Shown one piece after another: positions 1 through 64,000 of a stretch of DNA of 64,000 bases; within the stretch, counting starts at the first letter, position 1, and each line of letters begins with the position of its first letter. The stretch comes from Candidatus Eiseniibacteriota bacterium (GTDB taxonomy: Bacteria > Eisenbacteria > RBG-16-71-46 > CAIMUX01 > VGJL01), in NCBI GenBank assembly GCA_963792585.1, contig CAWBWI010000006.1, positions 864,001-928,000 of the forward strand. Direction: 5' to 3'. The translations under genes and the position numbers were made by a program. A model generated the notes under the pieces. It was not told where the DNA came from and did not search any database. It saw only the letters and a list, made by a program, of their open reading frames with translations.

Positions 1-1433
1 GCCCGGGTGAGAGCCTGCGGTCCGCCAAGCTTCATCACGATCACGGTTCGCCCCTCCGCGGTTCCCACGAGCAGGACGTCGCGCGTCTCCTCCCGCAACT
101 CCCGGAGCCGATCGGTCAACAGGGGAAGCTCCGTTTCGAGCGCTGACAACTGATCGGTCTGCCCGGAACCGACGGCCACGATCAGCGTCGCGCCCTGCTC
201 GCGAACGTAGCCGAGGGCCCCCTCCCCGTCCGCGGGCTCGGAGGAATAGATGCTCGAGATGCGGAATTGTCTGCGCATCGCGTCGCGGACTTCCGCGGAG
301 CGCATCGTCTCCCCGTCCGTGAGGAGGACGATCTCGCGGAACAGGGCATCGAACTGGAACGGCGCATCCGGGAATTTCGCCTGGAAAATCTCAACGCTCT
401 GCCGGGCAAACGCCCGGTCGAGCGTCCTCCCCTGCGTGAGGTAGTCCGTCACCAGCGGGGAAATCGCTTTGGCGAACCCGTCGATCGCCGCATCCGCATA
501 CCACTGGGTCTCGTCCCGATGTCCCGTCACCTGCTCGAAGCCCCACCCGTTTCCGACGGCCGTGGCGAGGGCTTCGTTGATCAGGGAGTGGGCGACTTTG
601 GAGTGCGGCGTGCCGATGTCTGCATAGAATGACTCGAATTCCCTCTGGAATGCCGCGGACTGAGACTCGTACAGTGAGTGGCACATCTCGTGAAACATCA
701 CTGCGAACCGACCGGGAAGGTCCTCCTCGTCGAGGAGCACTGCGACCGTTTCCAGGCTACCCACGGATTCGGCGCTGGTGCTCCCCTGCTTCGCCGGGAT
801 TGGGTAGAGCGCGACGGTGAAGGGCAGGTCTCGCGGCCAGGCGGCCCCATAGAAAAGCGCGGCCGCATCGAACATCACGTCGAGTTGCGCCTCGGGGGCG
901 ATCCGTTGGAACCGCGCAACGTAGTCGACGAGCTTTGTCTCGTTGGATCTCCAGATCAGGGAATCGTAGATCGCCTCGAACGACGAGAGGATCTCGAAGT
1001 AGCGGTCCTGCTGGGCAAGAGGCAGGAGACCCTGCGTCGTCCTCCGCAGTTCGGTCAGATCGCGGGCATCCAGGGTGCGCCACGTGAACAGCTGTTCGAG
1101 CGTGGCGCCGTTGGGACGACCCGACGGGAATCCCTCGAAATCCACCCCCTGCTGCAGATTGCGGTGGATCGCCTTGAACTCGGCGATCCGCGCCTGGGTC
1201 TCCGGCGTGTTGTAGGGACTCGCGCGGAAGATGTCGCCGAGAACGCGCGGGCGGCTCGGAACATCCGCGATCGTGGTGGCGAACATGAAGAGACCGAAGA
1301 TGCGGCCCGTGCGGTATTCGACGCGGACTGCCGCCAGAGAGGGAATCGAAAGGACGCCGAGGAGGCATGCGAGAATGAATGTCGAGGCGACGCGGCACGC
1401 GCCGCGCCGCGGGCCCGATGGATGTCCATCCAC
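1..1433 (-). CDS. Secreted putative zinc metallopeptidase (gluzincin-like), 3' end runs off the window
   Basis: Hand translation from GTG at 1433 gives a signal-like segment (VASTFILACLLGVLSIPSLAA), then HEMCH (HExxH, about 678-692) and a downstream NEALAT third-ligand motif. It is absent from the ORF track, consistent with the frame continuing past the left edge. Confidence 0.7.
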   Translation of the reverse strand, partial: MDGHPSGPRRGACRVASTFILACLLGVLSIPSLAAVRVEYRTGRIFGLFMFATTIADVPSRPRVLGDIFRASPYNTPETQARIAEFKAIHRNLQQGVDFEGFPSGRPNGATLEQLFTWRTLDARDLTELRRTTQGLLPLAQQDRYFEILSSFEAIYDSLIWRSNETKLVDYVARFQRIAPEAQLDVMFDAAALFYGAAWPRDLPFTVALYPIPAKQGSTSAESVGSLETVAVLLDEEDLPGRFAVMFHEMCHSLYESQSAAFQREFESFYADIGTPHSKVAHSLINEALATAVGNGWGFEQVTGHRDETQWYADAAIDGFAKAISPLVTDYLTQGRTLDRAFARQSVEIFQAKFPDAPFQFDALFREIVLLTDGETMRSAEVRDAMRRQFRISSIYSSEPADGEGALGYVREQGATLIVAVGSGQTDQLSALETELPLLTDRLRELREETRDVLLVGTAEGRTVIVMKLGGPQALTR

Positions 1434-1449
1434 ACAGGCCGCCGTCTGC

Positions 1450-1908
1450 TCAGCCACGTCCCTTTCTCCCGCCCCGGATTTCCTTGGCTCTCCGAATGTA
1501 CTCCTCCATCGGAAGCGTCGCGATCGCCCGGCCGATCACGTCGAGGGGAAGATCCTCCGCCGTCTTGAATCGCACACACGACTTCCCGGCATCGAGACGT
1601 TTGCCGCTCGTCTTGAAGTCGGCTTCGAATTTCTCACGCGCCGGGCCGTCCATGTAGATCGCCATGAGGTAGACGGAGTTGTAGTTCTTCTGCGCCCCGA
1701 GGGCCGCATACAGGAGCGGCTGGCCGTTGTAGGTGTCCGGATAGGCTTCCAGTGGGACGTAGTAGCCGATGAGCCCGAACGACACCCCCTCCTCGTAGCC
1801 CTTCGGCAGATGTTTGCGGATCGTCTTGCGCACGGTCTCGATTGCCTTGCGGCGGTCCTCGGGCAGCGCGGCGAGGTACTCTGCCACCGTCATTGCGTCG
1901 CTCTTCAT
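1450..1908 (-). CDS. DUF1801 (YdhG-like) protein
   Basis: MKSDAMTVAEYLAALPEDRRKAIETVRKTIRKHLPKGYEE...YVPLEAYPDTYNGQPL...GKSCVRFK is typical of the family. An AGGAG RBS precedes the ATG at 1908. Confidence 0.85.
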   Translation of the reverse strand: MKSDAMTVAEYLAALPEDRRKAIETVRKTIRKHLPKGYEEGVSFGLIGYYVPLEAYPDTYNGQPLLYAALGAQKNYNSVYLMAIYMDGPAREKFEADFKTSGKRLDAGKSCVRFKTAEDLPLDVIGRAIATLPMEEYIRRAKEIRGGRKGRG

Positions 1909-1915
1909 GGGTCTC

Positions 1916-4909
1916 CTATTGCAGTACGACCAGCTTGGCCGTGCGGATCTCACCGGCCGCGGCAAGCCTGCACAAGTACAATCCCGATGCAGCGGTCCGG
2001 GCATCCCACACGGCGGTGTGCCATCCCGCCGTCTGGACGCCGTCGGCGATGCGGGCCACGCGCCTCCCGGTCACGTCGAAGACTTCCAGGCGCACTTGGC
2101 CGGCCCGGGGCAGGAGATACTCGATCGTGGCGGTGCTCCGCGTGGGATTCGGCCTGCCTCCGCGAAGCTCGATCTCCGGCCGTCGTCCGAACGCATCGTC
2201 GGACACGAGGGATGGCGAGGGTTCCGCACGGACGTCTTCCCACCGGACGACCGCGTTCGCCGACGCCGCTGTGAAACGGACCTGGATGTAGCGAATGTTG
2301 CTCGGATAGGGAAGAGCGAGCGGCAGGTCGGCCGCCTGCCAGGGTTCCCACTCGATCAAGCGAACGTCGTCGAACCAAGCATAGTTCTCACCGGACTCGG
2401 GCTTGTCCATGTGCGGACGCAAATTGAAGAAGTGGGCCGATTCGGTCGCTACGAAGTCGCTCCAGAGATACGTCCAGTCGGCCGTGCCGCTGATCGGCGC
2501 CCCCGCCTCCTGCGACGCAAGGAGCTGTCCCCCCCGGCTGGCGAAGACCCTCGCGAGGATCCCCGCGGAGACCGCGCTCTGCGTCTTCACCCATCCGCAC
2601 ACCGAAAAGTCGGTTCCGCCGAGGGCGGCGGGGTAGCCGTCGAGATCCGTCTGGACCGGCCCGGTGTTGTTCGAGGTGCGGTGCTGTCGGAGCGAACGCA
2701 CGCCGGAGTGTGCGGTCGTGGCGTCGTAGACCTCATCGGCGCTGTTGAGATTCCAGAAGGTGGCCCCTTCTTGCTCCATGCTCCCATGCCAGAGGATCTC
2801 GCGGCCGACACGAACCTCCGCGAGGCCCGCACCTTCGACCGCCGTGACGCGAGAGAGCGTCCCGAGCCCCTCCCTCTCGATCGGGATCGAGACGTAACGG
2901 CCCTCGATCTGGCTGAGCGGAACGGTCGCCTCGTGCGCTTCGGGCGTCCAGACGATGCTTTCCGGATGAAGCTGAATCGTCCCCATCATCGCCTCGGGAT
3001 CGACGGTGACGATGGTGTTCAGTTCGCGCGAGTAGTCTGCTTGCCTGTCGAGAATCTCCCTCCCCAGTCGACCCGACGCGGGTTGGGGGATCTTTTCATC
3101 GATGAAGGCGGGTCGGAATGTGAAAGAGCGGAATCCGCTCTTCGTGAACTCCGAGTTCAGCACGAGGGTCGGCATCGTCTCGGCAAAGGACTGATCGAAG
3201 ACGAAGTTGCCGAGGGAGTGCGCGATCAGGACCCCGTAGTAGACCTCGAATCCCTGCAGTACATGGGGATGGTGGGCGATCACGAGATCCGCCCCCTCGT
3301 CGACAGCCCGCCATTTGAGTTGCCGGTCCGTGAAGGATGGGCGGGTCGGGAAGCGGACGTCCATCATACCGGGCACCGGTCCCTCGGCGTCGAGAGCCGC
3401 CTCGAGGGCGGCCGGGTCGACATCCCTCTTTCCCGGATCGATGGCGTACTCGATCCCGGCATGGAGCTGCACGACGGTGAGATCCGCCAGCGGCTTGGTG
3501 GCCGCGATCGAGATCCCGAGTTGCGGCTCGATCAGGTAGGCGAATCCGAGCTTGTTCATCGCGGCGTCCAGGAACGGCTGATAGTTGTACTCGCGCCCGG
3601 TTCGGTTACACATCCCCAGGAATGCGATCGACGTCCCCCGCTCGGTCCAGTACGTCGGCGTGAACGCCTGGTATTCATCCAGCCCGGCGCCGGTCCAGCG
3701 GATCCGGGCACCGTCGAGCGTCTCGATCGTCTCCTCGAGCCCGCGCCGCATGTAGTCGGCCGCGTGGTTGTTCCCGAGGGAGACGACGTCGATGCCGGCA
3801 TAGACGAGGCCGGCCACGTTCGACGGCCTCGCCCGGAAGACGATCGACTTCGTCGGGTGCCGTTCCCCCTCGTCCGTGAAGGGCATCTCGTTGTTGCAGA
3901 CGCTGATGTCGGCCGCATCGCCGTAGATCGGCTTCGTTGGAATGAACATCCACTCCGGTCCATGCTGATCGATCAGGCCACCGGGTTCGTCGTAGGCGCG
4001 GGCGAGCATCACGTCGCCCACGAAGTTCATCTTCACGGGCGGATCGAAGCCGCCCGGGTCAACACGCACCTCCAAGGTGTCGTGACCCCACATCCCGCTC
4101 TCGTCGCGCACATCGAGCGACACGGTGTATGTATGGTCCGACGTGACGATGAAATCGTGGCTCGGGTCCTGCAGGTTGCTGAAGGTGCTGTCGCCGAAAT
4201 CCCACGAATAGGTCCACTGCTGGCTGTCCGGGTCATCGACCTGTGCGTGGAAGTTCACGGAGACCCGCCAGAGGCCCGCGCGCACAGATTGAACATTCTG
4301 CCGACCCTGCACGATCTCGACTCCAGGAGCCACGGGCAGGTCGGAGGTCACGTCGACGATATCGTCGAAGAGGACGATCCCCTTGAGCCCCGCATCTCGA
4401 TCGTTGAGGTAGATCAGGCGGGAGACGCTGGGGTAGTAGCCGTATCGCGCATACCAATCGCGCCCCACGGGCAGCAGGTACTCGTTCCAGACGCCGGTCT
4501 CGAACGCGCCCTGGTACGAGACGTCCCAATCGCTCCCCGACTGGAGCTGGGTGCCCGCGAATGCGTAGAAGAGCCGGTTCACGCCGTCGTCGATGCCGAA
4601 GCCCTGGATCTCACCGAGCTCCTCGATGTATGCGGCAACGCCCCAAACCGTCCCCGCCTCGATCGGGTAGGCGACGATCGGTTGGGCTTTCCAGGTATTG
4701 CCGAACAGGCGCAACGAGTAGTTCGAATCGTTGTGGGAGTTCGCGTGGGTGAGGCTCCAGTCGTTCGGATCGATGTCCTGGTCCTCGTAGGACTCGAGAA
4801 CGACCTGACCCGACTCGAAATCGGCAAGGACGACACCCCGAACCGCCTGGGCGGAAGCGGTGGAAGCCAGGAGCGCGACCAGACAGGCGGCAAGTGCGAA
4901 CCGGAGCAT
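1916..4909 (-). CDS. capA: CapA/PgsA-family (poly-gamma-glutamate) metallophosphoesterase-fold protein with signal peptide, PKD domain, CBM-like module and FlgD/T9SS-like C-terminal domain
   Basis: CapA motifs VGDVML, NNEMP, SLGNNHAADY, LHAGIEY, AHHPHVLQG, HSLGNFVF. PKD signature YSWDFGD...DPSHDF. C-terminus PNP..ATIEY.L...LEVFDVTGRRV...G.H...WD...SGLY..RL...KLVVLQ. Confidence 0.85.
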   Translation of the reverse strand: MLRFALAACLVALLASTASAQAVRGVVLADFESGQVVLESYEDQDIDPNDWSLTHANSHNDSNYSLRLFGNTWKAQPIVAYPIEAGTVWGVAAYIEELGEIQGFGIDDGVNRLFYAFAGTQLQSGSDWDVSYQGAFETGVWNEYLLPVGRDWYARYGYYPSVSRLIYLNDRDAGLKGIVLFDDIVDVTSDLPVAPGVEIVQGRQNVQSVRAGLWRVSVNFHAQVDDPDSQQWTYSWDFGDSTFSNLQDPSHDFIVTSDHTYTVSLDVRDESGMWGHDTLEVRVDPGGFDPPVKMNFVGDVMLARAYDEPGGLIDQHGPEWMFIPTKPIYGDAADISVCNNEMPFTDEGERHPTKSIVFRARPSNVAGLVYAGIDVVSLGNNHAADYMRRGLEETIETLDGARIRWTGAGLDEYQAFTPTYWTERGTSIAFLGMCNRTGREYNYQPFLDAAMNKLGFAYLIEPQLGISIAATKPLADLTVVQLHAGIEYAIDPGKRDVDPAALEAALDAEGPVPGMMDVRFPTRPSFTDRQLKWRAVDEGADLVIAHHPHVLQGFEVYYGVLIAHSLGNFVFDQSFAETMPTLVLNSEFTKSGFRSFTFRPAFIDEKIPQPASGRLGREILDRQADYSRELNTIVTVDPEAMMGTIQLHPESIVWTPEAHEATVPLSQIEGRYVSIPIEREGLGTLSRVTAVEGAGLAEVRVGREILWHGSMEQEGATFWNLNSADEVYDATTAHSGVRSLRQHRTSNNTGPVQTDLDGYPAALGGTDFSVCGWVKTQSAVSAGILARVFASRGGQLLASQEAGAPISGTADWTYLWSDFVATESAHFFNLRPHMDKPESGENYAWFDDVRLIEWEPWQAADLPLALPYPSNIRYIQVRFTAASANAVVRWEDVRAEPSPSLVSDDAFGRRPEIELRGGRPNPTRSTATIEYLLPRAGQVRLEVFDVTGRRVARIADGVQTAGWHTAVWDARTAASGLYLCRLAAAGEIRTAKLVVLQ

Positions 4910-4957
4910 CCCTCAGTCCTCCTAACATACGATGCGGCGCATGAATGCGACCCCACG

Positions 4958-4966
4958 ATCATACCA
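4958..4966 (-). promoter_or_regulatory. Extended -10 promoter (TGGTATGAT) for capA
   Basis: TGnTATGAT on the minus strand about 50 nt upstream of the capA start. Confidence 0.5.
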
Positions 4967-4983
4967 CGCCGAGGGCTCCCCCC

Positions 4984-5012
4984 TTGCCCCCATCCCGCCG
5001 AAGACGTACACT
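4984..5012 (+). promoter_or_regulatory. Sigma70-type promoter for the Ntn-hydrolase gene, back-to-back with the capA promoter
   Basis: TTGCCC-N17-TACACT. Confidence 0.55.
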
Positions 5013-5052
5013 GAATGGGCGCGAAACCGGCCGATCCGAGGAGAGCAACCCC

Positions 5053-6639
5053 ATGCAGCGAGCCGTATTCCGCCTACCGCTGTCCTCCCTTCTCCGAGGG
5101 TTCCGCCACACCGTGGCCTTGGGGCTGGCTCTTTCGACCATGGCCGGCCTGTTCCCGCGAACGGCCTCGGGGCTCCCACCCGAGGGATCCCCGGACGCCG
5201 AGGAGTGCACGATCGCGGTCATGGCCGGCAGGGCGACGCCCGACGGCCGTCCAATCCTCTGGAAGAACCGGGATGCGGCCTACCTCAATAATGAGGTCTC
5301 GTATTTCACCGACGGAGCCTACCGCTACGTTGCCCTGATCAACGCGGGGGACCCCGGCAACGCGTGGATCGGCGTGAACGAGCGGGGCTTTGCGATTCTG
5401 AACGCCCTCTCCTACAACCTTCCCGACAACTTCCAGGGCGGGATCACCAACGGCATGTTGATGAAGCGGGCGCTGCAAACATGCGCCTCGGTCGGTGACT
5501 TCAAGAAGCTCATGATCCAGACCAACACGACCGGCCGCGAGAATCCCGCGAATCTGGCCGTGATCGACGCGATGGGCGGGGCGGAGATCTACGAGGCCGG
5601 AAATCTCAGCTTCACCCGGTTCGATGTCGCCAATCCCCAGGTCGCTCCCATGGGCTTCCTGGTCCGCACCAACTTCTCGATGTCCGCCGATACGACAACC
5701 TCGGACACCTGGCGCTACAATCGCTGTCGCCGCCTCATCAAGGACGCCGTCGCGGATTCGAGCGCCGGCGTTTCGTTCATGCTCCAAAAGGTCGCTCGCG
5801 ACCTGCGCGCCGTCGACCTGGACCCCTATCCCCTGCCCTTCGAGGGTGCGCCCCCGGGATGGCCCTCGGCATTCGGCTACGTCAACACCTCGAACACCAT
5901 CAACCGGCGCACAACGGTGGCGGGCGGCGCGATCCACGGTGTCGCCCCGGGAGAAGATCCGCTCCTCTCGACCTTCTGGGCGGTTCTGGGACAACCGGTC
6001 CTCTCGATTCCGGTCCCGGTCTGGGTCGCGGGCGGGACCACGCCCGCCGAGCTGGACGGTCCGTACACGGCGCCTTTCTGCGACGCGTCGATAGAGCGTT
6101 TTCAGGCGGCCTACGACTACATGTATTCGAGTTCGCTCCTGAACACCCGGGACATCGTCAACGAGACACGCCTGGGCTTCCTCACCCAATGCGAGCGGAT
6201 CGAGCGCTGGCTCCTTCCGGAGGTGCGGCGGACCGTCGAAACCTGGCGGGTGAACGGCGTGGACCCCACAGCGGTGGCCGCCTACGAGCATGCGATCTCC
6301 ACGGACGCCTATGCGCGTTACACCAACCCCGACTGGCGGATACCGGTGATCTACGCCGGAGGGGGAACCCGGTGGCGGGCGACCCCGAATCCGATGCGGG
6401 CGGACGTCGAGATTCACTATGAACTGCCCGACGACCCGCCGTCGGTCTGGACCGTGGATCTGTTCGACGCGACGGGTCGCCGGATTCGACGGCTCACGTC
6501 CTGCGACGCATCCCGGATCGGGACCCTCGATTGGGACGGTTGTGACGGAGAGGGCTCCCGTGTGGTCACGGGGGTCTACTTCCTCAAACCGAGCTGGCCG
6601 GCCGGCGCGGAAGGGACATCCCTCGTCGTGGTTCGATAG
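5053..6639 (+). CDS. Secreted Cys-nucleophile Ntn-hydrolase (peptidase C45/C69-like) with FlgD/T9SS-like C-terminal domain
   Basis: Signal peptide, then EE|CTIAVMAGRATPDGRPILWKNRD (autoprocessing Cys plus KNRD), GVNERGFAILN and VRTN. C-terminal PNP...DLFDATGRRIRRL...WDG...G..V.TGVYF. Confidence 0.8.
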   Translation: MQRAVFRLPLSSLLRGFRHTVALGLALSTMAGLFPRTASGLPPEGSPDAEECTIAVMAGRATPDGRPILWKNRDAAYLNNEVSYFTDGAYRYVALINAGDPGNAWIGVNERGFAILNALSYNLPDNFQGGITNGMLMKRALQTCASVGDFKKLMIQTNTTGRENPANLAVIDAMGGAEIYEAGNLSFTRFDVANPQVAPMGFLVRTNFSMSADTTTSDTWRYNRCRRLIKDAVADSSAGVSFMLQKVARDLRAVDLDPYPLPFEGAPPGWPSAFGYVNTSNTINRRTTVAGGAIHGVAPGEDPLLSTFWAVLGQPVLSIPVPVWVAGGTTPAELDGPYTAPFCDASIERFQAAYDYMYSSSLLNTRDIVNETRLGFLTQCERIERWLLPEVRRTVETWRVNGVDPTAVAAYEHAISTDAYARYTNPDWRIPVIYAGGGTRWRATPNPMRADVEIHYELPDDPPSVWTVDLFDATGRRIRRLTSCDASRIGTLDWDGCDGEGSRVVTGVYFLKPSWPAGAEGTSLVVVR

Positions 6640-6748
6640 GCGCGCCCGCGGCGCGGGGGGCTTCCTTTCATCCGCTTTCGGCATTTTCCTCCGGCATCCC
6701 GGCGGTCGGGTGCGCGGAATCGCCTCATTTCCAGGCTTTCCGCCGCCC

Positions 6749-6777
6749 TTGGCGGCCGACGCCCCGCGGGGTATGAT
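6749..6777 (+). promoter_or_regulatory. Sigma70-type promoter of the pgsBCW operon
   Basis: TTGGCG-N17-TATGAT about 110 nt upstream of pgsB. Confidence 0.55.
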
Positions 6778-6884
6778 TGAGTGGGTTTCTTCCGCGGGCC
6801 CGACACGAGGGCGGGGTGGCCTACGAGGGGCGCCGGGATACCGCGCGAAGATGGGGGTTGCCGCTCGACTGACTCCGCGGAGGC

Positions 6885-8056
6885 GTGGTGGCGATTCTGG
6901 TTCTGTTGCTGCTGTTCGTACTCGCGCTGTGGATCCGCGAAGCGTGGATTCACCGGCGCGCGCTCCGTTCCATCCCCATCCGGGTGCATGTGAACGGTAG
7001 CCGCGGCAAATCATCGGTCGTCCGGCTTGTCGCGGCCGCCATGCGGGAGGGAGGCGTGCGGACCGTCGCCAAGACGACGGGATCGAAGGCGCGCTTCATC
7101 CACACCGACGGCAGTGAGAACGCCCGTGATCCGCCTGAGCACACCGAACATCTGCGAGCAGATCGGCATTCTCGAGAACGGCCCGCATGGAACGGGCGCA
7201 GGCGATCGTCATGGAGTGCATGGCGGTCCGCCCCGATCTGCAGAAGATCTGCGAAGCGCACATCATGCACTCGACGATCGGCGTGATCACCAACATCCGC
7301 CCCGACCACCTCGACGTCATGGGGCCGACGGTGGCCGACGTGGCCGTCGCCCTCTCCTCGACCGTTCCCCGCGGCGGAACGACGGTGATCGGTGACGCGC
7401 GTTACACGATCCAGATGCAGAGGGTGGCGGACGAGCGCGGCTCGAAACTGCTCGTCGCCAAACCGGAGGATGTCCCCGAGGGGGCGATGGAGGGGTTCGC
7501 CTACTTCGAACACGAAGAGAACGTCGCGACCGCCCTTCAGGTGACGCGGACCCTCGGGATTCCCGACGTGGTCGCGATGAAAGGTATGTACAAGGCGATC
7601 CCGGACGTCGGCGCCTGCACTTGTCTGGCGACTTCCCCACAAGGGCAAGTGATCGAGTTCGTTAACATCTTCGCCGCCAACGACCTGGAATCGACGATCA
7701 CCATCTGGCAGCGGCTGGGGCTGGGGAATCCGAGTGAAGTGCCGACTTCGCGCTCATCAACCTTCGCGCGGACAGGGTCGATCGCTCGCTCCAGTACGCC
7801 GAGGCGGTAGAGGTCGGCCTTCACGCAGACGACTACGTCCTCATCGGAGGCGTGCCCGAGAGCGTCCAGAGACGATTCGAGAAAGCGGTGCCGGCCGGGC
7901 GCCTGACCGTCATCGGCAACGCCGAGCCGCGGTCATCTTCGATCGGATCGCGGAGATGGTGTCCGACCGCGCGCGCGTCGGGGGCATCGGCAACATCGGC
8001 GGATCGGGCATCAGATCCTCGCACACGTCACGAAGCATGGAGGTCCATCATGCTGA
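6885..8056 (+). CDS. pgsB: Poly-gamma-glutamate synthase PgsB/CapB, split by about 5 frameshifts (probably sequencing indels)
   Basis: Consecutive fragments in different frames: IPIRVHVNGSRGKSSV.RL..A...GG..TVAKTTG; PNICEQ; IVMECMAVRP; ITNIRPDHLDVMGPT; NIFAAND; INLRADRVDRS; GIGNIGG. Shifts near 7120, 7180, 7740, 7930 and 8005. Confidence 0.85.
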
Positions 8057-8503
8057 TCGCCGAAGCGATCGGCCTGGGTCTCGTCGCGAGCCTGCTCTTC
8101 ACCGAGGCGATCGGCTTCGCGGCGGGCGGGTTCGTCGTCCCGGGCTACATCGCTCTCTATCTCGACCGGCCGTACCAGTTGCTCGGAACGGTGCTCGCCG
8201 CGCTCGCTCACCTACGGTTGCCTGAAGCTCGCCAGTCGGCTCCTGCTGATCTACGGCCGCCGCACGCTGGTGCTCGCCGTGCTGCTCGGCTTCATCTTCG
8301 GACGCGCTGACCACGCACATTCCGAGCTTCGGTCTCGGCATCGGTCGAGCGGGGCGTTGACAGCGATCGGCTTCATCATCCCCGGTTTGCTCGCCTACTG
8401 GATGACCCGCCAGGGGATCATCCAGACCCTCGCGGCGATGGGCGTCGCATCGGTCCTGGTCCGGCTCGCGCTGATCATCCTCCATGGAGGCTGCCCTCCT
8501 TGA
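8050..8503 (+). CDS. pgsC: Poly-gamma-glutamate biosynthesis membrane protein PgsC/CapC (frameshifted near 8210)
   Basis: AIGLGLVASLLFTEAIGFAAGGFVVPGYIALYL, then in a shifted frame LIYGRR and IGFIIPGLLAYWMTRQG, which are CapC hallmark motifs. Confidence 0.85.
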
Positions 8504-9673
8504 AACACGCCTTCTCTAGCGCCACGGCATGGACCCGACGCGCCGACCTCTTCCTGGTGGCGCTCGCGGTGCTGGGCATCGGCTTCCACATCCTCTCGGA
8601 GGTGACGCGGCGGCTTGCCCCCCAGGACTACCTCCAGGAGAAGATGATGGCGGCGACCGAAGCCGTCCGCTGCTTCGAGGCGGTCCGCGAAGCCCGCGTC
8701 GGGACTCCGGGCGACGCTCGACAAGGAGAACGACCCGGGGGCGAGCGGGCTGATCGGCCAGGAGTTCACCCTGATCACGACCGACCGCGGCGTCCTCGAC
8801 TCCAAGCTCACGACGACAAACCCCAACTTCGCGGCCGTCTTCGTGCAGTACTTCCACGACCTGAACCTGAAGCCCGGCGACCCGGTCGCGATTGCGATGA
8901 CCGGATCCTTCCCGGCATTGAATATCTCCATACTCGCCGCCGCGGAGACGATGAAACTGAAGCCGCTCGTGGTCACCTCCGTCGGCGCGAGCATGTGGGG
9001 CGCGAACGATCCCAGCTTCACTTGGCTCGACATGGAGAAGCTGCTGACCGAGAAGGGCCTCCTCCACACGCGCAGCCTTGCGGCGTCGGTGGGGGGCAGC
9101 AACGACCGGGGCAGGGGGTTGAGCCCCGAAGGGCGCCGCCTGCTGCGTGAATCGATCGCGCGCAACGACATCCCGCTGATCTCCGAGCCGACGCTCGATC
9201 AGTCGGCCGAGAAGCGCGTCCAGATCTTCAACGAGGCCGCCGGCGCCAGGGGTGTCCGCGCGTACGTGAACATCGGAGGCGGCTCGGCGAGCGTGGGGAA
9301 TGCGCAGAGCGCAAACCTGATTCCTCCCGGGATCAATACCGCGCTCAAGCCGTACAACTGGACGCAACGCGGCGCGCTCCACCACTACGCCTCCAAGCGC
9401 GTCCCCATCGTCCACCTGCTCAATATCGAGGAGATCGCCTCCGCTGCCGGGCTGCCGCTCACTCCCGAGTCGATCCCGCCGGTCGGCGAAGGCGACATCT
9501 TCTATCGCGAGGCATACGACCTCCGGGTCACGGTCCCCACATTCCTGATCTACCTAGTGCTCTGCTTCGGCGTGCTGCGGGCACGGAACCATGCCGCACG
9601 CGCCGCGCGAGAGGTCGCCACTCCGTTGCCGATCCCCGGTATCACCGGGCAACCGGCCGGTGAAAGGAGTTGA
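8500..9673 (+). CDS. pgsW: Poly-gamma-glutamate system protein (PgsW-type), frameshift near 8715
   Basis: N-terminal TM, then DP..SGLIGQEFTLITTD.G.L.SKLTTTNPNFAA, GDPVAIAMTGSFPALN, SVGASMWGANDP, YVNIGGG and a C-terminal TM. Lies directly after pgsC. Confidence 0.8.
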
Positions 9674-9675
9674 GG

Positions 9676-10608
9676 ATGTTGAAGAGGCGATCCTGCGGTG
9701 CGGTCGTCATGGTTGCGTGTGGATTGCTGCTCAGCGGGATTACCACGGAGTCGGCGAACGCCGCCAAGAAGACATCGAACCGGATCCGCCCCACGACGAG
9801 CGCCGGAAGCGTGAAGGTCCTGATCGGGAAGAAGTCAGGAACCTACTTCAAGGCGACGAAGGCGAAGCCTGTGGAATTCACGATCAGGGGCCCTGCCACG
9901 ATCCGGATCATGTCGCGCTACCTGTTTCCCTCTCCGGAACTGACCAAGACGACATCGTATGGTTTCCGCGTCGAAGTTGGGACGACCGTCCTGCGCACCG
10001 TGACGGAGAAGGCGGGCATCAGCAAGAGCGCCGGCCTCGTGGGGGGCGCAAAGATCGGCACGCTGGAGAAATCGATCATCCGCTTTCCGGCCGGCGCCCA
10101 TCGCGTGCGCATCGTGCCGGTCGACGGAGCGGCGTCGATCGCCGTGAGGGTGCTGAAAGGCACCGGCAAGAAGGCGGCGATCAAATGGACCCCGTTCCAA
10201 CCCGATGCCGGAGCGAAGGCGGTCCGGCTGCACGAAAAGGATCAGGAATCGACTGTCTATCGCTTCAGCACGTCGCAACCGGTCGGTGTCTCTCTTCGCG
10301 GGCCGCTCAAGATGCGGGTGGTCACCCGGCTCGATTTCGGTCTCACAAACGGGGTCACCCAGAGCTACGTCATCAAGGCGACGCTCGACGGGAAGCCGTG
10401 GAAGAGTTTTGCGCAGAAGTCGACGGCGAGCCACACGGCGACCTATCCGGAGCTCACGCAGATCACGCCCGGGAAGGGGCAGACCTTCGTGCTGGACGTT
10501 CCGTCGGGTTCCCACAAAATCCAGCTCGAGTTGACCGGCACCACCGCTGGCGGCGCCTCGGTGCGGATCCAGATCCCGCAGCGGGAACCAAAGACTTCGG
10601 CGCGATAG
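9676..10608 (+). CDS. Secreted, Lys/Arg-rich protein with two tandem beta-rich repeats; last gene of the pgs operon
   Basis: Signal peptide and GGAG RBS. Internal repeat YFKATKAKPVEFTIRGPATIRIMSR vs YRFSTSQPVGVSLRGPLKMRVVTR, with later FPAGAHRVRI vs VPSGSHKIQL. Confidence 0.75.
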   Translation: MLKRRSCGAVVMVACGLLLSGITTESANAAKKTSNRIRPTTSAGSVKVLIGKKSGTYFKATKAKPVEFTIRGPATIRIMSRYLFPSPELTKTTSYGFRVEVGTTVLRTVTEKAGISKSAGLVGGAKIGTLEKSIIRFPAGAHRVRIVPVDGAASIAVRVLKGTGKKAAIKWTPFQPDAGAKAVRLHEKDQESTVYRFSTSQPVGVSLRGPLKMRVVTRLDFGLTNGVTQSYVIKATLDGKPWKSFAQKSTASHTATYPELTQITPGKGQTFVLDVPSGSHKIQLELTGTTAGGASVRIQIPQREPKTSAR

Positions 10609-10703
10609 GCTCCCACTCGGGAGCCGGATGATGGGGGCGCGCTCGGCGCCCCTATTGCCGTCGGAGCCGGCGGCCCGCCGACGAGGAACCCGCAGATGCG
10701 CAA

Positions 10704-10745
10704 CGGGCGCCCGAGATCAACGATCCCGGAGCGCCCGCGCTCTTC
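10704..10745. terminator. GC-rich hairpin between convergent operons
   Basis: GGGCGC-CCG-AGATC-aac-GATCC-CGG-a-GCGCCC imperfect inverted repeat. Confidence 0.35.
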
Positions 10746-10794
10746 CCAACCCCGGAAGAGCTTCGTTACGACCGTGCGGCCCCCGCCTTCCGCG

Positions 10795-11787
10795 CTAAGC
10801 CTCCCACCCTTGCAAGATCTGGATATAATTCGCCCGCTCGTAGGCTTTCGGATCCGGCGACTTCAGAAGGTTCATGCTGCCCTGCATCTGCCGGAGCGAT
10901 TCGTACTCGTGCTCCTCCATCCAGCGTCCCAATCCCTCGAGGAGCTTCTTCAGTTCCGCCGGCCCGTGCATGAGCAAGGCCGATACCATCTGGACGGCGT
11001 GGGCGCCCGTCATCACCGCCTTCACCGCATCCACCGCGGAGTGCACCCCCCCGGAGACGGCGAGCGAGGGGCGAAGGTGACCTGAGAGGATCGCCAACCA
11101 CCGCAGCCGCAGGTTCAGTTCCGTCGAGGTGGAGTAGTGGAGGGTCCTGCGGACCTCGAGCGCATCCACGTCGATGTCCGGCTGATAGAAGCGATTGAAC
11201 AGCACCAGGCCGTCCGCGCCGGCCGCGTCGAGCCGACGGGCAAAGTGCGGGAGCGAGGAGTAGAACGGCGAGAGCTTCACCGCCACCGGAATCGTCACGG
11301 CCTTCTTGACCTCCTGCACCATGTCGACTGCGGTGTTCTCGACCTCCGTCGAACCCACCGTCGGGTCGGTCGGCAGGTAGTAGACGTTCAACTCGAGCGC
11401 GTTGGCCCCCGCCTGCTGCATCTGCTTCGCATAGGAGAGCCAGCCCCCCGTCGTGACCCCGTTGAGGGAGGCGATGACGGGGATCTTCACGGCGCTCTTG
11501 ATCTTGCGGATCTGGGCGAGATAGTCATCGGGGCCCAGCCGGTAGGCTTCGGGGCGGGGGAAATAGGAGGTCGCTTCCGCGAACGACTCCGCGTGCGCGT
11601 CGACATTGCGGAGAGAGGCTGACTGCTCCTGCGTGATCTGCTCCTCGAAGAGCGAGTTCATGACGATCGCGGACGCGCCCGCATCCTCGAGGCGTCGGAC
11701 CATATCGAGATCGGTGGCCATCGGGGAGGCACCCGGCATGATCGGGTGCGCGAGCTTCAACCCCAGGTAAGTCGTCGAGAGATCCAT
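10795..11787 (-). CDS. Dihydroorotate dehydrogenase-like FMN protein (PFOR-associated type)
   Basis: MDLSTTYLGLKL.HPI..GASP, SLFEEQI, IPVIASLNG, ALELN, PVAVKLSP, LVLFNRFYQPD, SGGVH. Immediately downstream of nifJ. Confidence 0.9.
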   Translation of the reverse strand: MDLSTTYLGLKLAHPIMPGASPMATDLDMVRRLEDAGASAIVMNSLFEEQITQEQSASLRNVDAHAESFAEATSYFPRPEAYRLGPDDYLAQIRKIKSAVKIPVIASLNGVTTGGWLSYAKQMQQAGANALELNVYYLPTDPTVGSTEVENTAVDMVQEVKKAVTIPVAVKLSPFYSSLPHFARRLDAAGADGLVLFNRFYQPDIDVDALEVRRTLHYSTSTELNLRLRWLAILSGHLRPSLAVSGGVHSAVDAVKAVMTGAHAVQMVSALLMHGPAELKKLLEGLGRWMEEHEYESLRQMQGSMNLLKSPDPKAYERANYIQILQGWEA

Positions 11788-11796
11788 CGTCCCCTC

Positions 11797-15401
<3,605 letters not shown>

Positions 15402-15804
15402 GGAGTCCCTCCTAGAGAGCAACGGAACAGAAGGCGTCCGTCCGACCGGCATTCCGTTCGGACGCGCGACGCCACCCGGAGCGCTTCGTGAACTCAGGTC
15501 TGGGGATGGATATGCGGAAGCCCGCGCGCTCGGGCGCGCGTCGACGGCTCAGGTTGGACACGTCGTGCACCCCACACCCCACGTCCCGATGAGCGCCGGA
15601 TCCCTGACCCGGTCGCCGAGACCAGCTGAGCGGCCGCCCAAACTTCAAGGAGGCGGCCGAGGCGGCCCCCCGGCCTTTGATCGACCGGAGCCGGGTCACC
15701 CTTCACTCGTCTCCCAGAGGCCGACGGTAGAACATCCTCAAGTGAGTGGCAACCTCTTCCCCGCGCTTTCCTTTTATCGATGCCAGCGCTGAATAAGACT
15801 AACT

Positions 15805-15941
15805 AATATATCCATTGGATAGATGTGTAGGACCCATAGGCAGTTAGCTATTGCATTAGACCCCCTAAACGGTGGTATCCATTCTTTCGCAGGGACTCGT
15901 GTAAGGAACACGGCCGCGAGGGCCGATGGTGTCCCTGGATA
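15805..15941. promoter_or_regulatory. AT-rich divergent control region between nifJ and the cytochrome locus, with repeated TATCCA boxes
   Basis: Palindrome TATCCA-T-TGGATA at 15809-15821, a second TATCCATT at 15876-15883 and TGGATA at 15936-15941. Confidence 0.35.
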
Positions 15942-16061
15942 GGTGGGGCGAGGGCTGTCCCGCCCCGACTACGCGAGAGGGCCGCTCGCGTCGATCGGTA
16001 CGTTCATCTCCTGGATGGGCAGCGCAGGTGCGTTGACTGCCTCGGGGAAAAGGAGGTCCGA

Positions 16062-17744
16062 ATGAGAGTGCGTCCCCTCATCGCGGGGTTGTTGATCCTG
16101 GTTGCCGTCGGATTCGCTGGATGCAGCGACGACGACAACGACAACAACCCGACACCACCGGCGTTGACCGCCGAGATCGCCGCGCCTGCAACGACGACGA
16201 CCGGCGCCATCGTCACCTTGATCGCCACGGCGTCGCCGGCCGGTTCGGGTTACACCTACGCTTGGACCGCGAGCGGCGGTATCCTGCGCGCCGCGGGCAA
16301 CGACACGACGCAGTGGGTCGCTCCTGATGACGACGGAACCTACGAGATCTCCGTCGTGATCGGGGACGGCACCAAGTCGGCGACGACGAAGAAGTCGATC
16401 GTCGCATCGAACTATGTCGCTGCGGTCGAACCGCACTACGTCGGCGGTGAGACATGCAAGACCTGCCATAACGCGGTGCACCAGGATTGGGCCGCTACCG
16501 GGCACGCGGGCGCCCTCGCCACGCTGGTCGCCGAGGGTATGGGGGCGAACACGTTCTGTCTCCCATGCCACACCGTTGGATACAACACGGCGACCGCCAA
16601 TGGTGGATTCGACGAGCAGGCGGTGCCGAGACTCGCAAACGTCCAGTGCGAGAACTGCCACGGTCCTGGAAGCGCCCACGCGGGCAATCCAAGTGTTGTG
16701 AAGCCTCCGAAGTCGGTCGAGGCCTCTCTCTGCGGGAGTTGCCACGAGGGCGAACACCACCCGACCTATTCGGAGTGGGACGAGTCGGGTCACGGCTCGA
16801 TCCTCGAGAACCCAGAGATGGTCGGAGAGGCTGCGCGCGCGGCCTGCGCGAAGTGCCACAATGGTGCGGTGGCCAAGGACTACCTCAACGACCCGGTCAA
16901 CTTCGTCCCGCCCACGTCCGCTCCGACGGACACGCTGGACATCACCTGCGTGGTCTGTCATGACGCGCACGGGAATGACAACAAGTCCAACCTTCGCAAT
17001 GCCGTGCTCGACGTCGCTCTCCCTGATGGCGTCCACCCCGAGGCGGGGGCCGGCCGCCTCTGCATCGCCTGTCACAACCAGCGCCGGACGCCCACCGACA
17101 TCGAAGGTCAGGTCAACGACGGTACGAGTCGCCTCGGCCCGCACCACAGCGTCCAGGGTGACATGCTCGCGGGCTCGGGGGCCTACGAAGCGGTCAACCC
17201 CGCGTTCTCCTTCGCGACCAGCAAGCACGTGATGATCCAGGACGGTTGCATCAGCTGCCACAATCATCACATCCCGTTCGCGCCGGGCGTGCCTGCGTAC
17301 ACCGGCCACGAGTTCAAGCCGGTCAAGGAGGCCTGCCAGCCGTGCCACGGCACGCTCGATTCATTCGAGAGCGTCGCGGCAAAGGATGACTACGACGGTG
17401 ACGGGCAGGTCGAGGGTGTCCAACTGGAGGTCAAGGGGCTGATGTTCGCACTCGCCGAGACGATCATCGAGGCGACCCCTGCGGACAGCACCGCGGATCG
17501 GGCTACGCTCCAGGCGGCGTTGCCGGCGAACGAGGACGAGGCGTACGACGGCTTCATCGGCGCTGTCGGCCCCGCGGGCAACTCAACGCGGGACCAGCGC
17601 ATGGCCGGCTACAACCTCGCCTTCGTGGCCTACGATCAGAGCAAGGGCGTGCACAACGCCGTCTACTCGATCCAGCTTCTCCAGCAAAGCGCTCTGGCGC
17701 TGAACACGGGCAAGCTGGGACACGCCAAGATCTTGGTGGAGTAG
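16062..17744 (+). CDS. Nine-heme c-type cytochrome lipoprotein with N-terminal Ig/PKD-like domain
   Basis: Lipobox FAG|C. Nine CxxCH (CKTCH, CLPCH, CENCH, CGSCH, CAKCH, CVVCH, CIACH, CISCH, CQPCH). C-terminal helical region with D.SKGVHN..Y..QLL. AAGGAGG RBS. Confidence 0.9.
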   Translation: MRVRPLIAGLLILVAVGFAGCSDDDNDNNPTPPALTAEIAAPATTTTGAIVTLIATASPAGSGYTYAWTASGGILRAAGNDTTQWVAPDDDGTYEISVVIGDGTKSATTKKSIVASNYVAAVEPHYVGGETCKTCHNAVHQDWAATGHAGALATLVAEGMGANTFCLPCHTVGYNTATANGGFDEQAVPRLANVQCENCHGPGSAHAGNPSVVKPPKSVEASLCGSCHEGEHHPTYSEWDESGHGSILENPEMVGEAARAACAKCHNGAVAKDYLNDPVNFVPPTSAPTDTLDITCVVCHDAHGNDNKSNLRNAVLDVALPDGVHPEAGAGRLCIACHNQRRTPTDIEGQVNDGTSRLGPHHSVQGDMLAGSGAYEAVNPAFSFATSKHVMIQDGCISCHNHHIPFAPGVPAYTGHEFKPVKEACQPCHGTLDSFESVAAKDDYDGDGQVEGVQLEVKGLMFALAETIIEATPADSTADRATLQAALPANEDEAYDGFIGAVGPAGNSTRDQRMAGYNLAFVAYDQSKGVHNAVYSIQLLQQSALALNTGKLGHAKILVE

Positions 17745-17766
17745 CGCCGTCGAGATCGATGACACT

Positions 17767-17800
17767 CGGAGGGGGCGGGGCAACCCGCCCTCTTCTGTTT
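17767..17800 (+). terminator. Intrinsic terminator after the nine-heme cytochrome
   Basis: GGAGGGGGCGGG-GCAA-CCCGCCCTCTTC stem with GNRA loop followed by TGTTT. Confidence 0.6.
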
Positions 17801-17810
17801 CGCCCTCCAC

Positions 17811-17840
17811 TTGACACAAACGGGAACTCCGATGCAGTCT
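17811..17840 (+). promoter_or_regulatory. Putative sigma70 promoter for the tetraheme cytochrome gene
   Basis: TTGACA-N18-CAGTCT. Confidence 0.35.
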
Positions 17841-17928
17841 AGGTGTGCTTTGGTTGGGTCCCGATCGACCGGGCTGCGGGACCCTACGGGTCATCAAGGG
17901 TTGACGGAGTCGTAGGGAGGCACAAGAG

Positions 17929-18477
17929 ATGCGGTTCTGGTCTTATCTGTCTGTGGCCGGGCTGGTTGCGCTTGTCGTGGCCGCCATGGTCGTCCCCAGC
18001 CTGACTTCCGCCGAGGAGGGGAAGGATGCCGTCGCCGCCAAGTATGTCGGCGTCGGCGCGTGCAAGCCCTGTCACATGGGCGAGGCGAAGGGCAAGATCT
18101 ACGAATCATGGATGGGATCGGCCCACGCGAAGGCGTTCGAGAAACTCGGCGCCGAGAATCAGAAGAATGACGCCTGCCTGGGTTGCCACACGACGGGCAA
18201 GGGCAAGACGATCGCCGCCGGCAAGACGGCTACAGATCTCCAGGGCGTTCAGTGCGAGGCCTGCCACGGCGCGGGCAGCGAGTACAAGGCCCTATCGGTG
18301 ATGAAGGACAAGGCAGCTTCGGCGGCCAAGGGGCTCGTCGCTCCGACCGAGAAGGTCTGCGCAAGCTGCCACACCGGCGCACTTCCCAAGGAGTGCTGGG
18401 CGGGCGCGGCGGCTGCTCCGAAGTTCGTGTTCGCGGAGGCCGCGAAGAAGATCGAGCACCACGTCCCCAAGAAGTAG
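17929..18477 (+). CDS. Periplasmic tetraheme cytochrome c (c554-like)
   Basis: Signal peptide; YVG...CKPCH, SAHAKA, CLGCHTT, VQCEACHG.GS.Y, CASCH; Lys-rich. Confidence 0.9.
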   Translation: MRFWSYLSVAGLVALVVAAMVVPSLTSAEEGKDAVAAKYVGVGACKPCHMGEAKGKIYESWMGSAHAKAFEKLGAENQKNDACLGCHTTGKGKTIAAGKTATDLQGVQCEACHGAGSEYKALSVMKDKAASAAKGLVAPTEKVCASCHTGALPKECWAGAAAAPKFVFAEAAKKIEHHVPKK

Positions 18478-18506
18478 TCGATTCACACGGTTTCGAGATC
18501 TCTGGT

Positions 18507-18543
18507 GCGGCGATCCGGTTGAACCGGGTCGCCGCGCTGTTTA
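18507..18543 (+). terminator. Intrinsic terminator
   Basis: GCGGCGATCCGG-TTGAA-CCGGGTCGCCGC stem followed by GCTGTTT. Confidence 0.55.
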
Positions 18544-18865
18544 ACGCGGGCTCTCCTCCCCCCCCTTATTCGGTGTAGCGAATCAAAATCACAAGATAAG
18601 TATTCTGTGGCCCGTTTCATGCCGATGGGAGAAGTATATTTGCGGTCGTGGTTCGGGTCCGTCCGACCCGGGCTTCACGGATCGCAAGGACTGCGCTCGA
18701 CCAGGCACCGGCCGCCCTGATCGCCGCGGAGTTGGGTAAGAGAGGGTGGTGGGTGTGCGGTTACCGTCGACGATCCTATCGCAGTGCTTTACACCCAACC
18801 CCGCAGGACCCAGAATCTCCAACCGGTCCTCGTCATCCTGCGTCCAAACGCACAGGGGGTTCGTG

Positions 18866-19483
18866 ATGAAACGAGCGAAGCTCGCGGTGTGGCCGATCGC
18901 TTTCCTTTTCCTCGCGCCGCTGGCCTGGAGCGGCTGCGCGAAGAACAGCAGCGATCCGGTGATCCTCAATCCAGGTCCGGGGCAACTGGCGGCCAGGGAA
19001 GGTTTCATCGCCGCGGACCAACGGGTCAATGAGCTGCGGGCGGGTGGGCACCCGGTCATCGCCTGCGCGACGTGCCATTCGTACGCCGTCGGCGGTCCCG
19101 TCAATCGGGACTGCTCCGACTGCCACAGCACGAAGGCGGAAAGCCTGAACCATCCCGCGCTGGCGCGGTGCGTCGACTGCCACATGCCAAGGGCGACGAA
19201 GCAGAAGGCTTCGTCGACGATCTATGCCGCGGACGTTCGGACCCATGTGATCCGTATCCGGCCGGAACCGGAGCGGAAGGGGTCGATGTTCGAAGAAGCC
19301 GACGGGCTCGAAATCGTCGATGTGGGCCCGGGTCTCACCCTCGACCTGGCATGCTACGGCTGCCACAAGGACGAGCGCGGCGTCGGCGGCAACTACAGCC
19401 GCAAGACGTTGAAGCAGCTCGCGGACAAGGCGCCCTACATCCACGCGAACGACGCGGCCCGCATGGGCAAGGAGGGCAAATGA
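18866..19483 (+). CDS. Tetraheme c-type cytochrome lipoprotein
   Basis: Lipobox AWSG|C; CATCH, CSDCH, CVDCH(MP), CYGCH. Stop overlaps the porin start (ATGA). Confidence 0.85.
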   Translation: MKRAKLAVWPIAFLFLAPLAWSGCAKNSSDPVILNPGPGQLAAREGFIAADQRVNELRAGGHPVIACATCHSYAVGGPVNRDCSDCHSTKAESLNHPALARCVDCHMPRATKQKASSTIYAADVRTHVIRIRPEPERKGSMFEEADGLEIVDVGPGLTLDLACYGCHKDERGVGGNYSRKTLKQLADKAPYIHANDAARMGKEGK

Positions 19484-20805
19484 GCAGGCTCAGGGGCTGG
19501 CGGGTCGCGGCGATCATCGTCCTCGCCGCCGGATCGCTCCTCGCAACCAGCGCAGGGGCCTGGCGCCTGAACGGATCGAGCAGCACGGCCGCGTACGTCC
19601 AGGAGGTCGCGAAGACGGGCTTCGAGGACACGTTCGAGAACCGCACGCGCCTCTACGAACGGCTCCGCATCGATGTCATGGAGCTGGCAGATCCGAAGCT
19701 CTCCCTCCACACCTATGGGACGCTGAGCAACGATGTCACGAACCAGAGCCTTGGAGACACGAGGACGCGTCTCTACAACGCCTACCTCCAGTACCGTCCG
19801 GCTCCCGCAGGAACGGACGCCCTGCGCTATGACATCCGGTTGGGCCGCCAGTGGGTCCTCTCGGGCGTGGGTGCGGGCACGATCGACGGGCTCATGGTTT
19901 CGACCGATCGTCCGGGATGGGGCGGCCTGACGCTCTTCGGGGGCACCCTGGGAATGGACACGCGGGACCAACTCCGATTCGACGCGCCGAAGGACTCGCG
20001 TCGTTTCGGCGGCGACCTGCGCATCCTACCCCGCGTCTCGGAGGGATACGAACCCGAACTCGGCGTGAGCTTCGCGGCGACGAGCCGCAACGACGTCGAC
20101 GAGAACCAGAAGATCGGCGCGCGGGCCGCCCTTCGCGTCCGTCGGCAGCTGCGGCTATGGACCGAAGTCCGCCACGACCTCCTGCTCGATCGAACCTATG
20201 GGACGGCGGCCGGAGTCGAGTTCCTGAAGCCCGACAAGCAAATGCGCCTGTGGGCGGAGTTCAACCGCAGGACTCCTGCGTTCCCGGCGACCTCATTCTT
20301 CTCGGTCTGGGATACGAAGCCGGTCTCGGACGTCCGGGGCGGCGTCGGCATGGGAGTCGCGGGACCGGTTCGGTTGATCCTCGACTTCACGCGAACCGAC
20401 TTCCGCGCACAGACGAAGTACGTCGACGTGGGGGGCGCACAGGTCAGCCGCTCGAAGGTCGATCGCGCGACCTCCTATAGGGTCGTCCTCGAGCGCAACG
20501 CGGCGCAGATCGGAGTCCGGTTCTCCAGCGGCTTCGGCGGCGACCGGACGGGTCTGGTCGCATCCTTGAACCAGGATATCGGGGAGCGCGTGAACGTGAA
20601 CCTCGATCTCGGCTACGAAACCTACGACTACGGATCCAACGCGTACGAGGACAACACCGCGACGACCGGGATCCTCGCGCTGAGCTACAAGGCGGCCCGG
20701 AACACCCGCATCACCACACAGATCGAGGCCATGAACAACCGAGACCTCAAGCAGGACATCCGCCTGCTCGCCCGCGTCGACCAGCGCTTCCGGCTGGGAC
20801 GCTAG
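19480..20805 (+). CDS. Outer-membrane beta-barrel protein, putative porin of a porin-cytochrome conduit
   Basis: Signal peptide (AGA|W). Many alternating amphipathic beta strands (RLYNAYLQY, IRLGRQW, IDGL), no Cys, C-terminal strand ARVDQRF. Flanked by multiheme cytochrome genes. Confidence 0.8.
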   Translation: MSRLRGWRVAAIIVLAAGSLLATSAGAWRLNGSSSTAAYVQEVAKTGFEDTFENRTRLYERLRIDVMELADPKLSLHTYGTLSNDVTNQSLGDTRTRLYNAYLQYRPAPAGTDALRYDIRLGRQWVLSGVGAGTIDGLMVSTDRPGWGGLTLFGGTLGMDTRDQLRFDAPKDSRRFGGDLRILPRVSEGYEPELGVSFAATSRNDVDENQKIGARAALRVRRQLRLWTEVRHDLLLDRTYGTAAGVEFLKPDKQMRLWAEFNRRTPAFPATSFFSVWDTKPVSDVRGGVGMGVAGPVRLILDFTRTDFRAQTKYVDVGGAQVSRSKVDRATSYRVVLERNAAQIGVRFSSGFGGDRTGLVASLNQDIGERVNVNLDLGYETYDYGSNAYEDNTATTGILALSYKAARNTRITTQIEAMNNRDLKQDIRLLARVDQRFRLGR

Positions 20806-20820
20806 CAAGGAGACCGAACC

Positions 20821-21855
20821 ATGAAGCGAATCGATCATCTGCGGGTGCTCCTGATCTCGCTGGGTGCGGTGACGCTCGCGATGTTCCTGACCGTCAACGG
20901 GCGCGCGGGCTGGACCTTCCCACACGCGAAGCACTCCGAGGCCTCCGGCGTCGCCTGCGCGGACTGTCACACGTCCGCCGCGCAGAGTACGTCGGGCAAG
21001 GACGACCTCCGTCCGAAGACCGACACCTGCGTCAACTGCCATACGCCCGAAGACCTCACGAACTACGGATACGTCGAACCGGGCAAGCGATCGAGCGGTT
21101 TCCCGAAGTTCTCGCACGAGCAACACCTCGCGATCGATGGGACGGACTGCGCCTACTGCCACGGCTCGCTGACCGATCTGAAGCTGGTCGGCACGGGCAA
21201 GGGGCAGATCGGCCATGCCGTCTGCTTCGAGTGCCACGACGGGACGAAGGCCCCGAACGAGTGCGAGGGTTGCCACGCCAACATCGAGAAGGTGCGGCCT
21301 CTCGATCATGCTCCGGACTATCTTCACAGCCACCAGTTCTCGGCCCGCGGTGCGGCGGAGAAGTGCGAGGAATGCCACCGTCAGAGCACGCTGTGCAGCG
21401 ATTGCCACACGGGCGACAACGTCCTCTTCAGCAGCCACGACCGGAACTTCGTATTCACGCACGCGGAAGCGGCGCGCAAGCACGAGAGCGATTGCCTCTC
21501 CTGCCACAACCAGCAGACCTGCAACGACTGTCACATGCAGGAGCGCGTGAAGCCGACGAATCACGGCTCCAACTGGACCTCGGGCACAAACCAGCACGCC
21601 ACCGAGGCCAAGCGTGACATCGGCTACTGCGCAAGCTGCCACGAGCAGGACGACCCGGTCTGCATCGTCTGCCATCGCGACGCGCGCACCGGCAAGGGGA
21701 ACGACACAAGCATCCATCCGAGCGATTTCAACGATTACGACGTCAAGGGGCCGTGGCACGACGACGATTCGTATTTCTGCTACGACTGCCACAGGAAGAG
21801 CCAGGCAACGGACGGGTTCTGCGGCTATTGCCATAGCGCGGATCGCAAGGACTGA
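20821..21855 (+). CDS. Periplasmic 13-heme cytochrome c (c3/c7-like repeats)
   Basis: Signal peptide; 13 CxxCH in 344 aa; F.H..H distal-His motifs; repeating di-heme units H....H...AR....CxxCH....CxxCH. Confidence 0.9.
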   Translation: MKRIDHLRVLLISLGAVTLAMFLTVNGRAGWTFPHAKHSEASGVACADCHTSAAQSTSGKDDLRPKTDTCVNCHTPEDLTNYGYVEPGKRSSGFPKFSHEQHLAIDGTDCAYCHGSLTDLKLVGTGKGQIGHAVCFECHDGTKAPNECEGCHANIEKVRPLDHAPDYLHSHQFSARGAAEKCEECHRQSTLCSDCHTGDNVLFSSHDRNFVFTHAEAARKHESDCLSCHNQQTCNDCHMQERVKPTNHGSNWTSGTNQHATEAKRDIGYCASCHEQDDPVCIVCHRDARTGKGNDTSIHPSDFNDYDVKGPWHDDDSYFCYDCHRKSQATDGFCGYCHSADRKD

Positions 21856-21871
21856 CGGAGGACCGAACCAC

Positions 21872-23305
21872 GTGATCATCGGCGGCGTCCGCGACTTCAT
21901 CCTGAGAACGACCCGGCATCCCCTGGGCTTCGTGGGCCTGAACATCACGACGATCTCGGGCATCCTGCTCGTCGTGCTGCTGGCCGCGCAGTTGTTCGGT
22001 TTCGCGGGCAATCCCTACATAGGGATCGTCACCTTCGGAATCCTGCCGGGGTTGTTCGTTCTCGGACTTCTGGTGATGCCCATCTCTTCGTGGCTCTATC
22101 GGCGGCGGATGGCGAGGGGTGGGACCGACGCCGGTCTCTATCCGATCTACGACCTGAACAAGGTCAACATTCGCAGTCGGCTGATGTTCATCGGCGTGAT
22201 GACGGCGATCAATCTGACGATTGTCGCCGTCCTCGCCTACCGCGGTCTCGAGTTCATGGATTCGGTCAGCTTCTGCGGGCAGACGTGCCACCCGATCATG
22301 AAGCCGGAATTCACCGTCTACCAGACCTCACCCCACTCGAGGGTGCGCTGCGTGGACTGCCACATCGGACCCGGCGCCTCGTGGTTCGTCAAGAGCAAGC
22401 TTTCGGGATCGCGGCAGGTGTTCGTCCAGTTGGCGGGGACCTGGCCGAAGCCGATCAAGACGCCGGTCGACAATTTGCGGCCCTCCCGGGATACGTGCGA
22501 GGAGTGTCACTGGCCGGAGAAGTTCCACGGCGACAAGATGATGGTGAAAACACACTATCAGGAAGATGAAGCGAACACGCCGATCAAGACCGTTCTCCTG
22601 TTGAAGGTCGGGGGTGGGAATCCGGAATCGGGATTCCCGCGGGGCATCCACTCCCATATCATGAACCGCATCTACTACCGGTCGGATGAGCGGAGAGAGC
22701 TGATCCCCTACGTACGCGTCGAACGGGCCGACGGAACCTCCACTGAGTACAAGAAGGCGGGGATGGAGACCCTTCCCGATTCGATCGCTTCGAGACCTCT
22801 GCGCCTGATGGACTGCATCGACTGCCACAATCGCCCCACCCATGTTTATCGAATGCCCGCGCGAGCTCTCGACGAGGCGCTGGCGGCCGGACAGCTCCCG
22901 ACTTCGCTTCCGTTCCTGAAGCGCGAGGCACTGAAGGCGATCACGCAGACCTATCCGGACGCGGCTTCCGCCCGCGAGCAGATCACATCCTCCCTCGCGT
23001 CGTTCTACCGAACCAACTACCCCGACCTCCTCGCGTCGGATGCCGCGGGGATCGAGAAGGCCGTCTCGGGGGTGGTCGGCATCTGGTCGCAATACGTCTA
23101 CCCCGAGCTGAACATCAGCTGGGGAACTTACCCCGATCACATCGGCCACCAGGACTTCGCCGGTTGCTTCCGCTGTCACGACGAGGAGCATGTTTCGAGC
23201 GAGGGGAAGACGATTTCCCAGGACTGCTCGACGTGCCACAACCTCCTGGCGGTCGAAGAGGAGAACCCGGAGGTCCTCAAAACGCTCTTCCCCGAAGGGC
23301 AGTAG
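21872..23305 (+). CDS. imcH: ImcH-like NapC/NirT-family inner-membrane quinol-oxidising cytochrome
   Basis: Three N-terminal TMs, FCGQTCH..M.PE, SPHSRVRCVDCHIGPGA.WFVKSKLSG.RQV, LRP.RDTCEECHWPEKF, MDCIDCHNRPTH, WGTYPDHIGH...GCFRCHD, DCSTCH. Motif order matches Geobacter ImcH as I recall it, with 6 heme motifs (last one absent). Confidence 0.85.
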   Translation: MIIGGVRDFILRTTRHPLGFVGLNITTISGILLVVLLAAQLFGFAGNPYIGIVTFGILPGLFVLGLLVMPISSWLYRRRMARGGTDAGLYPIYDLNKVNIRSRLMFIGVMTAINLTIVAVLAYRGLEFMDSVSFCGQTCHPIMKPEFTVYQTSPHSRVRCVDCHIGPGASWFVKSKLSGSRQVFVQLAGTWPKPIKTPVDNLRPSRDTCEECHWPEKFHGDKMMVKTHYQEDEANTPIKTVLLLKVGGGNPESGFPRGIHSHIMNRIYYRSDERRELIPYVRVERADGTSTEYKKAGMETLPDSIASRPLRLMDCIDCHNRPTHVYRMPARALDEALAAGQLPTSLPFLKREALKAITQTYPDAASAREQITSSLASFYRTNYPDLLASDAAGIEKAVSGVVGIWSQYVYPELNISWGTYPDHIGHQDFAGCFRCHDEEHVSSEGKTISQDCSTCHNLLAVEEENPEVLKTLFPEGQ

Positions 23306-23322
23306 ATCTTACGGAGGCTCTC

Positions 23323-25293
23323 GTGCTCGCTCGCGCGCTCCTCGCCTTCATGGCGCTCCTCGCGATCAGTCCCGCGGCGTCGTTCGCCGTCACCAATGAC
23401 GAGTGCCTCGAATGCCACTCCGATCCCTCCATCCAGAAGGAGGGCGAGGGGGGCAAGACGATCCCCCTCTACGTCCCGGCGACCGAGTTCGGCAGCTCCG
23501 TCCACGCCGCATTCAACTGCGTCGACTGCCACACGGACTACAATCCGGACGGTCACCCCGGCCCGCTCGGCAAGGTCGACTGCGGCACCTGTCACGCCGA
23601 CGCGATGGCGGCCTATGCGACGAGCATCCACGGTCAAGCCGTTGCGAAGGGGATCGCCGACGCCCCGACCTGCTCCGATTGTCACGGGACGCACGGAATC
23701 ACATCGCCGTCGAATCCCGCGTCGAACGCCAATCCGCTTCGAATCGTCGGCACGTGCGCACGCTGCCATGCGAGCCCGGAGATCGTCCGGAAGTATGACA
23801 TGTCGGCGGAAGCGCCCATCGACGCTTATCTCAAGAGCGTTCACGGCCGCGCGCTCATGATCGACGGAAACGCCGACGCTCCGAACTGCAGCACCTGCCA
23901 CCCGGCGCACACGATGCTGCCCGCCCACGACCCCGCGAGCACGGTCGCGCGTGCCAATATCCCCGGGACATGCGGGCAGTGTCACGGCGATATCGTCGCC
24001 ATCTACTCCGAGAGCATCCACGGGGTGGCCGCCGCGCGCGGCGTCACCGACTCGCCGGTATGCACGGACTGCCACGGCGAGCACTCGATCCAGGAGCCGA
24101 CCAATCCGGCGTCGTCGGTATTCCCCGCGAACATCGCGAAAACGACCTGCACGCGCTGCCACAGCTCGCAGATCCTGTCGGGCCGCTACGGGTTCGACGC
24201 GACCCGGATCGAAACCTACAGGGAGACGTATCACGGGCTGGCGAGCAAGAAGGGGGCGCTCAACGTAGCCAACTGCGCCTCGTGTCACGGCGTGCACAAC
24301 ATCTTCCCGAGCGCCGACGCCCGTTCGACGGTCAACAGGGCGAGTCTCCAGAAGACCTGCGGGACCTGCCACCCGAACGCGAGCGTCGAGTTCGCGTCGA
24401 TCCAGGTCCATCCGTCGATCTCCGGACCGGGCTCCCCCGCCCAAACCGTGCAGCGGCCGCGGGACATCGCGAAGTCGATCTACATCATGCTGCTGCTCGT
24501 GGTGATCGGCGGGATGGCTGTGCACAACATCATCATCTGGGTCCATCATGTGATCGAGAAGCGCCGGCGCGAGTTGAGGAAGCCGCGGGTCCGCCGCTTC
24601 GAGCGATTCGAGGCGGTCGAGCACGTGATCCTGTTGGTGAGCTTCTTCACGCTGGTGTTCACCGGGTTCGCGCTGAAGTTCGCCGATTCGAGTTGGGTGA
24701 GGCTCACGGAGCAGATCGGAATGACCGAGGCGGTGCGCGGGATCGTCCACCGCGTGGCGGCCGTCGTCATGATCGGCATCTCGCTGGTCCACCTGGGATT
24801 CCTGCTGCTCACGCGACCGGGCAGGCGGGAGCTGGCCGCCTTGCGCCCGACGATGCGCGATGTGACCGACTTCGTCCACAACATGGCCTACAATCTGCGT
24901 CTTCGGACCGACCGGCCGACCTTCCCCCACTTCGACTACACGGAGAAGGCCGAGTACCTGGCGCTGATCTGGGGCACGATCGTGATGGTCTTCACCGGTT
25001 TCGTCCTCTGGTTTCCGACCTATTTCACGAGGATCTTGCCCGGGTGGATATTCGAGGTCTCGGAGGTCGTTCACTACTACGAAGCGTGGCTGGCCTTCCT
25101 CGCAATCGTCGTCTGGCATTTCTTCTATGTGCTGTTCGGCCCGGAGGCCTCACCGATGAGCGTCACCTGGATGGACGGGATGACGACGGTGGATCACGCG
25201 CTCCACAAGCACGGAGGTCTGCAGCCGCACCAGGAGGTCCAGTATCCGGACGGCGAGGAGCCGCCGGCGAGCGGGAAGCACCCGTCGGCCTAG
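23323..25293 (+). CDS. cbcL: CbcL-like fusion of 11-heme c cytochrome and di-heme cytochrome b (FdnI-type) membrane domain
   Basis: 11 CxxCH with repeated Y..S.HG...P.CxxCH.H units. Then TMs with His ligands (VEHV, IVHR, LVHL, VVHY, VWHF) and FDYTEKAEYLALIWGT, the CbcL architecture. Confidence 0.8.
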   Translation: MLARALLAFMALLAISPAASFAVTNDECLECHSDPSIQKEGEGGKTIPLYVPATEFGSSVHAAFNCVDCHTDYNPDGHPGPLGKVDCGTCHADAMAAYATSIHGQAVAKGIADAPTCSDCHGTHGITSPSNPASNANPLRIVGTCARCHASPEIVRKYDMSAEAPIDAYLKSVHGRALMIDGNADAPNCSTCHPAHTMLPAHDPASTVARANIPGTCGQCHGDIVAIYSESIHGVAAARGVTDSPVCTDCHGEHSIQEPTNPASSVFPANIAKTTCTRCHSSQILSGRYGFDATRIETYRETYHGLASKKGALNVANCASCHGVHNIFPSADARSTVNRASLQKTCGTCHPNASVEFASIQVHPSISGPGSPAQTVQRPRDIAKSIYIMLLLVVIGGMAVHNIIIWVHHVIEKRRRELRKPRVRRFERFEAVEHVILLVSFFTLVFTGFALKFADSSWVRLTEQIGMTEAVRGIVHRVAAVVMIGISLVHLGFLLLTRPGRRELAALRPTMRDVTDFVHNMAYNLRLRTDRPTFPHFDYTEKAEYLALIWGTIVMVFTGFVLWFPTYFTRILPGWIFEVSEVVHYYEAWLAFLAIVVWHFFYVLFGPEASPMSVTWMDGMTTVDHALHKHGGLQPHQEVQYPDGEEPPASGKHPSA

Positions 25294-26569
25294 CGCATTC
25301 CCCCCGCGCCCGCTCGGGCGCCCTCTTCCATGCAGAGGCGGACCGGCGCCTCCCCGTAGATCCCGACCGGGAAGAGGTACGGGACGAGGCCGAGGAGAAA
25401 CTGCCGCATCTTGAGCGCCTGATGACTCGCATAGTGCTCGGTGTGGATCGTTCTGAGGTAGGTCTCGAGGGTGTAGACCTGGAGTTCGACGGGAAAGAAG
25501 TATGGCGGCGAGTCGGGCGCGTGCGGCGGCCGGTAGAGAACGTCCAGCTCGCACTTGAAGACGCGGTACCCGGCGCCGGAGTATGGGTTCAGCTCGCTGC
25601 TAAGGCTGGTTCCCGAGAGCGTGTCGGTGACGTTCTTGATCCGGAACGGCCCTCCGAACAGGTCGACGAGCACCTCCTTGAGGTGCTCGACCTCCAGCAG
25701 ATCCTCGACGATGAACATCGCGCCGATCAGATCCTTGATCTGGCGGGGATCGTTCTCGCCCTTGCGGATCATCTTGCTCACGATCGAGCCGTTGCGGCGG
25801 CGGTGGAGCCCCGACCGGATCTCGGTCGCTGCAGGGCGTAATGCGTACTGCCCCGCTGGTACTGGTACGGGATGATCTCCTTCTTGAACCGGCAGGAATA
25901 GAAGTAGACGTGCAGGCGGATCGGCCTGCCTTGATAGAGCATCTCGATCACTTGCAGGTCGAAAGCTCCAACGCTCCTGCCCTTCGCGGGTCGATCGATT
26001 GATCGAGTACTCCATCGACACACCGTCGGGGCCGATGCCGAAGAAGACGTCGAGGGTGCGGCGGTCGGCAACGTCGGTGAAGAGATGCCTCTCGAGGAGC
26101 GTTTCGAAGAACCGTTTGTGTGCCACCCCGTCCTCGACGTCCCGCGAGTGATCGACGTCGAAGAACAGCTTCGTCATGTAGAGTTTTCGCTGCGCCTCGA
26201 AGCGGATCCGGGGATCGGTGTTCATGAAGATCATCGAGAACAGCTCGAGGATGTCGGTGCACTCGCCCACCTCGGGGATCGGTTGGACGATCCCCCGGAC
26301 GTCGGCGGGGAGCAGATCCGGACGATGTCGCGGATGTATTGCGTCGCCTCGGTGAGGTAGTATCGCGCCGTCTCGAGATTGGCGGCGAGTTCGTGCGTCT
26401 CGCCGGGGGCGTGGAGCATGCGGTTCAACAGATCGTTGTACGGCGCCGTCCCCTGCAGGATGCTGAGGTACTCGCGATAGAGCATGCGAAAGGCCGCCGG
26501 GTCGCGTTCCGAAAGCGCCGGATCGAGGAGAGGATGTGCCGTGTAATCGGGCGGGGGGATCTTTCCCAT
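25290..26569 (-). CDS. RelA/SpoT-synthetase-like nucleotidyltransferase (TIGR04552/TIGR04562-like), split by about 3 frameshifts
   Basis: SIVSKMIRK...IKDLIGAMFIV, NPYSGAGYR, FFPVELQ, ASH..LK.RQ. The N-terminal part (MGKIPPPDY...) and middle part lie in other frames, with shifts near 26310, 25960 and 25840. Overlaps the cbcL stop by 4 nt. Confidence 0.65.
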
Positions 26570-26628
26570 GCCTCCATGCTCCTAGGATCGTGCCGATCCG
26601 GTCCGCTACCTCGACGGTCGAGGATAAC

Positions 26629-27501
26629 ATGGACGCCATGAACACCCAAGACGCACGGCCGGTCTCTCCCGGAGCATTGATGGAGATGCTCTCCGCGGGA
26701 CCTCGAGCCGGTCCCAGGGTGATCGACCTGCGACCGCGCGCCGCATTTGAGGCCGGCCACCTGCCGGGCTCGAGCCGGCTTGGATTCGATGAGATCGAGA
26801 TCGCCTACCTGCGCCCCCCCCGATGGCGTCCGCTCATCGTTGTTGCCGATGATGCGATCCAGGCGGATGATGCGGCCCGCATGCTGCGGGGTCATGGGCA
26901 TCTGGCGCGGGGACTGTCGATCGGGATCAGCCACGTGCCGGGATCCCGTGAAGAGGGGCCCGAACACCGACCCGTCTGGGAGCCGTCTCCGCTCGTGGAG
27001 TGCTGGGTCGATCGAATCCCCGCCGGCGAGGCTTGCGACCTTGCCTGTGGATCGGGACGCGACGCGGTCTACATGGCCATGCGCGGGCACACGGTCACCG
27101 CGATCGACGTCCTTCCCGATGCTCTCGAGCAGGGGGCGCACCTTGCGGAACGCCACGGGGTGAGGGTCCGGTTCGTTTGTGACGATGTCGAGGCTCACAT
27201 GGATGGGTGGACGGGCCCGTGGAACCTGATCAACGTGCAGCGATTCCTTCATCGCGAGATGCTCCGTCCATTGAGGGAGCGGTTGACCGACGGCGGGTTC
27301 CTCCTGTACGAGACCTTCCTCGAGCAGCAGGCGCGAACCGGGAAGAAGCCGCGGAATCTGGCGTTCTTGCTGAGAAGCGGCGAGTTGCTCGAGGCGGCCG
27401 CCGGACTCGATGTTCTGCACTATCGTGAGGGAACCACCGACGCGGGCGACTCCACTGCAGCCCTCGTCGCGCGCAAAGGAGGCGAGCGTGCACCGAGATG
27501 A
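26629..27501 (+). CDS. Rhodanese-like domain fused to a TehB-like class I SAM methyltransferase
   Basis: VIDLRP.AAFEAGHLPGS (rhodanese), then EPSP, DLACGSGRDAVYMA..G..VTAID, FLHR, GGFLLYETF, FLLRSGEL. Confidence 0.8.
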   Translation: MDAMNTQDARPVSPGALMEMLSAGPRAGPRVIDLRPRAAFEAGHLPGSSRLGFDEIEIAYLRPPRWRPLIVVADDAIQADDAARMLRGHGHLARGLSIGISHVPGSREEGPEHRPVWEPSPLVECWVDRIPAGEACDLACGSGRDAVYMAMRGHTVTAIDVLPDALEQGAHLAERHGVRVRFVCDDVEAHMDGWTGPWNLINVQRFLHREMLRPLRERLTDGGFLLYETFLEQQARTGKKPRNLAFLLRSGELLEAAAGLDVLHYREGTTDAGDSTAALVARKGGERAPR

Positions 27502-28156
27502 TGCGCTGCCCACGTTGCCGCTGGCGGTCGATCCCGGGATCGCGACGCGGATTCGGGTCGGCTCGTTCATGCTCGACGGGGTCTCGGCCGGAGACCGGCC
27601 TACCAGTCTGGACGAGGAGTTCGCGCGTCTGGAAACGCGCTACCGGCAACTGTGGAAAGAACCGGTCGACGCTCACGATGCGCTCCATCCCGCACGCAAG
27701 CTGTACCATGCGCTCGGAATCGATCCGTCCAAGACGCGTCCCTCGTCGGAGGCGCTGCTGCGGCGGGTACTCCTCGGTAAGGGCTTGTACCGCGTGAATG
27801 CGGTCGTGGACGCGGCGAATCTCGCCTCGCTCTCCTTGTTGCTGCCGGTCGGCCTCTATGACCTGGACAAGATCTCCCCGCCCGTGACCCTGCGATTCGG
27901 GGCCGAGGAGGAGTCGTACGAGGGAATCCGAAAGGACCAGGTCCACCTGGGGCACCGGCCGACGCTGGTCGATGCGGGGGGTCCGTTCGGCAATCCCACG
28001 TCGGATTCGTTGCGCACGTCGGTGACGGACGCGACGCGGTCGGTCTGGTTCGTTCTCTTCGCTCCCTCGGATCATCCGGAACCGGCTATGCGGGATGAGC
28101 TGCGCAGAGCGCACGATATTCTGAAGCGACACGCTTGCGTCGCGGAAGGAGGGTGA
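27488..28156 (+). CDS. B3/4 (PheRS beta editing-like) stand-alone protein
   Basis: LGIDPSKTRPSSEALLRR...YRVNAVVDAANLASL...PVGLYDLDKI, GPFGNPTSDS.RT. Confidence 0.85.
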   Translation: MHRDDALPTLPLAVDPGIATRIRVGSFMLDGVSAGDRPTSLDEEFARLETRYRQLWKEPVDAHDALHPARKLYHALGIDPSKTRPSSEALLRRVLLGKGLYRVNAVVDAANLASLSLLLPVGLYDLDKISPPVTLRFGAEEESYEGIRKDQVHLGHRPTLVDAGGPFGNPTSDSLRTSVTDATRSVWFVLFAPSDHPEPAMRDELRRAHDILKRHACVAEGG

Positions 28157-28158
28157 GC

Positions 28159-28926
28159 ATGACCGACTCGGGCGATGCCGGTGGGGGGCGTGATCGGGGC
28201 GGTAGGGGCGACTCCGGGGGCAGGAACGATCCGAGCGGTAGGGGCGATCGGGCGATGATCGGAACCCTGGCAATCATCTGCCTGCTGATCGGGAACGTGA
28301 TCCTCGGCTCCTCCTGCGCCACAACGAAGCCGCGGCAGGCCGCCGGCGTGGAGGCGACTTTACGGGGGGAGTTCCCCGGGGCGGTCCTCGCGGTCGATGT
28401 CGAGGCTGGAAGGGTGCGGGTCGTTTCCTCCGCTTGGGATCAGATGGACGGGAAGGCCCAGTACACGTTCAAGAGAACGTGCGCCGAACGGATTGCGAGG
28501 GCCGGCGGGCCCGAGGACACCGTATTCCTCGTCAACGGCGAGGAAGTCGCCGTGTCCCACGGCGGATCGACTTCCGCCGAACCCGCGTTGTCCGGATCCC
28601 GGGCGGAGCCCGGGACCCGTCGGGCGGATGTGGAGCGGGCGGACGGCCGCTCGACTCCGGTAGAGGTCATGCCGGTCCTCCTCTCCCTTCCACCACCAGT
28701 CTATCCGGCGGAAGCCCGGAAGATGGGAACGGAGGGGCTCGTCCTCGTCCGGGCCCTTATCGGCAAGGACGGGCGCGTCGAGGAGGTCCGCATCTTCCAT
28801 GGCGTGACGGGCCTCGATGAGGCGGCCATGGAGAGTGTTCGGCGGGCCCGGTTCGAACCGGCCCTGGAACGGGGCGAACCGGTCCGGGTCTGGGTCCAGG
28901 TCCCGATCAGGTTCACGCTCGACTGA
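28159..28926 (+). CDS. TonB C-terminal domain protein (possible lipoprotein)
   Basis: P.YP.EAR..GTEG.V.V..LIG.DGRV.EV.I...LDEAA...VRR.RFEPA...GEPV.VW...PIRF. Hydrophobic segment ending ILGSS|C. Confidence 0.8.
   Translation: MTDSGDAGGGRDRGGRGDSGGRNDPSGRGDRAMIGTLAIICLLIGNVILGSSCATTKPRQAAGVEATLRGEFPGAVLAVDVEAGRVRVVSSAWDQMDGKAQYTFKRTCAERIARAGGPEDTVFLVNGEEVAVSHGGSTSAEPALSGSRAEPGTRRADVERADGRSTPVEVMPVLLSLPPPVYPAEARKMGTEGLVLVRALIGKDGRVEEVRIFHGVTGLDEAAMESVRRARFEPALERGEPVRVWVQVPIRFTLD
28171..28254 (+). repeat. Degenerate 18-bp tandem repeat encoding xDxGGR units
   Basis: GGCGATGCCGGTGGGGGG / CGTGATCGGGGCGGTAGG / GGCGACTCCGGGGGCAGG / AACGATCCGAGCGGTAGG / GGCGATCGGGCG. Confidence 0.45.
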
Positions 28927-28931
28927 CCGGC

Positions 28932-30059
28932 TCAGTCCAACCGCACCAGCTCGAAGGGTAGACGTCCGGTCGGGACCGGTTGCGCGATTCCTGAGATCAC
29001 GCGGCCGGTCAGCGCATCGAAGATGCGCAGACCCGGCGTCGTATAGGTCCGATCACACACGATCAGGTACCCGCATGCAGTGACCGCGAGGTCCGCGAGA
29101 TCGTAACCGGTGGACGTGTGGATCGGCTCGATCCGCGCCCCCGTTCTCACGTCGAAGGCGACCAGCACGGTGATCGAGGAGAGGTTGGCGATGGTCGCGT
29201 AACCGCGATCGTTCGGTCCGAGCGCGAAGTCGATCAGGTCCCCGCCGAGATCCTCCTCGCGGGTGAGCCAGCCGGTGGAACGGCGCGTCCCGAGATCGAT
29301 TTTCTCCACGCCTCCATCCAGCGCGCCATACGTGCCCACCTCGGGGATCAAGAGGACCGACGAGGTCCCGTCCCAGATCATCGGCGCCGAGGGGTTCAGA
29401 CCCTCCAGCGGGATTGCCTGGACCCCGGGGGTCACAGCATCGACGTCCACGATCGCGTTCGTGCGCGTGTCCAGCACGACCAGATACGAGGGGGCGATCG
29501 GCAGGTAGGTCGCGCCGCCGAAGTCGATTCGATCGACCGTGATGTAGAGATAGGGAGCCTGGTAGAAGAGACGGTCCATGTCGGGAACGCTGTCGGCGTC
29601 GGCGAAGCGACGAAGCGAGATCGTGTCGCGTGGCGCGCCCGTGCGGGGGTCGACCTCGAGGAGCCCGTCGGAGCCGTTCCGACTCACGTAGGCGCGGTCG
29701 GGCGCGATCAGCGCGATGTCGTGCGGATTGGATCCCGCCCCCACGGAGAACTGCCGGATCGTCGCATATCCGTGTGCAGGGTCGATCACTTGTACATTGT
29801 CGGCGCCGGTGCGGTTGATCACATAGACGAGACCGTCATGGACCCGGGCGACGGCATCCGGATGAATCGAAGCAAGGTCCTGTCGCACCGTGCCGGTCGA
29901 GTCCGCGGAGACCTCGGAGAGCCCTCCACTAGCGTAGTCGGTCGTGACAACGACGTATGACCCGCACTCGGGCGGCAGATGGTCGCCCGGCTTCGTCGCA
30001 TCGTCCTCACAGCCGACGACGGCAAGGGCGAGGAACAGGGCAAAGATCGGCTGGCGCAT
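28932..30059 (-). CDS. Beta-propeller (YncE/BtuG-like) lipoprotein, probable cobamide-binding partner
   Basis: Lipobox VVG|C; propeller repeats (VYVINR.GADNVQVID, GSNPHDIA, KAYVS-like RAYVS). Downstream of a B12-regulated TonB-dependent receptor. Confidence 0.75.
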   Translation of the reverse strand: MRQPIFALFLALAVVGCEDDATKPGDHLPPECGSYVVVTTDYASGGLSEVSADSTGTVRQDLASIHPDAVARVHDGLVYVINRTGADNVQVIDPAHGYATIRQFSVGAGSNPHDIALIAPDRAYVSRNGSDGLLEVDPRTGAPRDTISLRRFADADSVPDMDRLFYQAPYLYITVDRIDFGGATYLPIAPSYLVVLDTRTNAIVDVDAVTPGVQAIPLEGLNPSAPMIWDGTSSVLLIPEVGTYGALDGGVEKIDLGTRRSTGWLTREEDLGGDLIDFALGPNDRGYATIANLSSITVLVAFDVRTGARIEPIHTSTGYDLADLAVTACGYLIVCDRTYTTPGLRIFDALTGRVISGIAQPVPTGRLPFELVRLD

Positions 30060-30073
30060 CGGTCGGTCCCCTT

Positions 30074-32266
30074 TCATTGGACGGTCCATGTCAGATCGAT
30101 GAGAACGGATCGACCGGGGAGCGGAAACCCGTCAACATCCTGCGCGCGGCGATCGGCGAGATTGCGGACGGTGACGGTGGCCTCGAGGGGCCGCCGCGGG
30201 AGTTTCCACGTCATCTCGATATCCTGAAGGACGCGACTTCCCCGCCGGCGCTCGGCGGTGTTGTAACGGTCCCGCTCGATCGAGGATTCCGTGTCGATCG
30301 TGTGTGCGAGACGGATCGAGGCGTTCTCGTACCGCGTTTCGATCGATGCCTGGGCGAGCGGCTGATACGGCAGGCGTTTGCCATGGTAGACAGGGCTCGG
30401 GCCGTCGTCGCGGGCGTCCTGGACGGAGGTCGTCGCCGTGAGGCCGAGGACGGACCGCGATCGGATCGTAAGCGTTCCGCGCGCCACGAGTTCGGCGCCG
30501 CGGACCCGCGTGCGTTCGAGGTTCTGGGCACGCGTCGTGCGCTGGCTGTTCTGGATCCAGACGATCGCCTCTCGTGTGCGCGTCTCGAAGGCGGCGGCCT
30601 CGATCGATGTCCGCAAGCTCGGAGTCGGTATCCACCTCGCGTTCGCACCGACGTCCCACGCGACTCCGCGCTCAGGAACCAGCTCCGGATTCCCGACCTG
30701 GATCCCCGACTGGCCGTAGAGCTCCGTGAAAGTCGGGAGGCGGAGGGTCTGACCCCAGGAACCGCGAAGGGTCACGCCGCCGCCCAATTCGTACGAAGCG
30801 CCGACGCGTGCGTGCGGAAGGGTGCGATCGCCCCGGACGGCATCGTCCCCCGGAAGATCCGGAGAGCTCGGAGTGCCGCCATCGAGCTGCTCGTCCACGA
30901 AAAGAACCCGTTCGTCCGCCGAGACGGTCGCTCTTCCGAGTCGATATCCGAGCTCGATTCCTGCGCTGCGCGAGAGCCTCCGTCGCGTTGGACCCGTGGT
31001 CCCCCGGAGGCGATCTTCAGGCGTCCAACGCTCCCGCACGATCGTCGCGTCGAGCCGTCCGCGCACGGCCGCCCCCGTAGGACCACCGCTCAACGTGGCG
31101 CGCAGTCCGTCGGCGATCAGCCGACTTCGCGTATCGGCGCGGCCGAGCCCGACCTCCGCCGCGGGATTGCGGTAGTGGTCGATGTCCTCCTGCCTGTGGA
31201 GGGTAAACTTCCAGTCCACGCGGCTCGCGGCGGGGGTTAGCACCGCCCCATGGGCATCGGCATCGGCCGGCGTCGAGGGGTCTCCACGCGAGCCGATCGA
31301 GAGGCTCTGCATCCACCTGCGGAAGCGATCCCGGACGTGGTGCGTCTGGAGATTCTCCGTGCCCGGTACGCCGGTGTCCTTCCAAAGACCGTGACCGGTG
31401 GTCTCGACTTGCACATTGCCGGCCGTCGCGAGCGCACGCAACAGGAGGTCCTCTTGGTGGAAGGCATTATTGGTCCTGCGCACGATCCGATCGTCCGAGG
31501 ACTCGAATCGCGTGCCGCCACGGTCGAGATAGGGATAGTCGCCGCGGCTGGACAGACGGCCTCCCGCGGCAAGGAACGAGAAGGAACCATGCGCGACGCC
31601 GCCGGCACCGGAGAAGCTCGTGGTCCCGAACGAGCCGGCAGACGCCCGGAAGCGAAACGGAGAATCGAATCGCGCGGGAGAGATCAGACGGACGGACCCG
31701 GCCGCGGCATGGTCCGAGCCGCCGGAGAGCGGGCCGCTTGCAATCTCGACGCGGTCGAATAGCCGTATCGGAAGCAGAGCTAGATTGGCCATCGCGTCGG
31801 AGGCGCTCGAGAGCGGGACATCGTCGATGTAGATCTGCACCTGGGATGGGCTGCTGCCGCGTACCGAGGCGAGACTCATCGATCCGAGTCCGCCGTATCG
31901 GCGGACGCTTACGCCGGCGGCGCGATCGAGCAGGTCCCCAAGATCGGCATTCGTGGGCACGTCCGCGCCCAGAGGAACGACCTGCACGAATCCGCGCGCG
32001 GGCGCGAGTTGCTCCACCGCGTAGGGACGGGGCGCGACGACGTCGACGGTGTCGCACGGCGGAAGCCAGAAAGCGGCTCCCTGCCCGCACGCGGAGGCTG
32101 CCATGGACGCGAGCGCGGCGATGGGTAGGCCGGAGCGGATGACGCCATGAATGATGGAACCACGACGGATCTCGGCGCGACGCCGTGAGATGATGCGGCC
32201 GAATGGTAGGTACAGGCTGCGAAGCCGCGCGAAGCGGCGCCGCCGGAGGAGCGATCGAGCCATCAC
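30074..32266 (-). CDS. btuB: TonB-dependent receptor, probable cobalamin transporter
   Basis: Plug domain (LL...AGV.VR.YGGLG....SVRGS...QV.IYIDDVPL, DRVEI), RLPTF.ELYG...GNP.L.PE, NL.D...FPLPGRS C-terminal box. Preceded by a cobalamin riboswitch. Confidence 0.85.
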   Translation of the reverse strand: MMARSLLRRRRFARLRSLYLPFGRIISRRRAEIRRGSIIHGVIRSGLPIAALASMAASACGQGAAFWLPPCDTVDVVAPRPYAVEQLAPARGFVQVVPLGADVPTNADLGDLLDRAAGVSVRRYGGLGSMSLASVRGSSPSQVQIYIDDVPLSSASDAMANLALLPIRLFDRVEIASGPLSGGSDHAAAGSVRLISPARFDSPFRFRASAGSFGTTSFSGAGGVAHGSFSFLAAGGRLSSRGDYPYLDRGGTRFESSDDRIVRRTNNAFHQEDLLLRALATAGNVQVETTGHGLWKDTGVPGTENLQTHHVRDRFRRWMQSLSIGSRGDPSTPADADAHGAVLTPAASRVDWKFTLHRQEDIDHYRNPAAEVGLGRADTRSRLIADGLRATLSGGPTGAAVRGRLDATIVRERWTPEDRLRGTTGPTRRRLSRSAGIELGYRLGRATVSADERVLFVDEQLDGGTPSSPDLPGDDAVRGDRTLPHARVGASYELGGGVTLRGSWGQTLRLPTFTELYGQSGIQVGNPELVPERGVAWDVGANARWIPTPSLRTSIEAAAFETRTREAIVWIQNSQRTTRAQNLERTRVRGAELVARGTLTIRSRSVLGLTATTSVQDARDDGPSPVYHGKRLPYQPLAQASIETRYENASIRLAHTIDTESSIERDRYNTAERRRGSRVLQDIEMTWKLPRRPLEATVTVRNLADRRAQDVDGFPLPGRSVLIDLTWTVQ

Positions 32267-32311
32267 GGAACCCCCCTCTCGGTCTTGTCCGAACCGAAGG
32301 AGATTAGTGAA

Positions 32312-32483
32312 GGCTTCCCGCCAGGTCTTCTGGCTCTCGGATCATCCCGCTCCCCGCGCCTTCCCAGCTTTCGCCAGTGGCATCCTGCGGAGGCGGTCCC
32401 CGACTACAGCGGCGGGCCCGCAACGGTTTTCGACCGTTTTCCCTGTGTCCGGCGCCGAAGTGCGCCGGAGGGCGAGAAGCCCT
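32312..32483 (-). ncRNA. Cobalamin riboswitch
   Basis: Minus strand: ACAGGGAA-AACGGT-CGAAA-ACCGTT-GCGGGCCCGCCGCTGTA ... GCCACTGGCGAAAGCTGGGAAGGC ... GAGCCAGAAGACCTGGC (B12 box). Closed by P1 GGCTTCTCGCC/GGCGGGAAGCC. Confidence 0.92.
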
Positions 32484-32497
32484 TTCAATGTACCGGC

Positions 32498-32526
32498 AGA
32501 CTAGGCTGGTCGAATCGGGACGTCAA
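32498..32526 (-). promoter_or_regulatory. Sigma70 promoter feeding the cobalamin riboswitch
   Basis: TTGACG-N17-TAGTCT ending about 15 nt before the riboswitch. Confidence 0.65.
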
Positions 32527-32569
32527 GTACGGATGCCCGCGTGCGGATGCCCGAGCGGACACCAACGAT

Positions 32570-33529
32570 TCAGTCGGCTGCCGAGGTCGGCGCGGACGAG
32601 TCCAGCGATGCCATGCCGCGCCGGTGGAGAGGCAGGAGTGCGGCGAACAGGAATGTGTGCGTCGGCACATCGATGCCGGACGCGCCGGCCAGGCGCACGA
32701 CCGCGCCGTTCCACGCATCGAGCTCGGACGGCCGGCCGGCCAGCAGGTCACGCTGCATTGATGAGGTGCCGTCCGGCAGCATGCTATCGTACGCGGCCAT
32801 GGTGTTTGACGGCAGGTCTTCGGCCACGGAGATCCCTCGGGCGCCGGCAAGCGCCACGATCTCACGCACGCCGTCTTCGAGGAGGCGGCGCGTTTCCGGG
32901 ACGGAGCGACATTCGCCGATGGATGCGCGCGCTACCGCACCGACCCCACCCAGAGGCACGACGAAGGCGAACTTCTCCCATAGCGCAACGTGGATGTCGT
33001 CGGAAATCTCGGCTATGGCGCCCGAGCCCTCGAAGGCGGCAAGCAACCGGCGCGTACGTTCGCTCGGCCTGCGATCGAGTTCGCCGAAGGCCAACCAGTT
33101 CCGGCGGCCCAGCGTGCGGATCACCCCCGGCGACTCGATGAAACTGATCGTGCCGCAGGTGCCGCCGACAACACGCTCCGGGCCGATGGCGGCGGCCACG
33201 ACATCGGCAGCCTCCACGCCGTTCTGTAGCGGCACAACGAACGTCTCCGGTCCGAGCATCGGCCCTAGCGTGGCCGCCGCGGCCGGCAACTGCCAGGTCT
33301 TCAATGCCATCAGCACGGCATCGACCGGCCCGACCTCGGCCGGGTCGTCCGTGGCGACGACCGGCTGGACGTGTAGGGTCTCGGTGGGTGTCACAACGGT
33401 CAGGCCGTGCCGGCGCAGAGCCGCGAGGTGTGCCCCGCGGGCCAGGAAGGCGACTCCGTGGCCGGCCAGGGCCAACCGCGAGCCGAATGCCGCGCCGACG
33501 CCGCCCGTGCCGTAGATCGCGATACGCAT
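32570..33529 (-). CDS. panE: 2-dehydropantoate 2-reductase
   Basis: MRIAIYGTGGVG..FG, ARG.H, K.WQL, PLQNG, LWEKF, SSMQRD...GRPSE.D..NG. Confidence 0.92.
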   Translation of the reverse strand: MRIAIYGTGGVGAAFGSRLALAGHGVAFLARGAHLAALRRHGLTVVTPTETLHVQPVVATDDPAEVGPVDAVLMALKTWQLPAAAATLGPMLGPETFVVPLQNGVEAADVVAAAIGPERVVGGTCGTISFIESPGVIRTLGRRNWLAFGELDRRPSERTRRLLAAFEGSGAIAEISDDIHVALWEKFAFVVPLGGVGAVARASIGECRSVPETRRLLEDGVREIVALAGARGISVAEDLPSNTMAAYDSMLPDGTSSMQRDLLAGRPSELDAWNGAVVRLAGASGIDVPTHTFLFAALLPLHRRGMASLDSSAPTSAAD

Positions 33530-33732
33530 GGGGTCAGACTGACGACCCGGGCGTGGCCAGTCAATTCCTCAGCACTCATCCGAGGATTTCCCACCCGTCC
33601 GACCCTGCCGGCGTCCTCACCAGGTCGGTCTCCAAGTTCTTGGCTCACCTCTACCACAACCGGCGATCGGTCCACTCCTCCTGCTACTCTTGTCGAGGAT
33701 CCCTCGGCCGCCGGACGATCCCAGGAGGGGCG

Positions 33733-34275
33733 ATGAGAAGCATCGTAACCGCCGTCAGCAGTGACGCCGACCACTCGTTCAGCAAGCCGAATCGGGACAG
33801 CATTCGACTGCACGCCGGGCTCGGAGTCGAAGGAGACGCGCATTTCGGGGCCACCGTGCAGCATCGCTCGCGAATCGCGCGCGATCCCCGGCAGCCCAAC
33901 CTGCGGCAGGTTCATCTGATCCACTCCGAGCTGCACGACGAACTGCGTCTGAGAGGATTTCGGATCGAGGCCGGGCAGATGGGGGAGAACATCACGACCC
34001 GCGGAATCGACCTGCTTGGCTTGCCGCGCGGCGCGCGGATTCGCCTCGGCGACACGGTCATCCTGGAGGTGACGGGCTTGCGGAGCCCATGCGCGCAGCT
34101 CGACGGGCTTCAGCCCGGCCTGATGGAGGCAACCCTCGGGCGCGACGAGAAGGGCGGCATCATCCGCAAGGCGGGGATCATGGCGATCGTCGTCGACGGT
34201 GGCGAGGTTCGCCCCGGCGATCCGATCGACGTCGAGCTGCCGGCGACACCCCACGTCCCACTGGGACCGGTGTGA
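33733..34275 (+). CDS. MOSC domain protein
   Basis: HSFSKP, GVEGDAHFG, PNLRQVHLI, GENITTRG, EVTGLR.PC.QLD, RKAG.M..V..GG.V.PGD. Confidence 0.9.
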   Translation: MRSIVTAVSSDADHSFSKPNRDSIRLHAGLGVEGDAHFGATVQHRSRIARDPRQPNLRQVHLIHSELHDELRLRGFRIEAGQMGENITTRGIDLLGLPRGARIRLGDTVILEVTGLRSPCAQLDGLQPGLMEATLGRDEKGGIIRKAGIMAIVVDGGEVRPGDPIDVELPATPHVPLGPV

Positions 34276-34326
34276 GAGACGCATGCAAGTTGCACGAACG
34301 TGCCATTTGCGTGGGGGACGTGGGAT

Positions 34327-34358
34327 ATTGCGAATCCCGACGTCTTGAAATTCGCAAT
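34327..34358. promoter_or_regulatory. Inverted repeat, candidate enhancer (bEBP binding site) for the pilin sigma54 promoter
   Basis: ATTGCGAAT-N14-ATTCGCAAT, perfect 9-bp arms, about 110-140 nt upstream of the -24/-12 element. Confidence 0.45.
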
Positions 34359-34464
34359 GGCCCTTCCTCGAGGCTTGGCCAGCGGAACCCCTAGTTGCTT
34401 GCCGGGTATGGCGCTAGGTCTTCTCCCATCGTGACCGGATGGAATTCGACAAGAGCGTTTCATC

Positions 34465-34481
34465 TCGGCATCAGGCTTGCG
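34465..34481 (+). promoter_or_regulatory. Sigma54 (-24/-12) promoter of the pilin gene
   Basis: TCGGCATCAGGCTTGCG: GG-N10-GC with GGCA...TTGC consensus. Confidence 0.6.
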
Positions 34482-34553
34482 AGAGGGTGTCCGGTTGGTC
34501 CATCGAGACCGCATGGGTTTGGGTCGAATCGCGGGACGAAGGGAAGTGTCACC

Positions 34554-34928
34554 ATGAAACGGCTGGGTCGCGAACAGGGATTCACCCTGATCGAGTTGGC
34601 CATCGTTTGCGGGGTGATCGGCATCCTGTCCGCCATCGCAATTCCGAACTACGCCAAGACCAAGGCGCGGTCATCCGGGGCAGCCTGCGTCACGAACCAG
34701 CGAAACCTGTTCGTCGCCGCGACGCTCTACGCGTCCGACCACGGAGTCGCGGACGTTGTTCTGAATTGCCACACCCTGTTCGAGGAGAAGTACATCTCCG
34801 CGGAGATGGCGGACTGCCTCGATAGCGACGTCCGCGGCCAGGACGACTACAGCATCACGATCGAAGAAGGAAAGGTGACGAACGTCACGTGTGACATCGT
34901 CCCGGACGAGCACCACTGGGACCCCTGA
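34554..34928 (+). CDS. Type IV pilin / pseudopilin (ComGC-like size), orphan
   Basis: Prepilin cleavage site EQG|FTLIEL, hydrophobic helix ending IAIPNY, and four further Cys in the head domain. Confidence 0.9.
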   Translation: MKRLGREQGFTLIELAIVCGVIGILSAIAIPNYAKTKARSSGAACVTNQRNLFVAATLYASDHGVADVVLNCHTLFEEKYISAEMADCLDSDVRGQDDYSITIEEGKVTNVTCDIVPDEHHWDP

Positions 34929-34982
34929 TTCTCCCGCTGGTCGACGGATCCGGCGAAAGGCGGCGCGGGATCCGCATCGAAC

Positions 34983-36989
34983 TCAGGGAGTCCCTCCACG
35001 ATCGAGAACGATCAGCTTCACGATCCCCCGGCCGGTCGGGGTCGTGAGGCGCAGGAAGCGGATTCCGCTGCCCGTCGCATTCCAGCTCCATTCGTGCCTC
35101 CCACCAGGGAACACACCATCGATGAGGCAATCGACTTTCCTGCCGGCGACGTCGCAGAGATCGAGTCGCACGGGCCCCGACTCCGCGAGTTCGAAGGAAA
35201 TGCGCGTCTCGCCGCACGCCGGGTTCGGCCTCGCGATGAGAAGCGGACGCGTGGGCGCGACAACCGGCAACGACGCGTCGGCCGTCATCGGCTCCTCGAG
35301 CCAGTGGACGATCCGTCCAACCAGCGTCCGCAGGTTGTTCGGATCCGGCCCCTCCGTGGGCACGGAATTCAGGGCAACGGGCATGAAGACCGCCCGCGCC
35401 CCGTTGGGCGCCACGTTGCGCAGCATCGCGCGCGATCCGTTCGGCGCAGTCAACACGGCCACGGCGGAGGCGCCCGGCACGGCATCGTCTCCTTTGCTCT
35501 GGAACGGTCCGTTGAACTGCAAATCGAGACTCACCGCATCTCCGATCGGATCGCCGGGCGTGCCGTCCAGGTGCGCGTAGCCGGTATCGAGCGTCCAGGA
35601 CGTGACTCCCAGATCGTCGCGCACGAAGTCGCTCTGGGCGGAGATCCCGTTCAGGAACCCCTGGCTCGTAAGGCAGAGGGCGCTCCCACCGGCCATCAGT
35701 TGATCCAGGGCGACGATGTCGAAACGATCCAGGGGGTAGGTCCCGAGATCGAAACCAGTGTGCCAGAGGACGACCTCGTAGTCGCGGATCTCTTCGATGA
35801 GCGGTGAATCCTGCCCGTGCGCGTGATAGCTGTCCCAGACGTCATAGATCAAGCCGTTCGCCGCAAGTGCCTCGAGCACGGCGGCTTCGTCCGCGCGGTT
35901 GCCGTCATCGTCGACGACCAACAGCGATCGTCCCCCGTTGAAGAGCTCGATCCTCTCCGAAGCCTCCCTCCCGGACGCGCGCGAGGCGACGCGGATGGTT
36001 CCACCGCGGACGGCGAGCGCCGCGTCGGTCCGAACACGAACCCGGACGAGCGACTCTCCGCCGGGATCCAGCGGAAGGTCGGCCGCGCCGTCGACCATCG
36101 CGTCCCAGCCCGCGAACGAACCCGCATCGAGGCCGATCGAGATCGTGTCGGTTTGCGGACCGGTGTTTCGAACGGTTGCATCGAACACCGACTCGCCGTT
36201 ACCCGAGGGAAGCGAGGCGACCGTGCGGGCGAGCGTGAACTCGAAATCTCCGTACGGTAAGCGTGCCGCCTGAATGACCGGACGGTTCCCCGCGGTCTGT
36301 TGCAGGAACGCGACCGCATGGATTTCAGCGCCGTTCCACGCGTCGTCCGTGGGGACCACGCGCGAGACGGTGACCCGATCGCCGGGGCTCTCGAGCGTGA
36401 TCGGCTGATCCACGATCGCGCGCACGACGTGTTGCCAGTGCTTCCCGCCGTAGGGGATCTCGTTCTCGTAGAGGATCAGCATGGCGTGCAGAGAGGAAAT
36501 CGCCACCGGATCGAGCAGCTCGAAGGTCGCCTGGATGACCACCCCATCCTCACCCGGAATGTAGGAGCCGGCGATCTGCACGGGGCTCGTCCCCCCGGTT
36601 TCCTGCAGGCGCTCCTCGATTCGCGCACGGTAATCGCCGGAGGTCTGATCGCAACTCTCCGCGCCGTCAACGGCAACCTTCCCGTCGATGCGCACGGCGG
36701 GAACGCCGCCCACCCCGTACCAGGCGCCGCGCGCCGCGGCCTCCGTCGTCGAGAGGGCCCCCGTGATGTGGTATTCGAAGGAGATGAAGCGCTCGCCGTA
36801 CTCCTCTTGCATCACCCGGAGCCCGCACCGGGCCCAGAAGCAGTAGCCTCAGAGGACGTGCCCGAAGTCCTCCGCGAGAATCACCTTCGGCACGCCGGCG
36901 GTCGCCGGCGCGGCGGGCAGCGCCGCGGAGAGAACTACTGCCATCGCGGCCGCGAGCACCGCGCCGTGGAAGCGGATTCGAAATCGCAT
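34983..36989 (-). CDS. Secreted Omp28-like thioredoxin-fold selenoprotein (UxxC) with Ig-like domains and FlgD/T9SS-like C-terminal domain
   Basis: ATG 36989 with GGGGGGA RBS, signal peptide, KVILAEDFGHVL-TGA-GYC (TGA at 36849-36851, codon 47). In frame with ORF 34983..36815 (FEYH...YGVGGVPAVRIDG). C-terminal PNP...LDL.DVAGRKV..L..G....G.H...W. Confidence 0.8.
36813..36851 (-). other. Bacterial SECIS-like hairpin immediately 3' of the in-frame UGA
   Basis: UGA-GGCUACUGCUUCU-GGGCCC-GGUGC-GGGCUC; apical loop begins with G, 19 nt from the UGA. Confidence 0.7.
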
Positions 36990-37197
36990 CGTCCCCCCTG
37001 GAATACACCGCGTTGCGAAAGCCGGCCATGACCGTCACGACGTTGCAGAAGGAGTATAGCAGGGGACGTCGGCCCGGCGCGATGCCTCCGCTGTGGCCCC
37101 GGCGCGTCTTTCTTCCCGGCTTGACTCCGGGTACGGCCGCGTCGAGGATGGTCGTTCCATCGTATCGATGCGCAACCGCCGGACAGGAGAACGCCGG

Positions 37198-37593
37198 ATG
37201 AAGGTGAACGTCATCCTCTACGTGGAGGACCAGGAACGCAGCGCGCGATTCTACGCACGCGTGCTCGGCTTCGGTCCCACCCTCGATGTCCCCGGAATGA
37301 CCGAGTTCGCGATCGGGACCGACGTCGTGCTCGGTCTTATGCCCGCCGCCGGGATCGTGCGCCTACTGGGCGACGCCATCCGGGATCCACGGGAGGCGGC
37401 GGGAATCCCCCGCGCGGAGCTCTATCTCATCGGCCCCGACGCGACGGCCATGCATGCCGCGGCGCTCGCGGCGGGCGCTCGGGAGTTGAGCCCCGTCGCC
37501 CGGCGCGACTGGGGCCATCGCGCGGGGTATGTCGCCGATCCGGACGGGCATGTCGTGGCCTTCGCCGAAGTCGATCGCAACGCCCCGGCGTGA
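37198..37593 (+). CDS. VOC/glyoxalase family protein
   Basis: ILYV.DQ.RS..FY..VLG, GMTEF, RDWGHRAGY..DPDGHV. Confidence 0.9.
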   Translation: MKVNVILYVEDQERSARFYARVLGFGPTLDVPGMTEFAIGTDVVLGLMPAAGIVRLLGDAIRDPREAAGIPRAELYLIGPDATAMHAAALAAGARELSPVARRDWGHRAGYVADPDGHVVAFAEVDRNAPA

Positions 37594-37666
37594 GCCTGCG
37601 AGAAGACGTTTCCTTCCATCAAAGCCCTGCCATAGACTCTTCTCACCCAACCAAGGAGGGTTCGAA

Positions 37667-38248
37667 ATGACCAAGCGTAGGATGATCGCCCTCGTGTCGA
37701 TGCTGCTCACCGTCGGAACGGCCCTCGCCGCTCTGGCGCAGCGCCCCGACCCCGCAATGATGATCGGCGCGCAGAAGGAGGCGATGGCGCGCTTCGCATT
37801 CATGGACGGCGTCTGGAGAGGTCCCGCGTGGACCATCCTGGACACGGGCGAAAAGCACGAGATCACGCAGACCGAGCGGATCGGACCGATGCTCGATGGA
37901 TCGATCAGGGTGATGGAAGGGCGGGGCTATAACGCGGACGGAACCGTGGGCTTCAACGCCTTCGGTATCATCTCCTATGACCTGAGCACGAAGAGCTACG
38001 CCCTGCACTCGCACGCACAGGGATTCGCCGGCGACTTCCCCCTTACGCCGACCGCCGACGGATATGTCTGGGAGATCCCCGCGGGACCGATGACGATCCG
38101 CTACACCATGACCCTGAAGGACGGCACGTGGACCGAAGTCGGGGATCGCGTCATGCCCGGCAAGGACCCGATTCGCTTCTTCGAGATGGACCTGAAGCGC
38201 GTGGGCGACACCGACTGGCCGGCGGCGGGAGCCGTGCCGGCGAAGTAG
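37667..38248 (+). CDS. Secreted DUF1579-like beta-barrel protein
   Basis: Signal peptide, AAGGAGG RBS; F.FMDG.WRG.AW, QTERIGP.LDG, NAFG.ISYD, W.E.G. Confidence 0.75.
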   Translation: MTKRRMIALVSMLLTVGTALAALAQRPDPAMMIGAQKEAMARFAFMDGVWRGPAWTILDTGEKHEITQTERIGPMLDGSIRVMEGRGYNADGTVGFNAFGIISYDLSTKSYALHSHAQGFAGDFPLTPTADGYVWEIPAGPMTIRYTMTLKDGTWTEVGDRVMPGKDPIRFFEMDLKRVGDTDWPAAGAVPAK

Positions 38249-38330
38249 CGGGCGGCCCGGCTCGCGACGACCGGTCGGCGGCATCAGGGTCGTTTGGGGC
38301 GCGCGTCGGGAGAACCGGCGGGAGCACCGT

Positions 38331-39020
38331 CTATCCCGCGTATGCCTCCGAGAGCTTGGCCAGATAGGCGATGACCGCGTCCGCGAAGCTGCGGTAGTGG
38401 ATCCCGTCCACCACCCATGTGGCCGGATCCGACTGGGACATGAGGTACATCTCGATCTCCACCGCGGCGCCGAGCGCGCCGGTGAACTCCCCTTGCGCCG
38501 CGAGCCCGGAGCCCGCGATCAGGTAGAGGTCCTTCCGGTCGAACGACGGCGCGTGGGCGAAGACGAAGCCGGGCGCCATTTGCACCGTCGCCCGCGCCTC
38601 CGCGACCGCGGCGACGTTGTCGCCCATGGCGAGCAACACGGCCGCCCGTCCCGCGTGCGCCTCGGAATCCGAGGACACAAGCTCGATCGCGGCGTCGAGG
38701 CGACCCAGCGCCACACGCAGCGCCGTCGTATCGGCCGCGAGTTCCAGCCGGCTCCACCCCTCCCCCACAAATGCGGGCTCGTGGAGACGGTCCCGCGCGA
38801 TCGCGGCCTCGAAGAGCCCGGCGGCGTCCGCGAAGTCCCCTCTCTCGAACGCGACCCAGCCCTTGGCGGTGAGCGCCTCGGCGGTGTCGAGCGGCACGGT
38901 CGGCCCTCGATCGTCTCCGCAGGCGACGAGGGCGAGCAGGATCGCCGGCAGGATCCTCATCCACCCGACGCGCCTGAGACCGCGGTTCGTCTCGCACCCG
39001 TATCGCATGCCGTCCTCCAT
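38331..39020 (-). CDS. TPR-repeat lipoprotein
   Basis: Lipobox LVA|C-GDD; TPR-like GW.AFE.GDF..A...F..A, A..G.GW. Translationally coupled to the upstream gene. Confidence 0.75.
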   Translation of the reverse strand: MEDGMRYGCETNRGLRRVGWMRILPAILLALVACGDDRGPTVPLDTAEALTAKGWVAFERGDFADAAGLFEAAIARDRLHEPAFVGEGWSRLELAADTTALRVALGRLDAAIELVSSDSEAHAGRAAVLLAMGDNVAAVAEARATVQMAPGFVFAHAPSFDRKDLYLIAGSGLAAQGEFTGALGAAVEIEMYLMSQSDPATWVVDGIHYRSFADAVIAYLAKLSEAYAG

Positions 39021-41086
39021 CAGAACTCGATCGTCGCCTGGGCTTCGCCGAAGTGAACGCCGAAGGCCCCGTCCGCCGTCACCGTCGCGCTCGGCGTTCC
39101 CGGCAGCAGGTTCACGTTCCCGTGATAGAAGCCGGGACGCCCCGCGATTTCCTCCATCGAGATGGGCACACCGTCCGTCACGACCCGCAGCTCATCGAGA
39201 TGTCCCTCAGCAGTTACGAAGACCTGGAAGGAACGTGCCCGTCCGGGATTGCGGATCAGGCTCAGGTTCAGGACAGGCGCCGGCCGCGCCGTCACTGCGA
39301 TCGAGCCGGAAACGCCCGTCACGCGGAGGCTCGTGCCGATTGGATTGCGAAGCGACAGCCCTCCCAGCGTCAGTGTTGTCGACGCCCCCGAGTCGGCCAA
39401 GGCGCCGAACCGGAGGCTCGCAATCGTCCCTGTTCCCGGAGCAAGCGACGTACCGCTGGGGGCGCCGAGGGTCAGCATGAGCGTTCCGCTCTGCGGAACG
39501 GTCGCCGTGCAGTTGAGGCCGCTCCCCCGCCCCGCATGCTCCGCCCCGAGAAATCCCACAACGGTGGGATCGAATGCGATCTCCGTCTTGAGACTCCTGA
39601 TGTCGTTGTCATTGTCCAGCGTGAGCGGAATCTCGATCTCCCCGGCGGCCGGGACCGTCACGTTGGGCAGACCGACGACATTCTGGCCATCCGGGTACCC
39701 AACGAGATCGAAGTTGCTCGTCGTCTTGGAGGACCAGTGCAGCCCGTCGAACGCCTCGACCTTCACCCTCGCCCGCGTCGAGGGCGTGTCGGGAATCACC
39801 CAACGGTATCCACCGATGTACGGCTGGTCCGTGGCGATGTCGATCCAAGTCGTCCCGGCATCGGTCGAGTATGCGAAATCGATCCGAAGGTCCATCGGTT
39901 CCGTATCGCCGTCGTGCACCGTGAAGAGGATGTCGTGCGGGGTACCGACCAGCCAGTCCTCTCCGGCGCGCGGAGAGCTCACATAGATCGTCGGAGCCTG
40001 CGACATGGCGAAGTCGGAGTCCGATACGTCCTCGCCGTGGTCCTGCCCGTCGGAGACGATCGCCCGCACCCGTCCATGCCTGGTGTTGTTGTGGGGGTTG
40101 GTCAACCACCAAAACTTGCCCGTATTCTCGCTCGGGGTCTGACCGATCGGATCCCACGTCTCCCCGCCGTCGCTCGAGAACTCGAAGCGCATCTCCAGGC
40201 CGGACGTCGGCGTGTCGGGGTCGGTCGCTGCGTATAGGATCGTTTCAACTTCGCCCGATCGGAGGATCTCCCCTCCATTGGGGCTCAAGACCTGGACCTG
40301 CGGCGGCTGCGTCAGGATCGTGAAGTCCGCGTCCGAATCATCATAGGTTTCGTTCTGGCCGTCTCCGACGATCACGCGCAGGCGGGCGCGGGTGGTCCGC
40401 GTGCTGGGCACCGTCCACCGGCAACTCCCCATGTTGTAACACCAGCTGTCGGCGTCCGACCACGATACGCCGGAATTCGTCGAGAGCAGGACCTTCGCAT
40501 AGAGGTGCGCATCGGGGGTGTCGGGATCGGTCACGTCGTAGGTGATCGACAGCACCAGACCCGACGGGTAGGTCTCTCCACCATTGGGGACGAGAAGCGT
40601 CACCGAAGGGGGCATCGACGGCGATCCATCCGGCCACTGGACGGAGAGGCGATATGGGGCATCCGCGTCGTGCGCGCCGCTGAAGCCGAAGACGAGGACG
40701 TAGAAGGTCCCTGTCCGGTAAGTGTCGATCGACAACTCCTCATCATCCAGCCCGGAACGGGTCGCCCGCCATCCCTCGAAGCTCTCGATCTCGCCCGTCA
40801 TCGGATTCTTCACGAATAGGATCAGGTCGTAGTCGGCGGGAAGATCGTGGAGCCGGATCTGAATCGTTCCCATGACGGCGACCACGAAGGTGAACCAGTC
40901 GGGGTCATCGGCGGTCGAGATCCACGACTCGACCTCGACGCCGTTTTCGAGGACCGTGGCCGTCGCGGCGGTATCGTTGGGCTCGAAGCTGTCCGCGCGT
41001 CCCGGAGCCGCCGCAAGCAATCCAGCGGCCAGGAGCAGCAAGACGGCCAGCGCTGCGCGTGGGCCGCGCCCGAGTCGATCCGTCAT
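39020..41086 (-). CDS. Secreted multidomain protein: PPC domain, three Ig-like (PNGGE) repeats and a cohesin-like domain
   Basis: DSFEPND...D.DWF.F...DYDL (PPC); three V..PNGGE...I.Y...D.DT......S..G..W repeats; V.LP.V....G.I.IP..L.N...I.FDP (cohesin-like). Confidence 0.75.
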   Translation of the reverse strand: MTDRLGRGPRAALAVLLLLAAGLLAAAPGRADSFEPNDTAATATVLENGVEVESWISTADDPDWFTFVVAVMGTIQIRLHDLPADYDLILFVKNPMTGEIESFEGWRATRSGLDDEELSIDTYRTGTFYVLVFGFSGAHDADAPYRLSVQWPDGSPSMPPSVTLLVPNGGETYPSGLVLSITYDVTDPDTPDAHLYAKVLLSTNSGVSWSDADSWCYNMGSCRWTVPSTRTTRARLRVIVGDGQNETYDDSDADFTILTQPPQVQVLSPNGGEILRSGEVETILYAATDPDTPTSGLEMRFEFSSDGGETWDPIGQTPSENTGKFWWLTNPHNNTRHGRVRAIVSDGQDHGEDVSDSDFAMSQAPTIYVSSPRAGEDWLVGTPHDILFTVHDGDTEPMDLRIDFAYSTDAGTTWIDIATDQPYIGGYRWVIPDTPSTRARVKVEAFDGLHWSSKTTSNFDLVGYPDGQNVVGLPNVTVPAAGEIEIPLTLDNDNDIRSLKTEIAFDPTVVGFLGAEHAGRGSGLNCTATVPQSGTLMLTLGAPSGTSLAPGTGTIASLRFGALADSGASTTLTLGGLSLRNPIGTSLRVTGVSGSIAVTARPAPVLNLSLIRNPGRARSFQVFVTAEGHLDELRVVTDGVPISMEEIAGRPGFYHGNVNLLPGTPSATVTADGAFGVHFGEAQATIEF

Positions 41087-41097
41087 TCCTCGAACTC

Positions 41098-44000
41098 TCA
41101 ATGGAGCACCAAGACCTTCCGGCTCACGGCATTCCCCGCCGTCTTGAGGCGGAGCAGGTAGACCCCCGAGGCGAGCGGTGCGCCCCTGCCGTCGCGCGCG
41201 TCCCACGCGATTGTGTGCGTCCCCGCCGTGAAGACACCTTCCTTCACGACCGAGACGATGCGTCCTCCCATATCGAGCAGCTCCAACCGGATCGCGCGCC
41301 CGCCGGCCGGGATCGAAAGGCGCAGGGCCGCGCGATCGCGCACCGGGTGGGGGCTCGGCATTTCCAATGCGAAGACCGCGCCCCCGATGCTCGCGCCGTC
41401 CCAGGATCCGAGGACGACCGACGTCGGCTCCGCGCCGCCCTCGTAGATCCGCAGGGTGTACGTTGCCATCTGCCCCTCGACCGGCGATGAGTCGATGTAC
41501 TCGCAGGCGCGACAGGCGGCCAGCCGCTCGGCCGTCAGCCTCTCCGTCCGCCCCCCGACCTCGCGATCGATGTCGAATCCCAGCACGGTCACATCCAGGG
41601 GAAGACTCCAGTAAAGCCGGACTCCGCCGGGGACCGCCTCGAGACCCGAGGCTTCGAGAAGAACCGGATATGGTTCGCACGCGAGCTCATAGCTCGGGAT
41701 GGTGTCCGGGCATGCCGGGGGAAGATCCTCGATGCGATACAGGCAGCTGTCGCAGGTGGTCGTCCGTGCGTCCCGGATGATATGGACCGACGGCCCATAC
41801 CAGTCTCGGATGTTGCACGCGAAGTGGGTGCTGTCCGCGAGGATCGCTGCGTATGGACCCGACGCGTCGATCCACGGACAGAACCCGCCGTCGCCGTCGT
41901 ACCGGAGCTCGATCTCCGGAACGCCCCAGACGAAGGCATTGCGCTCCATCCGGAAGTGTCCCGGACGCGGTTCGCGGAGGGGATTCGTCCGAAGGCAGGC
42001 TCGGAGACCCACGTTCACGAACACGTTTCCGATCAGGTCCATCGAACCGGCCAGGTGGACCATGTCGTCCATGTCGCACATGCTGCCGCCAACAAACGTG
42101 AAAGAATTTCCGACGACCTGGGCGGGACCATCGATGATCAAGCTGGGCTGGAAGGCCATGCAACATCCGTCGAAACGATTCTTCGTGACCTCGCCCCGCA
42201 CCGCGCCCGCGCCGTAGGAGTAGGGCTCCGCGTCATTGACCATGACGGCGTTCTTCCGGAACACCCCCTCGGCGACGACGCCCCCGGCCGTCGGCGCCCG
42301 ATTGTTCTCGATTCGGTTGCCCTCCACCCAGCACCGGCGGCAAAAGAGCCCCCCGGCGACCCCGCCGGTCTCCGGATCCGTCGACCAGATGTCCGCGTTC
42401 GGGGTCGAGTTCTCGACGCGGTTGTAGTGGATGTCGTTGTCGATGATTCTCGCGCCCGCCGTGGCGAAGATTCCCGCCCCCCGCGCCCCCGCGCCGCTCG
42501 CGGTGTTTGCCGCCACGGTGTTGTCGCGGATCATGGCCGGCGCCTCGCAGAGGATTCCCGCGCCCGGACCGCCGACCTGTCCGCCCGTAATCAGGAATCC
42601 ATCGATCTCGGTCAGGGGCCCTGCCTGCGGGAGCACATGGATGACCCGTTGATCGGGTTGCCCCGGCTTCAACCACGACGACGGCCAGGAGGCGACTCCG
42701 CGCAACCGCACCGGTCGATCGATGACGAGGCTCTCCTCGTAGGTTCCGGCGGCCACACGGATCTCGCTGCAGGGCGCCGCGGCGGCCAAGGCAGCTGCGA
42801 TGGTCGGCGCGTCCTCCGGCACGCGGATGACGGGAGGCGACCCCAGATAGAGCGCCGGCTGCACCGAACGCGTCTCCCCGTCCCACACAACCGCCACGAG
42901 ATCGTATGCGCCCTCGGGCGCCCCGCGCAGATCCGCCCGCACCCGCAGAGAATCCGTTCCCAAGACCTCGACAACTTCGATCGGTACGACGGGTGTGCCG
43001 TCTCCCGAATGCTCCAGCCTGAGCTGGAGGCCCTCCCACAGGTCGCGGCCCGTGATCGTTCCCTCGTATAGGGTCGGGGCAGGCACCCAACCGTCGAAGA
43101 ACCCCCATATCTCCACGGGACCCACCTCGATGTCGGCAGCGGGTATCTCCCCTGCGGTCGCTGTCCGCAGAACGAGCGCCCAGATTCCGCGCGCTTGCCC
43201 CACCAGGTCGAATCCCAGCGTCACCCACGGACCCTCGATCGTCAGGATCTTGCTCGGGATTCGTTCGCCGTGCGGACCGTCGAGCCGCGCATCGAGGACT
43301 TCCTCCAGACCGTAGCCATACACGCGAACCCGCTCGTCGATCGCGGGCTGCAGGGTGTGGGGAGTCACCCCAACGGTCATCGGGCCCGTGCAACCAACCG
43401 GCAGGCTTCCGATCCGGCCGCAGTTGTTCCAGTCGCTCCAGAGCGGCGAGGATTCGTGGACCGACGTTTCGTCGTTCGGGCAGATTCGCGGATCGACCTG
43501 TACCTCAACGTCCATGCCCCGCGTCGCCGGCGGATCCTCGATCTGCGGAGATTGAAGGTCATGGTAGATGTTGCAGCCGAAGACCGACCGGTCGGGCGCC
43601 TCGACAAAGGTTCCGAACGAGGGACCCTTGTCGAAGAAGAGACAGTTCTGAACCTCGACCAGCTCGTTGCTCACGATTGCGGCCGTCGCGCGCGCCCGAT
43701 TCGATAGGAAGGAGCAATTCCGGAACTGGAAGCGGATCGCCGCCATCTCGCCGGAAAACGTGGCCGCGGCGGGGCGCGATCCTCCCCAGTCACCGTCGAT
43801 GGCGACCGCTCCGCCCCATCCCGCGTTCGGGTTGTCCGCCGCGTTACGGATGAAGAGACAGTCGACGAAACTCCCGGCCGCCTCGCCGCTGTATCCGACC
43901 GCCCCGCCGCGGGCGTGGTCGTAGTCGACGCTCGTGACGTGGTTGTCCCTGAAGACGCAGCGCACGGCATCGAACGTGCCGTTGGTGCAGAGGACGGCCC

Positions 44001-44355
44001 CCCCGATCGCCTCGGCGCGTCCACGTTCGAATGTCAGTCCCTCGACGAGTAGGGTGCTGTTCTCCAGCTCCAGCATCCGCCGGGCGTCACCGCCGCTCAC
44101 AAACGTAGAGTCGGCGCCTTCGCTGCCGCGGATGGTCAGCGGAACGAACGGCCGAAGTTCCTCCGAGTAGGTCCCCGGATGGACTTCGATCGTGTCCTCG
44201 GCCGCCGCGGCGGAGATCGCTGACCGGATCGTGAAGAAGGGACCGGCCTCTTGGTCGACGACGAGCGTTGCCGCAATGACGGGAGAGGCGGCGAGTCCGA
44301 GCATGAGGAGGCATGAGATGACGGTGGCGATCAGAACGAGGGTCGGGTCGTTCAT
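41098..44355 (-). CDS. Secreted right-handed beta-helix (pectin-lyase-like) protein with two helix modules and FlgD/T9SS-like C-terminal domain
   Basis: Two TI..A..AA...D.I.V..GTY.E modules with GGA(V/I) / N.A repeats; C-terminal P.P...LELLD.GGR.V..V..G....G.H...WD.RD.RG..LASGVY.LRL...RKVLVL. Confidence 0.8.
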   Translation of the reverse strand: MNDPTLVLIATVISCLLMLGLAASPVIAATLVVDQEAGPFFTIRSAISAAAAEDTIEVHPGTYSEELRPFVPLTIRGSEGADSTFVSGGDARRMLELENSTLLVEGLTFERGRAEAIGGAVLCTNGTFDAVRCVFRDNHVTSVDYDHARGGAVGYSGEAAGSFVDCLFIRNAADNPNAGWGGAVAIDGDWGGSRPAAATFSGEMAAIRFQFRNCSFLSNRARATAAIVSNELVEVQNCLFFDKGPSFGTFVEAPDRSVFGCNIYHDLQSPQIEDPPATRGMDVEVQVDPRICPNDETSVHESSPLWSDWNNCGRIGSLPVGCTGPMTVGVTPHTLQPAIDERVRVYGYGLEEVLDARLDGPHGERIPSKILTIEGPWVTLGFDLVGQARGIWALVLRTATAGEIPAADIEVGPVEIWGFFDGWVPAPTLYEGTITGRDLWEGLQLRLEHSGDGTPVVPIEVVEVLGTDSLRVRADLRGAPEGAYDLVAVVWDGETRSVQPALYLGSPPVIRVPEDAPTIAAALAAAAPCSEIRVAAGTYEESLVIDRPVRLRGVASWPSSWLKPGQPDQRVIHVLPQAGPLTEIDGFLITGGQVGGPGAGILCEAPAMIRDNTVAANTASGAGARGAGIFATAGARIIDNDIHYNRVENSTPNADIWSTDPETGGVAGGLFCRRCWVEGNRIENNRAPTAGGVVAEGVFRKNAVMVNDAEPYSYGAGAVRGEVTKNRFDGCCMAFQPSLIIDGPAQVVGNSFTFVGGSMCDMDDMVHLAGSMDLIGNVFVNVGLRACLRTNPLREPRPGHFRMERNAFVWGVPEIELRYDGDGGFCPWIDASGPYAAILADSTHFACNIRDWYGPSVHIIRDARTTTCDSCLYRIEDLPPACPDTIPSYELACEPYPVLLEASGLEAVPGGVRLYWSLPLDVTVLGFDIDREVGGRTERLTAERLAACRACEYIDSSPVEGQMATYTLRIYEGGAEPTSVVLGSWDGASIGGAVFALEMPSPHPVRDRAALRLSIPAGGRAIRLELLDMGGRIVSVVKEGVFTAGTHTIAWDARDGRGAPLASGVYLLRLKTAGNAVSRKVLVLH

Positions 44356-44661
44356 GGGTATAGGGCCGCTCCCCCGTCGACCAGGGTGACGGGGAGAGAT
44401 TCGCTCGCCAGTCGCGGCCGCCACGTGTGTGCTGGAAACGTTGTAGGCGAGACGCGAGGCGGCCCTGCGTCCGTTCGCCATGGACCCTCCGATTCGGGCA
44501 ACGCAATTGTAGGACGACAGGGGGGCCCGGTGCAATGGAGCATCTACGAGGCGTCGCCCCCAGGACCACGGACCTCAGGGCCGGCTCATGGGTTCTGTAT
44601 CCTGATCCCCGCTCCCGGATGGGAGCGAACGCCCCCGGATCCGATCCCGAGATTAGGAACG

Positions 44662-45108
44662 ATGCTTCCCTTCAGGCAGGTCGCTCGGGTGATTGTCATC
44701 GATTCCACGGGCTTCATCTTGCTCCGTAGGTACTCCGAAACCAGGGGGTGCCAAGGGATTTCCTTCTGGGTCCCGCCGGGAGGCGCTCTCGAGCCGGGGG
44801 AAAACCATCCCACGGTCGCCCTCCGCGAACTTCGGGAAGGGACCAGCCTGGAGGCGCATCTGGAGCGTCCGCTATGGGAGCGGCGCTTCACGCTGCAGAT
44901 GCAGTGCGGGCCTGTGGACCAAGTCGAGCGCTACTTTCCGGCGCGGTTGCCGCTGGAGAAACCGCCGGTTCTCAACTCGTCCGAGGAGGCGTGCCACCGG
45001 CTATTTACAGTGCCTCGGATCCGCGGTTACTCTCCGTACCAGGCGCCGCGACTTGCGCCGCGTACTTCGCAAATGAACCAGGGGAAGGCGTTCGCCCATG
45101 CAGAATGA
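44662..45108 (+). pseudogene. Degenerate NUDIX hydrolase
   Basis: ARVIVID..G.ILL...FW.PPGG.LEPGE....ALRELREGTSL (Nudix box EExG eroded to EGTS). The 3' part loses family resemblance. Confidence 0.5.
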
Positions 45109-45475
45109 GCCCGACACACACAACACCCCCGGCGCATGGCCGGCGCATCTCGACGCCACATCGGCGGCCCCTGAGAACCATGTGGTCCTCCTGGAGAACG
45201 AGCATGTTCGGGTACTCGACACGCGCATAGGCCCGGGCGAACGCACGCCTGTGCACACACATCCTTGGCCGAGCGTTCTCTACATCTTGTCCTGGAGCGA
45301 CTTCGTTCGCTACGACTCCGATGGAAACGTACTGCTCGACTCGCGGACCTTCCCGACAAGACCCGTGCCGAGGACAACCCTGTGGTCGGCCCCATTGGGA
45401 CCGCATTCCGCGAAGAACGTCGGTAGCCAGGTCCTGCACGTGATCGCAGTCGAAGTGAAGGGCTCGCATACCTAA
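45098..45475 (+). CDS. Cupin domain protein
   Basis: LDA..AAP.NH.VLLENE.VRVLD..I.PGE.TP.HTH.WP, PH...NVG. Confidence 0.85.
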   Translation: MQNEPDTHNTPGAWPAHLDATSAAPENHVVLLENEHVRVLDTRIGPGERTPVHTHPWPSVLYILSWSDFVRYDSDGNVLLDSRTFPTRPVPRTTLWSAPLGPHSAKNVGSQVLHVIAVEVKGSHT

Positions 45476-45514
45476 TCGCGAGGTCTTCCTCTTGAACCAG
45501 CCCCGGAGAGAGAC

Positions 45515-45961
45515 ATGACCCACATCGTCGTCGTGGAACGAGAAATGACGGAAACGGAGTTCGCTCGCGAAACCGCCGGATTCGAGGAGCACGCAGCCGA
45601 ACACGGGAATCCCCCGGATCGCTCGGAACGGTTCGGTTTCGTAGCGCTGGATGGGGAGACGTTCGTCGGTTGTTCCAGTGGCCTTGCGTATAGGACGGCT
45701 ACCGGGTATGGAGACTGGTTCTACCTGACCGATCTATACGTTGAAGAGGCGTTCCGCGGACGGGATATCGGCGCCGAGCTACTTCGACGATTGGAGCGGA
45801 GAGCGTTCTCCCTCGGCATAGGCAATATCTGGACCTGGACCGCCGGTTATGAAGCGCCCGGCTTCTACAAGAAGCAGGGATACGAGGTCTTCGTCGAGAT
45901 GGACAACTGGTATACGAGCGGGCATAGCCGGGTCGGCCTAAGAAAGGCGCTCCTCCGATGA
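45515..45961 (+). CDS. GNAT N-acetyltransferase
   Basis: LYV...FRG..IG..LL...E, APGFY.KQGY. Confidence 0.9.
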   Translation: MTHIVVVEREMTETEFARETAGFEEHAAEHGNPPDRSERFGFVALDGETFVGCSSGLAYRTATGYGDWFYLTDLYVEEAFRGRDIGAELLRRLERRAFSLGIGNIWTWTAGYEAPGFYKKQGYEVFVEMDNWYTSGHSRVGLRKALLR

Positions 45962-46112
45962 CCCTAGGGCTGGGCGAGGGTTGGGGTGCCATGTCCGGAT
46001 CCGAAGATATCGCCGAGGAGTCTTGGAGCCTGCCCCACAAGCCGGCTGAAGAAGCGCGGCCAAGACCGTTCGGTCCACGGTCAGGTGGTCAGCCCGTCAA
46101 CTTGGAGGGAAC

Positions 46113-46898
46113 GTGTCCGAAACCCCGATCCGATTCGATTCCGCCGCCGTACGGGAGTCCTGGGACTTCGCCGCCGACGCCTACGCGGGAGGCCAGGCCG
46201 CGGGAACCGACTCCTACCGCTATGAATTCTTCGGCCCCGCCCAGGTGGAGTTGTGTGGCGAGGTCGACGGGAAGCGGCTCCTCGACGTCGGTTGCGGGAA
46301 CGGCTACTTCTCGCGTGAGATGGCGCGGTGCGGGGCCAGGGTGACCGGCATCGACATCTCGCCGCGGATGATCGAGCACGCCCGACGGATCGAGACGGCC
46401 GCGCCGCTCGGGATCGACTACCAGGTCTTGGACGCAGCAGAAATCTCGACTCGCTTCCCGGCCGGCTCATTCGACATGGCGACCTCGTGCGTCGCCCTGC
46501 AGGACATGCCGGAGATTCCGACCGTGCTTCGAGGAATTCGTGAGAGCCTGCGACCAGGCGGCCGGTTCATCGTGTCGATCACCCACCCTTGCACCGACAC
46601 GCCCTACCGAGCCTGGGAGCGCGACGACGCGGGCCGGAAACAGTGGCTGCGGATCGACCGCTACTACGAACGTGGGCCGCTCGATTTCACCTGGCGGGGC
46701 TGGCCGTACGAGTTCACGACGCCGTCGTGGCACGCCCCCCTGGAGGACTGGTTCGAGTGGATCCTCGCTGCGGGCTTCCAGCTACGGGGCCTCTACGAGC
46801 CGATCCCCAGCGCGGAGGCGCTCGCGGCCCGCCCCGACCTCCAGGACGCCACTCGCGTGCCCTACTTCCTCTTCTTCGACCTGATCCGGCCTCTTTGA
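46113..46898 (+). CDS. Class I SAM-dependent methyltransferase
   Basis: LLDVGCG.G, GIDIS..MI, LRPGG.F..SI.HP. Confidence 0.9.
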   Translation: MSETPIRFDSAAVRESWDFAADAYAGGQAAGTDSYRYEFFGPAQVELCGEVDGKRLLDVGCGNGYFSREMARCGARVTGIDISPRMIEHARRIETAAPLGIDYQVLDAAEISTRFPAGSFDMATSCVALQDMPEIPTVLRGIRESLRPGGRFIVSITHPCTDTPYRAWERDDAGRKQWLRIDRYYERGPLDFTWRGWPYEFTTPSWHAPLEDWFEWILAAGFQLRGLYEPIPSAEALAARPDLQDATRVPYFLFFDLIRPL

Positions 46899-47068
46899 GG
46901 TCGCAATTTCAGCGATTGTCCGCTGTAGACTTGTGGGTTTCCGAATGGCCGCCTTGCGCGCGTGATGCCAAACGGCTTCCGGTGCGGAACACCAGGCCCG
47001 AGCGTCCCCGGACTTCGTGGCCGCAACCGCCCGGCGCGCCGTCGCACTTCTAAGATGGGAGAACGGCC

Positions 47069-48304
47069 ATGAAGACCACTTTGCGGATGATCGGCATTCC
47101 TATCGGGATCCTCTTGGCGTCGATGCTGGCCGGAGCGGCATGCGCCCACGCAGATCCCGTGATCGACGCGAACTCGAGAGCCTGTGAGATCATCTCCAAG
47201 GTTCCGTTGACTCCGATCGCGGTGCGGGCGATGGCCATCGTCCAGGTTTCGGTCTTCGAGGCGGTCAACGCGATCACCGGAAGATATCCGCCGTACCCCG
47301 TCAAAATCGATGCCGCGCCCGGCGCTTCCGTGGAGGCAGCCGTTGCGGCGGCAACCCATGAGGTTCTGCTGAAACTGGTGCCGGCTCAGGAGGCGGCGAT
47401 CGAGGCGGACTACCAGTCCGCCATCGCAAGGCTGCCCGCCGGTCCCGCGACGACAGACGGAATCGCCGACGGCAACAGGGCCGCCGCGGCCGTCCTCGCG
47501 CTCCGGGCCGACGACGGCATGGTCGTTCCCGATGAGTACCGACCGCATGCGTCGGCGGGCGTCTACGTGCCGACGACCCTTCCGGCCGTGCCGCACTGGG
47601 GCAAGCGCAAGCCTTGGGTGATGATCGGCAGCGACCAGTTCCGGCCGGGCCCCCCGCCCAACCTGACCAGCGAGACATGGACCCGCGACTACAACGAGAT
47701 CAAGGCGATTGGCGCGAAGACCAGCGCCCGGCGCACTCCCGAACAGACCGCGATCGCCCGATTCTGGGAAACGACGTCCCCCTCGGTCTACTGGCCCATC
47801 GTGCGCTGCGTCGCGGCCGCGCCGGGCCGCTCAGTGACCGAGAACGCGCGGCTGTTCGCGGTGAGCGGGATGGCGATGGATGACGCGTTGATCGCAGTTT
47901 TCGACGCCAAGTATGCCTACGGCTTCTGGCGCCCGATCACCGCCATCCGCAACGGCGATCGCGATGGCAACGAAGCTACAGAGCGCGATCCGGGCTGGAC
48001 GCCGTTCATCGACACACCCATGCACCCCGAGTATCCATGTGCCCACTGCATTGTATCGGCCGCCACCGGCGCCGTGCTCGAAGCGGAGATCGGCGGGAAT
48101 CCGGCGCCGGCGCTGAGCACAACGAGCCCTGCCGCGGCGGGAGCGGCGCGCACATGGACCAGCGTCGACGATTTCGTTCGGGAAGTCGCGGAGGGGCGCA
48201 TCTACGACGGGGTGCACTTCCGCAACTCGACCGAGATCGGTGCGGCAATGGGAGAGAAGATCGGAGCACTCGCGGTGAAGAGCTTCCCCAGGCCGATTCG
48301 ATGA
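47069..48304 (+). CDS. Secreted vanadium-dependent haloperoxidase / PAP2-fold phosphoesterase
   Basis: Signal peptide; K Y.Y.FWRP, HPEYPCAH, RIY.GVHF active-site motifs. Confidence 0.85.
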   Translation: MKTTLRMIGIPIGILLASMLAGAACAHADPVIDANSRACEIISKVPLTPIAVRAMAIVQVSVFEAVNAITGRYPPYPVKIDAAPGASVEAAVAAATHEVLLKLVPAQEAAIEADYQSAIARLPAGPATTDGIADGNRAAAAVLALRADDGMVVPDEYRPHASAGVYVPTTLPAVPHWGKRKPWVMIGSDQFRPGPPPNLTSETWTRDYNEIKAIGAKTSARRTPEQTAIARFWETTSPSVYWPIVRCVAAAPGRSVTENARLFAVSGMAMDDALIAVFDAKYAYGFWRPITAIRNGDRDGNEATERDPGWTPFIDTPMHPEYPCAHCIVSAATGAVLEAEIGGNPAPALSTTSPAAAGAARTWTSVDDFVREVAEGRIYDGVHFRNSTEIGAAMGEKIGALAVKSFPRPIR

Positions 48305-49140
48305 CGGAATTCAGTCCGCAGAACTCGCACGTAGATGGACGCCCAAAGGACGCGTGGGCCCTTGGCGCGGCGTACGAACCGTACATCGGTCGATGGAGTC
48401 GACGGGTCGCGCGGGATTTCGTGCAATGGCTGGGCGTGCCCCCAGGCAGACGCTGGATCGATGTCGGTTGCGGGACCGGAGCGCTCACAGAGACGGTCCT
48501 GGCTGTGGCGTCACCGGCTTTCGTGGAGGGCGTCGATCCATCGACATTCTATGCGGAGTACGCGCGGGCTCACATCGACGCCAGCCATGTTCGATTCCTG
48601 GTTGGCGACGCGCAGCGGCTGCCGCAGGCGACCGACAGCGTGGATGCGGCCGTCGCGGGACTCGTCCTCAACTTCGTCCCGGACCCGGCATCGGCCGTCG
48701 GGGAGATGGCACGCGTCGTGCGCCCCGGCGGGACAGTAGCGGCATATGTTTGGGACTATGCGGACCGCATGGAACTCATCCGGCGCTTCTGGGACGCGGC
48801 GATCGCGCTCGATCCGGAAGCCGTGGTGGAGGACGAGGGCAGGCGGTTCCCCATCTGTAGCCCGGACATCATCGGGGCGGTCTTTCGCGAAGCCGGTCTC
48901 AGTGGAGTGGAAGTGCGCGCGATCGACGTGCCCACGGTCTTCAAGAACTTCGACGACTATTGGGCTCCGTTTCTCGGTGGACAGGGTCCGGCCCCGAGCT
49001 ACGCCATGAGACTGCGCGAGGACCAACGATCGCGGCTGCGGGAGACCCTTCGCAGCGCTCTTCCCATCGGCAGCGACGGCTCGATCGCGCTCACGGCGCG
49101 CGCGTGGGCCGTCCGCGGCGCAACCCAAACGGGAGGATAG
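48301..49140 (+). CDS. Class I SAM-dependent methyltransferase
   Basis: YE.YIGRWSR, WIDVGCGTG, GDA..LP, LVLNFVPD, RPGG.VAAYVWD. Confidence 0.9.
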   Translation: MTEFSPQNSHVDGRPKDAWALGAAYEPYIGRWSRRVARDFVQWLGVPPGRRWIDVGCGTGALTETVLAVASPAFVEGVDPSTFYAEYARAHIDASHVRFLVGDAQRLPQATDSVDAAVAGLVLNFVPDPASAVGEMARVVRPGGTVAAYVWDYADRMELIRRFWDAAIALDPEAVVEDEGRRFPICSPDIIGAVFREAGLSGVEVRAIDVPTVFKNFDDYWAPFLGGQGPAPSYAMRLREDQRSRLRETLRSALPIGSDGSIALTARAWAVRGATQTGG

Positions 49141-49144
49141 TTCA

Positions 49145-49702
49145 ATAAGGGCTCCTTCGAAAACGCCTGCTGCCTATTCCCCGGCGAAGCAACTGGCGTC
49201 TTTCGTCGCCGCGTACGACCCCGCGATCGCGAAGCTCGCGCGCGCAACCCGCGCCGCGCTTCGAAAGCGTCTCCCCACCGCCATTGAGTTGGTCTACGAC
49301 AACTACCAGTTCCTGGCGATCGGTTTCGGCGCGACGGAGCGGGCATCCGACTGCGTCGTGTCGCTGGCCGTGTCGCCGAAAGGGGTTGCGCTCTCCTTCT
49401 ATTACGGAGCGACCCTGCCGGACCCCGACACGGTCCTTCTCGGCGAGGGCAAACAGAATCGCTTCGTGCGTCTCGAATCCGCAGCGACCCTGGCCGACGC
49501 CGGTAGCACCATCGGCCCGGAGAGAACGGCGGGGAGCTCCTCCCACCCCCACCCGTGCCCGCTCGCGTCCCCGCGGACATGCTCTGCTGCCGGCGCGACC
49601 ATGCGGTATTGTCTCCCCAATGACCGGAAAGGCAGTCCGGAGCGCGACTGCGAGCATCCACCGGCAAATGTCCGCCGCGAAACGAATGGAGACGACGGAT
49701 GA
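49145..49702 (+). pseudogene. DUF1801-like gene with ATA at the expected start and an aberrant 3' end
   Basis: Family-like sequence (QLASF...YDP.IA...R..LRK..P.A.ELVYDNY...LPDP...L.G.G...R.V.L) extends upstream of the first usable start. GGAGG lies 8 nt before an in-frame ATA at 49145. After ESAATLAD the sequence looks non-homologous. Confidence 0.5.
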
Positions 49703-50304
49703 TCCACCCACTCCCCATCACCCTCGAGGGCCACGGCGTGCGGCTCGAGCCCCTGGCACCGGACCACGCCGCCGGCCTGGCTGCGGCCGCAGCCGACGGC
49801 GAGCTGTGGCAGCTCTGGTTCACGTCGGTGCCGACACCGGAGGAGACGGACGCCTACATCTCCGCGGCGCTCGACGGCCAGCGGAAGGGACACATGCTCC
49901 CCTGGGTGGTTCGCGCCCTCCCCATCGGCGAGATCGTCGGCACGACCCGCTACCACGACATCGTTCCCGAGATCGACCGGGTCGAGATCGGCTACACCTG
50001 GTACGCGAGGCGGTGGCAGCGCACCCGCATCAATACGGTCTGCAAGCTGCTCCTCCTCGCCCACGCATTCGACTCGCTCGGATGCCGGGTGGTCGGCCTG
50101 CGCACAGACAACTTCAACTTCGCCTCGCAGCGGGCGATCGAAGGATTGGGCGCGAAGAAGGACGGCGTCCTTCGCCACCACACCGCGCGGCGCGACGGGA
50201 CCGTCCGCGACAGCGTCCTCTACAGCATTCTCGCGGGCGAGTGGCCGGACGTGCGCCGGCATCTCGAACTCCGCTTGGCACGCCATCGCGAGACCCCGTC
50301 CTGA
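49699..50304 (+). CDS. RimJ/RimL-type GNAT acetyltransferase
   Basis: L.G..VRLEPL, VEIGYTW....QRT..NT..KLLLL.HAF, N..SQRAI..LGA..DG.LR. Confidence 0.92.
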   Translation: MIHPLPITLEGHGVRLEPLAPDHAAGLAAAAADGELWQLWFTSVPTPEETDAYISAALDGQRKGHMLPWVVRALPIGEIVGTTRYHDIVPEIDRVEIGYTWYARRWQRTRINTVCKLLLLAHAFDSLGCRVVGLRTDNFNFASQRAIEGLGAKKDGVLRHHTARRDGTVRDSVLYSILAGEWPDVRRHLELRLARHRETPS

Positions 50305-50375
50305 GACGGCGCGGCGAACAACGATCGTGAGCGGAGCCGGGGTTCGCCCCTGGTGCCGCCGCAAGGAGACGCTCG

Positions 50376-50870
50376 ATGGCGAAGATCCTCGCGGAGCGCA
50401 TGACGGCCGAAGCCGACGGCGAGTTCGTCGTCTTCCTGATCGGCATGCGGATCAATCGCGCGTGGAAGATCCACAAGTGGCTTCCCGTCGCGCTCGCGAT
50501 GCCCAAGATGATGCGGGAGCTGGCGGCGGAGCCCGCCCTCGGCTTTCTTGGCTGTGAAACCTGGTTCGGGAAATCCACGATCTTCGTGCAGTACTGGCGC
50601 TCCTTCGAGCACCTGGAGAGCTATGCGAAGAACCCGGACAGGCACCACCGGCCCGCCTGGGCCGCGTTCAATCGCGCGGTCGGCTCGAATGGGGACGTCG
50701 GGATCTGGCACGAGGCGTTCCGTGTGCGCCCCGGCGACCACGAGTGCCTCTACAACAACATGCCCCCCTTCGGGCTGGGCAAGGCGACAAAGCTCGTCCC
50801 GGCGACGGGCAGGCGTGAAACCGCCGCCGGACGGATGGCGATGCACGGCGGGGAGACGTCCTCAGTTTGA
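50376..50870 (+). CDS. DUF4188 family (monooxygenase-like) protein
   Basis: FVVFLIGMRIN, VQYWRSFE.LE.YA, H.PAW..F, VGIWHE, Y.NMP.FGL. Confidence 0.9.
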   Translation: MAKILAERMTAEADGEFVVFLIGMRINRAWKIHKWLPVALAMPKMMRELAAEPALGFLGCETWFGKSTIFVQYWRSFEHLESYAKNPDRHHRPAWAAFNRAVGSNGDVGIWHEAFRVRPGDHECLYNNMPPFGLGKATKLVPATGRRETAAGRMAMHGGETSSV

Positions 50871-53231
50871 ATGGAACCGGTAGAGGTGGTCCCTCGACAC
50901 GCTTCCCGCGTAGCCGCCGTCGAAACTTCCGCCCACGTAGCCGCCCGCTCTCACGGAGATCGCGATCCAGGAGGAATCCGGCGGCGTCCCCGCCGGGCCC
51001 GGCACGATGAAGTGATACGTCTCCGACGCGGTTTCCATAAGGGTCTCGGAATCGTTACCCCAAGCCCTCACCCAGATGTACCCCGAAGACTTCGCAGACT
51101 CCGTTGCGGGATCGTCCATGCGGATCTTCTCCGTCTCGACCGACAGGCTCATGCCAAGCGACTCGCCGGGGATCAACTCCGCGGACGGCACCGTCCATGT
51201 GGCTTGTACCGTGGTCTCCCAGTCCCCAAACCAGACCTCGGTGAAGAACGGATTGTCGTAGCCGGAGCGAATGGATAGGCCGCCGGCAGTGACTGTGAAC
51301 TCATTGATGTTCAGGCGCACGCCGTTTCGGGGCGCGACGTCCCGATTCTCGACGTGATCGAGGACCCAGCGGCCTCCTTCAATGGTGAAAGGCACGCCGC
51401 GGCTCGCCATCCCCGCAACCGTGACAACGACATCCCCCGAGCGCGCTCCCGCCGGCACGGTCGCCGTGATCCGCGCTTCGGACCAGGTGGTGATCGCCGC
51501 GCCGGTGCCGTTGAAGCTCACCGCACCGGATCCCTGGGTGGCGCCGAATCGTTGCCCGACGATTTCCACGGCGTCCCCTGCCTTGCCGTGATCGGGCGAG
51601 AGGGATGTGATCGACGGTGGGAAGGACACCACGAGATCGTGAAGCTCCACGCTCTGGTCAGTCGGTCGGTTCCAGTCGATCTGGATTGCGACCTCTGCGG
51701 TATCCCCATCGGCGACGGCGCGAATCCAGCTATCGCCGGGGAAGACATCGCCGACGACTGCGAATCGGCCGTCCGCGCCGCTCGGGATCTGTGACCAGCC
51801 CCCCTCGTATGTCTCCCCCGCCACGCGGGCGAAGGACGACGGCACCACACCGGCCACCGGGTCTCCCGACGGATTGACGAAGCGGCCGCGTACGCTGTAG
51901 GACCATCCGGTCCTCTGCGCGATCGGGGGGAGGAGTTCCGCCTGCGTCCCGAGTTCCCGTTCGATCTCGACGCGGAGATCGTTCACGCCGGTCGCGCCGC
52001 GCGCGATGATCTCGAAGAGCCGGTCGAATCCCAATGCGGGCGCGGGGACGTTCGTGGGTCGTCCCGTGGTCAAGTCCTTCATGGATGGCTGGGCGCGGGT
52101 GAGCGCCGCAAGCAGCGCCGCCGCGAACCCTTCCGTCCCTGGAAAGTCGTCGGTCAACGGCGAGTGGTTCAGAAACAAGACATGGGGATCGAGCGGGTCG
52201 TCGGACTTGATTCCACCCGTAAAGAACCACTCCAGAACGAATGCGTAGTCGTCCGCGATCCTCTCGCGCCCGATCGCGTCGCCGATACCGTGCTCGGTAT
52301 TCCACAGCGGCTGCTGCCCCTCGAGCGTCGATTGAGCGTCATCGCCGACCAGGGTGTGGACGGCATAGTGCCCGGTTTCGTGCGCGATGTTTCCGACATT
52401 CGCGGACAAGGTCAGATGGATCGTAGGACGGATCAGGCGTCCGTGCGCCCCGAGCGACCTCCACCAGAAACCGTCGTAGTAGAGCCCGTCGAAGGTATAG
52501 TGCCGGTGCATTCGACCGTTCACCTCGGCGCGCACCGCCGTCTGGCGCGCCGGCGCGAGGGCCGCGAGAAAGCTGTCCACGTAGCTGCTGGCCTGCAGCT
52601 CCATGTGGAGCATCCGCGTCGCGTCGTTGCTGCCGGCCGGGATCGACGAGAACCAGTATCGGCTGAAACCGCGGCGCGCCGTCGACGGACCGATCGCGAC
52701 CGCGCGACCGGCGGGGATCTCCTGACCTCGCAAGGCCGAGCCCTCGAAGGGCATCGTGAGGAGGAACGCGATCCCCTGATCGAGGGTGTCAACCTCGGGC
52801 ACGGCGATCCAGCGTTCCGATCCCGGCGTGACGTCGTCGAAGAGACCATCGACCCGGCCGTAGCCGAAAACCATCGGGCGATCCCCCGCCGTCCCGGGGA
52901 CGACGACCTCGATGGGCTCGGACCCGGCGTACTCGATGGCAAAACCGTTCCCGGCGAATGGCCCCGCCGGTCCGGTGAGGATTCGGGCTACCGTGATCGT
53001 GCCGGTGCCTCCCTCCGGAAATCGAAGAGCGCACTGGGTCAGACTGTCCTGCAGGATCGCCTCTCCTCCCGGGGGAATTGCGTACTGGTGCGCGGGACCA
53101 AGGGTGAACTGCGCCGTCTCATCGCCCTCCGGGTCACTGAGGCGCGGGTGATCCGCGCATCCAAGCGCGAACAAGGCCGGAAGCAGGATGATCCACGATG
53201 CCATTGGGTGAAGCGGTCCGACGCCGCGCAT
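50862..53231 (-). CDS. Lipoprotein with HExxH metallopeptidase-like motif and IPT/TIG domain
   Basis: AAGGAG RBS before ATG 53231; lipobox ALG|C; IAHETGHY; PSITSLSP..G..G..V.I.G..FG..Q....V.F.G......W....I...VP..A.SG.V.V (IPT/TIG). The 5' extension in the ORF track is antisense shadow of ychF. Confidence 0.75.
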   Translation of the reverse strand: MRGVGPLHPMASWIILLPALFALGCADHPRLSDPEGDETAQFTLGPAHQYAIPPGGEAILQDSLTQCALRFPEGGTGTITVARILTGPAGPFAGNGFAIEYAGSEPIEVVVPGTAGDRPMVFGYGRVDGLFDDVTPGSERWIAVPEVDTLDQGIAFLLTMPFEGSALRGQEIPAGRAVAIGPSTARRGFSRYWFSSIPAGSNDATRMLHMELQASSYVDSFLAALAPARQTAVRAEVNGRMHRHYTFDGLYYDGFWWRSLGAHGRLIRPTIHLTLSANVGNIAHETGHYAVHTLVGDDAQSTLEGQQPLWNTEHGIGDAIGRERIADDYAFVLEWFFTGGIKSDDPLDPHVLFLNHSPLTDDFPGTEGFAAALLAALTRAQPSMKDLTTGRPTNVPAPALGFDRLFEIIARGATGVNDLRVEIERELGTQAELLPPIAQRTGWSYSVRGRFVNPSGDPVAGVVPSSFARVAGETYEGGWSQIPSGADGRFAVVGDVFPGDSWIRAVADGDTAEVAIQIDWNRPTDQSVELHDLVVSFPPSITSLSPDHGKAGDAVEIVGQRFGATQGSGAVSFNGTGAAITTWSEARITATVPAGARSGDVVVTVAGMASRGVPFTIEGGRWVLDHVENRDVAPRNGVRLNINEFTVTAGGLSIRSGYDNPFFTEVWFGDWETTVQATWTVPSAELIPGESLGMSLSVETEKIRMDDPATESAKSSGYIWVRAWGNDSETLMETASETYHFIVPGPAGTPPDSSWIAISVRAGGYVGGSFDGGYAGSVSRDHLYRFHSN

Positions 53232-53477
53232 GCCGATCTCCTTTGTTTTGAAGCGGAAGGCAGATTCACCCAATAATCGGATTGATTCGATCGGATCCTG
53301 AGGACACAACCCATCGACGCGTAAGTTCCGCACACCGACCGATGCCATGCTGGCTCTCCCCACGCCAGACCCCCTAGCCGCAGCCGCCCCGGATCCGTTA
53401 CCCTGATCGGGTGCCGTCACATCTTCCGGCGCCCCCAATCCTGAAGATCCCGAAAGAGATGCCCGAACGGAGGTTGC

Positions 53478-54551
53478 ATGCCAAGCTTCGCACTGATCGG
53501 CCCGCCCGGGAGCGGGAAGAGCACGGTTTTCGAACTCGTCGCCGGGATGGCGGCGTCGCGCCAGGCGTTGAAGCAGAACTTCACCGCCGACCGCGCGATG
53601 GTTCCCGTCCCGGACCAACGATTCGACAAGCTCTGCGCGCTCTTCAAGCCAAAGAAGAACGCGCCGGTGAGCGTCGAGATCCTCGATATCCCCGGCATCG
53701 ACGCGCAGACCGATGTGAAGCTCCGCACCGTCGCGATGACCGAGGTCAAGAAGGCCGACGGGATCGCGATCGTCCTGAACCTCTTTCTTCCCGGCTCTCA
53801 CGAGACGGCGCTCGCCGCGCTGCGCGAAGTCTGGGACGAGTTGGTCTTCGCCGACTACGCGGTCGCCCAGAAGGGGATCGAGAACGTCGAGAACGCAGCC
53901 CGGAGCAAGCAGAACTCCGACGCCGAGAAGCGCCTCAACTTCCTTCAGTCGCTGATCCCGCACCTCGAGGGAGGCGCGGGCCTGCGCACGGTCACATTCG
54001 ACGAGGAGTCGGAGAAGCTCGTCCGCCAGTACGGCCTCCTAACCCGCAAGCCGATTCTCGTGATCGCCAACTTGGGCGAGGAGTCCCTCGCCGAGGGCAC
54101 GAAGGCCCCGGGCGTGGAAGCCCTTCACGCATTCTGTGAGGAGCGGACGTGGCCCCTCTTCCCGCTCTCCGCAAAGGTGGAGTACGAGATCGGGCAACTC
54201 GACCCGGAAGATCGCAAGGAGCTGCTCGCTTCCTATCAGCTCGACGAACCGGGACTGCACCGTTTCGTGCGCGCGGCCTACGCGGCGCTCGATCTGATCA
54301 CCTTCTTCACCGTCGGCGAGGACGAGGTCCGCGGCTGGACGGTCAAGCGCGCGACCCCGGCGCGGCGCGCCGCGGGCGCGATCCACTCCGATCTCGAGCG
54401 CGGCTTCATCCGCGCGGAGGTGATCGACCAGGGGCTCCTGCTCGAACTCGGCTCGATGGCCGAGGCCAAGAAGCGTGGCGTCCTGCGGCTCGAGGGAAAG
54501 GATTACCCCGTCCAGGACGGCGACATCTTCCACGTGCGGTTCAGCGTGTAG
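53478..54551 (+). CDS. ychF: YchF/Ola1-family ATPase (divergent paralog-like)
   Basis: G.PGSGKST, VPVPD.R...L...F.PKK, DIPG, LLT.KP, LITFFTVG.DE.R.W, AG.IHSDL.RGFIRAEV, RLEGKDY.VQDGD...RF. Confidence 0.85.
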   Translation: MPSFALIGPPGSGKSTVFELVAGMAASRQALKQNFTADRAMVPVPDQRFDKLCALFKPKKNAPVSVEILDIPGIDAQTDVKLRTVAMTEVKKADGIAIVLNLFLPGSHETALAALREVWDELVFADYAVAQKGIENVENAARSKQNSDAEKRLNFLQSLIPHLEGGAGLRTVTFDEESEKLVRQYGLLTRKPILVIANLGEESLAEGTKAPGVEALHAFCEERTWPLFPLSAKVEYEIGQLDPEDRKELLASYQLDEPGLHRFVRAAYAALDLITFFTVGEDEVRGWTVKRATPARRAAGAIHSDLERGFIRAEVIDQGLLLELGSMAEAKKRGVLRLEGKDYPVQDGDIFHVRFSV

Positions 54552-54659
54552 GGGGCGACGGGACGGACGGTCCGGCGCAGGGGACTCCGCCGGAGCGTCG
54601 CTGACCGACTCTCAGTTCCCTGTTTCCGATCGCCTCCCCGTCTGATTCAATCAAGAGAG

Positions 54660-56564
54660 ATGAACGACCTGAAGACCGGCCGCTCGCCCGAAATCGACAT
54701 CCTGTTCCTCCACCCCACAGGTAGTGAGGATCCCGTGTCGGTTTCGATCGCGATCGGGATCCTGGAGCTGCTCCGCCTCTGGTTCGAAAAGGCGGGACTC
54801 TCCGTCTCCGCGTGGCCCGAAACGGCGGTCGACGCCGAGGGACATCATCGCTTCGTCCTGCGCACACAGCCGTGGGCGGCGAGTGAGATCCGACGCAAAC
54901 TCCTGCTGGTCCCCACGGCGGAGCGTGTCCTCACCCTGAACCTGGTCGCGGAGCCGACCCGGCAAGCCGAGATCACGATCGTGGACCACCGAGGAGATCG
55001 TCTGACCGACGCCGTCATCCCCCTCGACGCCGCGGCGCTGTTCGAGGGTTTCCCGAAGGCGGCGTGCACCTTGATCGAGGCCCTCGACCAGCCGATCAAG
55101 GCGTGCACTTCCGCGGGTTTCTTCCAGACATCCGATGCGACGACGGCAATCGCCTCCATCGCCGCGCTCGAGCGCCTAGCCGCCTTCAAGGCGGGAGTCG
55201 GGCGAGACGAACCCACCCGCCTGCTCGAACCGATTCTCGCGCTGCTCACCCGCGAACCGTCTCATCCGATCGGCCGCGAGTGTCTCGCGCGCATCGCAAC
55301 CGCGCTCGTCGAGGCAAAGAAACCCGAAGCTCAGGCTGCCGCCTGCCAAGCGTTGGAGCGCTGGTGCGATCTCGCCCCTCTCTCCCCCACACCGGCCTAC
55401 TTTCTGGCCATCGCACGGCAACGGACCGGCTCCGGCGAACCGGCGCGCGCGGCCTATGAGGAAGCCCTGCGGCGCGATCCCCTCTACGTGCCCGCGATCC
55501 AGGGATATGCGGATTGGCTGGCGGAGCGGGGCTTCGTGGACCAGGGCGTAGGTGTCATCCAGCGCGCTTTCGGGCAGACGGCGTTCGAGGGGAATCTGCT
55601 CGATCAGGCCGGGTGCCTGCTCGCGAACGCGGGGCGCATCGCCGAGGCCGAACCTCTCTTCGCGCGCTCGATCGTGTCCGATGGGCCGCCCACCGCGCAC
55701 TCGAACCTCGCCCGCAGCCTGATCGTGCGCGGCAGGGAAGCCGAAGCGCTCGAGGTGCTGCAGGAAGGGATGGCCTCCGGCGTCGAAACAACCCACCTGG
55801 AACTCCTCGGCAAGATGGCGAAGGGCGCGGGGATCGTCGCCTCGCAGGCCCGCGCGATCGTCCGCGGGCGGATCGCCGAGGGGAGCGCCGACGAGGAACT
55901 CCTGCACACCCTCGTCACCCTCTGCCTGGAAATGGACGGCCCGGAGGCCGCCGCCCCCCATGCGCGCCGCCTGATCGACATCGCGACCAAATCGGAGTAC
56001 CGCCGCGCCGGCTACTACGTCCTGCTGCGTTCGCGGATGGAGGATTTCGAGAGACGGTGGGATGCGGCCGTCCTCGACGTGACCGAGAACGATGGTGCCG
56101 CCGCTGAGCCGTTCTTCCGGGAGGTCGTGACCCTCGAGCCGGGGTTCGGCCGCGCTCAATTCCTGCTCGGCGGCGCCCTCGAGAAGCTCGGAAAGATCGC
56201 GGACGCGCTGCCCCACCTGGAAATCGCCGCGCAGACCGAGGGGGACGACCCGGGCCTGCTCGACCTCGTCGCCCGCGCGCTCGCCGACGCCGGGAACCAC
56301 ACGAGGGCCGCCCAGGCCCATCACCGCGCCGCGATCCTCGCCCCGCAAGATCCGCGGATCCTCCGAAACGCCGCGGTCTCCATGATCCGCGCGGGCTACA
56401 TCGACGAGGGGGTCGGATTCGCCCGCGCCTCCCTCACCCTCCAGCCGGAGCAGCCGGAACTCCACGACCTCCTTCGGGAAGTCGCCGATCGGCGCCACGC
56501 GCGTCGCAGCGGCGCGCTGGCGAAACTCCTCCGAACGATCGGGATGGGCAAGCCGAAGAAGTGA
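54660..56564 (+). CDS. TPR-repeat protein
   Basis: Multiple TPR-like helices (A.AAYEEAL..DP, AH.NLAR, AQFLLG.AL...G...DA, A..LAP.DP). Confidence 0.75.
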   Translation: MNDLKTGRSPEIDILFLHPTGSEDPVSVSIAIGILELLRLWFEKAGLSVSAWPETAVDAEGHHRFVLRTQPWAASEIRRKLLLVPTAERVLTLNLVAEPTRQAEITIVDHRGDRLTDAVIPLDAAALFEGFPKAACTLIEALDQPIKACTSAGFFQTSDATTAIASIAALERLAAFKAGVGRDEPTRLLEPILALLTREPSHPIGRECLARIATALVEAKKPEAQAAACQALERWCDLAPLSPTPAYFLAIARQRTGSGEPARAAYEEALRRDPLYVPAIQGYADWLAERGFVDQGVGVIQRAFGQTAFEGNLLDQAGCLLANAGRIAEAEPLFARSIVSDGPPTAHSNLARSLIVRGREAEALEVLQEGMASGVETTHLELLGKMAKGAGIVASQARAIVRGRIAEGSADEELLHTLVTLCLEMDGPEAAAPHARRLIDIATKSEYRRAGYYVLLRSRMEDFERRWDAAVLDVTENDGAAAEPFFREVVTLEPGFGRAQFLLGGALEKLGKIADALPHLEIAAQTEGDDPGLLDLVARALADAGNHTRAAQAHHRAAILAPQDPRILRNAAVSMIRAGYIDEGVGFARASLTLQPEQPELHDLLREVADRRHARRSGALAKLLRTIGMGKPKK

Positions 56565-56607
56565 GTCGGCGAGTCGGCCGCTCTTCGAATCCCGCGACCT
56601 TCGGGAT

Positions 56608-57396
56608 CTACTTGATCAACCGCCGCTTCATCAGGACGATCGCCGTCACGATCGCCCCGCACATCAGAAGCAGCAAGTAGCCCGCGCTCCAGTACCACCC
56701 CGGAGGAAACCACCCGAGAAACGCCCCGCGCACGAGCAGCGCGATGTGCGTGAGCGGCAGTACGGTCGCCACGATACGCGCCCATCCCGGCAGGATGTCG
56801 ATCGGGAAGAAGGTCCCGCTGAAGAGAAACATCGGGAAGATGAAGAGGAAGATCGGGAAGTTCATCGAGTCGATCGACGGGACGAGCGCTGTCGTGATGA
56901 GGCCGAGCGAAGCGAACAGGAAGCCGCCGATCAGCGCCACGGGGATCGCCCAGAGCGCCGTCGGATAGTGAACCAGGCCGAAGGCGGAGAGAACACCGCC
57001 CATGATGACGCAGGCGATCATGCTCTTCGTCGCCCCCCAGAGCATCTCGCCCATGATCACGTCCTCGACGAGCAAGGGGGTCGCGATGATCGCATCGAAG
57101 GTCTTCTGGTAGTACATCCGGACGAACGACGCGTACGTGTTCTCGAAGTAGGCCCAGAACATGATCGCCACGGCCACGACGCCCGGCGCCATGAACGGAA
57201 GGTAGCCGACTTCCCGTCCTTGATAGGTGAGGATGCCGATCATCGAGCCGAGTCCGATCCCGAAGGCGACGACGTAGAAGACCGGCTCGAGCAGCGGCGG
57301 GAGGAAGTTGGTCTTCCAGGTCGTCCGGTAGACGTCGAAATCGCGCCGCCAGACGTGGAAGGAGCGGGTGGAGACATTTCGCAGCGTTTGCAGCAT
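56608..57396 (-). CDS. ABC-2 type transporter permease (NodJ-like)
   Basis: VWRR....Y, LLEP..Y..AFG.GLG, Y..F.APG, QKTFDAI.ATP, PMFLFSGTFFP...LP. Confidence 0.9.
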   Translation of the reverse strand: MLQTLRNVSTRSFHVWRRDFDVYRTTWKTNFLPPLLEPVFYVVAFGIGLGSMIGILTYQGREVGYLPFMAPGVVAVAIMFWAYFENTYASFVRMYYQKTFDAIIATPLLVEDVIMGEMLWGATKSMIACVIMGGVLSAFGLVHYPTALWAIPVALIGGFLFASLGLITTALVPSIDSMNFPIFLFIFPMFLFSGTFFPIDILPGWARIVATVLPLTHIALLVRGAFLGWFPPGWYWSAGYLLLLMCGAIVTAIVLMKRRLIK

Positions 57397-58319
57397 CAAT
57401 CCCTCAACACCCGTCCGGCCTGTTTGAGGAAGACGTCTTCAAGCGTCGCGCGGCGCAGGCTGCGCTCCTGGTGCGGGAAACGTTCGCCCAGATCGCGCGC
57501 GCCGTCCGTACCCGCGGGCAGGTAAACGAAGAGACGATCCTCGACCTCCTCGCTCGGCCACCCGCGTTCGGCGATGAAACCCGTGACCTCGGGACCATGG
57601 TTCCAGAGCTCCAGGACCTCCTCACCGACCAGCTCGCGGACAAGGTTCGCGGGGGATCCTTCGAGGAGGATCTTGCCCACGTCCATCAGGATCACCCGGT
57701 CGCAGAGCTGCGAGGCCTCCTCCATGTAGTGCGTGGTGATGAGGATCGTCGTCCCCTCGGCCTTCAGGGCGCGGACGCGCTGCCAGATCATGTGACGCGC
57801 CTGCGGGTCGAGGCCGGTCGTCGGCTCGTCGAGGATCAAGAGACGCGGCTGGTTCAAGAGCGCGCGGGCGAGGATCAGCCGCCGCTTCATCCCGCCGGAA
57901 AGCTCCTGCGTCTTCGCGTTCGCCTTCTCGTCGAGCTGCATCATCTTCAAGAGATCCGCGGTTCGCGCGCGGGCCGTCGCGCGGGGCATTCCATAATAGC
58001 GGGCGAATACGAGGAGGTTTCTCTCGACCGAGAAGTCGGGATCGAGATTGTCCTCCTGCGGGCAGATCCCGAGGTTCGCCTTCACCTCGCGCGGGTGGGT
58101 CATCACGTCGTGGCCGAAGACGCGGACCCTTCCTGCGGTGACCGGCGAGAAGCAGGAGACCATCTTCACGGTGGTCGTCTTCCCCGCCCCATTGGGGCCG
58201 AGGAAGCCGACGCACTCCCCCGCCGCGACGGCGAAGTCGATTGCGTTGACCGCGGTCAGTTCCCCGTAGCGCTTCGTGAGGCCGCGCGCCTCGATGACCG
58301 GTACCCCTGCATCCATCAC
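57396..58319 (-). CDS. ABC transporter ATP-binding protein (NodI-like)
   Basis: GPNGAGKTT, PQEDNLDP, LSGGMKRRL, LILDEPTTGLDPQARH, TTHYMEEA. Confidence 0.92.
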   Translation of the reverse strand: MMDAGVPVIEARGLTKRYGELTAVNAIDFAVAAGECVGFLGPNGAGKTTTVKMVSCFSPVTAGRVRVFGHDVMTHPREVKANLGICPQEDNLDPDFSVERNLLVFARYYGMPRATARARTADLLKMMQLDEKANAKTQELSGGMKRRLILARALLNQPRLLILDEPTTGLDPQARHMIWQRVRALKAEGTTILITTHYMEEASQLCDRVILMDVGKILLEGSPANLVRELVGEEVLELWNHGPEVTGFIAERGWPSEEVEDRLFVYLPAGTDGARDLGERFPHQERSLRRATLEDVFLKQAGRVLRD

Positions 58320-58398
58320 CCATGGATCGTACCCGTCGCACCCGATCTCTGCTACCCTGTGCGCCGTGCGACCCCATCCGTTCGTATCGGGCTCGGCG

Positions 58399-59556
58399 AT
58401 GAGCCACCTCGAGTGCGCCCGCTGCGGGCAACACGAGGAGGCCGACCGGATCGCATCCGTCTGCGCGGCTTGCGGCGGTCCTCTCCTGGTTCGGTACCAC
58501 CTGGCCAGGATGGACCTGCGCGGACTCCCGTGGGACCTCGGGCAACGGTCCGCGGATTTGTGGCGTTACACGGAGCTTCTTCCCGTTCGCTCCTCCCGCT
58601 GGCGGATCGGTCTCGGCGAGGGGATGAGCCCCGTGCTCTGCGCCCCCCGCCTGGCGCATGAGCTTGGACTCGAGAAGCTCTGGGTGAAGGACGAGGGGCG
58701 CAATCCGACCGGCTCATTCAAGGCGCGTGGGATGGCCGTCGCCGTCGCGCGCGCGGCGGAGCTCGGGGCGCGGACCCTGAGCGCCCCGTCGGCGGGCAAT
58801 GCCGGCCTGGCCCTGGCCGCCTACGCCGCGCGGCACGGGCTGCGCGCGCTCGTCGCCTTCCCGGTCGACATCCCGGGGATCTATGTCCGCGAATGCCGCG
58901 GCTATGGCGCCGAGGTGATCACGGCCGGGGCGACGATCCGCGAGGCGGGCGCCGCGTTGCGCGCCCACATTGAGCAGAAGCCCGCCTGGCAGGATGCGAT
59001 CGACGTCTCGACCCTGCGCGAGCCGTATCGACTCGAGGGGAAGAAGACGATGGGTTTCGAGATCGCCGAGCAGTTCCGCGGCCGGTTGCCGGATACGATC
59101 ATCTATCCGACCGGCGGCGGGACCGGGCTCATCGGGATCTGGAAGGCGTTCGAGGAGATGGGATCGCTCGGCTGGCTGGTCGAGCAGCGTCCGCGGATGA
59201 TCGTGATCCAGATGGCCGGCTGTGCGCCGATCGTGGATGCGTTCCGTGCGGGAACGGAGTCCGCCGTGCCGGCGACCGATCCGACGACTCGTTGCTGGGG
59301 CCTGCGCGTTCCCGCGCCGTTCGCGGACCGTGAGATCCTGCGCGTCGTGCGCGAGAGCGGAGGCGCGGCCGTCGCGGTGCCGGAAGAAGATCTCGTGCCG
59401 ATGGCGGAACGCGCCGCCCGGCTCGAAGGCCTCGACGCCGCTCCCGAAGGCGCTGCCGCGCTGGCGGCGTTGCCGATCTTGTTGCGCGATGGAGTCATCC
59501 AGAAGACGGATCGGGTCCTTGTGTTGAATACCGCCGCTTCGGGAATGTACAAGTAA
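58399..59556 (+). CDS. thrC: Threonine synthase-like PLP enzyme with N-terminal zinc ribbon
   Basis: CARC...CAAC, LWRY..LLP, LGEG.SP, KDEG.NPTGSFKARG, PSAGNAG, EGKKTMG.E, PTGGGTG, PEGAA. Confidence 0.85.
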   Translation: MSHLECARCGQHEEADRIASVCAACGGPLLVRYHLARMDLRGLPWDLGQRSADLWRYTELLPVRSSRWRIGLGEGMSPVLCAPRLAHELGLEKLWVKDEGRNPTGSFKARGMAVAVARAAELGARTLSAPSAGNAGLALAAYAARHGLRALVAFPVDIPGIYVRECRGYGAEVITAGATIREAGAALRAHIEQKPAWQDAIDVSTLREPYRLEGKKTMGFEIAEQFRGRLPDTIIYPTGGGTGLIGIWKAFEEMGSLGWLVEQRPRMIVIQMAGCAPIVDAFRAGTESAVPATDPTTRCWGLRVPAPFADREILRVVRESGGAAVAVPEEDLVPMAERAARLEGLDAAPEGAAALAALPILLRDGVIQKTDRVLVLNTAASGMYK

Positions 59557-59676
59557 GAGCAGCGCACGCCTGCCAATGGGAACGCGGCCGAAGCGATGCA
59601 AGCCCGCACCAAGTCGCTTTGGCTATGAAGCGTCTCGTCACACCGGGAGTGAATAAGTCTGTTACGGAAGGAACTC

Positions 59677-60666
59677 ATGCGAGCAATTGTTCACACGGAA
59701 TACGGATCCCCGGAGGTACTTCGGCTCCAGGAGATAGAAAGACCCACTCCTCGGGACAACGAAGTACTGGTGAAGGTCTTTGCGGCATCCGTGAACGCAT
59801 ATGATTGGCATCTGCTGACCGCGGACATCTTCCTGGTTCGTCTCATGGGTGGAGGGTTGCTCAAACCCAAGAGCACCATACGGGGCGCGGACATTTCCGG
59901 GCGGATCGCGGAGACCGGAAAGAGCGTCACGCAGTTCCGGCCGGGCGATGAAGTGTTCGGGGATATTGCTGCATGCGGTAGTGGCGGGTTTGCCGAGTAC
60001 GTGTCGGTTCCCGAAGGTCTACTGGCGCGAAAACCCTCCAATCTGGCTTTCGAGGACGCAGCGGCCGTGCCCATGGCGGCCATCACCGCCCTGCAGGGCC
60101 TGCGCGATCGAGGCCACATCCAACCTGCGCAAAGCGTCCTGATCCAGGGGGCATCGGGTGGGGTGGGGACGTTTGCCGTCCAGATTGCCAAGTCGTTCGG
60201 GGCCGAGGTCACTGCCGTCTGCAGCACGAGGAATCTGGATCAGGCCCGTTCGCTCGGGGCAGACCACGTCATCGACTACACCAAGGAGGACTTCACCAGG
60301 AGCGGGCAGCAGTACGATCTGATCTTCGCCGCCAACGGATACCATCCGCTCTCGGCCTATCGGCGTGCCCTGACCCCCCGGGGCATCTACGTCATGGCCG
60401 GCGGCACCAAGGCCCAGATCTTCGAGGCCATGCTCCTGGGACCATGGATGTCGATGACCGGCGGCAAGAAGATGCGAGGCGTCTCGGCAAGGACAAGTCG
60501 ACAGGACCTGGCGTTCCTAGCCGGGCTCTTGGAATCCGGCAAAGTCGTTCCCGCCGTCGATCGACGTTACCCTCTCGAGGAGACGGCGGAGGCCCTCCGG
60601 TATCTCGGCACAGGACACGCCCGAGGAAAGGTGGTCATCACGGTGGAACATGGGGGCAATGCTTGA
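59677..60666 (+). CDS. NAD(P)-dependent medium-chain (zinc-type/quinone) oxidoreductase
   Basis: YG.PEVL, V.AASVN..DW, G.D..G, GGFAEY, GASGGVGTFAVQ.AK, GADHVIDY, H.RGKVVI. Confidence 0.92.
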   Translation: MRAIVHTEYGSPEVLRLQEIERPTPRDNEVLVKVFAASVNAYDWHLLTADIFLVRLMGGGLLKPKSTIRGADISGRIAETGKSVTQFRPGDEVFGDIAACGSGGFAEYVSVPEGLLARKPSNLAFEDAAAVPMAAITALQGLRDRGHIQPAQSVLIQGASGGVGTFAVQIAKSFGAEVTAVCSTRNLDQARSLGADHVIDYTKEDFTRSGQQYDLIFAANGYHPLSAYRRALTPRGIYVMAGGTKAQIFEAMLLGPWMSMTGGKKMRGVSARTSRQDLAFLAGLLESGKVVPAVDRRYPLEETAEALRYLGTGHARGKVVITVEHGGNA

Positions 60667-60757
60667 CCCCGTGTTGCAGGCGACGGTGCTTTGCTCGCTC
60701 CTCGATGCCCGGGATCCCGACCGTCGGGCATCGCGCGCATAGGCGAGGCAGGGCCGC

Positions 60758-61291
60758 ATGTCGCGAGTAGTCGTCACGGGCGGCCCTGGTGTGGGGAAGA
60801 CCACGCTCTTGCTGGCGCTCCAGGCGCTCGGCCACACCATCGTCGGTGATAGCCCAAGGACCATTATCCAAGACCGTCGTAGACACGGCCTGAGTCCACG
60901 ACCGAATGCGTATGAGTTCGCGCACGAGACGCTACAAATGGACATCGCCAACTTCGAGCTTCACGCCGCGACCCAAGGACACGTCTTCTTCGAGCGAGGC
61001 GTCCTCGATGCGCTCTGCGGACTCGATGCCGTCACCCCCCTGAGCCAGAGAGAGTTGCGCATGTGGCTCTCGAAGTATCGATACTCCAAGATCTTCGTCT
61101 TGCCACCATGGAAGGCGATCTACGTGAACGACGCCGAGCGCGACCACACTTTCGAGCACTTGGAGTCGGTCAACAGGATCACGCAGGAATGGTATCTTCG
61201 ATGCGGGTATCCGATCATCGAGGTGCCTAGACTTCCCGTCGCCGAAAGGTGCACGTTTGTGCTGAAGGAGCTGGCAGACGGCGACGCCTGA
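60758..61291 (+). CDS. AAA_28-type P-loop ATPase/kinase
   Basis: VVTGGPG.GKTTL, VFF(E/D)RG..D, VF.LPPW..IY..D.ER. Confidence 0.88.
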   Translation: MSRVVVTGGPGVGKTTLLLALQALGHTIVGDSPRTIIQDRRRHGLSPRPNAYEFAHETLQMDIANFELHAATQGHVFFERGVLDALCGLDAVTPLSQRELRMWLSKYRYSKIFVLPPWKAIYVNDAERDHTFEHLESVNRITQEWYLRCGYPIIEVPRLPVAERCTFVLKELADGDA

Positions 61292-61355
61292 CACGCCGAT
61301 GCACAGGATCCACGAGGCGTTCCGCGGTGGATCCATCTCCGTGCGCCGGTCAGAC
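61286..61355. repeat. 70-bp imperfect palindrome between convergent genes (terminator or attC-like remnant)
   Basis: GCCTGAC...GCAC-A-GGATCCAC...GTGGATCC...GTGC...GTCAGAC; the stop codon lies inside the left arm. Confidence 0.4.
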
Positions 61356-61363
61356 CCGTGCAG

Positions 61364-62101
61364 CTACTTCGACGGAACATTGATGAGGACGGGAAGCTTC
61401 CCCTTCCAGTCGTCCCACGTCCTCGGGTCCATAGCGAGTCGACCCATGAAGTGCGCGACGTTGGCCATGTTGGACTTGCCGGGAGCGAAAAGACTGCTCA
61501 CGAGGTACTCGTGCACCTCGTACTCCGAGACATCTCCCTCCAAGAGCGAATCCGGCCGGACCGCCGCCCACTGGATGCATGGGTGAGAGGTCCCGATGCT
61601 CTTGTACAAGAACTCCGCGGCACGCTGGTTATCCATGGCCGGGGGGACCAAGCCGCGGAGCATCCACATGGCCGCCCTCTCCCGCCGTCCGCGAATCGCA
61701 TCCAGGCCTTCCGGGTGATGGACCGAAACGCTGCTCATGAGGATGAACTTGACCGGCTGCACGGGATGCAGCGACTCGATCGCCCGGCACAGCCTTGCCG
61801 TGGCCCGCGTCACGAGATCGCGCGGCGGCCCAAAGATGCCCGCAAGGCTGATGACGTGACCAAGGCAACAGATGACGGCATCGCAACCTCGAACCTGGTC
61901 CCGGAGTTCCTCGTCGCTCAGAGACGGCAGGTCCGCCTCGAGGACGCGCACCTTTGGGTCGGCGGCGACGCTTTCCGGAAGTTTCCCGGAAGATCGGACC
62001 ACCGTGCGGACGTTGACGTCGTGGCTCCGCAGTTCTTTCAGAACGCGCCGGCCCGTGCGCCCGGTGCCACCGAGGAGCAGAACGGTCTGCAGTTCAGGCA
62101 T
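61364..62101 (-). CDS. NAD(P)H-binding atypical SDR (BVR-B-like) oxidoreductase
   Basis: VLLLGGTGRTG, DAVI.CLGH, W..VRPD.L. Confidence 0.85.
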   Translation of the reverse strand: MPELQTVLLLGGTGRTGRRVLKELRSHDVNVRTVVRSSGKLPESVAADPKVRVLEADLPSLSDEELRDQVRGCDAVICCLGHVISLAGIFGPPRDLVTRATARLCRAIESLHPVQPVKFILMSSVSVHHPEGLDAIRGRRERAAMWMLRGLVPPAMDNQRAAEFLYKSIGTSHPCIQWAAVRPDSLLEGDVSEYEVHEYLVSSLFAPGKSNMANVAHFMGRLAMDPRTWDDWKGKLPVLINVPSK

Positions 62102-62155
62102 CCCGGAGTCTCCGGCTGGTGATGCCTTCGAAGCGCCGATGGCTCGGGGATTTGC

Positions 62156-62734
62156 TCACGGCCGCGTCCCACCCGGGGTGGCGAAGTCGACGTCCTCCGC
62201 CGTGGCGGTGCCGTTCGTGCGGTCCGGGTAGCTCACCCACTTCATCGCGACGTTGAGCTCATGGATAACATTCACCGCCTCGATGCGCACGCCGTTGTCG
62301 AGATCCATGCTCTGGGTGGTGTGCGCGTCCTTGACCAGGGTCAAGTCGTAGCCACGCTCGAGCGCGCCATACGCCGTCGCCCGGATGCACCAGTTGGTCG
62401 CGGCTCCAGCCAGCACGAGGTGGGTCGCGCCGAGCTTCGCGAGCACCTCTTCGAGCGCCGTCTTCTCGAACGACGAGTTGAATCCCTTGTGGATCCGCGT
62501 CTCGCCCTCCGCGGGCACCAGTTCGGGCACCCACTGCCAGTCCGAGCTCCCATGCGGCAACTCATCATCGGCGTGCTGCACCCAGATCACAGGTGCACCC
62601 TGGGCTCGAGCCCGCTCGACCGCGCGGGCCACGTTCTTGATGATCTGGGGCGCATCCCATGCCTCCCGCACCACGCCGACCTGCACGTCGACGACCAGCA
62701 GGACTCCCTTGCTGCCCTCGCGCACCGTTGCCAT
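62156..62734 (-). CDS. Isochorismatase-family cysteine hydrolase
   Basis: LLVVDVQ, PVIWVQH, K...SSF, GA.T.WC.RAT, LV.DAHTT. Confidence 0.92.
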   Translation of the reverse strand: MATVREGSKGVLLVVDVQVGVVREAWDAPQIIKNVARAVERARAQGAPVIWVQHADDELPHGSSDWQWVPELVPAEGETRIHKGFNSSFEKTALEEVLAKLGATHLVLAGAATNWCIRATAYGALERGYDLTLVKDAHTTQSMDLDNGVRIEAVNVIHELNVAMKWVSYPDRTNGTATAEDVDFATPGGTRP

Positions 62735-62736
62735 TT

Positions 62737-63474
62737 CTATGACCTCCTGTAGACCGAGACGTGGCCCTTGCTTGCCTTGGTGAACGGCCGCCGGTCCCAG
62801 TCGCCCCAGCGTTCCTCGAGCTCGAGACCGGCGAGCTGTCCCATCAAGTCTAGCTCCGACGGCCAGGCGTACCGAAGCCTCACGGGAAAGAAGCGCGGTC
62901 CGCCGGCGCCCAGGCTCACGTGTGTGGCCACGACGAGCTGCCGGACCGTGTCGATTTCCGCCACGTCGAAGCGGACCTCCGTTTGATTCTGCGTGATGAG
63001 TCGCATGTCCTGCCCGTCCCGGAACCGGCCGAGGTCGGGAACGAACAGCTCGAGGACGAAGCGGCCCCCCGGCGCCAGGTGAGCCGTCGCATTCCGGAAG
63101 CAGCGAACCTGATCATCCTGGGTCTGCAGATTGAAGAACGTGTTGAAGACGACGTAGATGAGGGCGAACTCACCTTCGGCGGCCACCTCCGCGAAGTCTC
63201 CCATGACGACAGGAATCTCGCTCCCTCCGGGCTTGGACCGAAGCTTGGCCACCATCTCCAGAGAGGCATCGATCCCGGTAGTATCGACGCCGGCTTCGCG
63301 AAGCGGCAAGGCGACCCGTCCCGTGCCGATTCCCAGCTCCAGAGCCCGGCCGTTCCCGGCGAGATTCTTCAGCGTGGCGACTGTGGCCGGATCGTAGGCG
63401 TCGTAGTACCGGTCGTAGACGTCGGCGATCTGGTCGCCGTAGGTTCGGATGCCATAGTCGTTGGATTCGGTCAT
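62737..63474 (-). CDS. Class I SAM-dependent methyltransferase
   Basis: ALELGIGTGR.A.PL, GIDAS..M, VFNT.FNL, HL.PGG.FV.E, RY.WPSELDLM. Confidence 0.92.
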   Translation of the reverse strand: MTESNDYGIRTYGDQIADVYDRYYDAYDPATVATLKNLAGNGRALELGIGTGRVALPLREAGVDTTGIDASLEMVAKLRSKPGGSEIPVVMGDFAEVAAEGEFALIYVVFNTFFNLQTQDDQVRCFRNATAHLAPGGRFVLELFVPDLGRFRDGQDMRLITQNQTEVRFDVAEIDTVRQLVVATHVSLGAGGPRFFPVRLRYAWPSELDLMGQLAGLELEERWGDWDRRPFTKASKGHVSVYRRS

Positions 63475-63639
63475 GGCTTGGTCACCTCCTGTCCAGCAGG
63501 ACTTCCGTGGATGCTCACCGCAAGGCTACTCCATGGGCGGCCGCCGAAGGGATCCCTGGCTGGGCATGGTCACGCGGGGCGTTCGAGAACGGGAGCGCCG
63601 CGGCCCATGAAAGCCCGCGGATGGGGGCAAAGAAAAGGA

Positions 63640-64000
63640 CTACCGGTAGATCCCCTTGACGGCGCCCCAGGTGGTGTCCTTCGTCGGCACAACGCCACAC
63701 TCGAACTCCTGGCTGGCGTCGAAGACCACAAGTTCGCCAATGACCCAATCCGGGAAGGAGAAGTACACGCTTCGAAACATCGAGTCACATCCCGTGAGAC
63801 CGCCCGCGGCGAGTCGCCCGAGCTGCGGAGGATATGTATGGTCGCCGGCTTGCGCGACGAACCAGTACCGGACAGATGCCGCCACGGGAAAGGAGACAGC
63901 CCCCTCGTAGACGAAGATAGGATAGAAGCCCCCTTGGCAGTACACGAAGGTCTCGCCCGCGTAGTCCGGAATCACATACTCCGCCAACAGATTGTTCGGG
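63640..64000 (-). CDS. 3' end of a secreted-type protein with C-terminal TWGxxKxxYR motif (5' end beyond window)
   Basis: Open to the window edge; ends VVPTKDTTWGAVKGIYR*. Confidence 0.75.
   Translation of the reverse strand, partial: PNNLLAEYVIPDYAGETFVYCQGGFYPIFVYEGAVSFPVAASVRYWFVAQAGDHTYPPQLGRLAAGGLTGCDSMFRSVYFSFPDWVIGELVVFDASQEFECGVVPTKDTTWGAVKGIYR

Follow-up and report, generated by a model that had tools for sequence, protein, structure and literature searches.

A predicted porin-cytochrome pathway from the quinol pool to the cell exterior in an Eisenbacteria genome

Seven genes on the plus strand at positions 16062-25293 of the window (the whole 64,000-nucleotide stretch of DNA, from an uncultured Candidatus Eisenbacteria, analysed here), designated g1 to g7, probably encode a complete porin-cytochrome pathway through which electrons would leave the quinol pool of the inner membrane for an extracellular acceptor. 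In the proposed pathway, the ImcH-type g6 and the CbcL-type g7 would take electrons from menaquinol on the periplasmic side of the inner membrane, perhaps serving acceptors of different potentials by analogy with Geobacter, and the soluble tetrahaem g2 would ferry the electrons through the periplasm. The 13-haem g5, housed in the g4 barrel, would bridge the outer membrane and pass electrons to g1, which may be flipped to the cell surface by its acidic N-terminal motif and would deliver them to Fe(III) or Mn(IV) in minerals, to organic matter (humic or particulate), to an electrode or to a partner cell; g3 would be an optional periplasm-facing adaptor. In the accessible text of PMC6148476, Geobacter conduits are defined by three components, namely a multihaem cytochrome in the periplasm, a beta protein in the outer membrane and a lipoprotein with redox groups, and the locus has all three. 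The self-contained quinone-to-surface pathway claimed in a preliminary description is supported by the barrel model, the pairing of barrel and cytochrome and the ImcH and CbcL architectures, its function and assembly being predicted.

Organization and genomic context of the locus

Our recount of haem motifs gave 46 CxxCH and one CX3CH over g1-g7, in agreement with the 47 c-haem motifs (9, 4, 4, 0, 13, 6 and 11) described earlier for these seven co-oriented genes. Judged from the coordinates, 184 bases separate g1 from g2 and 388 bases separate g2 from g3. The last five genes are tightly coupled, as had been claimed, with a 4-base overlap between g3 and g4 followed by gaps of 15, 16 and 17 bases between g4 and g5, g5 and g6, and g6 and g7, respectively. 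Six of the 24 open frames with at least three CxxCH in the whole 5.4-Mb genome lie in this locus, indicating that the clustering of haem genes is far from chance. Sequence-predicted locations also span the envelope as proposed, with lipoboxes in g1 and g3, signal segments in g2, g4 and g5, and transmembrane segments in g6 and g7. Scans of the locus for promoters and terminators yielded no signal above chance. Completeness of the source genome is 84%, and the neighbourhood of the locus contains at least one probable frameshift. A pyruvate:ferredoxin oxidoreductase gene is located directly upstream, a linkage retained in only 1 of 24 relatives, and a rhodanese and TehB-like methyltransferase gene (26536-27501) is located ~1.2 kb downstream.

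The outer-membrane barrel and its 13-haem partner

The AF2 model of g4 (19480-20805; 441 aa, no haem motif) is all-beta, with a pLDDT of 83.1 and a pTM of 0.72, and contains 22 strands of 9-16 residues each, along which hydrophobic and polar residues alternate; the protein carries a single N-terminal hydrophobic signal segment. Its top structural matches are TonB-dependent transporter barrels, likewise of 22 strands (Z 19.3-17), aligned downstream of their plug, including 5t3r_D (Z 19.3, 366 residues aligned, rmsd 5.0), FyuA (Z 18.6) and BtuB (Z 17.7). MtrB (6r2q_B) superposes at Z 14.9 (341 residues aligned, rmsd 5.8). Searches of g4 against Pfam and NCBIfam matched no family, while the g4 family profile recovered 347 representative clusters at E ≤0.001 and matched LptD barrels weakly (E 1.3e-4). 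Thus, g4 belongs to a family without a name and is predicted with good confidence, on the basis of the model, to be a plug-less outer-membrane barrel of ~22 strands and of the size of TonB-dependent transporters; modelling of g4 alone therefore bears out the beta-barrel claimed for this gene.

g5 (20821-21855; 344 aa, 13 CxxCH) begins with a hydrophobic signal segment, and 11 of its 13 haem motifs are invariant among 19 orthologues. In profile searches, its nearest solved relative is the Geobacter dodecahaem cytochrome GSU1996 (3ov0_A, E 2e-18), and MtrA in the PDB was matched at E 4.8e-4. Against the DmsE/MtrA family model, g5 scored 16.9 bits, compared with a model cut-off of 192.2, and Pfam MtrB_PioB had no match in g4 or anywhere in the genome, by which assignment of g4 to MtrB and of g5 to the MtrA family was ruled out by sequence. 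MtrB has 26 strands and MtrA 10 haems, compared with the ~22 strands predicted for g4 and the 13 haems of g5. The family searches are thus in accord with the earlier claim that the porin and its 13-haem partner are unlike MtrAB.

The synteny survey proposed in the preliminary description covered 206 Eisenbacteria genomes, of which 24, the window's own included, have a strong match to the barrel (E ≤1e-50). The frame immediately downstream of the barrel carries 11-14 CxxCH in 23 of these loci, and the one exception is cut, with 7 CxxCH in its adjoining frame. Six weaker barrel loci likewise adjoin 9-13-haem frames. Among the relatives, barrel and cytochrome modules also occur without a surface cytochrome. 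We predict that g5 is a periplasmic wire inserted in the g4 barrel. The absence of a family annotation for g4, as well as weak matches to general porin Pfam families in 2 of 48 distant members of its family, could suggest an ordinary diffusion porin or transporter lying among cytochrome genes, with no physical conduit. This is very improbable given the constancy of the multihaem neighbour, the close spacing (from the 4-base overlap to 15 bases) and the single copy of the barrel gene in its genome; moreover, an unfilled 22-strand barrel lacking a plug would be expected to leak.

The outer lipoproteins and the site of reduction

g1 (16062-17744; 560 aa, 9 CxxCH) has the lipobox FAGC followed by SDDDN, and comprises an Ig-like domain at the N terminus, a haem domain similar to both cytochrome c554 and OcwA, and a bundle of helices at the C terminus. 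Among solved structures, OcwA (6i5b_A) is the closest to g1 in sequence, matched at E 7.5e-20 by the single sequence and at 1e-21 by the profile through collinear patches over the c554-like module and the C-terminal helices. The AF2 model is confident only in the Ig-like and helical parts (pLDDT 50.3 overall, ~30 in the haem domain), so the OcwA fold of the g1 haem domain is a tentative one, suggested by patchy sequence similarity. Full-length g1 orthologues with 9 CxxCH were found in 13 of the 206 genomes (46-58% identity over the 11 aligned), and in all 13 they adjoin the barrel gene, lying directly upstream on the same strand in eight, with g2 intervening in three and divergently in two.

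In all 12 aligned copies, the lipobox cysteine is followed by 3-5 acidic residues at +2 to +6, a motif found in just 6 of the 164 lipoproteins crudely predicted in the window's own genome. As judged by sequence, SDDDN matches the Bacteroidota lipoprotein export signal, for which the accessible part of PMC5080379 gives the consensus SDDDD in B. fragilis and which directs Bacteroidota lipoproteins to the surface. Experiments on the signal come only from Bacteroidota, and its use in Eisenbacteria is inferred from relatedness within the FCB group. g1 is predicted to be a surface-exposed terminal reductase.

Nitrite and hydroxylamine are among the compounds that OcwA reduces (PMC6703420). By the same token, g1 could be an enzyme of the NrfA, octahaem or OcwA kind that reduces a soluble substrate, such as nitrite or hydroxylamine, selenite or tellurite, or an oxyanion of sulfur, with the barrel and g5 feeding it or admitting substrate rather than supporting mineral respiration. 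The porin-like ExtI of Geobacter is required for selenite and tellurite reduction, as cited in the available text of PMC6148476. In at least three relatives (L001, L003 and L076), the genes after the barrel/cytochrome pair encode a 10-haem cytochrome and a lipoprotein with a rhodanese domain in place of g6/g7, and the rhodanese and TehB-like gene downstream of the present locus points the same way. We nevertheless consider this role unlikely. A motif scan found no CxxCK in g1, and a conduit together with a shuttle and a pair of quinol oxidases exceeds what a periplasmic reductase needs. Moreover, should the acidic motif work as in Bacteroidota, g1 would be outside, and only acceptors unable to enter the cell call for a 13-haem wire running through a barrel. 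In two further relatives, the L004 sequence is cut before the position of the rhodanese lipoprotein, and the L009 matches are weaker and rearranged.

In g3 (18866-19483; 205 aa, 4 CxxCH), AKNSS comes after the lipobox WSGC and the acidic export motif is absent. Only 2 of 24 relatives have a homologue covering at least half of g3, in one case an 8-haem lipoprotein. g3 is predicted to be a variable accessory lipoprotein facing the periplasm. The preliminary description had counted two lipoprotein cytochromes; both indeed have lipoboxes, but the conserved outer partner is g1 (13 of 13) and not g3, which lacks the export motif.

Inner-membrane cytochromes and the direction of electron flow

g2 (17929-18477; 182 aa, 4 CxxCH) matches Pfam Cytochrome_C554 (E 3.4e-12) and has one N-terminal hydrophobic segment, a Sec signal peptide, but no lipobox; it is predicted to be a soluble periplasmic electron shuttle, and 13 of 24 relatives have a homologue within the locus. 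g6 (21872-23305, GTG start; 477 aa) has three transmembrane segments ahead of its first haem motif, a CX3CH (CGQTCH) right after the third, and 5 CxxCH, a layout common to all 117 full-length top homologues, and matches Pfam Cytochrom_NNT (E 3.3e-9). g7 (23323-25293, GTG start; 656 aa) comprises a signal segment, 11 CxxCH and then five transmembrane segments with a cytochrome b561 domain; it matches Pfam Ni_hydr_CYTB (E 8.3e-13) and, under that model's cut-off, NCBIfam formate dehydrogenase gamma (E 6.9e-12). Placed by architecture according to the family definitions in the accessible text of PMC6295460, g6 has the ImcH architecture and g7 that of CbcL, MtrH and MtoC, as had been suggested. 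Both are predicted to be inner-membrane quinol oxidases.

Of 24 relatives, 15 have g6 and/or g7 near the barrel pair within the fetched stretch, in varying order and orientation, a variability better explained by a functional link than by inheritance of the gene order; neither was found in the stretches of the other nine, three of which end at contig ends.

Sequence cannot tell the direction of electron flow, and the same hardware could run inwards, with the quinone pool fed by Fe(II), by a cathode or by a partner cell, as in the MtoAB-MtoC and PioAB systems of iron oxidisers. Homologues of CbcL, MtrH and MtoC occur in Fe(III) reducers and Fe(II) oxidisers alike with no distinguishing sequence feature, as far as PMC6295460 is accessible, and Cyc2-type iron oxidation genes have been reported from Eisenbacteria metagenome genomes (PMC9769843, in the part available); the two-part modules of the relatives would also suit inward flow. 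We regard such flow as quite unlikely, since ImcH homologues are so far known only from organisms passing electrons outwards (accessible text of PMC6295460), the nearest solved relative of g1 is a terminal reductase, and the upstream pyruvate:ferredoxin oxidoreductase, despite its poorly kept linkage, is typical of an anaerobic heterotroph.

Relation to known electron conduits

Like MtrCAB of Shewanella (6R2Q) and MtoAB/PioAB of iron oxidisers, the locus is predicted to combine a lipoprotein cytochrome at the surface with a cytochrome wire housed in a large barrel, but g1 differs in type from MtrC/OmcA. The imcH and cbcL genes of Geobacter are located elsewhere in the genome than the conduit genes, whereas genes of both types share an operon-like block with the conduit here. 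mtoC and mtrH, of the CbcL family, may also share a cluster with conduit genes, according to the accessible text of PMC6295460. OcwA (TherJR_2595, PDB 6I5B) is a nonahaem cell-surface terminal reductase of Thermincola potens (PMC6703420); g1 shares its nine CxxCH and predicted cell-surface location, but OcwA comes from a monoderm and has no barrel partner, whereas g1 is a diderm lipoprotein with an added N-terminal Ig-like domain.

One-locus conduits are commoner than the preliminary description implied. The accessible text of a 2026 preprint (bioRxiv 10.64898/2026.05.27.727921) describes syntenic but sequence-divergent porin and multihaem clusters in peat Acidobacteriota and Verrucomicrobiota, whose cytochromes include some of 8-13 haems, modelled as MtrA-like and 'OwcA-like' (spelled so in the preprint). 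These are likewise conserved porin and cytochrome clusters of uncultured diderms, although the phyla differ and the likeness is one of description; the Eisenbacteria locus, the acidic export motif and the ImcH and CbcL linkage are not described in the accessible text of the preprint.

With the Geobacter sulfurreducens conduits (OmbB-OmaB-OmcB, ExtABCD, ExtEFG and ExtHIJKL), the locus has a three-part logic in common, and both ImcH and CbcL architectures and a c7-type dodecahaem cytochrome as the best solved relative of g5 add to the likeness. The host, however, is of a different phylum, in the FCB group, and its outer cytochrome is OcwA-like rather than OmcB- or ExtC/D-like. The accessible text of PMC6148476 describes Geobacter conduits as a periplasmic cytochrome of the 12-haem class, an outer-membrane beta protein with 18-21 predicted strands and at least one redox lipoprotein; their outer lipoproteins are replaced, with a rhodanese-lipoprotein variant among them, while the periplasmic cytochrome is conserved. 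The Eisenbacteria loci show the same pattern of a swapped outer lipoprotein and a retained periplasmic cytochrome. The electron conduit, most likely an outward one, is a known kind of system, built here in part from protein families without names.

Gene content, expression and surroundings of the locus

The locus consists of seven genes on the plus strand, g1 to g7. It opens with g1 (16062-17744, 560 aa), a lipoprotein with nine CxxCH motifs, the c554-type tetrahaem cytochrome g2 (17929-18477, 182 aa, four CxxCH) and the small lipoprotein g3 (18866-19483, 205 aa, four CxxCH), which are followed by the predicted barrel protein g4 (19480-20805, 441 aa, no haem motif) and the cytochrome g5 (20821-21855, 344 aa, 13 CxxCH). 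The last two genes, both with a GTG start, encode the ImcH-architecture protein g6 (21872-23305, 477 aa, five CxxCH plus CGQTCH) and the CbcL/MtrH/MtoC-architecture protein g7 (23323-25293, 656 aa, 11 CxxCH). The motif count over g1-g7 bears out the 47 haem sites of the preliminary description. The genes g1 and g2 are 184 bases apart and g2 and g3 388 bases; g3 shares 4 bases with g4, and the later gaps up to g7 measure 15, 16 and 17 bases. The counts of a promoter and terminator scan of the locus did not exceed those of shuffled sequence; a promoter-like site before g3 (18788-18816) and a terminator-like hairpin after g1 (17777-17791) fit three transcription units and prove nothing.

The genome (5.4 Mb, 7 contigs, 84% complete) contains 24 open frames with at least three CxxCH in total. 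Within it g4, g5 and g6 are each single-copy, and g7 has one distant paralogue, a 16-haem CbcL-like protein on another contig. Large cytochromes are also encoded elsewhere in this genome, on contigs C6 (583265-588752), C2 (337315-340442) and C3 (859100-861872), comprising 30-haem and 15-haem frames 1.4 kb apart, a 7-/18-/17-haem run and the 16-haem g7 paralogue.

A relative with ~96% identity is present in bioreactor metagenomes, and each of the seven genes is partly covered by metatranscriptome contigs from three libraries. The g2 contig (17878-18458) forms a separate piece of ~0.5-0.6 kb in two of these libraries, bounded by adaptor sequence; it reached a depth of 58 and 134 versus 3-18 for its neighbours and a flat ~52 in the DNA run, contig depth being unable to rank genes and DNA being possibly present in the RNA libraries. 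As a hint only, g2 may be a strongly expressed monocistronic message.

Among the neighbouring genes, a pyruvate:ferredoxin oxidoreductase (PFOR) gene on the minus strand (11797-15452) was rejected as part of the system because its linkage is kept in just 1 of 24 related genomes. The gene is apparently split in two frames: a 1012-aa frame (12414-15452), alignable to a relative only as far as residue 964, runs out in a low-complexity tail, and the C-terminal TPP-binding domain lies in a separate 208-aa frame (11797-12423). Either a frameshift or a misassembly probably lies behind the split, which fits a few-contig genome of only 84% completeness. Convergent on g7 is a minus-strand gene (25290-26645) for a 451-aa protein without a Pfam match, which recurs near the locus in four relatives (L002, L006, L007 and L064; 51-69% identity) and adjoins it in three. 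About 1.2 kb 3' of g7, a plus-strand gene (26536-27501) encodes a rhodanese fused to a SAM-dependent TehB-like methyltransferase, which may be relevant to selenium, tellurium or sulfur chemistry.

The barrel-cytochrome pair and its predicted outer partner

No family match to g4 was found in Pfam (E 0.01) or NCBIfam, and its fold was examined with an AlphaFold2 model built from 22 homologues (mean pLDDT 83.1, pTM 0.72). The model is all-beta after the signal helix, with 22 strands of 9-16 residues each, in which hydrophobic residues alternate with polar or charged ones in the pattern of membrane-embedded barrel strands. An all-against-all alignment to ~48,000 PDB representatives returned the 22-strand barrels of TonB-dependent transporters as the top structural matches, led by 5t3r_D (Z 19.3, rmsd 5.0, 366 residues aligned) and including FyuA (Z 18.6), Cir (Z 17.9) and BtuB (Z 17.7); in every case the barrel portion alone aligned, past the plug. 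Lower scores came from usher pores (Z 16.6-16.7) and from MtrB of the Mtr complex (Z 14.9, 341 residues aligned, rmsd 5.8). Since the best matches are transporter barrels with the plug excluded, g4 is predicted to be an outer-membrane barrel of transporter size without a filling of its own. The proposal that g4 is an outer-membrane barrel wide enough for a cytochrome has thus held up, so far as a partner-free model can tell.

At the sequence level, the g4 family profile matched LptD barrels weakly (E 1.3e-4), and just 2 of 48 diverse family members weakly matched porin Pfam families. A profile search against 1.84 billion representatives recovered 347 clusters at E <=0.001, 132 of them at E <=1e-10, nearly all with members of 400-450 residues; a word-based homologue search with a diverse g4 alignment added almost no members beyond the first search. 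Five of the 20 clusters looked up carried an organism name (Zixibacteria, Fidelibacterota, Cloacimonadota or Bacteroidota), each of the five being labelled 'hypothetical protein'. The nine reference-genome loci with the family all belong to Candidatus Eisenbacteria or 'uncultured bacterium'. Across 206 Eisenbacteria genomes, the g4 profile matched in 48 at E <=1e-5, concentrated in the window's own family (5/5) and the sister family (12/13), and strongly (E <=1e-50) in 24.

In these Eisenbacteria genomes the barrel has a constant neighbour. Of the 24 strong loci, 23 have 11-14 CxxCH in the frame directly downstream of the barrel gene; the remaining locus is only 1.5 kb long and shows 7 CxxCH before its end, and six weaker barrel loci also have 9-13-haem frames alongside. 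In the window this neighbour is g5, which combines an N-terminal signal segment with its 13 CxxCH and is predicted to be periplasmic. An alignment of 19 g5 orthologues showed 11 of the 13 haem motifs to be invariant, plus many further histidines. By profile, the closest solved relative is 3ov0_A (E 2e-18), which is GSU1996, an extended dodecahaem cytochrome of Geobacter (PMC10138318), followed by pentahaem subunits of alternative complex III. MtrA (6r2q_A) was reached at E 4.8e-4, and g5 scored 16.9 bits against the DmsE/MtrA model TIGR03508 (cut-off 192.2), with 13 motifs and not 10. PF11854 (MtrB_PioB) is absent from g4 and from the whole genome as assembled (84% complete), and searching PDB sequences with the g4 profile gave no match to MtrB at E 10. 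The locus therefore differs from MtrAB, MtoAB and PioAB in having neither an MtrB_PioB barrel nor a DmsE/MtrA-family decahaem cytochrome, and the preliminary description was right, at the sequence level, that the pair does not resemble MtrAB; the overall barrel fold class of g4 is nonetheless shared with MtrB.

Full-length orthologues of g1 occur in 13 of the 206 genomes, its own included, with 46-58% identity over the 11 aligned and nine CxxCH in every aligned copy. By their coordinates all 13 adjoin the barrel gene: eight lie immediately upstream in the same orientation, three are separated from it by g2, and two are divergent. Among solved structures g1 matches 6i5b_A best (single sequence E 7.5e-20, profile 1e-21), the structure of OcwA, a terminal reductase with nine haems at the cell surface of Thermincola potens (PMC6703420). 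The match is patchy and collinear, covering a c554-like module at the start and helices at the end. The AlphaFold2 model of g1 has an overall pLDDT of 50.3, falling to ~30 over the haem domain (residues 118-450); its only confident parts are an Ig-like sandwich at the N terminus (residues 31-115) and a helical bundle at the C terminus. By its nine haem sites and its similarity to 6I5B, g1 can be classed as a putative OcwA-type nonahaem cytochrome.

Further evidence on the position of g1 comes from its N terminus, where the lipobox cysteine is followed by SDDDN. All 12 aligned orthologues have three to five D/E at +2 to +6, as in SDDDN, EEDDD and GDEET, and a crude scan of candidate lipoproteins in the own genome found only 6 of 164 with at least three acidic residues there. 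In Bacteroidota, experiments have established an export signal that directs lipoproteins to the cell surface; its consensus in B. fragilis is SDDDD, and at the least it consists of two acidic residues after a polar or basic one (PMC5080379). The g1 motif fits this pattern, and on that analogy g1 is predicted to be surface-exposed. By contrast, g3 has AKNSS after its lipobox cysteine, without the export motif, and homologues covering at least half of it were found in only 2 of the 24 relatives, one of them an 8-haem lipoprotein; it was accordingly rejected as a conserved outer partner. The preliminary description had counted both lipoprotein cytochromes in the conduit. The conserved outer partner is predicted to be g1, which is barrel-adjacent in 13/13 genomes and carries the export motif, and not the variable, motif-less g3. 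With its export motif and its likeness to OcwA, g1 is predicted not to face inwards, as g3 may.

A further acidic lipoprotein is encoded in a group of genes comprising a TonB gene (28135-28926, plus strand), a 385-aa lipoprotein gene (28932-30089, minus strand) and a TonB-dependent receptor gene (30074-32266, minus strand). The lipoprotein has EDDAT after its lipid cysteine and is among the 6 of 164 acidic ones. The arrangement (28135-32266) is like that of the SusC/SusD or BtuB/BtuG pairs of Bacteroidota, where adjacency to the TonB-dependent receptor is classic for a lipoprotein partner exposed on the surface, and the present lipoprotein is the sole supporting hint here for surface exposure driven by the motif.

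The inner-membrane end and variation among relatives

The hydropathy profile of g6 shows three N-terminal transmembrane segments (residues 20-38, 51-69 and 104-122); 13 residues past the third lies CGQTCH, a CX3CH motif, and then the five CxxCH. The N-terminal part matches NapC/NirT (E 3.3e-9). Zhong and Shi describe the ImcH family by three transmembrane motifs, an atypical adjacent CX3CH and 5-9 CX2CH (PMC6295460). The same layout was present in 117 of 117 full-length proteins among the best 120 g6 homologues, in a family so large that 7760 of 8000 scored candidates passed E <=1e-10. The Atlas clusters closest to g6 are NapC/NirT-type cytochromes of 468-512 aa from Acidobacteriota and Thermodesulfobacteriota, and no Geobacter name appears among the best 120 homologues; for ImcH of G. 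sulfurreducens, 31-49% identity to homologues in other phyla has been reported (PMC6295460). By its architecture we regard g6 as a candidate member of the ImcH family.

In g7, a signal is followed by 11 CxxCH, all before residue 350, and by a five-helix membrane domain matching Pfam Ni_hydr_CYTB (cytochrome b561; E 8.3e-13, residues 425-607). There are six hydrophobic segments, signal included, and histidines were seen by eye in four helices. CbcL/MtrH/MtoC proteins are described as having a periplasmic N-terminal part with 3-23 CX2CH and a C-terminal b-type domain with about six transmembrane motifs (PMC6295460). This is the layout of g7, which we regard as a putative member by architecture. 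The supplements of the same paper have no Eisenbacteria entry.

The linkage of these genes was surveyed by tblastn over fetched stretches of the 24 related genomes. One or both of g6 and g7 were found in the stretch of 15 of the 24, to either side of the barrel pair and in both orientations, and a g2 homologue was in the locus of 13. In nine relatives g6 and g7 were not found in the stretch, which in three of these ends at a contig end. At least three relatives (L001, L003 and L076) have a variant locus, located at 12652-14797 in L001 and 12858-15003 in L003, in which the pair is followed by a 10-haem cytochrome and a two-domain rhodanese lipoprotein with GGDDS after its cysteine, and no ImcH-like or CbcL-like gene lies within the stretch. 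The L004 locus ends before the position of the rhodanese lipoprotein, and L009 has weaker, rearranged matches and carries a CbcL-like gene. In Desulfuromonadales conduits, the periplasmic cytochrome and barrel are retained and the outer lipoprotein is replaced (PMC6148476). The Eisenbacteria loci follow the same swap pattern, with the pair kept and the outer lipoprotein varying, and their rhodanese variant recalls ExtH of Geobacter ExtHIJKL (PMC6148476).

The rhodanese variants among relatives, together with the side activities of OcwA with nitrite and hydroxylamine (PMC6703420), would also suit a role of the system in the reduction of soluble oxyanions, a reading that we consider unlikely.

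Proposed electron route and its meaning

Our preferred reading remains an outward quinol-to-surface conduit. The elements by which Jimenez Otero et al. 2018 describe such conduits (PMC6148476) have counterparts here: a predicted periplasmic multihaem cytochrome in g5, and also in g2 with its signal and four CxxCH; a predicted outer-membrane beta protein in g4, which superposes on barrels at Z 14.9-19.3; and lipoproteins with a lipobox and haems in g1 (nine) and g3 (four), whose membrane face is predicted. Syntenic porin-cytochrome clusters, including 'OwcA-like' cytochromes in the spelling of the authors, are also described in a 2026 preprint on peat Acidobacteriota and Verrucomicrobiota (bioRxiv 10.64898/2026.05.27.727921).

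The observed parts and their conserved linkage, combined with the predicted topology, outline a route in which g6 and g7 would oxidise quinol, the c554-type g2 would carry the electrons through the periplasm, g5, lodged in g4, would conduct them through the outer membrane, and a surface-exposed g1 would discharge them to an acceptor unable to enter the cell; g3 would serve as an optional adaptor on the periplasmic side. Taken as a whole, this outward conduit of g1-g7, which the preliminary description had read as a self-contained pathway from quinone to surface, is probable. That the same wire is run inwards is unlikely.

The kind of system is already known, so that the gain lies in breadth and annotation and not in a new principle. 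Three features look new: a barrel family without a name, represented among named organisms by FCB-group phyla only; the constant coupling of this barrel to an 11-14-haem cytochrome of the c7 type; and, at the outer end, an OcwA-like lipoprotein that carries an export motif of the Bacteroidota type. To our knowledge, OcwA-type nonahaem reductases are otherwise known from a Gram-positive bacterium. We tentatively suggest, as a possibility somewhat short of even, that the FCB group owns a separate, unnamed lineage of outer-membrane conduits made up of a plug-less 22-strand barrel, a c7-type wire of 12-14 haems, an OcwA-type surface reductase and an acidic export signal.

For annotation, the barrel family is otherwise left 'hypothetical' by pipelines, and FeGenie and similar tools may miss it. 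For FCB-group genomes, the acidic motif of the 9-haem lipoprotein gives a cue, readable from sequence, for separating surface from periplasmic cytochromes, which is otherwise guesswork. Eisenbacteria are common in soil, sediment and bioreactors, and we know of no cultured member of the candidate phylum. As far as the accessible text of the literature goes, their cytochromes and extracellular electron transfer receive passing mentions only, with respiration appearing in passing lists. The conduit locus provides a concrete hypothesis for how Eisenbacteria dispose of electrons, and if the proposed lineage is real, extracellular respiration would be widespread and overlooked in Eisenbacteria, Zixibacteria, Fidelibacterota, Cloacimonadota and some Bacteroidota.
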